This document shows positions 1 through 64,000 of a stretch of 64,000 nucleotides of DNA, piece by piece. The translations under genes were made by a program, and so were the position numbers. Numbering within the stretch: the first letter of the stretch is position 1; each line of letters opens with the position of its first letter. This DNA comes from Laetmonice hystrix (lineage: Eukaryota): contig OZ249436.1 in assembly GCA_965235115.1 (NCBI GenBank), forward strand, positions 28,026,001 to 28,090,000, given 5' to 3'. The notes below the pieces were generated by a model. That model saw nothing but the letters and a program-made list of their open reading frames with translations. It did no database searches and was not told where the DNA came from.

Positions 1-2319
1 CTATGGACCATTTCTGTATATTTACAAAAGCTTGGTAATTTACCCAACATACACAGGGATGGTATAGCAGCCTATATAATATACCAATCAAACATTGTTT
101 ACAAATGGGCGATGCCTTAAACCAATCACCTCACATGGTATCTACATAACCCAGCTCTCTGAAAAGTCAATGCAAGCCTGAATCAGATACAAATAGTTTA
201 ACCCTCAAGGACTTCCAGTGAAAGTCTCTCGCAGGTGGATTTAAATTGCCAGGCTCTCCTGCTGCTCATTAGACCTGCCCTTCGCTACTCTATACTGTAC
301 AACGCCCTTTACACTTCCGTATAAACTTGGCTGAGGACTTTTTTCAATTAGCGAGATAGGGCCGTGACGTGAGAACACATTATTTCCGCTTGGTGGCCGT
401 TGGAAACAGTCTCAGCGGACCCATGTCTCAGCGGACGAAGACCTAGCAATGACACGGCCCTGTGATTGGGGCGCCTGAGATCTTGGCACCAACTTTACAC
501 GTACACCTTCTGGCGTTACTCCAAGTGCATCGTGCCTGTGAATCGATGCCTGAACCCTTTGTTCTCCCCGGCGCCGGTTGTAAATGTTTGTTTAATTACC
601 TGATGGGCCAGGATCATTAAAGCATCCATCAGTCTAACCCTTCTGTAGTATCTATTAGAGAATTCAGCAACTAAGGAGTGCTGTTCTTGTGAAGTGCCAA
701 AAATGAGCTGAAGTAACAATAAGAGGAAACAATTTTGTTTTTTAACTAATCACTGTTAATTATCGATTCCCTCCTTTCCGTTCGATTTATTTTTTTTAAG
801 TAAAAGGTCTACAACGGAAATCAGTAGGAAATGCTTTAAGTGAGAAGAACTCTTCACTTGATAAATTTAAGAGGGTGGCCGCTTAGCCTGAGTAACATCG
901 CGACTTGGTGAATTCGATAGTATGGATTCTGTTCTCATGCCAAGGAAGCTACCAACTGTGAACACTATTGAAAGAGAAGAACACAAGTTTCGAAGTTAGG
1001 AAACTTCCTGCTTGATTAACATTAAATTTTATAGTCTGTGTGTCGATCTATGGCCCGTATTTACGGAATTGAATTTTTTACTTTCGTATTTCCATTACGA
1101 ATTTCTTTACTTCTCCATAGGAAAGTCTAAAGCAAAACACTTCTAAAATTTTACCCCCCCCCCCCCCCCCCGCCTTCATTTTATCGGAGCAGCTTGTGTT
1201 GCAGGTTACAAGGATAGGCTGACACCAAGTCCGAAAGTCTTCTTTGAATCCATCGCTGACCCAAAGATGTCTTTCTGGAAGCCTCTTGATTGGCTGAGAG
1301 ACTCCCAAAGACTTTGGAATGACTTCTTTCTTTATATGCACACAGACTCGAGCATGGTCGCTGCTTACATCGTTGGTTTCACGACAACTGTCATCTCTCA
1401 CCTTCATGTCTAAAAGGAGAGATGAAAAGCCAATCATTAATCAATGAATTGTGCTGAGGCCTTAGAAGAGTAAAAATAAAAGACAGCACCGGGTCAATAA
1501 GAAATCGTAGCCACCTAAAGCAGTCGCTTGGTACGAAATGACCTACAATCTTTTGCGTGATTCTCCAAGAGAAATTAGAATAACAGTACTACGTTGCAGA
1601 TATGAACTTCTTGGTGAATGGACCTCATAAGAAAGAATATTTTGTAGCCGAATGGGTTCAGGCACGCACCCTTCACTATCTTGTCAGATGTCTATAATAT
1701 AAATCGTATTCCATCTCGTCGTCGCAAAATGATGAAACTTTTCTTGTAATCCAAAGGTCGCATAAAGTCAATATCAATGGTGTTTTATTATTCTGTCTTT
1801 CAATTTCCGGGGTGTCGTTAACTTGCCCATGAACAACACATAATGTTCACTTAGTGTTAGGTATCCACAGAGAGTCTTGTGTTGATTTAACGTCGAGTCA
1901 TAATGAGAAGGTTATGTTCCTAGTTCTCGTTCGCCCATTCATCTGTAACCTTTCTACTTTGACCTTTCAGGTGTGATTTGGACGCCTGAAGGATGTACCT
2001 GTCAGTAAAGACGCTGTTGATGGTATACATGGGTCTATTCGTTACCACTATATGTACAGCATCTAAAGCCAGTAAGTACTTTGATATAATGCTGTCTATA
2101 TGAGTACATCGTCTAAAGCGAATAGGTATAACCTTTTGTGTAATATATCGATTATGTGTACAAGCAGGAGCTAGGCGTGCCGGTTTAAAGGAAGGACCCC
2201 GAAAAAAGGGAACGATTCAAGATATTAATACTATTCAGTTGACTCTATATTATAGAGTCAACTACCGTAACTGAACGGCACCGAATAAAAATGAGATGTA
2301 GCATCGAGACCATTCGGAA

Positions 2320-3780
2320 CAGGGGCGCCGCTGCCTATTTCAAAGTGGGGGGGACAATCTTGGTGTGATTGACCTTTCCCCCCCAGATTTATGTACCATA
2401 AGAATTGCAAAATAACAGTGTATTCACCCCCCCCCCGGGGGCGGATCCAAGATTTTTTGTTGCAGGGGGGGGGGGGTCAGAAGGTGCCCGCGCCGAGGGG
2501 GGGGGGGCTCCGACTGAAAATGTTTGGGAATATAAAAGGCCATAGATGCTATTTTCCGGCTTCTCAGCATCAAACTAAAGAGCTTTTGCTAAAAATTAAT
2601 GTATTAATCAGTCAGGGATTCAGGGGGCTTGCCCCCCTTAGATATTGGGGGAGGAAGAACAGCCAATATCGCGTTGATCCCCCGTCAACACTGTATAATG
2701 TTGTATTGGAATAAAAAAAAAATCTTCCTTTTTTGTATGAAGATGTATTACTATTAGTACAGTTACAATGAAATCATGCCGAGCGTAGCGAGGCTAAATT
2801 TTTTTTTAGGTGGGCCCCACCTGGCCCTTGACATCACAAGAAACAGTATCAAGCAATATTTATCAGAAGCAAAAACAGTTGACGATTAAGCCTAAAACAC
2901 ACTTTTACCAAATAAAATAGAGACTGTCCCCATCCTATACTTGCCACTCTCTATTCTACCACACTAGGCCTAGTAAAAAATTGGTAAACCTCACTCATTA
3001 ATAATAAATGAATACATGGCCTAACGCTGTCAGACAATAATTAAAGCGTGGCCTAGATTTTCTAGAGCTAAATAATAGACCTGAATATTCAGGTCTATGA
3101 GCTAAACAAGAGACGGTACAGGGGCAGATCCAGCTTTTTCAAGTAGGGGGGGGTCCAACGTTTTTAGGGGGGCAACCGGAGTGACTGTACGAGCACCGAA
3201 GGCCCAAAGCCTTGCTAAGGGGTCCGGGGCATGCCCCCGGAAAATTTTCAAATTCAAGGTGTAATTTAGTGAAATCTGATGCATTTTGGAGCACAAAATA
3301 AGCTATTTAAAGACCAATGATGTCAAAAGTCTTATGTAGCCCTACAATGCCGTGAGGCGCCATTAACGGCAGGAGGGGCGCCATGAAACTTTAGAGGGGT
3401 CCAGACCCTATGTGACCCCCTCCCCTGGATCCGCCAGTGTGGTAGGACTGAGGTACACAGGAAAGCTGCAGGGGGCCTGGGCCGCGGTTAGGCCCATATT
3501 AATTATAGAAGAGCAAAGCATAGACCTATCTCCTAAACACATAGGCCTAGGCCTAGGCCTATATTATAGGCGAAAGCCAAGATTAAAAATGATCAAAATC
3601 TATCTTAAATTTGCCTCCCATGGGCCATTGACCTTAAAAAGCAGGCATAGGGAGTATAAGAAGACCTGTAGATCTATTAGGCCTAGCGTCAACTTCAGGG
3701 ACCCTTTGACCTTTTTAGGTCGCCAGCAAAAGTGGGGGGGACATGTCCCCCCCCCGTCCCCCCCGGCAGCGGCGCCCCTG
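2320..3780. mobile_element. Non-autonomous DNA transposon with CAG...CTG ends and 5-bp TSD, carrying nested MITE(s)
   Basis: 16-bp TIR CAGGGGCGCCGCTGCC / GGCAGCGGCGCCCCTG; CGGAA immediately on both sides; nested CAGGGGCAGATCC...GGATCCGCCAGTG element at 3119-3439. Confidence 0.85.
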
Positions 3781-4775
3781 CGGAATATTTGTCTTTAATA
3801 CAATCAGAAGAAAGAAATAATGAACTTTGTCTGCAGTTGCCGTAAGTAGATGTTGGAAGTGGGACCTAGCTGAAGATACGATAACATAGCTTAAAGATCT
3901 AAATCTAAAACATAATCTAAAATACCAATGGAGCACTTCCCTCCATAATGCTGGGACCATTGCAAATATTGCAGTAACGAACTCGTATTCGTTTTCAATA
4001 CCATCCTATATATTGATACACTTTATAATACTGATTGTCCACTCGGCTCCTAAAGACTATATCGGTTCGCATACACATTTGCCGCCCACCGGGATATAGA
4101 TCTATAGCTAGATATACTGTACTGTGCTTATTTCGTATGCTAATCTCCGTCTAGGCTGTGAAGGGGTGAGCCTAAAAAATGAAGCTAGACGGCTAGAGTT
4201 GCCGACACTCCCTTCTGTGGGAAACAACAACTTACACTTATCTCTGATCTTCTAGAGGATCACGTCTCTCTTGGCTCATAATTGAAAGTCTAAATAGTCC
4301 TTATTGTCTTCAGGGGTGAACAAAGAAAAGCATGTACAATGCGAAATATGATATCTAACATGATGGCAGTAGTCGCTTCGTCTCTTCCGAATACTCATGA
4401 ACACAATGACACTCCAAGTTCATGACTTTCTTCCAGTGTTACATTTGTAAAAAAAAAACAAGACAAGACTATCTCTTCTTAGTCCTGTCCGGGATGTAGG
4501 TGATCGTTTTTTTGTCCATCTGTCTCTGTGTTCCAGCTGGCGTGTTCAGGAGAAAGGGCAAGTGTATTCATCAAACTCTGTGTTTCATGTCGTCTGCCAT
4601 AATGTTGTCATTATTTTGTTGGAAGTATTCTTCGACATTCGAAGACAGAGTTCATTCCTTTTGTTCTCTGAGTAGGTCATGTGGTCATGTTTGTGTTTGT
4701 CTGGATGCTTAGGGAGCTACTTCATTGGTTTTCTTGGGTTGATCACCGTCATGGAGCACTTATAGTGTAGGCCCT

Positions 4776-4851
4776 ATGTATTCACATAATATTACAAATG
4801 TTTCCTTTGTTATTGTGATTCGTGTAGTGATGATCACAAATGGTGTCAAAG
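4776..4851 (+). CDS. Tentative nAChR first coding exon (signal-peptide-like MYSHNITNVSFVIVIRVVMITNGVK-)
   Basis: ATG at 4776, hydrophobic stretch, donor AAAG|GTATTA in phase 1 matching the downstream phase-1 acceptors. The signal peptide is not textbook and other first exons cannot be excluded. Confidence 0.4.
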
Positions 4852-7800
4852 GTATTAGTATATTATAGGCAACCACTTCACCACTGATTGCTTACAACAC
4901 CTTTTGTATTCCCAGTAGGTATAGGGTGGAGCTGTGTTACCTCGTCTGTGCGTAATAAAGTGTTATACAAAAGGATAATACAAACATATATAACGGAATG
5001 AGGGTCCTTCACGACGCGAAAGTATGGAACGAGATGTCTGGCGCATGAATACGGCACGACACCGAAGATGGAGTGCCGTATTCATGCGCCAGGCATCGTG
5101 TTCCATACTTTCCCGCCGTGTAGGAGCCGAATCCCGTTAAGTGTTTATTATATGCGCTTGGATTATTTCTAATTTAAGGAAAACTACTTTAAGGAAAGGC
5201 TTCCAGCACCGTAAGTTGGAAATTCGGGAGGTCATCCAGTTCAAGCCCTATTTGAAACATCAGAAAGTTTTATATATCGTTCTAGTAATAATAGTGTGAG
5301 GAGATTAATTAATATTTATGTAAACCTGAATGTCATAACAAATCAAGCCTTATTTCATCGTTATAAGTAGCATTATTTTAGAGTTCTGCTGCTCAAAAAG
5401 TTTCTACTGGCCGGGTATAGGGAGCGTAAGTCTCGCGACCGAAAACGAGGTTCGATCTAACTAGGTCAGACCGCTGGCGACATGCAACTTCCGTTACGTC
5501 ACAATTCCCCACTGGTTTAACATAGGGCGAGCGTACACCTCTCCAACCATCGGCCTTTCTTTTGACAATTAAATATTTCTTAAGTATGAAGTGTATTTTT
5601 TCTAACATAAGAGATGTTGGTTCTGATGTATAGCACGTTTGATAACAAGAAGAACAGTAATTGTGGAGTTATCAGTTAGAACGTTTTTTCAAACGCCTAC
5701 CAATGCTAAATGAACGGAACCGGAATTTGGCTGGCGCCAGTTTGGGCCTCCAAACCGCATTTCTCGTCGATTGTGACGTGACATACTTACGCTCCCTATA
5801 GGGACGACGTGCAGTAGCCTACAGCCAAGGATTATGGGAGAGTACTGTATTCATAACTATCAGGAGTCTCACTAAAAGAAACACATCTCTGGAGACCTGA
5901 CGCCGTGGGCAATATTTCTGGGTACTACTTTCATATATAGGTCGTCGCGACATATTTTGGGGATAAGCGCTGCGAGGTAGAATGAACACAAAATTTGATG
6001 TTTTTAAAATACGTTTTTGATGGCTTCAAATGGTCGTACGAAAAAGAATAATTGAATCTAGTTATTAAATTTCATACTGTACCAGAGCCAAATATGTATA
6101 GTTTCTTTTGCAATAATTTCCATGTGAATTGATTAATTATTCCTACCGCGGGCGCGTTTTGAAGCACCTGAGGTCAGAAAAACTAAGCTTTTACTCCCCG
6201 ACTTACGCTAGTAAAGCCAGGAATCCATGTGTACGTAGTGTGGTCGTGATGGTAATGCGTACTGCGTAGTGCCTAATGCGTATTCATCAAAATCAATGAA
6301 AACAAGTTGTAGTGATTCCATGTCTGCGAAATGCGTGTTTTCATTGTTTTGATTACGCAATACGCACTACGGACACATGTATTCCTGGCTTTACGGTACA
6401 CATCTGTAATTTATAATACATGTTCCTGGACTTCTGTAGGGCCCCATAGTTAACGTCGCGTCACCCCGAAACGTGTACAATCAAATCAGTCCGTGTGGAA
6501 CACGCATTCCATACGGACCACTATATGGCACCCCCCCCCCCCTGAATGGCACTGGCAGATAGAATGCGCATATAATAACAATGAAGACTTGGCGTATTAT
6601 GAGGCGTTGATTCGCCATTCTGTCGCTCCCTTATACCCTAGTCACACTAGAGGCGGAATGAACCGGAATGCCGTCGGAATGAAAGTTCTTTGTACATTCC
6701 TGGATATTCGAAGTGAATTCTAAATATTCTGACTGCATTCTGAGTGCATTCCAAATATTCGGGCCCATTCTTGTTGGCGGCCCGAATGTTTTGCTCATGC
6801 TCAAAACTTTCGAGGTGCATTCGAAGTGGAGAAATATCGAACGGCATTCGAAGTGTATTCTAAATGCACTCTGACTGCATTCTAAATATTCTTACGGCAT
6901 TCCAACAGCATTCAAAACATTCTGATCGCATTCGAGGAAAAATCGAAAAGGCAAGCCACTTCAAATCCTGCCAGAATGTCCCGAATGAGCCTCGAATGAG
7001 TCGGAATGCACCTCGAATGCATCTCGATTGCTGCCGGAATCTATACTCGGGACATTCTAAGTACATTCGAAGTACATTCCAAGTATTTCAACTGCATTCT
7101 GTTTGAATTCTTGGACGTTCGAACCATATTCGGCTGCCATTCTGGGAGCGTTCTGACTGCATTCGAGGTGAATTCGTACAGCATTCGAGGCACTTTCCAA
7201 CTAGACTTCGGGCGGTATTTGGACAGCAATCGAACCGCACTCGTACGGCATTCGAGGTGCATTCTAAATATTCTGACTGCATTCTAACAACATTCTAAAT
7301 ATTCCTACTGTGTTACAACTACATTCAAACTGCATTCGAGAGCTAATACACCCAGAATGTGCAAGAATCATTCGAGGCGGGTTCGAAGCGCATTCTAAGT
7401 ATTCGAACGGCATTCTTACAAAGCTGTAAGAATTTTGGTCAATTTGAAATTTGCTGCTGAATGTGGCGCAAATTTTGAGTATTCTTCATTTCGGCTGGTT
7501 CTGCTTGATTCCTGCTGATTCCGAATAAGTGTGACGGGGGTATAAGAAACGGGTGTAAAAGGGTACTGATGAAAATAGGGAGCACTGTCTTCAATTGAAT
7601 TAAACTTGATGAGTGCGGGAGATGTGTTTGCATCCAGAAGTCACAGAAATGGTGAAGCATAAAAGATGACACGCTTGTACCAAGTGAGCACCAGTGGGCA
7701 GAATGCAACTAAATGGACCTGATTAGCGTTGAATGTGGTTTACATATTGTGGTTTACATACTTTTCTGGTCTCACTGAGGTAACACAGTTTCAACGATGC

Positions 7801-10800
7801 CCATTTAGGATAATATAAACCCGTTGGAAGAACATTAACTTGTCTTATCGTAAATATGTTAATGATTTATGTCAATTTAACTGAATGCCATTTAAGTTGA
7901 AATATCGTCCTTTCATGTTGTCCCGGAACATGTCGTTCATGTAGTCACTGTGGGAAACAGCGTTTTCTCCACATGCCTGCTCGATATATCTCCTTCGTAT
8001 TCAATCATGATAACGCCAAACAAAAGGCAAAAAAATCCGTGTGGCATGGCTGTCAATTTGCTCGTTGATCCTCTGTGCCGTGTCTCATCATAGCAATACT
8101 CATATTGACGGGAAGCTGAAGATAAAACTGTCATATCTTCATCGTGTCAATAGTTTATCTTCCATCCATACAAAACTTCTCGTTAACATCAGCCTGTATT
8201 TATTAATACCAATCTGGGTAAAACGGACAGTTGTAGGCGGCAGTGGGTTTCCATACTGATATCTAATTAGTTCTAATTGCCAATAAGGATGACAGACATG
8301 ATCTTTTACTAATTTCACTTTCCTTGTAACTCACTTTTCTTACTCTACTATGTAAATCGTAGGAGGGAACAGGATGAACCAACAGAAACATCTGCTCAAT
8401 AGAAACCAACAAGGCGGTTCAAGGGGCCGTACCATTGGTATTGTCGATGGTAAGACATCTTTCACCCAGCCAATCATTCCATCGCTCGTGCATTCTCGAT
8501 GAACATTATAAATACTTCTACCTTATAGCATTCTTACCGGTTTTGTCCTTGTATTCATTAACGTTTTGAAGAACAAACAAAAATCACATTTTCTCGAGTC
8601 TTAAATTTTGATAGTTTTATTAAACTTTTATTCCATGCATGGTTAATGAATTGCCATGGTATATACAAAAGTACAAGTTAACATATTTTCACATAATAGT
8701 TGTTTAACCTATACATAAAGCCACGTGTGAGGAACCTAGCATGCCTGCATGACTTTACTATCTATTCAAGAATCTATTTTAAGGTCAATTTCTCTTATAT
8801 CCATGGTATGGGTAATCTTCTCTTCCCACTACCCAACGTATACGTAATGGTCTGTTGTTTTTCTTTATTAACACATATTATCCGAACATTATCTATCTGT
8901 GTTCAATTTTATTTTAACTCGCTAACTATTGTAGAGTGCTGCGTCCCAGACGAGCAGAGATTGATGGCCCAACTACTTGTCCACTACGAACCCGCGTCCC
9001 GCCCCGTTTTTAATGCTTCTCATGTTGTTACGGTCAAATTCGGTTTGACCCTGACCCAAATATCCGACATGGTAAGTTGCACAGAAAATGCTGATGACGT
9101 CACGTAGGTGTCCACCAATAGGATCAGGTCGCACGGTGGCATGTGGCACGAGCCTGCCAGTGTTACAGCAGCCGGTGGGGTGCGTTTCTTCCAGCACGCT
9201 TACAGTCTGCACACTACCGAGCTTCATTTCTTTCCCAGTTGTTTATTTGTATTTTATTTCCTCACCTGTCTCTGTCTTGCTGTTACTGCATGAATATAAG
9301 TTTGCATGAAGTCGTCCAAAAACGATGTCGTTTGGGGATGGCCGCTTAGCCCTAGAAAATGCACCTTTTGGTGGAGGTAGGCAACCATATGGAAATATGG
9401 AAAAACGCATTTATAATCTGTTACTAAAGTGCTGAACCCACCAAGGCGATTCCCCTTGCGACGGCCATGCGATTTTTGATTTAATGGTGGAATTTCACTC
9501 TGAAATTTTTCCTGGCTGGCCTTCTCTGTTTCAGGAAATGGGTTCCATCCTTTAATCTCAAAAGTACAGTAAAATAAAAGGGTGCTGTCAAAATCGCATG
9601 GGCGCCGCAAGGGGAATCGCCTTGGTGGGTTCAGCACATAATGGTAACTTATTGACCGAGTGTGAGAAGTTCCCTTTTCATGTAAATGTATATAGAGTGC
9701 TTTATCCGTCCGAAGTTTTATGTGCCTACGAAATCGTTTTGGTCTCCAAAAATACAGTTCAACCTACATCGTCCAGGGCTAGAGCGGCCATCTTCAAAGC
9801 ACCATCACATACTGGCTATACAAGCGTAACCATTCGTTTTGTCTGTACGGCGCCTCTTGTTGTTTGTAGCTCACCTGATTAACAGTGGCGGCAACAAAAA
9901 GGTGAAACTGCCAGACGAACAGCGGCTCCTGAGGAACATACTCTACAATTATGATACTGCCGCCCGACCCGTGTACAATGCCTCCCATACTGTCACTGTT
10001 CAGTTTGGTTTAACCCTGACGCAAATAGCAGATATGGTATGTAGAATGCTTCTTTTGTTATGTTGACCTTTGTTTCTTTTCCTCCAGCCAACTTTCTATG
10101 AACGCCCCGCTCTCTATGTGTCTTCTCAGATAGACCGACAACGTGTATTGTTCAGTCCGTGCACTCTACAGCATTCCGGTATCTGCAACATAGGTTTATA
10201 ATGTTTGTTCGTTCTGTCAACTGCCTTTGAAAAATTTCTGTTTTTTTCAGTATTGAAACTTCTTATTTTTTGAAAACTGCGTCGATCTCTTTTTAGTCAA
10301 TCAGCCAGACATAACCGGCTTTGTCTGCATATGGTCATGCTGATCTAATAACAAAATCTGATCTGCATTTTTTACAAGTAATTTGGAAATGCCTCTTTTC
10401 CTACTACTTTGTAATTAGTTATTGCTGTATTTATCTATATCATTAGTAAATATACCATTTTCTGTAGGCCCTATAGTCACAAGTGTTAACATACTTTTCT
10501 TTTAAAGCGTTCTGTTAATAATACTTGAATTTCGACTCATTCAAATATTAGGCCTGTACTTAGACTATGTACCTGATAATTTATGCGTTTCAAACAGTCT
10601 GCACAATGCTTCACTGCAGACCCTATCGGGACCACCCACTACCCCTGCTGAAGTCTCCCTACTTGCGGTTTTATTCAACCATTTATTTGCATATAATTAT
10701 GTATTAGGTTTATTAGTAGTGTATTTACTTTTTCATTTATTCAAAAAGTAGTAAGTACCTTTGAATCTCTGCATGTGAACGTTTAGGACAGACCGCTGCA

Positions 10801-13800
10801 AATCTGCCCTCGGTTTGTCTTCCCATCATCCACGGTACGGGTTTTCTTGCGATTCATTCCTTAAATGCTAAACCAGCAGAATCGTAAGAAAATACCACTT
10901 TAAAAAAAGGTCGCAAAGTGGATGGTGGGCTTTTAGGCTGACATGGTGCTCTGTTGTCACGAATGCATTGCTGAATACGACGCAGGACTGTAACGGTAGG
11001 CCATGAAACACCACCCAGATTACAGCCACAGGTCGTGAGGTGATCACTGTAATCAACCTTTTGTTGTAGGAGTGGAACATGGCTTCTAGTAGTTTTGTAT
11101 CGCCTTAGTGTCTGTAAGTAATTTCGCGATGGGTTTTCGTGAAATTATCCCGTAGAGTTGTGATAAGACGAAAGCTGTAGGTGGCTGAGGTGATGGTGTA
11201 ACGCTTTACTGCTAACATAGATATCAACGAAAAAAGTCAATATCACAGGTTTTGATAATAATCTTTCATTTCTAATTTAAACTGTATTATGAGGTTTTTT
11301 TAAATTCGAGGTAATATCTCATATATTACAAACACGACAATATGAGATAATACATTGATAATACGTTGAATTACGTGATTATTAATGAATGGTTTATTTT
11401 CTTTTTGTCACGCAGGATGAGGTTAATCAAGTATTGACGACAAACGTATGGTTAGAACAGGTACGTTTTGTTGTGCGAACAGGAGGTGTTTTTTAACTTT
11501 ATTTTTATGTTTTTTATTTTTTTTAAATTATCTTGATCTGATTGTTATCTTTATCCATATTACGTCCTATATCGTCATCATCGCCAGTATCCCTTTGATC
11601 ATTGACCAGCATTATTGTTTATGTACGCATAATTATTAACGGAATTATTTATGGCCAGGTTGATGGAGACGTCTCCCAACTTTCCCGTAGAAATTTCTAT
11701 CTCTTCTGAATGATTCTATACTTAGCCTTCCACACTAGATTTCTGCGAGCGACGGTTGAAACATACTCTACCGCTTTTAGTATCAAATCTACGCTGATTT
11801 ATTGAAATAATATCATTGTTGAACAATAATGTTTTTAAAAGATTCATTATCGATCATTAGGGACCTTTGTCAGAATGTTCCCTGTTCCACGTCAGCTCAG
11901 GGAAGGAATCGTGATGTATTATACTGCACAGATCAATCATTTCCGATTAAGCATTCCACAGCTCTGATGGCCAGTGCAAAAACCGTGAATACTATGTTAA
12001 GCAACATCGCGTGTATAAATATATCCCTCCTAATGGCTAATTGTTAATGTGTTATACGTGTCAGTCTCCCAACATCCAGCCATTGGTGTCCCGACTGATA
12101 AATGTTCTTTACCGTGATTGTACTCGGTTCACAGAACAGTCCAAATTGCTGTAACTCCAGACTTTGATCTGTCAGACATTGAAAGTGCTCTCTGGTGATA
12201 CTGCATAAGAAACCTTTGTGAGTACGATATGATGGCACAATGAAACTAGAAACTTTAAGATGGCGTCCCAGTGTTATTAAGAAAAACTTGGCAATGTAAT
12301 CTAATGTGCGTTAGTCTATGGTCCGACTGTCGTTGAAATTGTTCCTTCTCGTTTCAAATTGCTTACTGTGCTTGGAGAAAAAATTGCACTTTGTGAGCAA
12401 TATTAAAGCAATGTTTTAAAGTGTATCCGACAAGGAATCAGTGACGATTTGATATTTCATAGACGATGTTCCCTCTTCCCATTTTAATTGTACAGTTAAA
12501 TAAAGCAATTTATTAAGTTAGGATCGGAAGAAAATTGAAGTCTTGCTAATTGCATCGAAGACGTAATTCCGTTTATATTCCATGGGATTGATAAAACTCG
12601 GTTCCCATCCCACGCATACATAAGTATTCATACGTCGCGAATAAGGATTAGCAGCTGTTCTGTTTGGCCTAAGATAAGAGAAGTTGCCATAATATTAATG
12701 AAGTCTCACCGGAAGCTTTGTATTTTGTATAGCTGAGGTAAATGTACAATCATAGTATATGGTTGTCGCGTGTGGTTGAACAATTACAGTACAGTGTGTT
12801 CCAAAAATATCGACGAGAGTCATAGGCCTGTCAAGATGTCAGATTAGGGAAAAGACCATTTTTAATGTGGTTCTACGTGGTTCATTTCGCCACATAATTA
12901 TCACATTTAGAATGGGAATTCCTCAACACAGCCCAGCAGCTTCAGATCCGGTTTTGCGCTTGAAGAATCCGTATGATCCTTTACGTTTCACACTAAAGGT
13001 CATCTTCAGGGCGTAGCCTTACAAGACACAAAGACCTTGGCAGTATGCATCTTCGTGATAATACGCATGCCACGTTTCGTTTTGATCGAGGCTACTTTGA
13101 TGAGATTGTAATTCATAAGGCTGGCGGAGTGGCGACTAACGTTTTTTTCTCTGAAGCGTTCGTGTAAATATTTGTACGCGTGCGTGTCGCCTTCAACCTT
13201 TTCCTTCAGTCTCTTTCACTCCACAATTCTGTGTGCGGCGTGGGGGTGGGGGGGGGGGGGTGCGTGTGTGTGTCTGTTAACGTGTCCGAGTTTCAGGTTT
13301 CTAGCTAGGACTACGTTTTTGGTGAGGTCTTCAGCTGTGTCAGTACGCCCCATCTGACCAAGCTCTGGTAGTCATTACTGAGTTGCTCCTCCGTTGGCCA
13401 AGATATTTTCCTGCGTTGTCGATCTATAAAATGTGTTTCAAGTGTGGTAATCGATAAAAGGTGCAACTGGTGTGGATTTTTTTCAGGAATGGGTTGATGA
13501 ACGGTTGAAATGGGACCCGAAGGACTATAATGGTCTTCATATGTTGCGGATACCTTGCCAGCGAATATGGTTGCCTGATATTGTGTTATACAACAGGTGA
13601 GTGTCAGTGGGCCTCGTAGAATTTGACAAAGCTACAAACATAGTAGGACCTTATGCTCATATCAATGCGTACAGTCTTACCTATAACGTCATAATGTGTA
13701 CATTTCAACTTCTCCGGAACAGAACCTGTGTGGGCTACGTAAACTTGTATAAAATAGTGCATATTTTATTCCTCTATTTTACACCTGATCCTTTTAATTT

Positions 13801-16800
13801 CGAGTATCACCCTTTATCTCTCCACCAGCGCCGACGACTTCACAGAAGGCTTCATGCAGAGTAAAGCAATGGTTTCTCACGAGGGTAACGTTTTCTGGCC
13901 ACCGCCCGCAAAGCTGAGGAGTTCCTGTAAGATAGACATAACCTATTTCCCGTTTGACGACCAAAAGTGCAAGATGAAGTTCGGTTCGTGGACGTACGAC
14001 GGTTTTCAAGTTGACGTAACGAACAGGTCGGCGAGGGTCGACCTACAAAACTACGTGTACAGCGGCGAGTGGGAACTACTGGGAATCAAAGTACTCCGAA
14101 ACGAGGTGTTCTACCCTTGCTGTGCTGAACCATACCCGGATGTTACGTTCACTATCGTCATGCGCAGACGGACGTTGTATTACCTCTTCAACATCATCTT
14201 TCCGTGTCTTTGGCTGACCATCTTGAGTCTGCTCGGGTTCTGGCTGCCACCTGACTCGGGAGAAAAGATTACTCTTGGCATTACCGTCTTGTTGGCCTTT
14301 TCCGTCTTCATGCTTTTAATAGCGGAGAGCATGCCTGCCACTTCGGAGTTCGTGCCGCTTATAGGTGAGTTCCCTTGATGGTGATGTATATTGCTTTCAA
14401 TAGGCAGAAAATACTATTAACTGCCGTGGGCTTTTGGAGCGCCTGTCAACGCAGATGGAAAAGAAAGAAGCTCATTGTATTAGGAATATGACAAATCCGT
14501 ACGAATAATGAATTTTGTTTCCATGTTGCCGATAGAATACACATTGAAATGGCATTCAGCCTTCAATTTAAAAAAAAACCAAGCCACCTTAATGTGATTC
14601 GTGTAATGCAGTTGGAATAGTTTATTGCGTACGTTGGGTAAATATTTCATTTGCACAGATATAATGTTGCGGTTTCAGTGATTTGTGAGGTACTCGATTA
14701 TAGTGTTCCATTAAACTCCCTTACCTACTAGGTTGGATCCCATACGGCCTGTCCGTGTGTTCTTGACAAAATCGCTCTCTAATGTACATCACCGTCTTTG
14801 ATCAAATCCATCACACGTTCCTCTTCAAAAGGATGTCCACAGATTTTAGCAGCGAATCCTTGCGTTGCTGCAATATGTCCCTGGCGACAGAGGCACTACC
14901 CTGAGAGTGGGACAATAGCTCGGTGGCCAACATGACAGAACCGGTGTGTTGTAGAGACTTGATTTGTATCTCCTGGGCCCACCCTCTCTCGAGGGTTAGA
15001 AGCGCTTGGTGTAAGGGCCGTGGGGGCAAGCTGGGACACGGTGTTGTGCGTGCTAGTGGCCACTCGCCGTAAAATACATTTTACGGACACTTCGGGTATC
15101 ACGAACAATGACCGTGCTTTATGGTCGATATTGAAACAGACACTCAATTCTATAGCGGTCTGTTCCCCGTTCAACGTTAAGTTATCTCAACGTTAGGAAG
15201 CGGCTGGTATTGGCCGTCTCATTGATTGGCCGTCGCTCATGCCTAGACTATGGGATGGCCACTGCCAGGGGGCACTTGTACGTACAGGTGTAACTGAGAC
15301 CGACTAGAGGTTTTTGAAGGCCTACCTGTTGAACTCAATGGTGCTAGATGAGAACATTTACAATATGGAACCACCCATCGGATCAAATTAAAAACTACCC
15401 CCTGGGTAACGGAGGTAAAATAGGTCCCTTCACTGGATTAAAGAGGTTCATCTATACACTCGCTGACTGAAATACTGTCGACAGGGCGTAAAACTTCCAA
15501 TTGACTCACTCACTTACTCAAACCAAAAACTTCCCAAAAACGTTCATGTTGAAAGCGTCATCGTCTCAACATGAATATTTATTCTGGTCCCATTTTTAAA
15601 GGCACACTTCCGATGACTTGAAACTGTTCCCGCGGAATTTTAATGAAATGTTGCGGCTTTGTAATTGGATTGACTAGAGCATTATTCTTTTTCTACTCGG
15701 TATGAATAATCAGACATATTTCTTTAATACGAATAGTAGCAATGTCAAATACTTCAGTGGATGGGCCTACATAAATAATAACTCGCGTTGTAGAGATTTT
15801 GAGAAAAGTAAGAAACATTGGTGGAGAAGCTCTCCTGTCGAAAGACACACCACAATTTTTGCAACCGTGCATAAGCGATTCTTTTTCGAAGTCGCTTTAG
15901 GAGGCCTACATAGTTTCAACATAAAACAGGAAAATGACGTCGTCATAGCCGTGCACCTTGGTCTGTGAATTGCTGAATTCTGACACGAATTTACGTAGCT
16001 TGCATATGTCCCAGGGTGGTCAGTAGTTTACATGAACAAATTTGTGCCATCCGACTTAAATCTAATTCGCAAGCAGTGAGTCGAAATCTATTCGATCAAA
16101 CGCATAGCTAATGAGGTTCTAGGTCAGGGCACTCGCGTCTCCTCTGAGTGACAGCGCATCGAGTTGCAAATGGGCACGACTGAAGCAAATTCAAAGGCCT
16201 AACCCCACTCGCCGATCCACCCAAGCATGCTAAAGGCTCAAGGGGTCACCAAGCCCCCGTCCCGGTTGTCTGCTCACTAAAACCAGGTGAGGCCCGGACC
16301 GCCAATCGTCTTCGGCTCACCGTTTCAGGTCAAAACAAAGCTGCCGCGCACGCGCGCGGTATATGTCTAGGTATCACCCCAGTAAACACACGCCACGTTC
16401 CTTCAGTGGGCGTGTCCTTTGGACAAGGAGCTGTCAACAATTTTCCGAATCTTCTGGAAATTGGCGGCTATACGTCTCTACGGTAGTGCCAATAGTTTTT
16501 AATGTGTCTTCACTGTCATTCTAGAAACACTCAATATTCCTGGGAACCCCCAGTTTTGTTGATGCAGACAAAGAGAGCCCCTTTAATCGTTGACAGCCTG
16601 TTTCTGATTATGGTAGTGCTAGATCTTTCCACTGGTGTCCTTGATCAACTTATTTCCCGGACATGAAACTTCTGCAACTGATAACAATTCATTATTACGC
16701 AAATTTGTCAGCTTTGTTTTTCTAGTGATTTTGCCAATTAGTTGAGGCGCCTGCATTAATCAGTTTCCGAGGTGAACAATGCGCAGTTGCCCCCTGTCCC

Positions 16801-19800
16801 TTCCTGTCCTGATTGCACAGTGAGGTCGGCAGTGACCGGGGTAATGGACATGGTAATTTTATCAAGTTCCCATCCGCTTCACCAACCTCTCATCTTCCGG
16901 ACCCTAAACCACTCTAATGGCCAGTTTAAACAATTGAAACCGAAAACAGTGTTACAATATGTTTTAATCCGTGCATGTATGAACAATCATAACAAAATTT
17001 GCAATGCAGATTGGTTAAGTAGCTCCTGATCAGTAGGAGAAGAGGGCCCTCGTCCATTCTCGACCCGTTGTACGCCTACGGAACACCCACCTCATCCGGG
17101 GCCTCGGGTGGCCGAGTGGTCTAAGGTGTCGGCTCCATCATGACACCTAGGACCATCGCCTCACACCGCTGCGACCCGGGTTCGATTCCCGGCCTGGGCT
17201 GCATGTGTGAAAGGTTTGTCAGTCAGTTCCTTCCCGAAGGTCGGTGGTTTCCTCCGGGTACTCCGGTTTCCTCCACCAAGAAAAACTGACTTTCATCTCA
17301 TCTTCACCGCCGTGATATGACCCTGGCTGTTGCAAGGCGTAAAACCCCAAATACCCCACCCACCTCATCCATGAAGATTAGATCCAGACGTTAAAAATTC
17401 GATTTTAACCGCAGTTCTGTGCGCTGAGACACATTATTCTAGAGTTTATCCTCGGAATTCATTCATATTTTTCTTTTTCTTTTGCCGATCGTTGCACTCC
17501 CCAGTATTCCCGTTATTCTGACTCTGATGTAGCAATAACCAATAACAATCCTTTTGATGAATGGATTTCTTCTCCACCTGAGCTACATTTTCTTTAGCCG
17601 ATTCTACTGCTGTCTAGAGCCATTCGAGACGTTGTAAGCTCACGCCCCGTGCAGCCGTATGGAATCACTCTCTGTGTCCTGTGACAGAAGGTCAGAGTGG
17701 CCGACCAATATCACCCATTGGTCAGTCGGCCACAGTAATCCCCCTATGATGGATTTGGCGAGAGAAGTATAAATTATGGAAAGGATTTATATGACTTGTG
17801 GGGATGTGGACATGATTCCGTGTTAAGTCGCATTTGTTCCTGAAGCTACAGGAAATGCCCTTGCCATACGCCGACACAATAACACTTTGCGCCTTGGGGA
17901 GATCTTATGTCTCTTGATTATGAAGGCCCTCTTTGTAAGTGTCAAACTGCTTTGCAAAAATATTAAACAGGTAGAATTCTAGGAAGACTTATACAATATT
18001 GACCATAACGGCGAAACAGAAAACTTTTGCCACTTTTTTTACCAGAGAGCATCGGGTTATAAGTGCAGCTAAAGAAGTGTATCTGATATTCCATATTTTA
18101 GTCGATTTGGGTAGAAAGACCGAGTACTATACAGAGTGTCCCAACAAAATGTCCAGGCCAAACTAGGCAACCTTAGAATCTATGTACCCCGGATCCTGAT
18201 GGGAAATCTTCTTACATAAAAAACGATTATTTAATAAAGAAAGAAAAGAAAGAAAAGAAAGAAAATGCAATGAAAAAAATGAAAAGTCGCCTTGCTGCAC
18301 CAAAAATATGGTTTGATTCGCTTTACTGGTTTTGATGAATTAAAGACTTTTGCATGAAAGAATATTCCCGTTCGGGACCTCAGGGGGAACATAGATTCTG
18401 AGATTGCCTGGTTTGGCCTGGACATTTTTGGAGAGACACCCTGTATCATATTGACTGCATGATACGTGTACCTTTAGAGATAGACGAGGTGAAAGGAAGT
18501 GCGGTCGTAAATAGAGATAAAGATATGGTACAAAAATATATAAAGAAGTGTTAATAGTCAAAGATTAAGCCAATTACAGAGCTTGAGGTAAATTGCCATC
18601 CATTTAGCAACACTAAAGTAATTCAATGTCTTACTGTAGTAGGCGATCGATCATTTTTCCAAAAAAGGCCCGCGTTGCCCGAAGCCATCTCAAGTAGCGG
18701 AGCTTAGCTTCCTGGTTTGTGTTCGTTCACATGCGAACCAGTGAAACGTGGAGCAGCTTGCCCATGCGTGCTACGGACATGCAGGAGACGCCAGTATCTA
18801 ATTTTAGTTCATGGCCCCTAGTGTTCGTCAGAGGTACTAAAATTAACACTCGTCATGTCCAATATAATGGGAGCCATCGGATGGCGGAAAATACATTGAT
18901 CAGGTCAGAATTATTCCCTGCTATGTCTCCAAAAATATCACTGATTTTTCTAGACTTCTGGCGAAAAATAAAGACAATTTCAGAAGGTGTTTTGTCAAGG
19001 ACACTTGTGTGCCACCGATATTACTTTAATGATGTATCCGTGTCGCAACTTAGAAAGGCGGCCTGCGGAGCAACGTCACAGTGACAAAGCAGGTGGAGAA
19101 AAAAATCTGACGTTCTCCCTAGTCCAAAGGCTTTACGACTGTTGCTGTGTGACACTGAGGGAGCTTTCATGTTCATAATCCTTCACAGTAAGGTGTGAAT
19201 AAGGCGATGATATTGGATGACGTTGCTGTCAGGCGTTAGTTGGTGTTGCTAGGTGAACCGAAATGATAACGTAGATCGCATGAAACCATGGAAAGAAATG
19301 AAAGAAACACACAAGTTGGCGTAAGTCGCTGAATGGCCATTCGACGGCTTGAGCCCACAAGTTGAGGCTGAGTGTCTTTTTCTGTCGTTGAAAGCAAGGA
19401 ATGTCCATTATGTCATGAAGGTCTGATAGAAGGGGAACTTGTTACAGGTTAAGTAGACATTGCGACGTCGGAACCAGGGGCGGGGGGGGGCCCTCCGGTA
19501 GGTGAGGTCATCACATCCAGATTAGGTCTTATCCCGAACTACCTGTGCATAATCTGAGGGCGCCTATGAGACCTGATCCACTGATACCGTGCAATGATAC
19601 CGTACACTGATACCGTCCACCGATACCGTCCACCGATACCGTCCACCGATACCGTCCAACGATACCGTCCACTGATACCGTCCACTGATACCGTCCACTG
19701 ATACCCTATATATGTAGTTGTTTTTAATGCTCAGGGGAAAACATGCTAATGTATAGACTTTATAAGATGACAACTCTGTGTCATTACTGTTTATTTAATT

Positions 19801-20705
19801 AGTAGACATGTTTTATGTTGAAGTCCTCCAAAGGTTACCAAGTTCAAATTTAATGATCTGTTCCAGTGACGTTCTGTTTTGTATGCCACTTTCAGTTATC
19901 TTTGCAGTCAGTAAATTGTGGGATCATAACATGAGCTGATTATTGGCGAATAAAAAGGTTGCTACCCCTTGATTTCATAACCACGCCTGCCAATAAGCCG
20001 GAACTGTTCGGACTGCGAGGGAGATACCAAACCCTTAAAGATTGTAGTTTCGATAGTACTAACATCTCACACAATGTTCCCAATATTTGCTTATTGACAA
20101 TATTTCCATGTTGACTACATGTTTCTTCTTTGTTTATATCACTCACAGGAATCTACCTGACCGTGACAATGGCTATGACGTCACTATCGATTGTATTGAC
20201 AGTGTTCGTCCTACAGCTACATCACGTGGGTCCAAACACCAAGGCGGTCCCAACGTGGATCAGGAAGGTTGTCATAGGCGTGATCGCACGTGCTCTCTGT
20301 ATGACGTCACACCTGCAGGGTTATTACAGTTATCGCGAGACGGGCACAAAGAGGGACGAAATGTGTCTAACGTCGTTTGTGGACAACTTAGAAGTCAAGG
20401 AAAGCAATAATTGTAACGGCAGACTCAATCAAAACCAGATGCGTATCAGTCATGAACGCTCCGAGAGTTTGCGAGACAGGAGCGTGAATTACGACAAGAT
20501 CTCGCGACACCTGAAGATTCTCGTGTCGAAACATGACGGTGAAGATGAATATCAAGACATAATCAATGAATGGAGATTAGTTGCTCACATTATGGACAGA
20601 TTTCTCTTCTGGCTATTTTTGATAGGGTCTTTCCTATCTTCCATCACCATTCTAGTATTCAAGCCAATGATGAAACCTACAGACATGTTAGAGCAAGAGT
20701 ATTGA
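4776..20705 (+). CDS. CHRNA9/10-like: Nicotinic acetylcholine receptor alpha subunit, alpha9/alpha10-like, cation-selective (spliced gene, ~515 aa with exon A or ~525 aa with exon B)
   Basis: Exons: 4776-4851 (tentative), 8363-8449 (tentative), 8935-9071 OR 9870-10036, 11416-11460, 13487-13596, 13829-14364, 20149-20705. All GT-AG and frame-consistent. Cys-loop CKIDITYFPFDDQKC, loop A YNSAD, loop B FGSWTYDG, loop C FYPCCAEPY (vicinal Cys = alpha subunit), loop D VWLEQ, M2 GEKITLGITVLLAFSVFMLL, M4 preceded by EWRLVAHIMDRFLFW. Confidence 0.93.
4975..5152. repeat. Foldback (palindromic) dispersed repeat
   Basis: Arms ~5010-5058 and ~5074-5120 are near reverse complements (GGCGCATGAATACGGCAC / GTGCCGTATTCATGCGCC); the left arm recurs inverted at ~31456-31513. 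Confidence 0.8.
6212..6393. mobile_element. MITE, PIF/Harbinger-like
   Basis: ~29-bp TIR TAAAGCCAGGAATCCATGTGTACGTAGTG / CACTACGGACACATGTATTCCTGGCTTTA with TAA/TTA ends. Confidence 0.75.
6631..7545. mobile_element. Non-autonomous DNA transposon with internal CATTCGA/GAATG motif repeats
   Basis: TIR TTATACCCTAGTCACACT / AGTGTGACGGGGGTATAA; interior dominated by GCATTCGA/CATTCTAA motifs that generate the overlapping spurious ORFs. Confidence 0.75.
8363..8449 (+). CDS. Tentative symmetric (phase 1-1) nAChR exon, GGNRMNQQKHLLNRNQQGGSRGRTIGIVD
   Basis: Pyrimidine-rich tract then CGTAG acceptor, 87-nt open frame, strong donor ATG|GTAAGA; in frame with both duplicated exons. No family motif. Confidence 0.55.
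8935..9071 (+). CDS. nAChR alternative exon A (ECCVPDEQRLMAQLLVHYEPASRPVFNASHVVTVKFGLTLTQISDM)
   Basis: CTAAC branch-point-like motif at 8922-8926, TTGTAG acceptor, GTAAGT donor at 9072; typical nAChR N-terminal helix, RPV motif and beta1. Confidence 0.9.
9429..9637. repeat. Inverted repeat, ~50-bp arms (9429-9479 / 9588-9637), between nAChR exons A and B
   Basis: GTGCTGAACCCACCAAGGCGATTCCCCTTGCG...ATGCGATTTTTGA versus TCAAAATCGCAT...CGCAAGGGGAATCGCCTTGGTGGGTTCAGCAC; 32 bp perfect, then two mismatches and one indel. Confidence 0.93.
9870..10036 (+). CDS. nAChR alternative exon B (AHLINSGGNKKVKLPDEQRLLRNILYNYDTAARPVYNASHTVTVQFGLTLTQIADM)
   Basis: TTGTTTGTAG acceptor, GTATGT donor at 10037; paralogous to 8935-9071 with the same phases (1 to 0). 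Confidence 0.9.
11416..11460 (+). CDS. nAChR 45-nt exon DEVNQVLTTNVWLEQ (loop D)
   Basis: CGCAG acceptor, GTACGT donor; 45-nt size and sequence typical of nAChR genes. Confidence 0.93.
13487..13596 (+). CDS. nAChR 110-nt exon EWVDERLKWDPKDYNGLHMLRIPCQRIWLPDIVLYN (loop A)
   Basis: TTTCAG acceptor, GTGAGT donor, WLPDIVLYN motif. Confidence 0.95.
13829..14364 (+). CDS. nAChR exon: Cys-loop, loops B and C, M1, M2
   Basis: ORF 13854-14378; CCACCAG acceptor, GTGAGT donor at 14365. Confidence 0.97.
17098..17356 (+). mobile_element. tRNA-derived SINE with V-SINE-type core, full length
   Basis: Box A TGGCCGAGTGG, box B GGTTCGATTCC, core GGTTTCCTCCGGGTACTCCGGTTTCCTCC, perfect 14-bp TSD CACCCACCTCATCC (17084-17097 / 17357-17370). 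Confidence 0.9.
18132..18443. mobile_element. Tc1/mariner-type MITE
   Basis: TA flanks; ~90-bp imperfect TIRs CAGAGTGTCCCAACAAAATGTCCAGGCCAAAC... / ...GTTTGGCCTGGACATTTTTGGAGAGACACCCTG. Confidence 0.85.
19577..19705. repeat. 13-bp minisatellite (GATACCGTCCACY), ~9-10 copies
   Basis: Direct reading of tandem units. Confidence 0.9.
20149..20705 (+). CDS. nAChR last coding exon: M3, cytoplasmic loop, M4, stop
   Basis: CTCACAG acceptor; GIYLTVTMAMTSLSIVLTVFVLQLHH ... EWRLVAHIMDRFLFWLF ... TGA at 20703-20705. Confidence 0.96.
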
Positions 20706-20980
20706 TGTGGCTTATTGCTTGTCATGTTAAGATTTTAGTACACGTCACATGCGTGCAAACCTTCTGAGGGAATTCTGTGTTAAAAAGTTTAGCGTCCCGT
20801 CACAGAGGGTTCACGACACGGGGCAATCCAAGGAAGAACATCTGTTTCCCCCAATAATTGGTTTACCAAACGTTGGCCTAGGCACACACGACATGTCGCC
20901 AAGACGTTTTGCTACATGCACAGATTGAAATCCATCTGGATAACGGATATACCGAGTTTGAAATGTTATCAAAACTGCAC

Positions 20981-21068
20981 GAGGGCTTTGACTGCACCAT
21001 GCACATGACAACAGCGTGGAATATGAGGGCTTTGACTGCACCGTGCACATGACAACAGCGTGGAATAT
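20981..21068. repeat. 44-bp tandem duplication just 3' of the nAChR stop
   Basis: GAGGGCTTTGACTGCACCRTGCACATGACAACAGCGTGGAATAT twice. Confidence 0.85.
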
Positions 21069-23014
21069 ACACGGAGGCGCGACAGTGATGTATATGTCTC
21101 AGTTTCGGAATACGAGTTTGTAATGAACCATACTATTACCGGACAAAGTACATTCATTTTTGTGTACATATATTTTCATATACCTGACATAAGAATTGGC
21201 CCGTACATGTGATCATATAAAATGCATGTACATAATGATATTATAGACGTATAGTATAAGGGTGATCTGTTATTATAATGTCGCCCTGATGAAAGCCACT
21301 TTGATAGATTCCAGTTGACAGCGCCCCCCCCCCCCCAGCCTATTGTTGTAGACGCTTATGTACGTCTCGTCAAGTAGCCAATGACCACGGCGGCGTTACA
21401 ACAGGAAGCACTCCAAGTGGCGCCCTCTCTCGTGTTTTTTAAACGGGCGGACGCGCATGCAAATGAGGCGAGAACGTCGGATGTGATTGGCCTCGATGTT
21501 CTGAGGACCTGCAGAGTCGGTTTTAGGTCGCGACGGTCAGCGATTGGTGAGCCTCGCTTCAGTGACTCCGACGATTCCCGCCGGATGTCGCTGTCATTCT
21601 CCGACACCAAAAATGATTATCCTTCCAACAACGGGTGGGCGAGGATGGCCCCGCGGCATGTCAGCAAACATTTTAACAGGGATGGCAGGGAAATGAATAT
21701 TCAGTCGGCAGGCGGACAACGTACCTGCATGATGCCGGAGTGATCAGTCACTGGCGAAAGTAAAGGTTCACGCCAAACCTAACTCAACAATCCTGTTTTA
21801 TTTGGAATGAGTCCACCATGGGCCCGATCTTCACCGAGGTGACTGTGAGAAAAATGTCTATAGTTATCGGCACCTGTGGCCGAGGATATAGGGTTTAAAT
21901 TTCATCAATTCCTTCATGTAATTTATTTCTCCTCGTTCTCCAGTTTCATGTCAAAGCGTCAATACAAGCAGGTTCTGCGAGATCTCAGGCGGGTTCCGTG
22001 AAATTTTGAATGGAGTATCTGTTCCCCCCCCCCCTCTCAATTTTACCGCATATTTCCAGCGTCTTTTGTCATTGGTTGTGGTAGGATATGTAATGTTAGG
22101 TCATCTGTGATCGCGAAGTGATACTGGGGATCTCTGCAGATTGATTAATGCTTGTGACTCAGTATCATTAGTTTAGTTGGAGTGGTGTTATTGTTGGCCT
22201 ATATTCTACTGATTAGTACCATTAGTTTTGCGCGGCTGTATATTTCAGCGTTTGTTCAGCGTTTCATGGTATTATTAGTATAAGAAAGCCCCTGATGTCT
22301 TGATTGAATGAAACGTTTCTGTCTCAAAATAGATCCATTGAAATGTGATAACTGGAACAGGGTCAGTTGACTGGGAAGACCATGGTTTCTGTTGTCCTAG
22401 AAGTGGGTAATATGTCTATATTTCTTCTGTCCTCTAGGCCTAAAGATGAAAGGTCTCTGCTGATGAGTAAATGGGATGTTGAAACCGATGCCGACTCTGG
22501 CATCTACCACTGACAGGAGTGAATATTGGACAGACAATTTTAGGCGTCTATATATGTATTTAATATATTATGTATATTTCTAAAATAGTCGAATTATCTG
22601 CCATCTTTTTGACAGTTAACGTACGCCACAATGTGAGCCACCAACTTCGGTGTGGCGCCGCGGTATCGGCCGCCGTGTGAACGGTCTATTGAATAAGTCC
22701 CGACGTCGGTGTCAGCTCCGGTGTGAACGCCGCAGTGCCATGAGTAACGAACATCATTAAGATATCGTGCCAGACTGAAAAATGAAGCGAAACCAAATTT
22801 CATCAGTAATATCGATATCAACGTTAGAATTTTCTATTGCTGATTGTCCGCCTCTTTGTTACTTGCTGCTGTGACTATGACTGTTGCTGATAATGAGGAA
22901 CGGAATATTGTTGGTTGGCAACCTGAACTTGATGTCACTAGGACTTAGCTATAATCTTGTATTCCTGTGAGAAACATAGATCCGTCAGTTACAATCTATT
23001 TTGATAATGTTTAA

Positions 23015-23631
23015 AGGGGCAATTCTGGAGGGGCGTTTTTACGGAATTCATACATCTTTCAAAGTTATATGTGTTCTAGGGATGTCAGTAAGTGTACATA
23101 CCAAGAATTATAGCCATCCGATTCGTATCCAAAGTGTATGCAACAATCATTAAAAGTTTGATCTATCTGCCTGCCGAGTTGGGAGTTGACACCCCCAGTT
23201 ATAATCTATTTCTCAACTCGAAGATCGCCCTTCTCAAAACCGCACAACATCCAGCGCTATCACCTTCAAATCCCACAATTCCGGAAGCACTAGAATCGTA
23301 TTTCACCCCAACTCCACGTCATTCGTAAAAAAGTTTTTATTGTGGGTAATGATAGTGAAAAACTTGGTTCATACTCAGTATGTCCACGTTCTGTGTGCCC
23401 ACCATTGTAGTAGGCCAAAACACCATGCGCAGGCTATGTATAATGTGTACGCCAAGTGGGCCAACAAAGACCATGTGGGTCGGGGCGGAGCTTGATAACT
23501 GGAAGTTTAAAACTATCAGAAATTCACGGAGAACGATGGTTATATGTCCATATTCTAGTGTCATTAACTTCCTATGTATCTCTACTATATATTAACAGTG
23601 AAAAGGCGAAAATTTCAAACGAATTGCCCCT
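23015..23631. mobile_element. Non-autonomous element with TTAA TSD, Kolobok-like
   Basis: TTAA|AGGGGCAATTC ... GAATTGCCCCT|TTAA; purine-purine termini plus TTAA target fit Kolobok rather than piggyBac. Confidence 0.75.
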
Positions 23632-26600
23632 TTAAAATATCCAACAAAGAACGACTTTGTGTGATACCTTTTAAAATTATATTTCATGATTTATTCGATA
23701 TCGGTCATTTTAAACAACCTTTACTCTAATGAAAGTACATTCAAATGCTACTACTACTTGCCTGCTTGCATGTACTTACTTACTTATAATATTGTGGCGA
23801 ATATGTATCTGTGTATGTCATAATCGGTAAACAGACCTACCTTACTGCTAACCGAACATTCAATGGGAAGGAACTAGAGGTCGACATTCCGATATTGCTA
23901 TTGGTGTAATTCCTGCTGAGATTACCAGGAGAAGGAGAAGTAATCTGAAATTACCAGGAGAAGGAGAAGGAGGAGTAATCTGAAAACCTAAGGAGTATAT
24001 TGTATCCAAGGGAAGGAGTACTGACGCTATATCAACTGAATAATAGTTATCAAGGATCGAGTCATGATCTTACCTGGAAACAGCTGTCTTCCAATTGATG
24101 CGTGTGCATTTAGAAGTCAGATAGTACTGTGGTAAGTAATAATTAGGGTTGTGTGGGTGAGTGTCGTAGGTGAGTGCATGCTTGTGTGCGTGGGTTGTGC
24201 CTGTGCATTGAAATGTCAAAAAAAGGTTGACTGTAAGTATTCCAAAGAGAATTTGCCTAAAGGTTGCTCAACCACATCCTGTTTGACAGATAATATTCAC
24301 ATGGTTTAAACCCACATTCAGGTTCGATATTTGATTACAGGATAATTGGGATATTGACGGCTACTAATTGCTGGTCAGCTCCACAGAGGTATAAGTAAAG
24401 TTGGTGGAAAGGGGAAAATGTGGTTCTAACACCTCAGTTGGACTGATCATTGATTCGGGCTATAGAGATCTGGTAGGTCCATTACCGGTCTGCTGTAAGC
24501 TGACACAGAGAGTAGTGAGAAAACGCCTTAGTGTGTCCTTGTAAAATGTTTTTTTTAGTCCGAACCCGGCCTTGGCCAGACTCGGGGAAATGAAGACGGC
24601 AGTGTCAGCTGGTACCTTTTAGCTCAGACGTAAAGCCGAATGTGGCTTCGCTCGTACCTACTCCAAAGAAAGGGGAAATGCCTGGCCAACCGGTGGCTTC
24701 CAATGTGACCGCCCGGCTTCCTGATTGGCGAAGCCACGACGGTTCTGTATTCAGAGATATTCAACTAACCTGATAAAAATGGCATCGTCGATCTTACCAA
24801 TGCCACATAGTGTGCTGTATTAAGTGGGTCATTAAGAATAAGAAATGCTTTGTATGATAAAAATAGACCACTAACTGACGGCACGTTATGGACGCGATAC
24901 GTCATGGATAGAAACCCGCTATCGGTACGTAATGAATACGAAGGGTAACTCAAAAGCTACTATTACAAATGTAGTAACTGGACCTGGCAATTAAAGACAA
25001 AGACTTGGAATGTGCCACAGATGAAGATTAACCTCTCGGAGCTGACCTGGATCAGTGAATGTAAAAAGAATTTCTCTCACTTGCTGTGAAAATGTATTTA
25101 TGGAGCTGTATTAGACGATACTTTAGAAAATGACCGACACAAAGACAGTTCATTGAGGAGTTGCCTACGTTTCATTGTATATGAGACTACTGGCTCTATG
25201 TTCTTCTCCCTTGTGTTTGATGAATCAATCGGGTCTACGTTAATGAGTAATTATAGAAGAAAGTACACGTGTGAGGATGAGGACATATAGATATTATTGT
25301 ATTATGCGTGTGCATACATTATATGAACGAGTATATATGGGCGTACAATGCGTGCGAATATGTTGTATGTATATATGTATATTGTATGAATGTTATATGT
25401 ATACATGCATGTATATAATTAAGTATGCTGTACATGCTATGTGTGTTTTTTTTAGATTATAGACTCGCATTTCGGAAGGTAAAAGCACACTACTTGAGTG
25501 ATTCGAGTACTTGGAATCATAACTTGAAATACGATTCCAAAATTATTAATTGGTAACAATATTCTTTTTTGATTACCTCGCGTGACATCAGCACTTACAG
25601 CGTTGAGTGTACTTTAAACAGACAAGGACCTACTAATTACCACACCACTGTGGCATAATGCACTCCTGTGACAGACTTGTCTCGGTCAAGACTAAGTCTG
25701 AGAGACTACATTTTTGTTGTTGCTGATTTCGAAACACTGAATTTCATATTTACCTTGGCAGGTTGCTTATGCGCATATTTCAAGCTTTAATATTCACATT
25801 AAATATACCTTATATTCATCCAGGTCGAAATATGTAATATATCAGAGTGAATGCAAAACAACCGTGTATGAATTATACCCCAGCTTCCAATTATTGCCAC
25901 ATACAGTTCAGTAGATCTACGTGATGACGTTATGACGTAGTAACGTCCGCTCGACGCCGCTTATACCTTTCATTCCACCAAACGTTTACATTGACATCGG
26001 CCATGTATATGATCGCCTCACACGTCTGCCCTTACGTATTCCTACTGTACACATATCAAACGTTATACTCTATAGACCTCTAGATAAATCATGTAGCAGA
26101 ACGCCCTAGTGTTGTGACGTTGGCGCATTATTTCCTATAGTTTAATCAACTAGATATTGGGATTGATCAGATGGGTACTGTAGTAATAATCGTCTCCTAT
26201 AGCTTGTCTGATTGTCTGCTTTTCTACATGTGATAACAGAAGCAATCCAGAGACCCGTGGTGAGGTTCTTACTGAGCTCGTCCATTCTCTATAGGCGTGT
26301 CTGTCCAGCATGTTATAGGGTGAATGTTATTTTATGACAAAAGCAACTGTACTTGAATGAGGGGCTGAAATACTGTATCCTGTCAGAGACAGTTATACAT
26401 AGACGCATTGTGTCACATCAGATTGCAGAAATAAATTTGATAAAATCATCATGTTCATTGTTAAGTGTTGTTGGTGATTATACATGTTAGCTGCTGACAT
26501 AAAGCAATACCTTTTACAGTAGTTACTGAACAGCGCGTGGTGGGTCGAGGTGGATTGAGAATATTGGCTGGATGGTCTGTTTCCTTCGGCAGTCTTCATC

Positions 26601-29367
26601 AGTTGAGCTGTATAGCCATCAGAACTTAGATATTTGTCAGTCTTTTCATTTATTTATGGGCTTTTTTGAATATCGTACCATACTTTTATTATTGCTTTGG
26701 ATGAAATTTTCTAATTACAACCATTTTATTTAATGGGAAGAATTCCTGTCCAATTATACTACTATAATACTAAAGTATAAAAAGAGAGATATATTTCAGG
26801 TATAGCACCTGTTGAGGTAGGTTAGCACGACTGCCCGTCAGGCGCTCCAGACATTGTTTCCACGCAAGGTTTATGTAGTATTCCGCATTTAGAGTGACTT
26901 TCAGGCCTAAAAAATTGTCCAGAGAGTACCTGAGTTCTTTATGGTTACGTCTTTATTTATTGGAGTTTTTATTTATTTATTATCCACATGCAGCAGGAAC
27001 GCCCGCTGCATATACGGCCCGCATTCAGAATAGACATGGTGAGAATGAGTGGCGTTCCCAGTCCAGACGCTCGGGACAACAGGATCGTCCCTCCATCTTC
27101 ATAAAAAGATAATACCAACAGTAATCGGATACATACGTCTTGAAGGAAGAAAAGCGACATTAATGATTGAGTCTGAATGTCAGCCCCCTTTAAAAAAGAC
27201 ACTTCTCTTTTCTTCTGCGAATTGCATTCTCTTTGCCTGGGGAATACTAATTTGCACTGGGATCTGTTGAGACCCTTTGTCCCGCGTTGCACACCAATTA
27301 AACCAGAAAAATAACCCATTCGAAAAGACAGACACTTATTGCTTTCTCAGCTTCTGTACAGCTGTGACTGAAAATCATCATCACCGTTATCATAGACATC
27401 ATCATCAAGATTTGATTTAAACGTTTTTTCTAACAAGTACAGTGGGGTTTACAGTATATTATTTTACAGGTTTAGTGGACATTACACGCAGTTGTTACTG
27501 ATGGTCAATAGGTGAATAGTTACACGGCTCTTTCCAGAATGCCGCACATTTCTTATACAGAACTAGATATAGATAAATGTTTATAGGCCATAGCGATTCT
27601 GTTGTTGATATCACGACAGAGGCAATCGCTATCAAGAGGAAGCCAAAGAAGCCACGGTGTATAGTTAGTAGTGTTTGTCGGCCCAGATGTGGCTGTGTTG
27701 GTGATTTCTTCTTCTTCTCCCTCTTCTTCCTCTTCTTCCTTTTTTTATAAAAATTTCAGCTCGTACTGGAAATAATGGATGATGATGTAGCACTACCGAT
27801 GAGAGAATGGTCAAATGGTCTCTAAAAATAAACATTACGCAAATTCCTATTGATAAATAGATTTTTAAATAGGCACGTGTCCGAATAAATGTTCTAAATG
27901 TAATGAATGGGTAAAGATATGCATCGAATATGATCATCGTGTTTTAACTTCTGCTTAAATTTACTGCAAACACGTTTGTCGAATCATGTAATTACAAAAT
28001 TTGATGTTCAATTCAAAACAACTGCATTGGCCATGATACTGCCACTTATTTAGATCTCGACCTTCTGACCGAAACAAAGGTGGGAGATTTTTGTTTCAAC
28101 CGCCGGCGGTAATTGTAGAGAACGACAACGCTGCCACTACCGAGGCCGACGTGGTTTAGTAAGTTTAGGATGGTTAATTATAGGCTAACTATGGCAGGGC
28201 CTACCGCCCGCGACTACGAGCGCCCCCTAGGATGTCGTGACGTCACTTCAGTGACGGTTCGCTCGGCGTGCGTCAAGTACTCCCTGTGGACTATTTGGCA
28301 TACTGTACAATAACAGGAATTCTCACGTTCGAACGGCTGTGCTCTTCTTTCTGCTTCGTCCATGTTCCCAGAGCAGACAAGCCCTGAGGCTGACGTGACG
28401 GGCGTTTCAAATTCCACCGAGTTTTGTCTTACTGTTTCTGTAAACTTCAAGGCAGCGCGTGAGACGAAAGGTCGTCCTTTGTTGGCCTCTTTATCATCGT
28501 CCATCTTGGAGTCCATTTTCTGTATCAGGACTTGAAAGTGGACATTCGGTAAGGCTAAGCAAACTTACCCAGAAATATCGCGGATATAGATCTATACCGC
28601 CACTAGGATTTCTTTATTTCACCCGCATATAGATACCATTCAATCAGATGTGTATGAAAGTCTAATCTATTCAGAATAACAGATCGAATTATTTGGTATA
28701 TAGACATAATTTTGTTCAATTTGCGCTTTTTTCCATTATTGTTGGAAATTAGTCTGAGATTCTAATTTAGAATACATAAAGCGCTTTGTGTGCGTATAGT
28801 TGAGTAGAGTTGGAGCTGAGAAACATCTAATTCACATAACCAGTGTGCAGTTTCGATGTCTTGAGACACGCGGCAAATATTGGAATTTTGGAAAAAAATT
28901 AATATTGGAAAGTCTACCCACCTCCTCCATCAAGGACAGTAAAGAGGTTCAGCATTCATGACTTTAAAAAAACGATACGCAGCAGCTGTTGTGATCTAAT
29001 ATCGTCGATACGCAGCAGCTGTTGTGATCTAATATCGTTGATCACCTTGTTTCAGCCAGCAGATCATTATTGTATAAAAAGAAACGAATTCAATTTTATT
29101 TTCTCATAATCCTAGGTTTCCCCGTAAAAATGATTAGTTGAGAAAATGAATTTGGCGTGTAGACATATGTCAGTCTTGTCACCTAATATAGCTTCCCATC
29201 AAATAAATCAAATAAATAAACTAAATCACGAAAAGAAATCCAAGTAGGCCTAAATTAGTGTTCTATATTCGAGGTGAAAATCAGAATGTCTATAATGGAT
29301 GATGATGTAGCACTACCGATGAGAGAATGGTCACATGGTCTCTAAAAATAAACATTACGCAAATTCC

Positions 29368-29650
29368 TATTGATAGAGAGACCTATTACCGTAATATCGT
29401 ATTGATAGAGAGACCTATTACCGTAATATCGTATTGAAAGAGAGACCTCTTACCGTATTATCGTATTGATAGAGACATATTACCGTAATATCGTATTGAT
29501 AGAGAGACCTATACCGTAATATCGTATTGATACAGAGACCTATTACCGTAATATCGTATTGATACAGAGACCTATTACCGTATTGATAAGGAGACCTATT
29601 ACCGTAATATCGTATTGATAGAGAGATCTATTACCGTAATATCGTATTGA
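29368..29650. repeat. ~32-bp minisatellite (TATTGATAGAGAGACCTATTACCGTAATATCG), ~9 copies
   Basis: Direct reading; some units carry small deletions. Confidence 0.9.
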
Positions 29651-32600
29651 GAAACATGATAATGAGGATAAAGGCCTATACCGTCTACTTTTAAAGTCAA
29701 TGTCATTAATTTATTAAAGGAAGAATTACCGCCAAGTAGAGTAAAGGTGCAGTCAGTGTCTCTTGCTATTCACACAATAAACATGCAAACAGACCTATAG
29801 CCGTGTTTGATCAAGATACCGTTGGCAGGAGGCGAGGGGCGATAGGTTCATCCTTTTTATACACTGGTGTAAACTACAATGTTAAAACTCTGGTTAAAAG
29901 CACCTTATAAATGAATGTGCCATATCTAGTTTATGTCCAGTATTTCAGTGGAGCAGTTGAGCATAACGTCATGGTTGGTTCCAGCAGGGTGAAAATAAAG
30001 TGAACTGACAACCGAATCCAGTTAGATGTCTTCATTTTTAAATTTGAAACTTCAAATATATTTATGTACGCCTCATCGGAAAATCTGGGGTTGGCCAGCG
30101 AATGAAGTGCACAATTCTGTGGGCAGACTTCACTCAGCCGGAGCGCACAAAACAATGTAAAAACACACACAAACGACCCAGTACGTCATCGATTACCGCG
30201 GCCTATGACTCCTGTGAAAGCTGATGAAATTAGTTTTCCTCGCTTTTTATGCTCATTCCTAAGTTTCTTGGCCTATATTGATAATCTGATAACTGCGATG
30301 TGTCAGACATCGTGATAAAGATACTAGTATTATAAGATGATCTGTAACGATTGATATGTCGGCTGAATCAGATTGGTTGATATAGCCTGCAGGTGCCAGG
30401 TGTGCACTTGTAAACTGTGTAGGGGCGCCTCCCGGACTTGAAGTTTTCTCCGCCCGATCTCCTAGCACAGCCGGGGGTGGGTGAGGAGGGGCCGGGGGTT
30501 TTTACCATGGGCTTACAGGCACGAAAGATGGGATGACCTTAAGGATTATAGCTAATAATTTTTTCAAGAGCAACATTATGGACATATTATGTGAAGAACC
30601 CCGTGGGGGTAACTGTCTGTAATTGCTAGGACGCCTACGCAGATGCACTCAGAGATGGAAAATTTATGGGTCAACCCCATCTATAGGCCTACACTTAAAG
30701 GGATATTACACAGCAAAAATTTTACACACATTCTCAACCAATTAATCGAAACTAGGTATAGATATAGTCCACCGAAAAAGGAACGACATCAGAAACCATT
30801 AAGGTTGTGGAGATAATACAAATGTGTAATTTCGTTCGAAATGAGCAAATAAAATTACTTGTTCATTGGAAAAGGTGGTAATAACTGTTGTAAGAGTAAT
30901 GATAAAACAGAGATTTGCATGGAGATTATTCCTCTGTAGCCGGACAGGTCAAGATGCTCGGGGTGAGGCATGACGTGGCATTATGAGTGAGGGTACCTAA
31001 CGTTAATGTGGGTGTTTGACTCCACAATCTATGGCCATGGACCAATGCCTTAAGAGCAAGGACATTGATACATCATCCCTATTATACGGGAGAATCCCTC
31101 TCCCCTCGGCGTCATACCTGGCAGCAATATTGGTCACTATCAGCAGTAGGTCATTTCAATGGAACAGCCAGCATTACGGAGGAATGCCCTGAATTATTTT
31201 CCCGGTCCAATGGCCGTGCTGACTATGCTGGTTGTTCCATTGAAATGACTTACTTCTGACAGTGGAGTATTGGACCTAGACAATTTCTCCCAGGTATGAC
31301 ACCAAGGCCTCCCATATAGAGGCCTACCTCTTTGAAAACAAAAATACAGACCTCTTCCCGCCCCCTTCACTCTTCATGCATCTCAAGTGTCCTTATTTTG
31401 TTTGACCTTCAAGGCCGAAGGAGAAGAGATCAAATTTTATATGTAGCGACAGCTTTCGGTGTCGTGCCGTATTCATGTGCCAGGCAAATCGTTCCATACT
31501 TTCGCGTCGTGAAAGAACCTACCTATGCACGGTTTGTACCTGTTTGTATGTAGGCATAGGCCTAGAGTATAGTTGCTACCAGCCGTGATTCCTAAATGGG
31601 TTAGAGAAGTCAGCCGGCGGGTCCCTGCTCCAGTACCCTTGGCATCTACAACATGGGTCTCCAGATGGTCAGCCCATGTGTGGAGCCATTCCTGGATCAG
31701 ATCTATCTGATGCAGGCAGATATGGGTTGTAAAGAACCGTTCACGCTGTCGTCACTACGATACCCCGTGCTGTAGCGTATTTAGAGTCTAAATACCTACA
31801 TAAAGCGCGAATTCGCACCGCAATATGCACGGAAGTCGGGGAATCTGGATCTCCAGTGACAACCCGATTTCTAAAACGTCTGGCTATACACGGCATGTGG
31901 AAAAGAAAGACACGCGAAGGACTCTACATTTCTATGAGAGAGCTGCTTTTTTCATCACCTTTTTGTGCGTGGCTGATCCCGTCAGCTTACGAGGCAATGC
32001 ATACAAGAATCGTGTGGCATATGACCTGTGCCTGGTGGTGGGCGACCGTATTTCGGATATCCCATGGCGGTGGGGGCGGTTGTAGCAACGTGTATACCAC
32101 GCCCCTTCCCCAGGCTAGGGAAACTCCCCACCTCAAAGCACCAACACATTGCTCTTAGCTGCCTTGGCGCCGAGTCGCTCCCATCGTGAATGCAGAATTT
32201 AGAACAATACACCATTCTCACCCAAAGTTTCACCGGGGACGTCAATGGCTTGAAACCACGTGGAATTTCCTCATTCCAGTTGAGCGAACAAAAGTGCGGT
32301 GGAATTAGAAAGTGATATTTATAAAACCGGTTGTTTTACCAGCTTAATGACACATGCAATGCGCCTACGGTTTTGTAGTTGGCTTGGTTGGAAAAGCTAT
32401 CGTGGCATTCTGCTTCAGGCTAGAAATGACATGAAATCGGATTTCTTAGAAAGGGACAGGATTCTACAGAAAAAGCCCGAGTGTCTCGGCGCGTGACCCT
32501 GTCTCAAAGGCAACTACCTCCATGGACTTCAAACGCGGAGACATTGTCAAACGCTTGAAGACGTCAACGTAATTATTTCACAGGCACACTGCTATTTGAC

Positions 32601-33679
32601 ACTTTAGTAAAACTCCCATTTGAGCGAGGTTTTCAAGAGTAATTTTTCCCTGCGCGATGTCTGGAAATCGTAGCTAACCCAGCCTTGGCTCTTACAGCGA
32701 AAGACCTAGCATAATGGTCTTATTTGTATTTGAGAAATATCTACGTCTAACCATAATAATTTGTTGATTTAAACGACGCTCTACTATCTTCCTGTTTTTC
32801 CTGCGGGCTCTGCCCACGCAGTTCTTTTGATTAGTTCCAGATAATGGCGCAATAAAAAATCAGAGGGCAAACAGACAGATAAAGAAACACGGGGGAACAT
32901 TCATGATTGCTTTATCATACACAACAGGTCAGTGATACAGAGATATTCCATTACAATGACCGACCGTATACAGGGAATATTAAAAGTAAATCATTAAAAT
33001 AATGTTGTCGTTTACTTTATACATAATAACGCTCGACACTGGGCATGCAAAACAAATACATTATCAATACGAAATATATCGGTGGCCTTCAAGACGAGTC
33101 CTTACTCACAGAGGTTGCATTGACATAAATTATACTCAGATTTAATATACCACATCTCGGGTATCAGGTTTTCCTCATTTTAATATCTAATATCTAATCT
33201 TCCATCAGTATGATGTGGCCAGTTTAGCCACGTGTTTTACAACCATGTTTAGTTTCATCGGGAGGCGGCTAAGATTTCTTCATGCACTGACAGTTTCAAA
33301 ATTAAATCTGTAGAAAAACACATCCATTCAATATGCATTAAACATGTACTTCAATAAATAATGTAAAATGCAAAATGATGATCAACTTCTATAAAAGGAA
33401 CTACTATGTGAAATGTGATCATTCAGTCAGATTAATATCGATATAAAATATAACGTTAACTACATTTGAGTAAAAATCCTTGACAGAGCTTCAACTACGT
33501 GACACTATGAGTATGTATATGCTACATATAACAAGAAAACATAATTAATTAATTAATTAATTAATTAAAGCATGCCAATGACCGGTTAATAATCTGGACG
33601 GAATCCTAATCTCTTGTCTACACCGGCTCACCGTTTCCCACTTTCATAGGAAATTTTCTCCTTGATGTTTTTTTTAAAC

Positions 33680-34612
33680 TAACTCCACCAACCACTTCAT
33701 TCTGTAGGTTTACACTATCGTCTTACAGCAGAGCGGGCGGTATGATAACCAACTCCACCATCCACTTCATTCTGTAGGTTAACACTATTGTCTGACAGCA
33801 GAGCGTGCGGTATGATAAAACCAACTCCACCATCCACTTCATTCTGTAGGTTAACACTATTGTCTGACAGCAGAGCGTGCGGTATGATAAAACCAACTCC
33901 ACCAACCACTTCATTCTGTAGGTTTACACTATTGTCTTACAGCAGAGCGTGCGGTATGATAAAACCAACTTCACCATCCACTTTATTCTGTAGGTTTACA
34001 CTATTGTCTGACAGCAAAGCGTGCGGTATGATAAAACCAACTCCACCATCCACTTCATTCTGTAGGTTAACACTATTGTCTGACAGCAGAGCGTGCGGTA
34101 TGATAAAACCAACTCCACAATCCACTTCATTTTGTAGGTTTACACTATTGCCTGACAGCAGAGCGTGCGGTATGATGAAACCAACTCCACCATCCACTTC
34201 ATTCTGTAGGTTTACACTATTGTCTTACAGCAGAGCGTGCGGTATGATAAAACCAACTCCACCAACCACTTCATTCTGTAGGTTTACACTATTGTCTTAC
34301 AGCAGAGCGGGCGGTATGATAACCAACTCCACCATCCACTTCATTCTGTAGGTTTACACTATTGTCTGACAGCAGAGCGTGCGGTATGATAAAACCAACT
34401 TCACCATCCACTTTATTCTGTAGGTTTACACTATTGTCTGACAGCAGAGCGTGCGGTATGATAAAACCAACTCCACCATCCACTTCATTCTGTAGGTTTA
34501 CACTATTGTCTGACAGCAGAGCGTGCGGTATGATGAAACCAACTCCACCAACCACTTCATTCTGTAGGTTTACACTATTGTCTGACAGCAGAGCGGGCGG
34601 TATGATGAAACC
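33680..34612. repeat. 72-bp minisatellite, ~13 copies
   Basis: Unit AACTCCACCATCCACTTCATTCTGTAGGTTTACACTATTGTCTGACAGCAGAGCGTGCGGTATGATAAAACC; produces the 24-aa periodic ORFs. Confidence 0.95.
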
Positions 34613-35760
34613 ACAGCTCGAGTCAGCCAACCCTTTCCCTCTACAGATCTACACGTTATGTCTGAACATGGCTGTCTCCACTGTACAGTGCAACATTGCG
34701 CTTCGTCAGAACAAATAGCACCAATCGTGAAAAAAATGGGCTGCGAACCGAATATCGCGGACCTAGTGGATATATCCATACAACTACAGGAAATTAGAAA
34801 TAACGCTTTACGCCCAACTGCTATTCCGTCGACAAATAGCGACACAAATACCACGCGGCAAGATGCGATTTGAATATGTGAACACATAACGGGCGGGGAA
34901 ACGTCACGTGCGGGGTAACTACAGAGTAGCTCCCCTACTGCCCTCTGAGATAGTTTTGCAGCAATTACGGCCCGAATATTTTGGTTCGACCTGCCCCATT
35001 TCTCCTGTATCTTTTGCACTGAGATTGAATCCGACGTGGGTGTTCTATGTAAAAACGTGCGCACAGACTGTTCAGTTTCTCACGCGTACCGACTGTGTAC
35101 ATACATTTTGTCCTCTCGTCAAAAAAAAACTATTCCGATATTTCTAAACATTCCGCCGAGTGGCCTGCAGCGATATGGGCCGTTTTCAATGCCAACAAGC
35201 TATTGAGGCAGCGTTTTCTTAGCTGTGCACGTGCGTGAAATGTAGAGGGTCCCGCCTCGATAAGCAAGTTGTGGTACTACGAAACGTGCACAACTATTCA
35301 ATAACCTGAACGTGCTAAACAAGATATACCATCTCAAATATGGAGGGCATTTTGGATTTTTAAAAAATTCTGCTTGAACCTTTGCATTTTACCACTTTCT
35401 TAGTACCCTAAGGTAGGCCTACTGCTAGAAGATCTAGACGCATAAAAATATCCTTCTCTAGACTCGGACTCTTGAAATAGGTAATCTGTACGACATATAA
35501 AAGTAATACTTTCGTTGAGTAGTGTAGCATATCCTGTGCTTTCATGCAAGATTATATCATGACCCTATTACTCGGCATATATCACGATGATCTGAAGTCA
35601 TTGAAACAAGCCACAAGTTGGGCTTATCTCTACCACGTATCCGAATCATTGTTGCTTAGAATAAATAGTTATTAATTCTCTTCTAAAATATACCTTCCCT
35701 GGATCAGTTAGACGTCTTGGGTCTATAACATTTTTCTAAAAAGAAAAACCGTTATAGTCT

Positions 35761-38700
35761 TTATAAATGCGTATCTGCGATTGAAATTCGCCTCATTTCG
35801 TAGTTCGCCTCCGTTGCATCTGGTATCTCATTCGGGTTGGGCGGGTGGCTCATTTCGCTCGGGGTGAAGCCACCACCTGTTTTGAGCGCGAAGATGAGCT
35901 CGTCGAAGTCCTGTGAGTCGTGGTCCTCCACAGCGCGATGGGAGGGGGGCTTCGTCTCGACGTACGGCGGTGACGGGACCACGTAGACACTGCCGTTCAC
36001 TTGGGACCTTTTCACGCGTAGATTGTTGTTTACCGGGGAAATAGATTCGTGCTCCCAGGCCTATTAACAAACAACGACATGGTTAAAGATTGGTTGTTTG
36101 TTAATTTATGTAAATGGTGGCGTTGTTAGGGCGCCACCAATGGTATAAATGCAAAATGAATGCCGGTACACCTTAAAAACCAATTTCAATTTTTGTGCTT
36201 TAGTGTTGTTTTGAATGAAGTACATGCTCTACGGACACAGTGATATCTCACAGGTAATCGACAGCCAGTGTCTTGATAAGCGCAGAAAGCGCACATAGGT
36301 CCTACACATTTTAACATCATAAGATTTGTCCTAGTATAGTTTCGTTCCATTAAACCTTGAATCCCAAACTCTCAATATACACAATAATCCCCCCAAACAA
36401 GGCCCTATTTTTAATGGCTGTGCTCAAACCACCACACTTAGTGTCGCAGTCTGAATGCTCTAATTAAAGGTACCCCCAGTGTAAAGTAAGAAGCAAAACG
36501 TTGCTTTGGTAAGCGGCGACGTGACGGGACCGCCACCACCGTCTTGACGTACGTCATTAACGAGTGACGCCCGCGAGCCTTTGATGCTGCCGACGCCGAC
36601 AGAGGGCAGCACTGCTGGCGGGTATTTGAAGTCGTCAGCCTCGCTTGCGCTGTAGTTGATGGCGTACGTCGCCTTCTGTGGCCGGAAGCACGGCAGACAG
36701 GGATTTCTTAACACTGCGTACACCACCAGCGCATAGAGGCCCTGAAGATGATCATACAGTATTAAACAAACCTAGGACCGCAGGTAGACGACCGAATGAC
36801 AACTGAAACATGTCTTGTCATGGAACTATCGACTGATTAAAGTATGAACTTAACCAGCTCCTACTTCAATTTAATTACAAGGTGTGAATTACTCATTATG
36901 GACATAATATAATATATCATATTATATGATGACCGCGTATACATAAATCATATAGCAACGGAAACCTAGAGAACTTTACTATTATAATATTATGCATGGA
37001 CAATTCCTTTCATAACAAATTTCACATTCTGATCATAGTGATGATAAAACTCAAACACATGGATAAGAATTTAAAGTAATATCCTTCTAATCAAGAGCAG
37101 CATTAAATGACGACTGGGCCCTTTGGACACTAACCACTGCGACGTTAAAGATGCAGAAGAGTATAAGCATCCAGAGTTGGCTGTAGGCCATGTGAAGCCC
37201 ACCCCACAGCCACGTTAGGATCACCAGTGCCCACAATCCCAGCATAGTGCGGATTTCTGTGTAGAAAGTAAAACACAGACTTTACATTCCTTCTTGAACG
37301 TAAACACAATTCACAATTTCATTAACACTCCTCGCTTAAACGATATCTGCCTTTGATTATATTTGAGACTATATCCGTCTTCCGTATAGGGATGATTACA
37401 TACGATAAAGTGTTGACGTGAAAAGATCTATGTAAATCCAGCCTGAAGCGTTGGTCTAACAGGCCCGGCCCAATACACTTTCATTATACGACACAAGCGG
37501 AACCCCTCCGTTAAATCTTACATTTGCGCGCCAACAGAAATGGGTGTTTGTTTGAAAAGGGGGCGCCAGTATTGTTTCCACCAGTATCTACTTTCAGCGT
37601 GAAAAATTCATTAGCGTTACCGTGAATATTGTATCGAGAGCGATAGATGTCGTCATAGGCCTGCCACTGGGGGCTGAGCTGGAAGGCTTGGATGAAGACA
37701 ATACCGACCACCATCAGACATACGAGAGCTGGGACCACCACTCCTCCCAGCGCAGCGTAGCCGTTCACAATGAAACATCTGTCAAAGCAGGTGGAAACCA
37801 ACCTTTGTTATCCCGATCGTTTTACATCTGCACTCCTGCATGCATGCTCCAATCTTATAATAGGGTAATATTACCTAATTGCAAGTGATTTTATTTTTTA
37901 TTTATTTTTATTAATGAAGATACTTAAATGTAGGTTTAAATACGGGACTCATATTTGACGAATCATACAGAAATGTAAAGGTAGCCTGAAGTTGATGGTC
38001 TTTATGATTATTTTTAAACCTTATAATGATACTAAATTCACAAGACAACCTTAAATTTTACTACGACCAGGCCACGCGAAAATCTAAACAGTCCTTCCAA
38101 TACTGGCAGCAAATTCTTATCTAAATGATATTCATTACACACAAAATTTAATATTGGACTAATTGGGAGCCACTTTTTCAGAACCGAGGATCTGCCGAAC
38201 CAAAGATACATCCAATGCCTCGAGCAAATTGAAACCGAGTCTTCACACGCTTTTTTCACAACTAAAACATTAATTTTTAATTATAAAAACATTTGCCTCC
38301 CACCAATTCCCCCAATTAAAAGTCAATTCCCGTACTTTTCCAAATCAGCGCCAATCTCCGAGCTGACATTATTACATTACCGTGTATATAAGAAATATCC
38401 TAGAAATGACGGACGCTTCCTGAACTACGGAAGTGCGATAGAGGAAGAGAATTCCTAGAAACTACTTACATGTCTTCACTATTGTTGACGTCTCCATAGA
38501 AACGGTCGGGCGGCAGATCCGTAGCGTAACGGTAGATTACGTATGTGAGTACACAGAAGAGGAATACGGTCAGACCCGGTATACCTGGAAACGGTACGCA
38601 ATGCTACATTCTCACGTATGTGAGTACACAGAAGAGGAATACGGTCAGACCCGGTATACCTGGAAACGGTACGCAGTGCTACATTCTCACGTATGTGAGT

Positions 38701-41662
38701 ACACAGGAGAGGAATACGGTCAGACCCGGTATACCTGGAAACGGTACGCAGTGCTACATTCTCACGTATGTGAGTACACAGGAGAGGAATACGGTCAGAC
38801 CCGGTATACCTGGAAACGGTACGCAGTGCTACATTCTCACGTATGTGAGTACACAGGAGAGGAATACGGTCAGACCCGGTATACCTGGAAACGGTACGCA
38901 ATGCTACATTCTCACGTATGTGAGTACACAGGAGAGGAATACGGTCAGACCCGGTATACCTGGAAACGGTACGCAGTGCTACATTCTCACGTATGTGAGT
39001 ACACAGGAGAGGAATACGGTCAGACTCGGTATACCTGGAAACGGTACGCAGTGCTATACATTCTCACGTATGTGAGTACACAGGAGAGGAATACGGTCAG
39101 ACCCGGTATACCTGGAAACGGTACGCAATGCTACATTCTCACGTATGTGAGTACACAGGAGAGGAATACGGTCAGACCCGGTATACCTGGAAACGGTACG
39201 CAATGCTACATTCTCACGTATGTGAGTACACAGGAGAGGAATACGGTCAGACCCGGTATACCTGGAAACGGTACGCAGTGCTACATTCTCACGTATGTGA
39301 GTACACAGAAGAGGAATACGGTCAGACCCGGTATACCTGGAAACGGTACGCAGTGCTATACATTCTCACGTATGTGAGTACACAGGAGAGGAATACGGTC
39401 AGACCCGGTATACCTGGAAACGGTACGCAGTGCTACATTCTCACGGTTCCTATATAACACACTCACGACCATGAACGGAGAACACATTTAACATTTCCAC
39501 GGTAACATAAAACGTACAGGACACATGCAATGTTCCCTGCAGGAGTTCCCCTTTTTGGGGAGTTGAAGCACTTTGGGGGGGGGGGGGGGGTAGATGGAGG
39601 TAGGCCGTTTCGAGAGAGAGAGAAAAAACAAGAAAACGTTTTGGAGGGAATAACTGATTTTAGAGGTGATCCTCTCCCCCCTAAAAAGGGATAAGCCTGT
39701 AGGAAACCCTGACATGTATATTTCAATGTATACCCACTGCAGGACCCCCCAAGAAGCACCCACGCCACAGAGATATTCACAAACGTAACGTAACGTAATC
39801 CTCTCGTAAAAGACGTAGAATTATTTTAGTTCTTTGCCGTTTACTGGGAGGTAAAGAGTTAATACCCATATAGCACTACCAGTCATTTCACGTAATTCAA
39901 ATCTCCCAGCCCTGAAAACCCAGTCATGTAGAGGTTTTCTACATTATGCCGAGGAGCTTGAACATAAAACCCTCTTCCTGATCTAAAGGTCAAAATTAAG
40001 ATTCTCCATTTTCAGTTGGAATGTTCAGAAGACCTGCCATATTTACTCAGATGACAAACGAATGCTGCTAAAACGTAATATCAGCCCTCTCCATTAATTT
40101 ACGTCAAGTAATGCAATAAAGATAATGCGATTGAAGAACCCTGTAAAAGTGGCAATGAAAAACTATTATACCCACCCTCACTTAATAATCCAGAAAGGAA
40201 TGAGGACAAAAGCCTAATCTCCAAGCTGTAAAGAAACTACGCTGTGCCTGGATGACCTGGGAGGATGGGGTCTTTTTATATTTATACTTGAGTCATTTTA
40301 CCAACCCATATATAAACAACGCATTATAATACTCATTATAAGATTATAAAACCACTCGTTCTAAAAAAAATCCTGATCGACTCTCAAACTCGAACTTACC
40401 CCAGCCGAGCAGAAAGTAGAGGACGTATTTCCTCTCGGTGTGCTCGTCATTAAGGACCAAGATTTTCCAGAAGTTTATTGCCTTAAGTGGAAACAAAAAG
40501 GAAAGAATCAGGCAGTGCATAACGACCGAGGTCCCTGGAGCCAAAGTACCATCCAATCACACGTGTTCCGCACCGCCTGCCCACTGAACAGATGCCTGAC
40601 ATTTGCATAATCGAGGTACACTCGTCAAATGAGATCAATCTAATGTCTGATCTTATTACGTCTACTCCGTTCACTGTCACATTTTACTAGTGCCACTTCA
40701 AAGCGATTCCTTTGTTATTGTCTGCCTTTAAAACTTTCCGACGCGTTGTGCGCACATTATGACAGCATATTAACAATTATCTTCCTAACCTTCACGTTTT
40801 CAATAAGTAAAGCTTCCATAACACGGATACGTACAGTAATGGTTATAAATAACGCCACCATAATTATAATGGAAGTGTCTTTAATTATTCTTTACAAAAT
40901 GTTGTACTAGGAAATCTTCAATCACTGGAGAAGTCCTTTTCAGAAAAAATGTTTCGTAAGTGAACCTATCTAGGAACATGTTCACCTATACGAGAAGGGC
41001 CCTGCTTTTCCGAAACTTAAGTCCTGGCTTATGCTCAAGGTTACTAGCCGATTGGCTAGTCTAAGCAGACCAGCCGATTGGCTGGTCTAAGCAGACCAAC
41101 CGATTGGCTGGTCTAAGCAGACCAACCGATTGGCTGGTCTAAGCAGACCAGCCAATCAGAAGCGTTAAGCGTATGCAAGAACTGAAAGACAGATCTTTGC
41201 TGCTCCTTGGACGTTTTCCTCCCGAGAAAGCACTGAAACTTACCTGAGTCATCATCCAGGTGAACTGGGCCAAGAAGAAGTATTGTAAGAAGATAGACAT
41301 GACAATACAGCGGTAGTTATTGGCGGTGGGTGCCACGTCCAGCAGGTGACCAGGGGACAGGTAGGCGTCAATGACGTAAAGAAGCTGTGGAGTGTAAAAA
41401 GTTCACCAGATTACCGACTTCATTACTTGGTGACCGTTCATTAAACTGTGCACCGACACGTGCCCTAATTTCTGAATTAATTTTGCATATTTGACTGGAA
41501 AGGTCGTCACTGAATTAATGACCTGATTCTGGGGGTGTTCTTACAGGACTCACTCACCTCGGTTGCGAAGATGGCAAAGAACATGTGCATGAGGAGGTTA
41601 GCGGAGAACATGGCCTGGGTGATACAAACATGGTGAGCGAGTATGGCCAGAACGACGCCGAC
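35761..41662 (-). CDS. ADGRV1: ADGRV1 7TM and cytoplasmic tail exons with C-terminal PDZ-binding motif DTHL
   Basis: [74 protein letters not shown]; stop TAA at 35763-35761. Confidence 0.95.
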
Positions 41663-43074
41663 CTGAAACACCAAGAGAAATATCGAACTTTTCACAAGCA
41701 TCCAACAAGGAGTGTCACCGACTAATTTACCGAACACGATGGATGAAGGCAAACACGCACCACTCGATCTTTAGTTTGGTCCTAATGAATCATAACAAAC
41801 AAAGACAAACGAACAGCCTCGCGTATTTGTCAATACTCTGAAACCGCGCTCAACAGACCCCTTGGTTTACCTTAATAATTCTAAAGAAACCAATTTCGGT
41901 TTTTTTTTTATGCTTTGCACTTTGTAGTTAGCGTAGCACATTCGTCATTGTCTATTATCTTCAATAAGGCGTAGGAACTAAATTGTATTTACGAAAGTTA
42001 TTTCTGTAAATGATCACAGATATAAAGACGAAGATCGAGTACAGAACTGGCTTGACGTTTGACTAATGGTATCTCATATATCCCGATATGTTCATGTCCT
42101 TAGCCACCGGTGACTAGGTTCTTTACTTTGTGACTTCATTAAACGTGTATCTTCACATAAAGTGGCCTATCCTTCCCCGTGAACGTTAGCACTATTCCAG
42201 CTACGTCTGGCTACAGTTCATAATCTCCAAGAGATCTTCAATAATCTGTTCAGACTCTTGCTGTATAATCCATACGACTTATCTGCACTCAGTGGGGCAT
42301 TGACCGTCATCTTCCAGTCATAATCCTCCAATTTTAAACATCTACTTCTACCGACAGCGCTTCCTTCATTCACCCTCTGAGTTATTCACTATCCATGCAT
42401 TAATTACTCGCCAAGCTGTCATAGGCATATCAAACTTGAAATATTCTGTATGCCATTCTGTTCTTAGAAATCCATAAAAAGTTTACGAGCATCTCACTTC
42501 TGTCAGTATGTCGTAATCAGATTTAAAAATCATTTATTTAAATTAGTGTTGTTTATTGCTAATTACTTCTACCAATTCTAATTAAGATGCATCGAGCTGC
42601 CGCAATATGTGGAAATTATGTCTATTCCCAGTGCTTCGAATGAAAATCCTGCACATCGCCTACTTATTTCAAAATTACTCCCTTTCTGACAAAAACCGAT
42701 CAGATAAAACGAGAAGGAATTGAGATTCAATATAAAGGTAGCAATATATAGCAAACTGCCCTCTAACACCTAAAATATACACTCAAATATCAATAATATT
42801 TAATAATTAAATCTAAACACTCAAATAATACTTCACATAACTAAATTCCAACTTTCAGCCTACCCAATCATGAGCCTCTACATCGTGGAAGAATAGCTTG
42901 ATATATAGTTTTCAACGATAGACACAACTCATAAAACCGTATGCATCACCACTTTATATGTACATGAGAACACGTGTAATTCATCTTTCCCTCATACAGG
43001 CTGTAATAACAAAGACGCTGGGCTGCAAATATCACATTACTCAATAATGGTTATTACCACCAGTCGGAAGTTGG

Positions 43075-43137
<63 letters not shown>

Positions 43138-43326
43138 AAATATACAATAGGAAGTTGGGAGGTAGGAAGGAAGGAAGGAAGGAAGGAAGGAAGGAAGGAA
43201 GGAAGGAAGGAAGGAAGGAAGGAAGGAAGGAAGGAAGGAAGGAAGGAAGGAAGGAAGGAAGGGAGGGAGGCAGGGAGGCAGGGAGGCAGGGAGGGAGGCA
43301 GGGAGGGAGGCAGGGAGGCAGGCAGG

Positions 43327-43383
<57 letters not shown>

Positions 43384-43434
43384 AGGCAGGGAGGCAGGCA
43401 GGGAGGCAGGGAGGGAGGCAGGCAGGGAGGGAGG

Positions 43435-43479
<45 letters not shown>

Positions 43480-46400
43480 GGCAGGGAGGCAGAACTTTAG
43501 GGAGGAGGCAGGGAGGCAGGCAGGGATGCAGGCAGGGAGGCAGGCAGGGAGGCAGGGAGGCAGGCAGGGGAAGGACGGAGGCAGGGAGGGAAAGGAGGGA
43601 GGCGGGGAGGGAAAGGAGGGAAAGGAAGGAAGCAAAAGGAAGGAAAGGAAGAGAGAATGAGGGAAAGGAAGGAAGCACGGAAGAAAGCAAGGAAGGTTTT
43701 GTGTCTTTGAATACAATAAGTTATCTGAGACTCTCACCATGCAGATAAAGCAGGAGATGTGGAACCAGACGGGGTAGCCGATCAGGTCTGGGTTCTTGAC
43801 CTGTGAGATGACCGCGTAACTCGACATGTGTTGACACTGACAGTCGACGAAGTTGTCGATGGCGAGGGCCAAGTTGTTCACCACCACACACACGTCGCCA
43901 CGACTCGTCCACTGCTGAATGTCCTCGTCAAAAAACACACATCTGAGGAGGATAGCAAACACCACATCATCAATTCAGGATCATCTGAGGAGGATAGCAA
44001 ACACCACATCATTACAGTACAGTTTTACAGTACATCGCGTTGCTTAAATCGAAAATAGCGAGAGTGTTTTGTTTACTCCAGATAACTTTGGCTAAAAATC
44101 TATCTCGAAGGTGTGTGGGGAGGGGGCAGGTCAGCTTTTCTGGTGTTCACATATTTAAAAAAAAAATACTTGGGAAATCTAATCAGGCAAGTAAACAGAG
44201 CTATGGAACCTAATTATTCCCCTTCAGCACGCGCGCTTCTCCCGTGGTGAAGTTTATGCGGAAGTTTATATAGTTCTGGGATTGTTGATCAGAAATCAGG
44301 CAGTTGGATCTTTACGAGAATCTGGTGATGGGTTAAAATTCTTTCGGGCACAAAAAGCGGGGTTATTGGTCCGACTGTCACTCGCAAACAGTGTTCTCCC
44401 ATTAGGGGCATAGTCTCACAGGGAGCACGTGAGAGCGGGTTTTAGGGGAGGTCCCACCAGATGGGTTCAGTTTTCGGGGAAACATCCAGTAAAAGTAATT
44501 AATCAATACAATAGACTAATTGCGGCGTTATATAAGCTACTATATATGCTTATTTTAAAAGCACCTTCGTTACACTTTGACCAGCCAATCAGAAGAGTTA
44601 GTTTAAGTAGAACACTTACTGAGCCCGTTTGGCCGGGACCCTACGGTCAGCTGTGTGGATCCTGTAGGTGGCCGGCTGTGACAACAGCCGCGGCGCCTCC
44701 CCCCGAACTCCCGCCGACAACACCTGCAGTAAACAACACAACAACATCACGGCAATGCAACAACGTCACAGACTACTGGGGATAAGGTCAATAATAATAT
44801 ATCTGTGTGGGTTTTTCTAAAGTAATTATTATATCCTTTTTATCAGGAGGGCTAGATACATATGGCGCAAGTGCTCCTCATATTGTCATTATCAGTTGAT
44901 TAAAAATAAGTCACAAAAATACAGTAATCTGGTGCATTTTTCTTGACTGATTGGCTCTGATAAGAAATACGTGTGCACCTGTTGACCTCAATATCTAATA
45001 TTGAATAATTTGCGGTCACCGCAATCATTACCCCCCCCCCCCCCGCCATCACTGTGACTCTCATTTCTTGCCTCTTCTTGATATCTTTCTACTGGCAATG
45101 AAAGAACCATTATACTTACTCTATTGTTCAGCAGCGTTTCCGATCCCCGAAGGAACCAGAGCGAGGTTGAATATTCCACGAACGACACCGCCATACACTA
45201 AAATAAATAAACAATGGTTGTTAGCGTCTCTCAATAAGAGTAGGGTCTATTTAATCGGAATAAATTAACTTTAATTATAAACTTTCCTTCAATACTTAAT
45301 CAACACAACTCTTCTGCCAAAGAACTTCTAATCAACCCCGGATTTTTTTAAGTCACAATTGGCATGGAATTCCATTACGTACATTTGTCACTGTGCATGT
45401 ACATTGAGTTATCAACGGTGAACAGATAGTCGTTATCCGACACAATGATTATCAAACACCAAGTCGATATCTCCCCGTCACCCAACAGCTTTCCATTCCA
45501 GCATTCTTTTTCAGTAACAAAAAATTTCAAAGCGCATTGATTATACATGCTGCTTACGACTCGGTATAAGTTGGGATAGTTTTAGCATCAGGATAGATAA
45601 TTTTCTGGATACAAACCTTGGGATTTGCCGAGTTACGTCCATGATCTTGAACTCTCAGCAGATTCTCCGGTACTATATAATTATCTTGATTACGACCCTG
45701 ATAACGGTAACTGTTGATTGCCTCAGGGTACCACTTGGCGACGGCAAACTGTACGTGGGGACACTCAGGCGAATAGATGCTGTCAAATCAAACGGAATCC
45801 CATTTACTCCACCTTGGCACATCAATGCCAACTCTCTGTTCTCCCCTTTTTATCTAAAAGGATTACCTTTATTCTATTTGTTTTTTTGCCCCTTTTATTC
45901 CTCGCAGGGGCTGCCACAATTCCCTGCATAATGGGGTTGTTCATTTATCTTTTCCATCGTAATACCACCCATATCATAGGATCTCTATATAGTGCAAGGC
46001 GTGATCGACGTATTTGATACTGGAATTAAACAAGAGATGATTGATCCAAGGTCTGAAGCTATCACTGTCTATAATATTATCAGTCCTTTGTGCATGGAAA
46101 AATGGACTTTACTTCTTTTGTATTTGTTTTCCACAGGACATAAAAATCACGATCAATCGATTGCAATTTCAGCGGTATGTTGTATTTCTCTACTGATAGA
46201 CAGCTAAATAATTTCAAACGGCATAGAACCGTAACGCAACCGATTACACTTTCACATATCTAGAGAATAAAAAAAGATGACCTATAAATGATGGTGGTTG
46301 CTTACAATACGAGGTTGCTATGTAAAACAGGCTTTCCTGCAGGCCCGTTTTGGGGGAGACTACGATCAGTTATTACCTCCCCAAAGTTTTCTGGGGGAGG

Positions 46401-49400
46401 GTCTACCCCGCTAAGTGCCTAAATCCCCCCCCCCCACCCACACACACCAAAAGGCAGAATCCTGCAGGAAAGCCCACAATACCAGCCCAATATAATAATA
46501 TCAAGTCCTAATCGCTATCAGTTGAAAAACAACTCTCATTTATACACGGCCACAATAATGACGACAAGCTGCCACAATTATGTTAAAACACTCGTCCTCA
46601 GATTGAGGGGTACGGTTGTAACTCACAGAGCGGAGGCCGTGCAGCACGTGTCGCACATGTAGGCCACTAAATACGAGTAGGCGAACCGCTCGAGGAGACG
46701 ACTCAGCTGCCAGCGCCCTCTCGTGGCGTCGGCACGTTCTGGGTCGAGCAGACGACAGAAGACGGACATGATACTGGCGCGCGTTCCCTGCAGCAGTCTG
46801 TAAGATGAACGGCTGAAACTGTATCCATAACCTTCTCTCTATCCGTTAAACAACAGGTTTTTGTGAAATTCAGCCAACAAACCAACACACCCGCGCCTTT
46901 CCCATTGTAAAGTCGTAAAATGACTGATTTGAAGTGTAAATAATCAAAATGTTGCGATTTCGGAAAAGTGTGCAAAGTGGTCGCTCAGAAGAAAATGAAT
47001 AAACTTAAACCAACAAAAACTATGAACCAGGCGTTACTTCTTTATTCGACAGTTGTGATATTACATTACCATAGCGTCTAGACGGTAATTACAGGTGGAC
47101 CGTGATGAAAATAATTAAAAAGAACACATTGTTTCTCCAAAATAATTTAATACAAAATCCATTATTATCTGGCACGACGTCAAGTAGTAAACGTAATATC
47201 GTCATGGACACCAGCACAGGTATTAGCATTTTTCTGGTTAGGTCTGAGCGCGGCGAATTTCGGTTCGAGTTAAAACATTCGCACACGATCGTAATTGCAA
47301 TCTTCCGTCTTTTTTCTGCTCTGTTTCCCTCTTGTTTTCTTTGTCTATTTCTTTTTCCCCCTCCCTTTCTTTCGGTAAAGTCCTAGCTAAGATAAAGCCC
47401 TAGCTAATCTCTAATCTCACTGCGATTAAACCGAGCTAAGTGATCTAAATAGATTTCCTGTGATTATACCATCAGACCTTGCTGTATCTGCTCATTACTG
47501 GGCTAAACCGCAGGTTTCTAACGGAGACCTTTTGTAAACGGTAAAATGATCTCACAACTAGTATTCTACACACCCCGAGTTATGTTTGTACGAGGCTAAC
47601 AGTCACCCAACATGAATAATCTTTTATCTCTGCTAACGTTAGTGACTCACATTGAAATATACCTTCAAACACCACATACCAAAAATAAAACATTAACATG
47701 GAAGCATCCCTGTCTATCCTACTTTACCGGTTCATTCCGGACAATAAGTTGCCATAACATGACAGCCCGGGACTAAAGGATTGAGTTAGACGAGGGTACT
47801 CACGGTGTGGACTCGGCCGTAGTGATGATTTGGTCGATGATATTCTCAGTGATGGTTAGTTGGCTCGGAGTGATTGGGCCTTGGATGGCGGCTTGCAGGT
47901 CGGCCATCAGTCTGTCACAGAATATAACACATTCATGTCAATAATCGAGCAATCGTAGTCAGGTGAAAACTCTCATACCTTCTTGTGAATGTAGAATAAC
48001 CTTAGGCCAAAAAAAAAAGAATTCCCCGTTTCTGGTCCGCGCGCTTACCATTGTAGCCAGCTCTCACCCCAAAAAAAACTTTAACCAAAAAAAAGGAGAA
48101 AAACCCGTGTGTTCTTCGGACCAGAAACCGGGAATTATTTTTTTTGGCCTTAGCGATCTTTTGTTGCATCCTGTCGTTCATTATTACTCCAGGCACTTTT
48201 TCACTCAGGATTTTATCGCTGAAGGTTATATAGCCTGGTCCCCGCGCCTACCATACGCATCCGCTTGATGTTAGGCCCGGTGATGGCTAACAGAAAGCTG
48301 TAAAACGGAAGTGGTGGCCTCCAAGCACTTCCGCCTCGGAGCTAATCACTTCCGCCTCCGGCGTTAACAGAGTGATCGACTTCTGCTTGGAGCGTGGCCG
48401 GGAGTGGCCAACATGCGACTGCGTATGCAGACCGTTGCAGGTGTGGGGACTGGTGACGCTATGTTTACATCCAGAAAAACGAGGACATTTAACACTTGTA
48501 TTTTAAAGGGATTGACGAAAATATTTGTGTCTTGTTGGAGAAATACGGGGGGTACGGAACTATACCTCGTTTGCGTCCATGTTTTCGATGGGCCAATCAC
48601 AACGCTTGCTTCGATTGGCCTACGCCAGGCTCTATATACGAAGTTAATATAGAGCTGGGGACCCGGCTAACAACAACCGGTGCAAAAGTTCCCCCCCCCC
48701 CCCCCGCCGCCATTTTTAAATTTGACTTCACTGGATGAGATCGTCAAAGGCATCTAAAAGTGTCTTTACAAATCATAGATGTAAAATAGAACATGTAGAA
48801 TATGTACATGTAACATAAGTTGATTTATTACAGTCTAATTGCATACAAAGTTTGCTCAATACAGATCTTACTGATTACCAAATGTCACTTTGTCCCGTTA
48901 TCACCGATTTCTACCTCACTACATCGGCTGCTCTTGTAATTAAGACCGACTACATGCCACGTCACTTTCCTCGCGACACGTTCCAAGACGAACCCCCAAG
49001 GTCGTCTCTTTGACCCTTGACCTCTACCTACCCGTCAATAGTGGCATTGTCAAGGTCTCTCTGCGTCCCTGGCCAAACATCCCACAATGCCACGTCTCCA
49101 GCGTTCACGATCGTCACATTAGCCCGAGCCTTCCCCAGCCTACAATCAAGCAACACTCTAAATTCACCACACCTACGCAAAATCAGGTTTTGTCTTGCAA
49201 TGATTTTTTCTCATGACATTTTACAATTGCCCGCAGGTATTTTTTTTACACTCTATGGCATCACGAACAATCGTTGTATCTGTAACCTACATCGGTCCAA
49301 ATATAATGTTTCTTGCTATAGGTTAAAATCTGCCGCAGTATTTAGGCTATATGTATTGTATTTTCTTACATTTTCAGCAAATTCCCAAGGCAGTCATTAC

Positions 49401-52400
49401 TTTCCACGACTCTAGGAGCCGTGGCGCAGGACTCATGAAATGGCCCCAAACACTAGGACTACCTTCTCACTGTAAGAGTCTTTATTAAACGTCCATGATA
49501 GTTATATGATACAAGCTAGAGTCGGACGTGGCAGAATGACGGCTAGAGTAGCTGAGCGTTGACACTATACTTACTCGGCGCCGTTCGTAACATCAGTGAG
49601 TGTCACCCGGAACAGTTTAGGATACGGGTTGTCAGACGCCTTGGCTGGATCCAATGTTATGTCAACGCTTTGTGATCTCTGGCAACAAAAAAATCACCTG
49701 GATTTATCAAAAGATTGAAGGGGAACGAAAATCAAAAGACAAAAAAATTAAACGATCTACAGATGTTATGGTTATTAGACTTGAAATATATTATGCCATA
49801 CTGGAGTGGTATCAGACCTACACCTGAGTATAGTTTGAAATTTAAAACAAAAAAACTGCTGTGCGCCTTGGGGTGTCATGAAAGGCCACCATTTACCATT
49901 CATCATTCGAGCTTCCAGGAGACATCGTTTGAAGCGTGAAGTTTTATTAGAGAATATACATGGACCAGAAGTTGGGCACATGGCTAAAAGTACGCAGACT
50001 GAGAATGTTTTGAATGCTACAGCTGCTAGATCCAAAAAAAACGTCCGTTCTGCCGCTTTCTCTTTGAACGCCTCCCAAAGACACCTTGAGTAAAATCAGG
50101 GCTAGTCCATTACAGCAGGTGAGTGAGTGATTTGTTGTTTTACATCCTATCGGCCATCGTCACGACCAGAAGACGTTCTACACGTATTCAATAGGTAGGG
50201 ATTATGAATATACTATCATGAATAAACCTGCAGTCCTGGATACGATGCCCTACTCCGTTCGAAAAGCGGAAAGTGTTCTTTAACATACACACAATGGTTC
50301 CTATACCGCCGGTCTTTCTCACCCCAGTCAGGAGCACTGGGCGCTGTACTCTAGGCACGTGATCGAGATGGGATCTCTGAATTCCTAACCCCCACCCCCT
50401 CACTCACCTGTCCGGGTACGAAGGTGAGCTCACTGAAGTAGCTATTGAAGTCCGCTCCGTCCAGGGCTCGGTAAACCCGCAGTCCGGCGATGATGTCAGG
50501 GCCTGGGCCGGGTAGTTCCTGGGCCAACACTTTCACAGATACTCTCTTGTTCCGGTAACCGACTCTCTCAACCTCGAGACGAGCCACACGGGTCGCCTTG
50601 TCTATGTACATAACCCTGAAACAAACGACCACAACATCCAGCAAGTCAGCCGCAATCATTCAATCTGCTTGTAGCACACCTGGGCCCGGTTTTTTTGTTT
50701 ATTTTTCCACCGTGAGCAAGGGTGAGCATGAGCATATTCTCACCGTTTTCGTGTTTTTTTGTTGTTGCTTTTTTCCATGAGGCGTGCTCATGGTGAGCAA
50801 GCTCGCGGAAAAACACCCCAAAAAAAACGAAAATAGTGAGCAAAACGGTGAGCATGAGCTTCTGCTCACCCTTGCTCAGCTCAGCTCACGCTTGCTCACG
50901 GTGGAAAAGTAAACAAAAAAACCGGGCCCTGGAATATTTTCCTCAACGGGATTTTCCTCAACGGGGAAGACAGAATGATCATTTTTCAAAACAAAACTTT
51001 GATTTTCTTTTTCCATTCAGGACGTATTGGGACGCGAAATCGAGAGATACCACACGTACCTTAAGAAATAATGCAAACCAGTTGCAACCTTAGCAATTCC
51101 CCGATATTTAGCACTTTTTTTATGTGATCACTGACAACCCATTTGAACTAGTTATCTACCTTGACGACGCAGCAAACTGCACCAGACCGTTAGGACTATC
51201 GCTGGGTAGGAGTGTGACATCGGCGAACCGTCTGGAAGGATCGATCTGCGCTCCAAGGCTCACCTGGCTTAGCTCTATCACAAACGATGTTTGGTTTTGT
51301 GGTGTCTGTCAAAATAAGGACAGTAAACACGTAAAATGATAGCTCCACTTATCGAGTGTACCTGAAGGTTATCTATTAAACCTTCACCATTTAAAGGCTC
51401 ACTCTAACTTCATCCAAGTACGAATCCCTGGTAAAGTAATATTTGCAAATTACTGGAATAGTGAAAAATCTGCTGTGTTCATGTAAGTGTGCTATTTCCC
51501 ATGTATGGAATTCTATGATAGCGACACCCCTCTATATGGAAATCGTTGTTATAGGCCATTATGAGTACATATTATCATTATGTACTCGTAGAAATATCCT
51601 CGGCTCTCACTCTGACTTTATATCTGATTTCGTATTACCTCTCTTTGAAACCTTTTATCTTTGCTTTATTATTCACCCTAAGTACCAATATGTCCTTGAC
51701 GGATAAAACCATCCCCTTCAAAGTCTCCCTCCTATATAACTTGCACCAGTTGATGGTGACCGACCCCAAGTCTATTCTCGCCCAGTGTACCGATCATAGT
51801 TGGCGGCTAGAATCGACAGATCGTTTAACATGACGGACTGTGCTCAGCGAGGTGTGACCGTCCCGACTGACCTGGTCGTTAACAAGTTGGACGTCGAACA
51901 CACAGAACCGCTGTCCGGCGGGACACTCGACGTCATCCTTGACGGTGGCCAGCTGTGCCGTCAGGTCCAGCTGGTCATTCTTCACCTGCCCGTCCTCCCT
52001 GCTGATCCTCGCCTCCCAGTAAACCTGGTACGACAAATCCCCCCCAACACACACTTTACGTTCGGTTAGACGCAAACATGAATGGGTTCAAGGCTCCAAC
52101 CATCCAGCCTCTACGATCTAATCATATGGGGGCTCAGCCATACACTTATCAAGACTGTGGACCACGCTGTTCGTCGTCAGATACATTCTGGTCAAGACTG
52201 ATCGTCAGGAATTGACTTGGGCACACAGTAAGTGTTGTTTTAAACTGAAAGGTTGCTATCAGAATTATACCATTCAGCGGTAGCCCATACACACTAGCCC
52301 ATCATGTTACCAGAACCTTTTTTGGTGATGCATCTTTTATGTGAGCACGTCTGCTATATCAGTAAACAAAGGAAGGATAGGAAAAGGAGAAGAAGACGAT

Positions 52401-55400
52401 GAAGATGATAATGAAGAAGCAGAAGCAGGAGCAGTAGGAGTGGGAAGAGGAGGAGCAGGAGAAGGAAGAGAAGGTAAAAGCAAATATCGAGAAACATTAA
52501 TTTAATTTTCTTTTCCTATGGCACATACGCAATTCGTTTTCATAATACCATCACAAAGTGAGATTGATAAGGATGGTAGAGGTTCGCAGATTACAGAGAT
52601 ATTCCAGACATGGGGGCTGGTCCCCTAACTGACCGTCAGCGCGCCAAACGAGGCGTTAAGTCTCTCTATGGTGAGCGTGGCCGGTCGGCCCACGTCCTCG
52701 TCTGCCGTCACTGCGGTAGAGTTGGCTTTGTGGAAACCAATCCAGCCATTCCAAAAATCATTTCGTCGAATTGTTATGGATGCAAATCCCTGCAATAAGA
52801 CATGACAATACCTCAGTGCACACTTCCCTAAAGAAACGTCAAGGACTGAGAAAAGTCGCACAAACAGTTCGGCTTTGTCAACACGGATTCTTTGAATTTT
52901 CGACAAAATCTACCGCCTATAAATCATGTATTATGACCATGTTTGTGAAGTCAGACTTTTATCTGGCGGGGATAAAATAGACTATCCAAACTGCATTAAT
53001 TCCTAAAAAGGGAGGAAAAACCGAACGAAGCCGCCCACACGCGTTGCTGCTGTGCGGCAATAACCCGCCAATGTGGCCTGGACGCCGTGCAATGTTACAC
53101 CACTAGCAAACGTTGTGAGATTGCGATGAACCGACCTTCCTGCCATTGTCTCGACCTGGCTCAGCGACTCGCACGCCTTCCGTGCGGGAGACGAGGTAAA
53201 CAAAGAACACTTCGTCATCCTCCGGGTTCCTGTCGTCTAGGGTGAAGAGGCGCACCGTCTGCTGCGTCTGGCCCTCCTGTACATGTTAACGACCACCAAC
53301 ACTTAATGGGAACTGTCAGTCAGCGCCGAAAAAACAAGTCATCGCTTCTTTTTACCTTCACCGAGGAAAGACTTGAATAAATTGAGCTTTTTTTTCTTAT
53401 CGCGGAGTGGGTAAAAATACGAAAGAAATAACAGAAAAATAGAAAAGTAATCAATAGAAAAAAACAAGTTTGGTTAGAATGATTATAATTTGGTGGATGA
53501 CTGACCTCGAATGTGACGGTTCGGTCTAGTGTCTGGTAGTCCTGGCCAGCCAAGGCCTGGAAGCTGATATCTCGGTTACCAAGAACTTCACTGATTGTCT
53601 CGTTTGTACGACTTGGTGCCACGCCAACAATACTGTCCCACGATTCGCCCCCGCCGATTGTACGAAGTTGTACACTTATAGTTCCGAATGTACCACCTGT
53701 AGTAGAAATGGTTCGTTCACGGACGCTGTGAGATCTGAAGCTGCCGCGGTGGCCACATTTACGGGCTAATGAGAGGTGTTATTTCTCATTACAAGAGTCG
53801 GTATTTAATTACTGGGGTAATCAAAACGGCATGCCCGGAGGTAAACCCTCATAGAATCATACTGGGATCTGCCTTGGTAAAGACAATCAAAATCAGTTCT
53901 GATGAAACCTGGCGCTTTAATTCCTCTTACAACCTAAATGAAAACCTTCTCCTCGTTTCCATTTGCAGTGTCCCTACAGTAAATCTATACTTTGTGGTAC
54001 CTAACACAGATATGGGGGTTCAGGAGTAACAGAAAGGAGAATGAAAACATTTTGTACTTCTCATATACGGTACATTTGGTAAAAGGAACTATCTTCCCTT
54101 TTTCTTCCACTTCCATTTTTATCCTAAATGACACATCATTAGCCAAGATGACAACTAATCAGTTAGGTTGACTTGTTATCTCAGTATAAGAAAGCAGCAT
54201 ACCGGTCCTAAGGATGCTGAGTTCTACAGCTCCAGGCTCCGAAACCTTGCCATCACTCTCTCCCGAGTTAGCCACGACACTGACCACCCCATACGGGTCA
54301 TTGTTACGGCTGATAGTCACTTTGGCCGACGAGTAAAGTCTACTCAACCGCGGAGACACGTCTGAAAGATACAGCCAAAATATAAATGACCGATTCATAA
54401 CACTGCACCACACCTTGCAGTACAATACTTTGGTTAGTTGGAGCATATTTTGCCAGCTCACACAAACCGTCACAAAATGTTAAATTATTACATACGTACA
54501 TTACAACGTTTCTAAAACGTTCGTTAAACGTCCTTAGCTGTGTGGTGTAAAATGCTGACAAGGAAAGCCATCACATTTACATATTTATAAAATGTTTAGT
54601 CTGGTTATGATTTTGGCTTACTTTCGCTTAGGGCTCCCGAATGGCCGGTTACACAAGACAGGCTACTTAACAAACCTACCGCATTTAATATTCTAACTTT
54701 TTACAAACCGAGCCTGGGGACTTGTTTGTCAGAGAGCTCTTGCCACATTGAGAAATTTTATTAGATGCAGTTTATAATCTGAATAAGACACAACTGCTCA
54801 AACAAAGTACTGTTGCGTAATTAAACAATGTAGGACAGTGATATGGAATCCAACCATCGGTGGTTATTGTTGGCACAACGTACCTTGTTCAGTACCAGTG
54901 GGTAAACGCAACACTGAAGTAAAGTTAACATAAAAATATTCATCTTCTTCCGGAACTCTGTCTGCTTGGATCTGTGGAAACGAAATTAAATAAAGATCGG
55001 ATCGGAAGAATTACCATAAATCATTCTGGATAGTTCTCATAATAACTTGGTGTAAGAAGTCCAAAATGATGTCTCCATAACTGGGGCCACACAAATAGTC
55101 GCCCTTTTGTGAACAGACATTCGTACTGAGCAATTTCTTTTTATTTGCTTGTCTGTCTAAATACTAAACGTTTGTGTCATTTTCTGGGCTCTGCTTTGAA
55201 GACTACGCCTTCAATAAAATGTCTAACCTTGTATTTTTTATGAAAGAAGAAAGAAGCACTTTCCAGCCAAGCATCATAGTTGAGAATCTAGCAAGGCCCT
55301 CGAGACATCTTTAGCCGTAATTTCTTTCTGCCTTGAAGGGTCGAAATGAGTGTCTACACAATCTTACTTGTATGAAGATTGAAGACCGGATCTGGAGTGC

Positions 55401-58400
55401 GTCCATATTGACAGCCCCGTTCTCAATGCTATCGTAGTCAGACCCACCGATGGCTGTGCCATCAAAAGTTCGGTACCGAATTTGTATGGCGTCAAGGGAA
55501 CCGTAGAGCCGCTCTATCTGAAGGGTCACCTGGTGCACAGAAAGACATCATCGGTAAGTGTTATATCGGGGCTATAAATTAACTGTGACGGGAGAAATAT
55601 ATACCGGTTCGTATGGATCAATTTACACTTCGGCTTTAAATCGGATACATTTAATAATACAGCGCTTGTATGGGAGCTGCAGGATTATCTATCGAAATGG
55701 AAGCTGGTATACATTTTTTATAAGTTTACATAGGAGAGGTAATGTAAAGTACATTACACGTTCATCACTAATAAAAGTGAACAAAACAAGGAAAAGAGTT
55801 TCTTTCTGGTTTCTCCAATCACGTTAACGTGAGCCGACAGCAAAGTAATACAGAATATCATAAAAATATATAACAACAAATATACATGTATAATCAGAGA
55901 TGCCAACTTATGAGGATGAGGATTTCTAAATCTGGAAATTCCTAATGATGTCCATTTCTAAGGATGAGAATTCCTCATGTGCCAAGTGCTAAGAAAAGTG
56001 CGAGCACTGATACACGCTTTTAGTGTTTCGCTGAGTCAATACCAAGTAGGAACTAAGATGAGGTAGAATACATCTATAAATTAATTTGGTGACTCACATA
56101 AAAGACATTTTCACAGCCAAAACTAATGAATGGCCACATCTAAAACAAGTTTTCAGTCTGCTATTATATCGGGGCTTTGAAATGCCAAAATCGTAATTTT
56201 GGTTCAATTAATCCTAATGGCGTAATGATGACCCTAAAAGCGTAATCATTACGCCAATTTCTTAATGGTTGGCATCTCTGTTAATAATTGAAATAAATAT
56301 AATTGTAGCTCACTGAATGCAGATTATGCTTCATCTTCAGGATAGTGTATGTATACACCCGTGCTCGATTTTAGGCCTAATTTTATAAAGAGTTTCTAAT
56401 GAGCGAAAACCGTTCTTGCTAACCTCTAACTGCCTTTGGTCGGGTTCCTGAACACTGACACTCCGCGAGCCGGCCACAAACCGAACCAACCCGTACGGTT
56501 CCAAACGGACCGTTGTACGTCCCGGCCACAGGGTGGCGCCACCCAGCGTCTGTGAAATGGGCGTCCGTGGGAGGTGGAGGGCGAACAACTCCGGAACCTG
56601 CCGAGGACTCAGCTGAAAATAGGAAAGTAGGTCGGATATAAAATTTGTTTGCGGCTTTTTTTTATGAACTCACTCTACAATATATTAACACATTTCATGG
56701 ATATAATATTATTATATCCATGAAATATCAATAATAAGCACACTGTTCACCGAATGTTAAGCCTGGTGTTTCTTATATCAAGATCTCTGTTTTAATCCAT
56801 CATATGTTGTAGGATATCAACTGTCCTGTTATACATGGTGTTTCCCTTGATTGTAATAAATTCAGTTTTTCCATTGAACTGTGCTTGCATTCTAGAAAAT
56901 GAACACGACAAACCTACCCCTTGTTATTTTAAATATGGCCTCGTCTTAACGTAAAAACAGTCTAATGTTTATTAATGACGATATTTTTTATACCTTTCTA
57001 ATTAGATACCTCCTTCTAAATTAGTACGCACGGGAAGATCTACATACATGCAGACAGACGAGGAAGGTATATAATCAATATGTCTCGATGTAATTAGACT
57101 AATTAGGATGTTCGAGGGAGGCGAGGAGTTGGAATGAGGGAAGACAAGAGATGATTTTCTTATTATTGTCATCAAATTCACGCCTCTCAGGTAACCTGAG
57201 TATTGCCAAGACGCATATAGCAGCGCACCTTGGTGAATGGAGTGTCTGTGTGGTGTGTAGGCGACGCTTCCAGATATTCTTCTTCTCCTTCCTCCATGGG
57301 TGAGAGCCAGGGGGCATCCCGGACCCCATTTTATAAACCTTAACTTCTTGCTTAACGTTTCTGGTTGACTGCTCTCAGCAGACCAGCCAACCAGAAATTT
57401 TAAGCTTAAGTTTAAGTAAAATCTTAAGTTTTGAAAACCCCGGTGGCTGGTGTCATGATTTCATCCTCCTCCCCATTGTGACGACCCGAATTACTAAACG
57501 ATGATGTTCTCCCCACCAGAACTCCCTATGTTGACTCGGTCCTACCCAAACACTTAACTCCATCCTGAACCGGCCTTTTTCCGGCCTCATATTTACCTGG
57601 ATCTTGAAGCTGGTACTGTTACGGCCGTTCACCATGGAGACGGTGCCCGACTGTTCCGACATCTGGCCCTGAGCGTACCCCTGCGGCCTCTCGCTGACTG
57701 GGTACCCAGTCACCCAGTCTACCTGCAGGCTCCCGTACGAACCCCGTCGTACGATAGCCACATCCACCAAGTTGGTTTCTGGTAAAGTAAACACAGTGGA
57801 AACGTTCCATGTCAGTCTAAGTCTTTGGTTGAAACGAACACGTTTACTCCAACATGACGTCTCAAACATACAATCGATGACACTCAGTTACTCCCGTGAA
57901 AAAAAACAACATTCCAAGCTTGTCCTTTTATTAGACACCCCCCTCGAAGATATACACATTAGATAAAATAGAGACATTATTTTTCATGATTTAACTCCAA
58001 GGATCCCCACCCTTATTACACGCCTTAACTCTATCTTGCTGAGTTAACAAAATTATCAACAAAACTACGCTGACCTATGTACACAAGAATTCATGACTTC
58101 TAGCTTGGGCTGTGGAAAGATGTATTTTCCAAACACTAATAATTCCTTCTGATTCAGCAAGTCTTTGATCTTGTAGATGACTAACGTCAAAAAGTCGGTC
58201 AAGTGTATTATGTGTACACGACTTTATTAATCTCACCTTCATCTACAGTGAGGATTATGTTGTTGAATCCAACCTCGCTGTTAGCCGCCTCTGGGGGCAC
58301 GACGATCCGTGCCACTGTACGCCCAGCGATCAGCTGAGGCGACATCGTCACTGAAACCACCATTCTCATATTGAACCTTCCCTCTCTTCTGTACAACACG

Positions 58401-59406
58401 TATATCAACTGGATATATCACACCGTGATATTGTACCCTTAGGGTCTAGACCTCTCTCTGTGAATGTAGGTGATGGCTTTGGGAATGAAGCGAGACAGTG
58501 AGAACTGATAAATGCTATAAAATATATAAAAGAAAGTGAAAATGCTTTGCGTTTGATTATTTCCCCCCCAGCTGTCTCTGGATATTCTGTAGTGTCTCTT
58601 TTTTTGCGATGAAGTGTCAACATTATCATATAGGTCTCCACAATACTTCTTTTGCATTTTGGCGAAAGACATTATACGCCTCCGGGTGCAGAGCGTCAAA
58701 TAATTAGATTATTTGAAGGCTACAGGCGTATCTTAAAATATACAGCACAACCTTCGGCGGGGAAGACGCAACTACCGATATTATCAATCACGAGACGGAA
58801 AATTACAATAAAAAGTTATAAGAGAAATTCAATATCGCTAAACTGCAGTTTACAAAACTGAAGTTCTTAGCGTCACAGGAAGCCAAATATCGTGGCTACT
58901 GTAAAAGTAATGCCACAGCAATCTATGAACATCACGTATGTTCTTGTAAATCTAGAATTAAAGCAGCTGATTCACCTAGTGATGGGATTTACATTAGTAG
59001 TCCTCATACTGCCTCTAATAACAGTCTTTACTAGTTCATTTTAACTTCATTAACCTCCATAAAATAGTCAACATCTGTGTACAGAACGAAACATGTCCTT
59101 TTTACAGAACTTATGACAGCTGCACGTATGGATGAACACATGAATAAATATAAATATAAAGATGGTTAGAATGAATGTATATGTATGAAAGAATGAATGA
59201 TAACAGATCTTTGGGTTTGTAATTTGTAATTTGCCAGAATTACCTCCAACCCCGATGAAGGAGGCACTGGTGAGGGTCGCTGTGAAGGAGGAACCCTGAG
59301 CTAGACTGATGCTGTCGTCGATGTCGATGAGAGTGACGCCGGAACGCGATCCATCCTCAAACTGTACGGCTCCTGAACTTGGTACGTACGAGATACCTAA
59401 CTCTGT
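35761..59406 (-). CDS. ADGRV1: Adhesion GPCR V1 (GPR98/VLGR1) orthologue, 3' part: 29 coding exons, ~1434 aa; 5' part lies beyond the window
   Basis: Exons in transcript order: 59406-59244, 58350-58237, 57778-57597, 56612-56424, 55529-55368, 54971-54884, 54361-54203, 53696-53506, 53276-53136, 52789-52634, 52024-51872, 51305-51160, 50615-50408, 49678-49575, 49139-49032, 47911-47804, 46797-46627, 45779-45617, 45197-45120, 44723-44620, 43942-43738, 41662-41558, 41384-41244, 40481-40400, 38584-38470, 37778-37621, 37256-37135, 36741-36553, 36060-35761. All GT-AG and they join into one open frame of 4305 nt. Calx-beta repeats, GPS, 7TM, and tail motifs [13 protein letters not shown] and [10 protein letters not shown] that I recognise from vertebrate ADGRV1. 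Confidence 0.95.
38540..39445 (-). repeat. 75-bp tandem array (12 copies) of an ADGRV1 3' splice site plus the first 44 nt of the exon
   Basis: Minus-strand unit GTGAGAATGTAGCACTGCGTACCGTTTCCAG|GTATACCGGGTCTGACCGTATTCCTCTCCTGTGTACTCACATAC; the last copy is the real exon 38584-38470. Confidence 0.95.
39528..39711. mobile_element. Short MITE with 5-bp TSD ACATG; related copy at ~46328-46475
   Basis: Ends CAATGTTCCCTGCAGG / CCTGTAGGAAACCCTG, ACATG on both sides. Confidence 0.65.
41048..41160. repeat. 26-bp tandem repeat (4x) of a self-complementary GATTGGCTGGTCT/AGACCAGCCAATC core inside a MITE-like remnant
   Basis: CCGATTGGCTGGTCTAAGCAGACCAR units; related sequence at ~57322-57443. Confidence 0.75.
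43075..43696. repeat. Compound polypurine microsatellite (AAAG)n-(AAGG)n-(AGGC/AGGG)n
   Basis: Direct reading; source of the low-complexity ORFs at 43037-43965. Confidence 0.97.
43738..47911 (-). CDS. ADGRV1: ADGRV1 GAIN domain and GPS exons, start of TM1
   Basis: [11 protein letters not shown]...C...[12 protein letters not shown] fits the GPS consensus (cleavage at H-M|S); [14 protein letters not shown] segment. Confidence 0.92.
48231..48669. mobile_element. MITE-like element with TAG...CTA termini
   Basis: TIR TAGCCTGGTCCCC / GGGGACCCGGCTA; no clear TSD; superfamily not assignable. Confidence 0.55.
49032..59406 (-). CDS. ADGRV1: ADGRV1 Calx-beta repeat exons
   Basis: Motifs such as [97 protein letters not shown]. 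Confidence 0.92.
50679..50932. mobile_element. Palindromic PIF/Harbinger-like MITE
   Basis: CTG|GGCCCGGTTTTTTTGTTTATTTTCCACCGTGAGCAAG ... CTTGCTCACGGTGGAAAAGTAAACAAAAAAACCGGGCC|CTG; 3-bp CTG TSD. Confidence 0.85.
55895..56280. mobile_element. MITE with CAG...CTG ends
   Basis: TIR CAGAGATGCCAAC / GTTGGCATCTCTG; flanks ATAAT / TTAAT. Confidence 0.75.
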
Positions 59407-60309
59407 CTGTAAACCAAACCATTATGGTTATACTCTCAGAAATAAACACTTTACAAGAGCTTCGGATTCCAGAGACGTTTTAACAAATCATCTACATACA
59501 TCTTAATGATAGCATTCAATATCGTCATAACAGTATTCAATATTCAATAGCCCTCTTCTCCCCCTTCAAATAAACCTCAATATTCAACAATGCCGCCTTT
59601 TCACTGACTTTTTTTTCTTTTGCCTAATTTTTATCCTTGGCTGTCAAAATTTTGTCCCCTGTGTTTTCCCTGTGTTTTGGGGATTTTTCCAAATTCACTG
59701 TTTTTTCTCTGCAAGGATTTAAAAAAAAAACATTTTCCCTGTTTTCCCTGTGCTGTGGTCACCCTGCTGAAACCTCGATACTGATACGCCGGCCTACTGC
59801 CAACCTTTCCCGGTTCATCACTCCATAGAGTTTACAAGAACAGAACCGAACGATGAACAGAGACCAGAAATTACGTACAATACTTCATTACGGTGACGTT
59901 ATGCAATGCTGAATTAATACTGAAATACAAAATACTCTGTAATGCTGAATGAAAGGAGAGTGTGAATGAAATATTTCTAACTATACTAAATCAGCAGAGT
60001 CTAGGGTATAGAAGTGCTATCCCTCCCTCCGCATATTTCGATAACACCGTCGTCACTGGGCTCTAACAATTACCACACGTGTGTGCCGCTCACGTAAATG
60101 AGGACGGAACGTACAGTTGGATACAAGTTTTACACGACAAAGACGGCCCTAATTGACACGACAAGTCGCAGTGTTCTCCTCAGGATGAAAAGTGACACTG
60201 GTCGAGTCCCACATGAAGCACAATAGTTCGCCGAAAGCGAATCGGGAGGGAGTATAGGCTACGAGAGGGGGCTCCCTCCCCCACTCTTTTTTTTTGGGGG
60301 GGGGGGGGG

Positions 60310-60476
60310 CAGGCGCGGATCCAGACCGATTCACACAGGTTCACATGAGCCAGTCAGGCATCCATTTGTTTGTTATTTTTTAGGTAAATCTCAGGGGGTA
60401 AATTGTACCCCACCCCACCCCCTCATCTGGCTAGTGCGTGTGAACCGGTCACAATTTGCGTCTGGATCCGCACCTG
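60310..60476. mobile_element. MITE with CAG...CTG ends inserted in a G-run
   Basis: TIR CAGGCGCGGATCCAGAC / GTCTGGATCCGCACCTG; GGGGG on both sides. Confidence 0.8.
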
Positions 60477-62550
60477 GGGGGAGGGGTGTCTCCCAAGACT
60501 TTTTTTTTATAAATAAGACAGTTTTTTAATAAAGAGAATAAAAACACTAAAGCCTAGAGATATAGGATTGGTCAAAAAGTAGGCCTAGGCTACAGCGGTG
60601 TAGCACTATTATTTTGGAAGTTCAGCTCATCGGTGGCAGGGAAAGGCGGCGGGGCGCCGGTGTAGGTAGTGGGGAGAACACTGCCGTCGCTAACCGCTGT
60701 CAGAGACATTATTTTATCTCCTGTCCTCCAGCAGAACTGGACGATGAAGCGACGTGGAACTGAAATATATTCACCAGGGGGCAGTACGACAGGTGTCTTG
60801 TACTGCCATCTGGTGGTGCAATAGCGGCATTAAGTGTTTCTATCTGATATCTCAAAATCTGAACACTGTCTCCCACGCTGGTTTGAATAATTTCAAATGT
60901 TGCCAAAGTTCTTTTATTTCAACTTTATGGATGTTTCCTTGCAGTTTCATGGAGTGTGTTTTTATAATCTGACCACATTTCTCTCCAACCGGTAATCATT
61001 CTTCATGATAAATTTAATAGCCCTGAAAACACGTGTGACTTGAAAATGGCTTGTATTTTATTTCGACATCCTATTGTGAAGCAGGTGGAGCAGAACATTC
61101 TGCTCTTATCGAAATCTGAGGAGCTTTAGGTACTCTCAAGAGCATTAAAAGTACGGGTTGATTCAGAATCAGGACCGTTTAGAGACTTTGGTGGCGCCTG
61201 GAAATCTCATGGAAGAAATATCTCTTTCTCTGGCAAAGCCATTTCAAGGAATACTCTAGATATGAACAAAGTTATTTCTAGTTTATAACTATAGTACTAG
61301 TATAACTACCAAGGAACTGTATATTACTGAAAACACATGCCACAGTTCCTGTCAACAACAGTTTTCTGACTAGCTGCTATATGAATTATTGAAACGGGTG
61401 AAGAAACAAAATCATAACTCGATTACAAATTTCACTGTCACACACAAAGAACTATAGCGTATTTTTCAAAGAAACATTTCCACTAGGACTACTATGGAAA
61501 TGTTTTCTATTCTAGAAGCTAGTATTACTAATAAGGTTTCTACCGAAGTGAAACCAGCAGAGACTAGATGCGCTTGGGTAGGAACTCGACACAAGGTAAT
61601 CCGTAGTAAAAAGCCGACATTAAGCGACATGAGAAAAAAATATGTGCAGTAAATAACGAATACCTTGGGAACTGGAAAAACAGCCTGCAATAGATCGTGT
61701 TTATTGTACCAGACTGTCAGAATTCAATATCCTTAAGTCTATAGTATATTGATATGTGAAAACGCTACATTTGCCACTCTCTAAGGTGGAGATGTTAAAA
61801 TGATGTTCAATATTTTAAATCATACCTGCATTTAACTGTTCTTGAAAAACTTCAAATTACAGCAATAATAGTCACATCGAGACCAGAAAGTCGCCTAAAA
61901 AACTGATGTTCCACAAACTTCGAGTAACCGCATCTATGGCGGTAGCTTATACACAGATCCTATCAAAACGCTTTCAATATTTTGTTTAATTATCTTCTTT
62001 TCTTCTAGTTGAAACTAGCTTTAAAAGCACATGGTATTTAGCACAATAGAATCTGATCAAGCATGCAAGTGGTGATTTAGAACAACCATATTCATACCGG
62101 CCTTGGCACTTAATCACCGATGACTGAAATAGATTTCCGACAATGGCTGCGCAGATAGAGTAGAGTATTGTGCTCGCAGGTTTAGAACACCGACTCCTCA
62201 GCGCAATATCATGCACCGATTCTATCTCTCGATTACCCATTCATTGGGCAGCCAGCCCAACGTCAACCTCCTGAACATTATCAATGCTCATTTGATTCTG
62301 ACTGAGAGAAATGGTAATTGCTCATCCTGTCTGGTGGCAGTAGGTAATCATTGGTCTTTCCTGAAGTCCGCTGGAAGAAAGCTGTCAGGCTGTTTGGGAG
62401 GTAACGATGAATATTCATAGAAAACGGCGCGCTCAAACTAGCCGTTAGCTAGTCCAGTTACTGTCCTATAAGTGCAGCATTGTTATCTTTAATGGGTCTG
62501 AATATTGGCATTCAACGTAATGAGTCTTTAACTTTGCTTTGGTAACTTAC

Positions 62551-64000
62551 CTCATAGAAGACAGTGTAGTTAACTCTACCGCTGACTGACTGGTCATAGA
62601 CGACAGTGTAGCTAACTCTACCAGTGACTGACTGGTCATAGACGACAGTGTAGTTAACTCTACCGCTGACTGACTGGTCATAGACGACAGTGTAGTTAAC
62701 TCTACCACTGACTGACTGGTCATAGACGACAGTGTAGTTAACTCTACCACTGACTGACTGGTCATAGACGACAGTGTAGTTAACTCTACCACTGACTGAC
62801 TGGTCATAGACGACAGTGTAGTTAACTCTACCACTGACTGACTGGTCATAGACGACAGTGTAGTTAACTCTACCACTGATTGACTGGTCATAGACGACAG
62901 TGTAGTTTACTCTACCACTGACTGACTGGTCAGAGACGACAGTGTAGTTAACTCTACCAGTGACTGACTGGTCATAGACGACAGTGTAGTTAACTCTACC
63001 AACGACTGACCTGGTCATAGACGAACTCTACCAACGACTGACCTGGTCATAGACGACAGTGTAGTTAACTCTACCACTACAGTGACTGACTCTGGTCATA
63101 GACGACAGTGTAGTTAACTCTACCACTGACAGACTGGTCATAGACGACAGTGTAGTTAACTCTACCGCTGACTGACTGGTCATAGACGACAGTGTAGTTA
63201 ACTCTACCACTGACTGACTGGTCATAGACGACAGTGTAGTTAACTCTACCACTGACTGACTGGTCATAGACGACAGTGTAGTGAACTCTACCACTGACTG
63301 ACTGGTCATAGACGACAGTGTAGTTAACTCTACCACTGACTGACTGGTCATAGACGACAGTGTAGTGAACTCTACCACTGACTGACTGGTCATAGACGAC
63401 AGTGTAGTTAACGCTACCAGTGACTGACTGGTCATAGACGACAGTGTAGTTTACTCTACCACTGATTGACTGGTCATAGACGACAGTGTAGTTAACTCTA
63501 CCGCTGACTGACTGGTCATAGACAACAGTGTAGTTAACTCTACCGCTGACTGACTGGTCATAGACGACAGTGTAGTTAACTCTACCGCTGACTGACTGGT
63601 CATAGACAACAGTGTAGTTAACTCTACCGCTGACTGACTGGTCATAGACGACAGTGTAGTGAACTCTACCACTGACTGACTGGTCATAGACGACAGTGTA
63701 GTTAACTCTACCACTGACTGACTGGTCATAGACAACAGTGTAGTTAACTCTACCGCTGATTGACTGGTCATAGACGACAGTGTAGTTAACTCTACCAGTG
63801 ACTGACTGGTCATAGACGACAGTGTAGTTAACGCTACCAGTGACTGACTGGTCATAGACGACAGTGTAGTTAACTTTACCAGTGACTGACTGGTCATAGA
63901 CGACAGTGTAGTTAACTCTACCAACGAATGACCTGGTCATAGACGAACTCTACCAACGACTGACCTGGTCATAGACGACAGTGTAGTTAACTCTACCACT
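62551..64000 (-). repeat. 42-bp tandem array (>30 copies, runs off the window) with a ~920-bp higher-order period, probably inside the ADGRV1 gene
   Basis: Minus-strand unit GTCGTCTATGACCAGTCAGTCAGTGGTAGAGTTAACTACACT (VVYDQSVSGRVNYT); the same irregular junction recurs at ~63000-63055 and ~63921-63977. Confidence 0.95.

Follow-up and report, generated by a model that had tools for sequence, protein, structure and literature searches.

We have identified two tandem copies of an N-terminal exon in a nicotinic acetylcholine receptor (nAChR) alpha subunit gene of the worm Laetmonice hystrix. Exon A (8935..9071) and exon B (9870..10036) lie on the forward strand of a 64-kb stretch of contig OZ249436.1 that was analysed as a whole (hereafter the window, in whose numbering coordinates are given). 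The two are probably working versions of one exon encoding the N-terminal helix, loop 1 and strand beta1, chosen either-or behind a common pair of upstream exons, S and U. Judged from its sequence, the pair is in all likelihood real, old and functional, and either-or splicing from a common upstream exon would be the best reading of the choice in the clade of this worm.

Re-checking of the coordinates confirmed A and B as intact paralogous exons, each with its own AG acceptor and GT donor and each running from phase 1 to phase 0. Exon A (137 nt) encodes a Cys-Cys pair, helix alpha1, loop 1 and beta1, and corresponds to PF02931 positions 1-40; exon B (167 nt) encodes a basic linker followed by helix alpha1, loop 1 and beta1. 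As the sequence-only reading had claimed, the two share 29 of 42 core residues, and 17 of these 29 are specified by different codons. Identity at the three codon positions is 29, 38 and 17 of 42. The purifying selection that had been proposed is supported by a dN/dS-type comparison of A with B, which gave pS 0.78 against pN 0.19 (Fisher p 6e-9). The introns flanking the two copies show no similarity to each other beyond the exon end and donor.

An assembly artefact was ruled out, since U, A and B sit together on a single 3344-nt contig of run X1, which spans 7554-9419 and 9644-11102 at a depth of 55, similar to that of adjoining single-copy bins; the second copy is thus present in short-read contigs as well. 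Runs X1-X3 are contigs of one sample, possibly the assembly's own source, and lend no independent biological support; their contigs have no splice joints among the matches listed. Between A and B, at 9420..9643 (no strand assigned), lies a polymorphic, high-copy repeat element of 224 nt with 48-nt inverted ends (arms 9429-9476 and 9590-9637), which is missing from X1 contig 1, shows very high depth in that bin and is outside the splicing mechanism. A remnant of a nearby paralog was likewise ruled out: within the genome A and B are mutual best matches (66%, where paralogs reach 58-60%), and elsewhere they match this gene's first and second copies.

A correction concerns the exon ending at 8449, which is not the start of the gene. 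That exon, U (8363..8449, +, 87 nt), is a linker exon rich in Gly, Asn, Arg and Gln, symmetric in phase (1-1) and possibly optional, and the signal peptide is instead on exon S (1971..2071, +). Exon S, absent from the sequence-only reading, was found by a signal-exon scan; it has a strong acceptor, a short 5' UTR, an ATG at 1993 and a GTAAGT donor, and ends in phase 1. The common exons follow B on the same strand: exon 3 (11416..11460, 45 nt; beta2 and loop D), exon 4 (13487..13596, 110 nt; to loop A), exon 5 (13829..14364; Cys-loop, loops B and C, M1 and M2) and the last coding exon (20149..20705; M3, loop, M4 and stop). The 64-kb window contains no convincing extra copies of exons 3-6, with one weak match at 28664. 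With either A or B alone the frame stays open through to the stop codon at 20703-20705, and the predicted products are 516 residues for S-U-A and 526 for S-U-B (487 or 497 without U). Both exons have lengths of 2 modulo 3. Joining A to B breaks the frame, as had been stated, with a stop after 103 residues and 849 nt ahead of the last junction, and omission of both exons also leads to an early stop, so that a protein can hold one copy at most.

The product carries domains PF02931 and PF02932 (Pfam) and matches alpha7 at E 2.5e-61. Aligned motifs in the predicted protein include the Cys-loop and vicinal cysteines in loop C, the aromatic box of loops A, B, C and D is complete, and the cation filter reads GEK. 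By domains and motifs the gene would encode an nAChR alpha subunit, with related subunits being dopamine-gated. Over exon 5, identity reaches 90% with one gene in nemerteans, molluscs, annelids and brachiopods, and is 73-81% with flatworm and rotifer proteins. Tail identity is 58-76% to 20 AChR-G members versus 39-55% to 10 paralogs. In a quick tree of the common part, the AChR-G clade that includes Lymnaea and Aplysia G received an SH-aLRT of 92, and the window sequence was sister to the annelid Dimorphilus within this group with support of 97, a placement that makes an annelid source probable. As far as sequence goes, the gene belongs to the spiralian AChR-G orthology group, in which no ecdysozoan proteins were found among those compared. 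The name 'alpha10-like' is an automatic database label, and the tree was built without vertebrate alpha9/10; protostome alpha9-like subunits are termed unclear in PMC8634148. The same genome has four close paralogs, 67-68% identical in exon 5, at C1:27889504-27902729 and 55527383-55653097; one is about 135 kb upstream and three are clustered, with a single helix-exon match each.

A scan of metagenome contigs returned 57 loci, and the counterparts sought in related genomes were found there: four of the 57 contigs (L032, L033, L034 and L050) hold the tandem in A-then-B order. On L031, A is present and the contig ends 0.9 kb beyond it. The gap between the copies is 798 nt in the window, 1117 in L032, 359 in L033, 319 in L034 and 521 in L050. 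Window exon A is identical to its counterparts in L031-L034 at 37-38 of 42 residues, and window exon B to the second copies of L032, L033, L034 and L050 at 33-35 of 42; in nine of nine comparisons a copy was nearer its positional counterpart than the other window exon. Against the first copies (L031-L034, L050) exon A gave pS 0.78-0.91 and pN 0.10-0.20, and against the second copies (L032-L034, L050) exon B gave pS 0.80-1.12 and pN 0.13 (p < 1e-9 in both cases). Synonymous change is thus saturated and non-synonymous change low, which indicates purifying selection on each exon separately. The relatives keep the 137-nt length of A and the position of its acceptor, which is YAG at the same phase-1 position in all four Cys-Cys relatives (L031-L034), with CTAAC 24-39 nt upstream. 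The features ascribed to the two N-termini are also kept. The Cys pair brought by A is CC in 4/4 close relatives and CxxC, preceded by a longer extension, in a fifth (L050); the basic linker brought by B is present across phyla; and the sequon Asn is retained in 17/17 first copies and 16/17 second copies.

These comparisons bear on the possibility that one copy, although formerly functional, is no longer productively spliced and is silent or acts as a decay switch only. Loss of a single copy is known in other lineages, and selection tests average over long branches and are blind to recent loss. However, both copies keep their frames, splice sites and the residues typical of their class. With synonymous sites saturated, A departs from its nearest relatives at just 4-5 of 42 residues, and P0249 and P0250, close relatives of B, differ from it at 2-4 of 42. 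We consider a silent copy very improbable and retain two working alternatives. In P0249 the sequence matching window positions 9860-9869 and 10037-10060 is apparently kept, by translation only; it is possible that these intron segments flanking B are splice-control elements.

Upstream of A, counterparts of U lie 0.4-1.1 kb 5' of A in L031, L033 and L034; window U matches that of L033 at E 0.001, and those of L033 and L034 match L031. An S-like exon of 27 codons, with the same phase and donor, precedes U by 2.3 and 2.0 kb in L033 and L034, respectively. These two S-like exons are 82% alike, and the likeness of window S to them is one of position and eye, under the tblastn and blastn thresholds. 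In the stretch 5' of A, only S and U are well conserved between L033 and L034, which extend just 2.4-2.6 kb upstream of S. In L033, exon 4 of the same gene occurs twice (8650-8757 and 10232-10339), the donor of the first copy apparently being GC; in the window it is single. Eighteen of the 21 contigs that reach exon 3 have a single helix exon (12 A-like, 6 mixed or B-like), many of them near-copies from related hosts. Paralogs with a single helix exon fall into two types within one set of animal-derived contigs, the first type comprising L042, L044, L051, L059-L062, L065, L069, L072, L076 and L078 and the second L045, L064, L074, L077, L080 and L083. Possibly, gene duplication was followed here by a parting of the two forms, each type now representing one of them on a gene of its own.

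Two N-terminal forms are also found in other phyla. Among 20 ortholog clusters inspected by N-terminus, 11 have a pair of forms whose sequences diverge as far as the helix exon's end (Lineus, Octopus, Patella, Biomphalaria, Haliotis, Lingula, Owenia, Mytilus, Bradybaena, Crassostrea and one further cephalopod). Identical tails were confirmed in eight of them (Lineus, Octopus, Patella, Biomphalaria, Haliotis, Lingula, Owenia and Bradybaena), and the ortholog isoform pairs are identical starting at the first residue of exon 3. The other nine clusters have one form (Mya, Mercenaria, Dreissena, scallops, P0027, Dimorphilus, Schistosoma and two rotifer clusters); with these and the contigs carrying a single helix exon, the A/B pair is not universal. 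Gene models of Macrostomum and Cichlidogyrus have two tandem helix exons, and the trematode and rotifer proteins examined have one. Expression of the two forms in other species is seen from intron-free public contigs of one cephalopod cluster, which encode full-length A (P0184, P0187, P0190) and full-length B (P0011, P0182, P0186), and from RefSeq or GenBank records that give both for the eight genera with matching tails. Among AChR-G records, Aplysia P0024 is the short form and Lymnaea P0025 the long form. The Dimorphilus models P0013 and P0168 differ by a linker insert at the place of U. Annotated isoforms of P0015 (Mya) and P0166 (Mercenaria) omit the 45-nt exon 3 (loop D) in frame.

The signal peptides differ between the forms in all ten clusters in which each form has one, including the annelid Owenia and the brachiopod Lingula. 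In read-through proteins of oyster, Biomphalaria, Haliotis, mussel, a nemertean and Littorina-like snails, the short-form signal peptide is contiguous with A, and the long-form signal peptide is not contiguous with exon B. Because their frames run on across the donor site, these proteins mirror unspliced DNA. Since its signal peptide is contiguous with it, A in molluscs and the nemertean is a first exon within the intron that is removed from the B transcript. In P0244, P0267 and P0268 the cores are 19-22 residues apart, B's extension included, a spacing that, inferred from protein, leaves too little intron for A-to-B splicing; read-through frames are biased towards short A-B gaps. Gene models in which the two are fused, from Octopus vulgaris, Nucella and Biomphalaria, likewise have the A-then-B order.

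In the worm, the preferred reading begins with an old tandem duplication that would have produced A and B, with the order A-then-B retained. The transcript would begin upstream and contribute one signal peptide (S) and the linker (U), after which A or B would be picked and joined to the common exon 3. Messages with both exons or neither stop early and would presumably be cleared by nonsense-mediated decay, for which the stop of the double-exon message, 849 nt ahead of the final junction, is a standard signal. The sequence-only reading had called the exclusion obligatory, which stands for the protein and does not for splicing, as the 798-nt gap permits A-to-B joining and no blocking pairing was seen. 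A steric block, with the donor too near the next acceptor, is absent from the window and the four relatives, in which gaps of 319-1117 nt leave A-to-B splicing sterically free. No conserved pairing structure was found; the inverted repeats in the window, L033 and L034 have no common pattern, and the only strong one there is the polymorphic 9420-9643 element. Exclusion is therefore certain for the protein only.

Because none of the ten clusters with two signal peptides shares one between its forms, a separate start for A is conceivable in this worm as well. Exon A would then be transcribed from its own promoter, either with a first exon that begins near the ATG at 8808 or 8847 and leads directly into A or with a separate signal exon, and the choice would be made at transcription, as it is in molluscs. 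The frame is open into A over 8700..8934 (+; 78 codons, both ATGs included), with a hydrophobic stretch 5' of A. Locally, 1.8% of intron positions have a comparable open run, and 0.9% have an open run with a Met and a hydrophobic window in 43 codons. The window's CTAAC motif is just 10 nt before the AG of A (TTAAC is at 18), and at distances of 46 and 59 kb upstream of the window there are two weak candidates for a signal exon. The contiguity of the form-A signal peptide with A in molluscs and the nemertean, and the different signal peptides of all annotated pairs, point the same way. Yet the upstream frame, which in the window and L033 stays open over about 79 and 70 codons, closes after 33, 9, 26 and 17 codons in L031, L032, L034 and L050, respectively; that of L033 is unlike the window's, and no relative's reads as a signal peptide. 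The acceptor of A is conserved while this frame is not. Comparison of L033 with L034 revealed, in the span from S to B, no further signal exon that is conserved, and the lone candidate in L032 is stop-broken, by eye, in the closely related L031. We therefore regard an own promoter for A in this worm as unlikely and the open frame at 8700-8934 as probably intron, and continue to favor a splicing choice behind S and U.

The age of the pair was approached with a tree of 54 cores over 42 columns. The A/B label changes four times on this tree versus 12.4 times in shuffles (0/500 shuffles as low), and no species' own two copies are sisters. Window A groups with the first copies of octopus and Lineus (98/94), and window B is nearest the Lingula X2 form, with 37/42 residues identical. 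A single old duplication would be the simplest, rather than a demonstrated, reading. The annelid, mollusc, brachiopod and nemertean split lies more than 500 million years back. To the joint proposition that one duplication predates this split, and perhaps flatworms, that the two N-termini were kept and that the switch changed in kind, we give somewhat less than an even chance. Molluscs would then use promoter choice with a near-zero A-to-B gap, one annelid clade would use splice choice backed by decay, and another lineage would have separate single-exon genes.

Alternatively, the pairs across phyla could stem from several independent duplications, or from reshuffling by gene conversion. The alignment has 42 columns only, four label changes remain, and a clean one-change A/B split occurred in no bootstrap tree of the 54 cores. 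Gastropod second copies are aberrant in the core tree, and for six of the 16 other pairs with two comparable cores, the six being all gastropod or gastropod-like, summed identities to window A and B favor swapped labels. Five pairs (Lineus, Lingula, Owenia, Patella and Crassostrea) were labelled by resemblance and not by genomic order. In addition, the helix exon duplicates readily, being doubled in an unrelated alpha7-like gene of the same genome and in paralogs P0286 and P0320. Against separate origins stand the low number of label changes relative to shuffles, own copies that are never sisters, and the recurrence of the same gene, the same order and the same contrast of a short with a basic-linker form wherever order is visible. 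We judge separate origins or reshuffling rather unlikely, and keep the single old duplication as the simpler reading.

The alpha7-like nAChR gene is at C18:23687100-23692100 on the minus strand (L027, L028). Its two helix exons, 23692059-23691943 and 23690911-23690783, have AG/GT ends; there is one exon 3, from 23689161, while exon 4 stands in four tandem copies of 110 nt, only about 37-50 nt apart and also with AG/GT. Up to eight exon combinations are predicted, and the gaps between exon 4 copies are short enough for steric exclusion. P0286 and P0320 are other nAChR-like read-through proteins with two tandem helix exons, so duplication of the helix exon has happened at least twice in the family.

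The N-terminal helix and the extension preceding it affect assembly and surface expression in alpha7, alpha4/beta4 and GABA receptors (PMC4786271, which cites Castillo 2009 and Criado 2010 for the role of the helix in assembly). The A and B subunits of the worm gene would have all agonist-binding loops and the pore in common. With core numbering taken from the match to alpha7 residues 1-42, they differ at 13 of 42 core positions, nine of these at alpha7 7-18 (helix end and loop 1), and no difference touches a binding loop; ahead of the helix, A has the Cys pair and B the basic stretch. Most likely, we infer, the two forms serve to adjust assembly, the choice of partner or delivery to the surface according to cell type, rather than agonist binding.

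RDL, GluCl and the glycine receptor differ from the present gene in being anion channels with an unchanged signal peptide. Their alternative exons cover beta1 and are not known to include the N-terminal helix, and glycine receptor alpha2A and alpha2B derive from a duplicated exon 3. The likeness lies in alternative exons near the N-terminus of a Cys-loop subunit, with residues near loop D: insect RDL exons 3a-3c and GluCl exons 3a-3c are described as alternative duplicates (PMC2064938), and alpha2A/alpha2B are named in PMC8634148. Closer parallels are exons 3a/3b and 8a/8b/8c of insect nAChR alpha6 and exons 4/4' of alpha4 (PMC2064938, PMC1919356), which are tandem alternatives used one at a time, old and subject to lineage-specific losses, those of alpha6 being about 300 million years old by the same accounts. 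The insect exons cover loop D, the Cys-loop's neighbourhood and M2, whereas here the helix/beta1 exon of another gene is concerned, in several phyla. Molluscs and nemerteans are further unlike insect alpha4 and alpha6 in that the first copy serves there as a first exon and supplies a signal peptide of its own.

In the main texts of the open-access literature no description of two AChR-G forms or of such a helix/beta1 exon pair was found, although the Lymnaea and Aplysia cloning papers may mention variants; the insect alpha4 and alpha6 cases named in the sequence-only reading were confirmed. Molluscan AChR-G (Lymnaea, Aplysia) is of the same orthology group, and the name 'type G' occurs in the Biomphalaria cluster. 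AChR-G is treated for expression only in the accessible text of PMC3874043; the main text of PMC6896357 does not mention splicing, isoform, promoter or signal peptide, nor does that of PMC13174522 mention isoforms, splicing or exons. Automatic 'alpha-10-like isoform X1/X2' records already contain both N-termini. The forms are thus implicit in automatic annotation, and what differs from the insect cases is the exon, the depth of conservation and the promoter-versus-splice switch. DopC dopamine-gated cation channels form a neighbouring branch of alpha9/10-related invertebrate subunits (bioRxiv 10.1101/2025.04.02.646353). As presented there, DopC1 has arthropod and nematode orthologs, unlike the group of the present gene, which is without ecdysozoan proteins. 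The second position of loop C is Tyr in this gene and Phe in most neighbouring paralogs. The gene may be identical with DopC2, the gene ids of the preprint being unmatched to the proteins used here. That preprint, on octopus channels, kept the longest isoform for its tree and tested 41 channels.

Surveys that keep the longest isoform, or cloning of a single form, overlook half of this gene. Among the family's choices between alternative exons the pair is a candidate for one of the oldest, and for a case in which promoters take the decision in some phyla and splicing takes it in another. A and B would constitute a natural pair of nAChR subunits, in several phyla, with identical binding loops and pore and a different assembly-linked helix region, so that the role of this region may be tested with sequences vetted by evolution.

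Follow-up and report, generated by a model that had tools for sequence, protein, structure and literature searches.

The window, meaning the whole stretch of 64,000 nucleotides that was analysed, contains the 3′ part of ADGRV1, the orthologue of an Usher-syndrome gene, on the minus strand, and the gene extends past the window. A minisatellite of 12 head-to-tail units lies across one of its intron/exon boundaries. The features of this locus, with the means by which each was identified, are as follows.

35761..59406, minus strand: 3′ part of ADGRV1, 29 exons, 4305 nt (domain search, homologue comparison, gene model)
40400..40481, minus strand: upstream 82-nt exon (gene model)
38539..39445, minus strand: 12-unit minisatellite, with a length of 75 bp in ten units and 77 bp in two (repeat finding and unit alignment)
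38616..39413, minus strand: eleven decoy copies, each with an acceptor, a 44-nt exon piece and a weak donor-like TAC|GTGAGA, 3.8 bits (frame, alignment, donor scoring)
38585..38615, minus strand: intronic part of unit 12, the probable authentic acceptor, 7.5 bits (from the reading frame)
38470..38584, minus strand: authentic 115-nt ADGRV1 exon encoding TM4 and extracellular loop 2, with donor CAT|GTAAGT at 38469, 8.2 bits (frame, homology, donor scoring)
37621..37778, minus strand: downstream 158-nt exon encoding TM5 (match to the solved ADGRV1 chain 9fte_A, E 7e-13)
43940..44012, minus strand: GPS-exon acceptor present twice, as identical 31-nt copies at a spacing of 42 nt (sequence comparison)
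62552..64000, minus strand: array of a 42-bp unit, at least 34 copies, reaching the window end (repeat finding)

The host gene had been named as ADGRV1 in the first-pass annotation, and this identity was borne out by the match to 9fte_A, by similarity to homologues and by an intact gene model. Calx-beta repeats, a GPS, a secretin-type 7TM region and a tail ending in DTHL were found, and Pfam searches of single exons detected GPS (E 2e-6), 7tm_2 (E 6e-5) and, below cut-off, Calx-beta (E 0.002). The best similarity was to ADGRV1, with 43% identity to P0002 over 1025 columns and 33-40% identity to the homologues P0003-P0005 over about 1450 columns. The model runs for 1434 codons to a stop with no internal stop codon, and none of 15 differences between public contigs and the assembly fell in exons, which made up 584 of the 2088 nt compared (P = 0.007). 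The gene looks functional. A scan of metagenome contigs found no orthologous genomic ADGRV1 locus; 6 loci from 596 candidate stretches were dropped as non-ADGRV1, none of them matching P0002 (tblastn, E ≤ 1e-3).

Each unit of the array consists of the final 31 or 33 nt of the intron followed by 44 nt from the 5′ end of the TM4 exon. A 75-bp unit of 31 + 44 nt had been proposed, which holds for ten units; the other two are 77 bp, with 33 nt of intron. Units start at 39444, 39369, 39292, 39217, 39142, 39067, 38990, 38915, 38840, 38765, 38690 and 38615, and the acceptor TTTCCAG|G was found at exactly the twelve positions predicted, from 39413 to 38584, at spacings of 77, 75, 75, 75, 77, 75, 75, 75, 75, 75 and 75. 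TRF run on the window returned a period of 75 with 12.0 copies, 97% matches and a score of 1722, and no 14-mer of the 75-bp unit was found elsewhere in the window, indicating that the array did not arise by chance. The same 44 exon bases follow each acceptor, after which copies 1 to 11 run into GTGAGA and copy 12 into the real exon. Units differ by ~1.8%, at four variant sites interspersed among the copies, indicating that the array is young or homogenised. Differences that allow copies to be traced are one C/T site, at which copies 2, 11 and 12 have T, and the sequence after base 44. The upstream copies generally encode the predicted GIPGLTVFL(S/F)CVLTYVRM, copy 6 being an exception that reads GIPSL. 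At one codon Ser replaces a conserved Phe in 9 of 11 decoys (eight and copy 6), while Phe is kept in copy 12 and, at the homologous site, is present in 8 of 14 homologues, with Ser in 0 of 14. Long open reading frames on the plus strand across the array were attributed to a unit length that is a multiple of 3.

The intron following the exon at 40400..40481 measures 1815 nt as assembled and would be 986 nt long if the added copies were removed. Reading from this exon, the frame remained open only through the last acceptor, at 38584, which leads into the 115-nt exon and its donor at 38469; this agreed with the first-pass annotation, and the frame of the whole gene model is likewise intact only via copy 12. 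When the upstream copies were joined to the same exon, 9 of 11 gave the expected immediate TAG after ...TYVRM, and copies 1 and 5, in which a 2-nt insertion shifts the frame, reached a stop 12 codons later. By a manual count on the translation, the stop of decoy products comes where the fourth hydrophobic segment ends, past the GPS exon, consistent with the truncation in TM4 that had been suggested. The donor-like junction after copies 1-11 does create 44-nt pseudo-exons, and these frame-shifting pieces proved unproductive: whether the real exon was included or left out, none of 2970 combinations of one to six pseudo-exons gave an open frame, and any second copy, also in combinations of 7-11, falls in a frame containing TGA. 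An array of alternative coding micro-exons was rejected on the same count. Skipping of the 115-nt exon also shifts the frame. In the predicted decoy products a premature stop precedes later exon junctions, as is characteristic of poison exons in AS-NMD.

Splice sites were scored with matrices resting on 28-29 predicted sites, that for donors being built from the gene's own 28. All 12 acceptors scored 7.5 bits. The decoy donor is weak yet within the range of real donors, 2 of 28 of which score below it and one of which is GTGAGA preceded by G; this overlap in range counts against a neutral reading of the array. A branch-point-like TACTCAC at −37 of the copy 12 acceptor derives from the exon tail of the previous copy. 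RNA structure was rejected as the acceptor selector (three folds, z = 0.68, −1.02 and −0.73), and Rfam gave 0 matches within 35000-45000.

The array is a head-to-tail minisatellite whose unit spans an authentic boundary and keeps AG/GT, with 12 of 12 acceptors of equal score, and we consider it probable that this is a tolerated 'mirage' minisatellite that is ignored by splicing. Its origin may lie in one slippage or unequal-exchange duplication at a 3-nt microhomology (CGT) present at both ends of the 75-bp piece, followed by ordinary minisatellite turnover. As local sequence does not distinguish the twelve acceptors, position would decide between them, and copy 12 probably wins because it alone adjoins a strong donor (8.2 versus 3.8 bits) across a normal-sized exon. 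The exon would be recognised across its length, the strong donor lying 115 nt downstream for copy 12 only. Decoys would be disfavoured by a weak donor at 44 nt, compared with a shortest real internal exon of 78 nt, and the 31-nt gap between decoys would be too short for splicing, compared with a shortest ADGRV1 intron of 173 nt. Judging from the sequence, exon definition is the likeliest selector, as had been suggested, with 26 of 28 ADGRV1 introns exceeding 250 nt. An exon-centric proximity rule under long introns is described in the available part of PMC9225289, in which competing 3′ sites overall favour the upstream copy and long introns lower this preference, a reversal not being stated in that part. 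Rare wrong products should be removed by NMD, as their premature stops lie several exons before the last junction. If splicing does ignore the decoys, the array is surviving intron filler.

The first-pass annotation had proposed that copy number tunes ADGRV1 output. For this to occur, a sizeable share of transcripts would have to splice to one of the upstream acceptors or include a 44-nt pseudo-exon, and then be lost to NMD, so that receptor dose would be set by copy number. Repeat number in F7 may affect the level of factor VII, although the literature consulted did not show this. The equal scores of all 12 acceptors and the premature stop in every wrong product tested fit such leakage, which is plausible because two pseudo-sites are used beside the real one in the human donor arrays of 6-16 and CBS intron 13, according to the available part of PMC1557585. 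Against this, the amphioxus mirages give normal mRNA in the accounts available (PMC3087553, PMC3902484), and the ADGRV1 array has no mark of selection, its units differing by the ~1.8% noted above. The tuning claim was thus unsupported, published mirages leaving splicing undisturbed (PMC3087553, in part), and we regard leaky decoys as unlikely.

Other duplications at exon edges were present in ADGRV1. The upstream copy of the GPS-exon acceptor leads to an immediate TGA. The 42-bp unit comprises an exon end (GRVNYTVVYDQ) and the start of the intron; CAG|GTCA is kept in four copies and the donor G is lost in 29, and the real exon end probably lies at or beyond the window edge. An exon-edge position was found for 2 of 3 other close duplications in the gene (P about 0.017), an excess over the neutral-placement prediction that counts against a neutral reading. 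An active array would be one in which the authentic acceptor has been severed from sequence upstream of −31 and given a new branch-point-like heptamer, which copies 2-12 have and copy 1 lacks, copy number sets the productive ADGRV1 message, and the three exon-edge duplications reflect a junction-biased duplication process; we think this combination improbable.

GT forms the first two bases of the exon, so that the acceptors read CAG|GTATAC and AG|GT is present at all 12 copies. A decoy splice would recreate a G|GT junction that could be re-spliced to copy 12, yielding an exact normal mRNA, and in a human minigene 6-16% splicing was observed at duplicated AGGT motifs (available part of PMC3265369). 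However, the recreated junction scored 1.5 bits (genomic form 3.0; 1 of 28 real donors lower), which is not the strong donor of a recursive splice site, and exons starting with GT are common in ADGRV1 (6 of 29), making a self-correcting array very unlikely.

An assembly artefact had been named as a refutation and was looked at in public contigs from three runs (X1, X2 and X3) of one sample, possibly the assembly's own source. In X1 and X2 the head-to-tail junction was read through by contigs of 76 nt, and in X3 loose ends carrying the junction sequence were present, indicating that a pure artefact is unlikely. The count of 12 is the assembly's, and no contig spans the array. Unit depth relative to flank depth was 7.9-9.2 in X1 and X2 and 14.8-17.6 in X3; for the modal unit, an array of 12 copies would be expected to give 7.7, depth not being a copy number. 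Contigs of X1 and X2 contained exon 38470..38584 with no exonic differences, while all three runs differed from the assembly by a 6-nt indel near 38144. With the repeat junctions and raised depth in the contigs and the interspersed unit differences on one side, and the indel, the single sample and the lack of a spanning contig on the other, it is highly improbable that the animal lacks the array or has a far shorter one. Equally hard to credit is a damaging array in which copy 1, nearest the upstream donor, wins and leaves this ADGRV1 allele largely null. In its favour, intron-centric proximity points to the upstream 3′ site (PMC9225289, in part) and only copy 1 retains the ancestral intron context. 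Against it, the ORF is intact, none of the 15 differences lies in an exon, copy 1 lacks the yUnAy motif that copies 2-12 have within 50 nt, and depth suggests, roughly, that an array is present on both haplotypes.

If neutral, the array adds a clean mirage example from outside amphioxus and offers a natural test bed in which twelve locally identical acceptors expose the effect of position alone on 3′ splice-site choice. Such arrays can mislead gene prediction. Were decoy use sizeable and tied to copy number, the minisatellite would be a dosage dial on the orthologue of an Usher-syndrome gene, and the importance of the array would be greater if the exon-edge bias were true genome-wide.

A search of the literature, mostly without subscription papers, found no annelid splice-site minisatellite and no invertebrate ADGRV1 tandem-repeat case. 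The array is probably a mirage outside amphioxus, a structure of a kind already described in that animal; this and the following comparisons refer to the available parts of the papers cited. Amphioxus mirages occur in Adh3, troponin C, the globins BflGb6 and BflGb9, and PGBD5 (PMC3087553, PMC3902484), with units of 10-160 bp, a range that includes the 75/77-bp unit, and with undisturbed splicing, normal mRNA and length instability (PMC3087553). They share with the ADGRV1 array tandem units across an intron/exon boundary, kept splice signals and interspersed variant units, and BflGb6 also shares the acceptor-side layout of intron 3′ end plus exon 5′ part but has 3-6 copies rather than twelve (PMC3087553). 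The ADGRV1 host, unlike amphioxus, is probably no cephalochordate. Human CBS 844ins68 is also a duplication of an intron end and exon start (52 + 16 nt) with stops in the upstream copy and a normal message from the downstream acceptor (PMC7490669, PMC11017215), the upstream exon piece being excised (PMC7490669); it differs in having two copies and in being a presence/absence polymorphism with mRNA evidence (PMC7490669, PMC11017215). Identical splice sites are likewise repeated in the 37-bp VNTR of human F7 intron 7, where the copy adjoining the real exon is used, and similar arrays exist in 6-16, CBS intron 13, lamin B2 and PDGF (PMC1557585). In those donor-side arrays the first copy is authentic (PMC1557585), whereas the ADGRV1 array is on the acceptor side and its last copy is probably the authentic one; the F7 layout is matched instead by the 42-bp array at 62552-64000. 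Finally, as in intron gain by AG|GT duplication (PMC3265369), a tandem copy leaves a piece that might be precisely excisable, but the AG|GT of ADGRV1 is an existing acceptor, so that no new intron position is created and the existing intron only grows.

The exon that follows the array exon matched the solved ADGRV1 chain 9fte_A (E = 7e-13), and a homologous Littorina protein, P0002, mapped exon by exon to the reverse strand. The ADGRV1 gene model extended from 59406 to 35761 on this strand, with 29 exons, 4305 nt and a single, terminal stop, and was 43% identical to P0002 over 1025 columns. Twelve tandem 3' splice sites had been placed before the TM4 exon (38584-38470) by the first-pass annotation, and their positions proved exact: TTTCCAG/G occurs on the reverse strand at 39413, 39336, 39261, 39186, 39111, 39034, 38959, 38884, 38809, 38734, 38659 and 38584. 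TRF returned 12.0 copies with a period of 75 and 97% matches. Units were 75 bp (10 of 12) or 77 bp (2 of 12) long; they differed pairwise by 1.8% on average and had four interspersed variant sites, and a 3-nt microhomology was common to both array ends. No 14-mer of the 75-bp unit was found elsewhere within the window. The array is a real feature and was correctly described.

The assertion that only the last copy leaves the frame open also held. Joined to the upstream exon (40481-40400), copy 12 (38584) alone stayed open, giving a 115-nt exon that runs to the 38469 donor, while the 11 upstream copies, termed decoys, led to an immediate stop (9/11) or to a stop 12 codons on (2/11). Chains of one to six pseudo-exons (44 nt each), whether the real exon was included or not, gave no open frame in any of 2970 combinations, and omission of the exon altogether also shifted the frame. 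At the one exon site commonly variable among units, copy 12 encodes Phe and 9 of the 11 decoys Ser; the residues in 14 homologues were Phe (8), Leu (4), Tyr (1) and Cys (1), with no Ser. The residue at this site points, weakly but consistently, to copy 12 as the copy under selection.

Splice sites were scored with matrices built from the ADGRV1 model's own predicted sites. The acceptor scored 7.5 bits in all 12 copies. The real donor (CAT/GTAAGT) scored 8.2 bits versus 3.8 bits for the decoy donor (TAC/GTGAGA), a score below which only 2 of 28 real donors fell. The decoy exon is 44 nt and the gap between units 31 nt, as against a shortest exon of 78 nt and a shortest intron of 173 nt in this ADGRV1 gene, where introns longer than 250 nt are the rule (26 of 28). 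With long introns, splice sites nearest across the exon tend to pair, according to the accessible portion of PMC9225289; copy 12 would probably be chosen because of the strong 38469 donor across a normal-sized exon. Two observations count against such a choice: in the same portion, the upstream 3' site is preferred overall, less so with long introns, and in the available text of PMC1557585 pseudo-sites are used in two human donor arrays. Leaky decoys that tune ADGRV1 dosage appear unlikely. Folding gave no support for RNA structure as the acceptor selector.

Two features were missing from the first reading. In copies 2 to 12, a branch-point-like TACTCAC lies at -37 or -39, supplied by the exon tail of the previous copy; no such motif was found within 50 nt of the copy 1 acceptor. 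The exon also starts with GT, and because of this a wrong acceptor choice could be repaired by re-splicing. The donor recreated after a decoy splice, however, scored only 1.5 bits, which makes two-step self-correction of this kind very improbable.

Three public runs (X1, X2 and X3) covered the region, all contigs of one sample that is possibly the assembly's source, and were compared with 36500-38615, a stretch containing the last unit only. The head-to-tail junction was crossed by 76-nt contigs of X1 and X2, and X3 contained loose ends carrying the junction letters. Unit depth relative to the flank, which is no copy number, was 7.9-9.2x in X1 and X2 and 14.8-17.6x in X3, compared with 7.7x predicted for the modal unit from the assembled array. 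None of the contigs spans the array. A tandem array is well supported by these junctions and depths, but the count of 12 is the assembly's own; an assembly artefact is highly improbable. Near 38144 (intronic), 6 assembly bases were absent in all three runs; either the assembly slipped here or the contigs lost an allele. Contigs and assembly differed at 15 sites (11 substitutions, 4 indels), all of them outside the exons, which occupy 584 of 2088 nt (P = 0.007, uniform placement). A damaging ADGRV1 allele is just as improbable as an artefact, and the array is probably a tolerated minisatellite.

The region is repeat-rich, with additional arrays:

29368-29650, further array, 32 bp
19577-19705, further array, 13 bp
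41046-41153, further array, intronic, 26 bp

Some 1.1 kb past the ADGRV1 stop, at 33676-34613, is a 72-bp minisatellite of 13 copies, for which no exon link was found. An intronic stretch at about 50640-50930, in which 30-nt segments are repeated internally and seem to be inverted, may represent a small MITE-like element. Facing the ADGRV1 3' end is a gene for a Cys-loop ligand-gated ion channel (about 8700-20700, forward strand), with matches to Pfam Neur_chan_LBD and Neur_chan_memb in three ORFs.

Exon edges elsewhere in ADGRV1 were also duplicated:

43940-44012, reverse strand, GPS-exon acceptor duplication, two identical 31-nt copies, 42 nt apart
62552-64000, reverse strand, donor-side mirage, 42-bp unit, at least 34 copies, made from an exon end

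The upstream GPS-exon acceptor is in frame and meets TGA at once; the pair looks like a two-copy stage of a mirage, a tandem minisatellite spanning an intron/exon boundary described in amphioxus (PMC3087553). In the 42-bp array, whose real exon start lies beyond the window, the donor is kept in 4 copies and the donor G is absent in 29. With the array's YDQ form attached to exon 59406, the alignment to the homologous protein P0006 was gap-free at the junction; across 6 homologues this form outscored the terminal copy in 3, fell below it in 1 and tied with it in 2. At 62551, the degenerate last copy closes with a perfect GAG/GTAAGT, a possible alternative donor that would shorten the exon by one codon. 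Scanned for duplications, the gene span yielded five loci, and two of these belong to the 42-bp array. With the studied array left out, 2 of 3 duplications touched an exon edge (P about 0.017), a post hoc value from three events in which the 42-bp array is counted by inference.

No published account of this ADGRV1 locus was found in a literature search largely without subscription journals. In amphioxus, mirages leave the mRNA normal and are unstable in length (PMC3087553); the accessible part of PMC3902484 agrees with that account. The array has all three structural features of mirages; judged by sequence, it appears to be of this known kind, to which it adds a member. CBS 844ins68, in which 52 intron and 16 exon bases are duplicated and the downstream acceptor is used (available portion of PMC7490669), likewise duplicates an intron end plus exon start, and the F7 VNTR, as far as the available text of PMC1557585 describes it, is the donor-side mirror of the ADGRV1 acceptor array.
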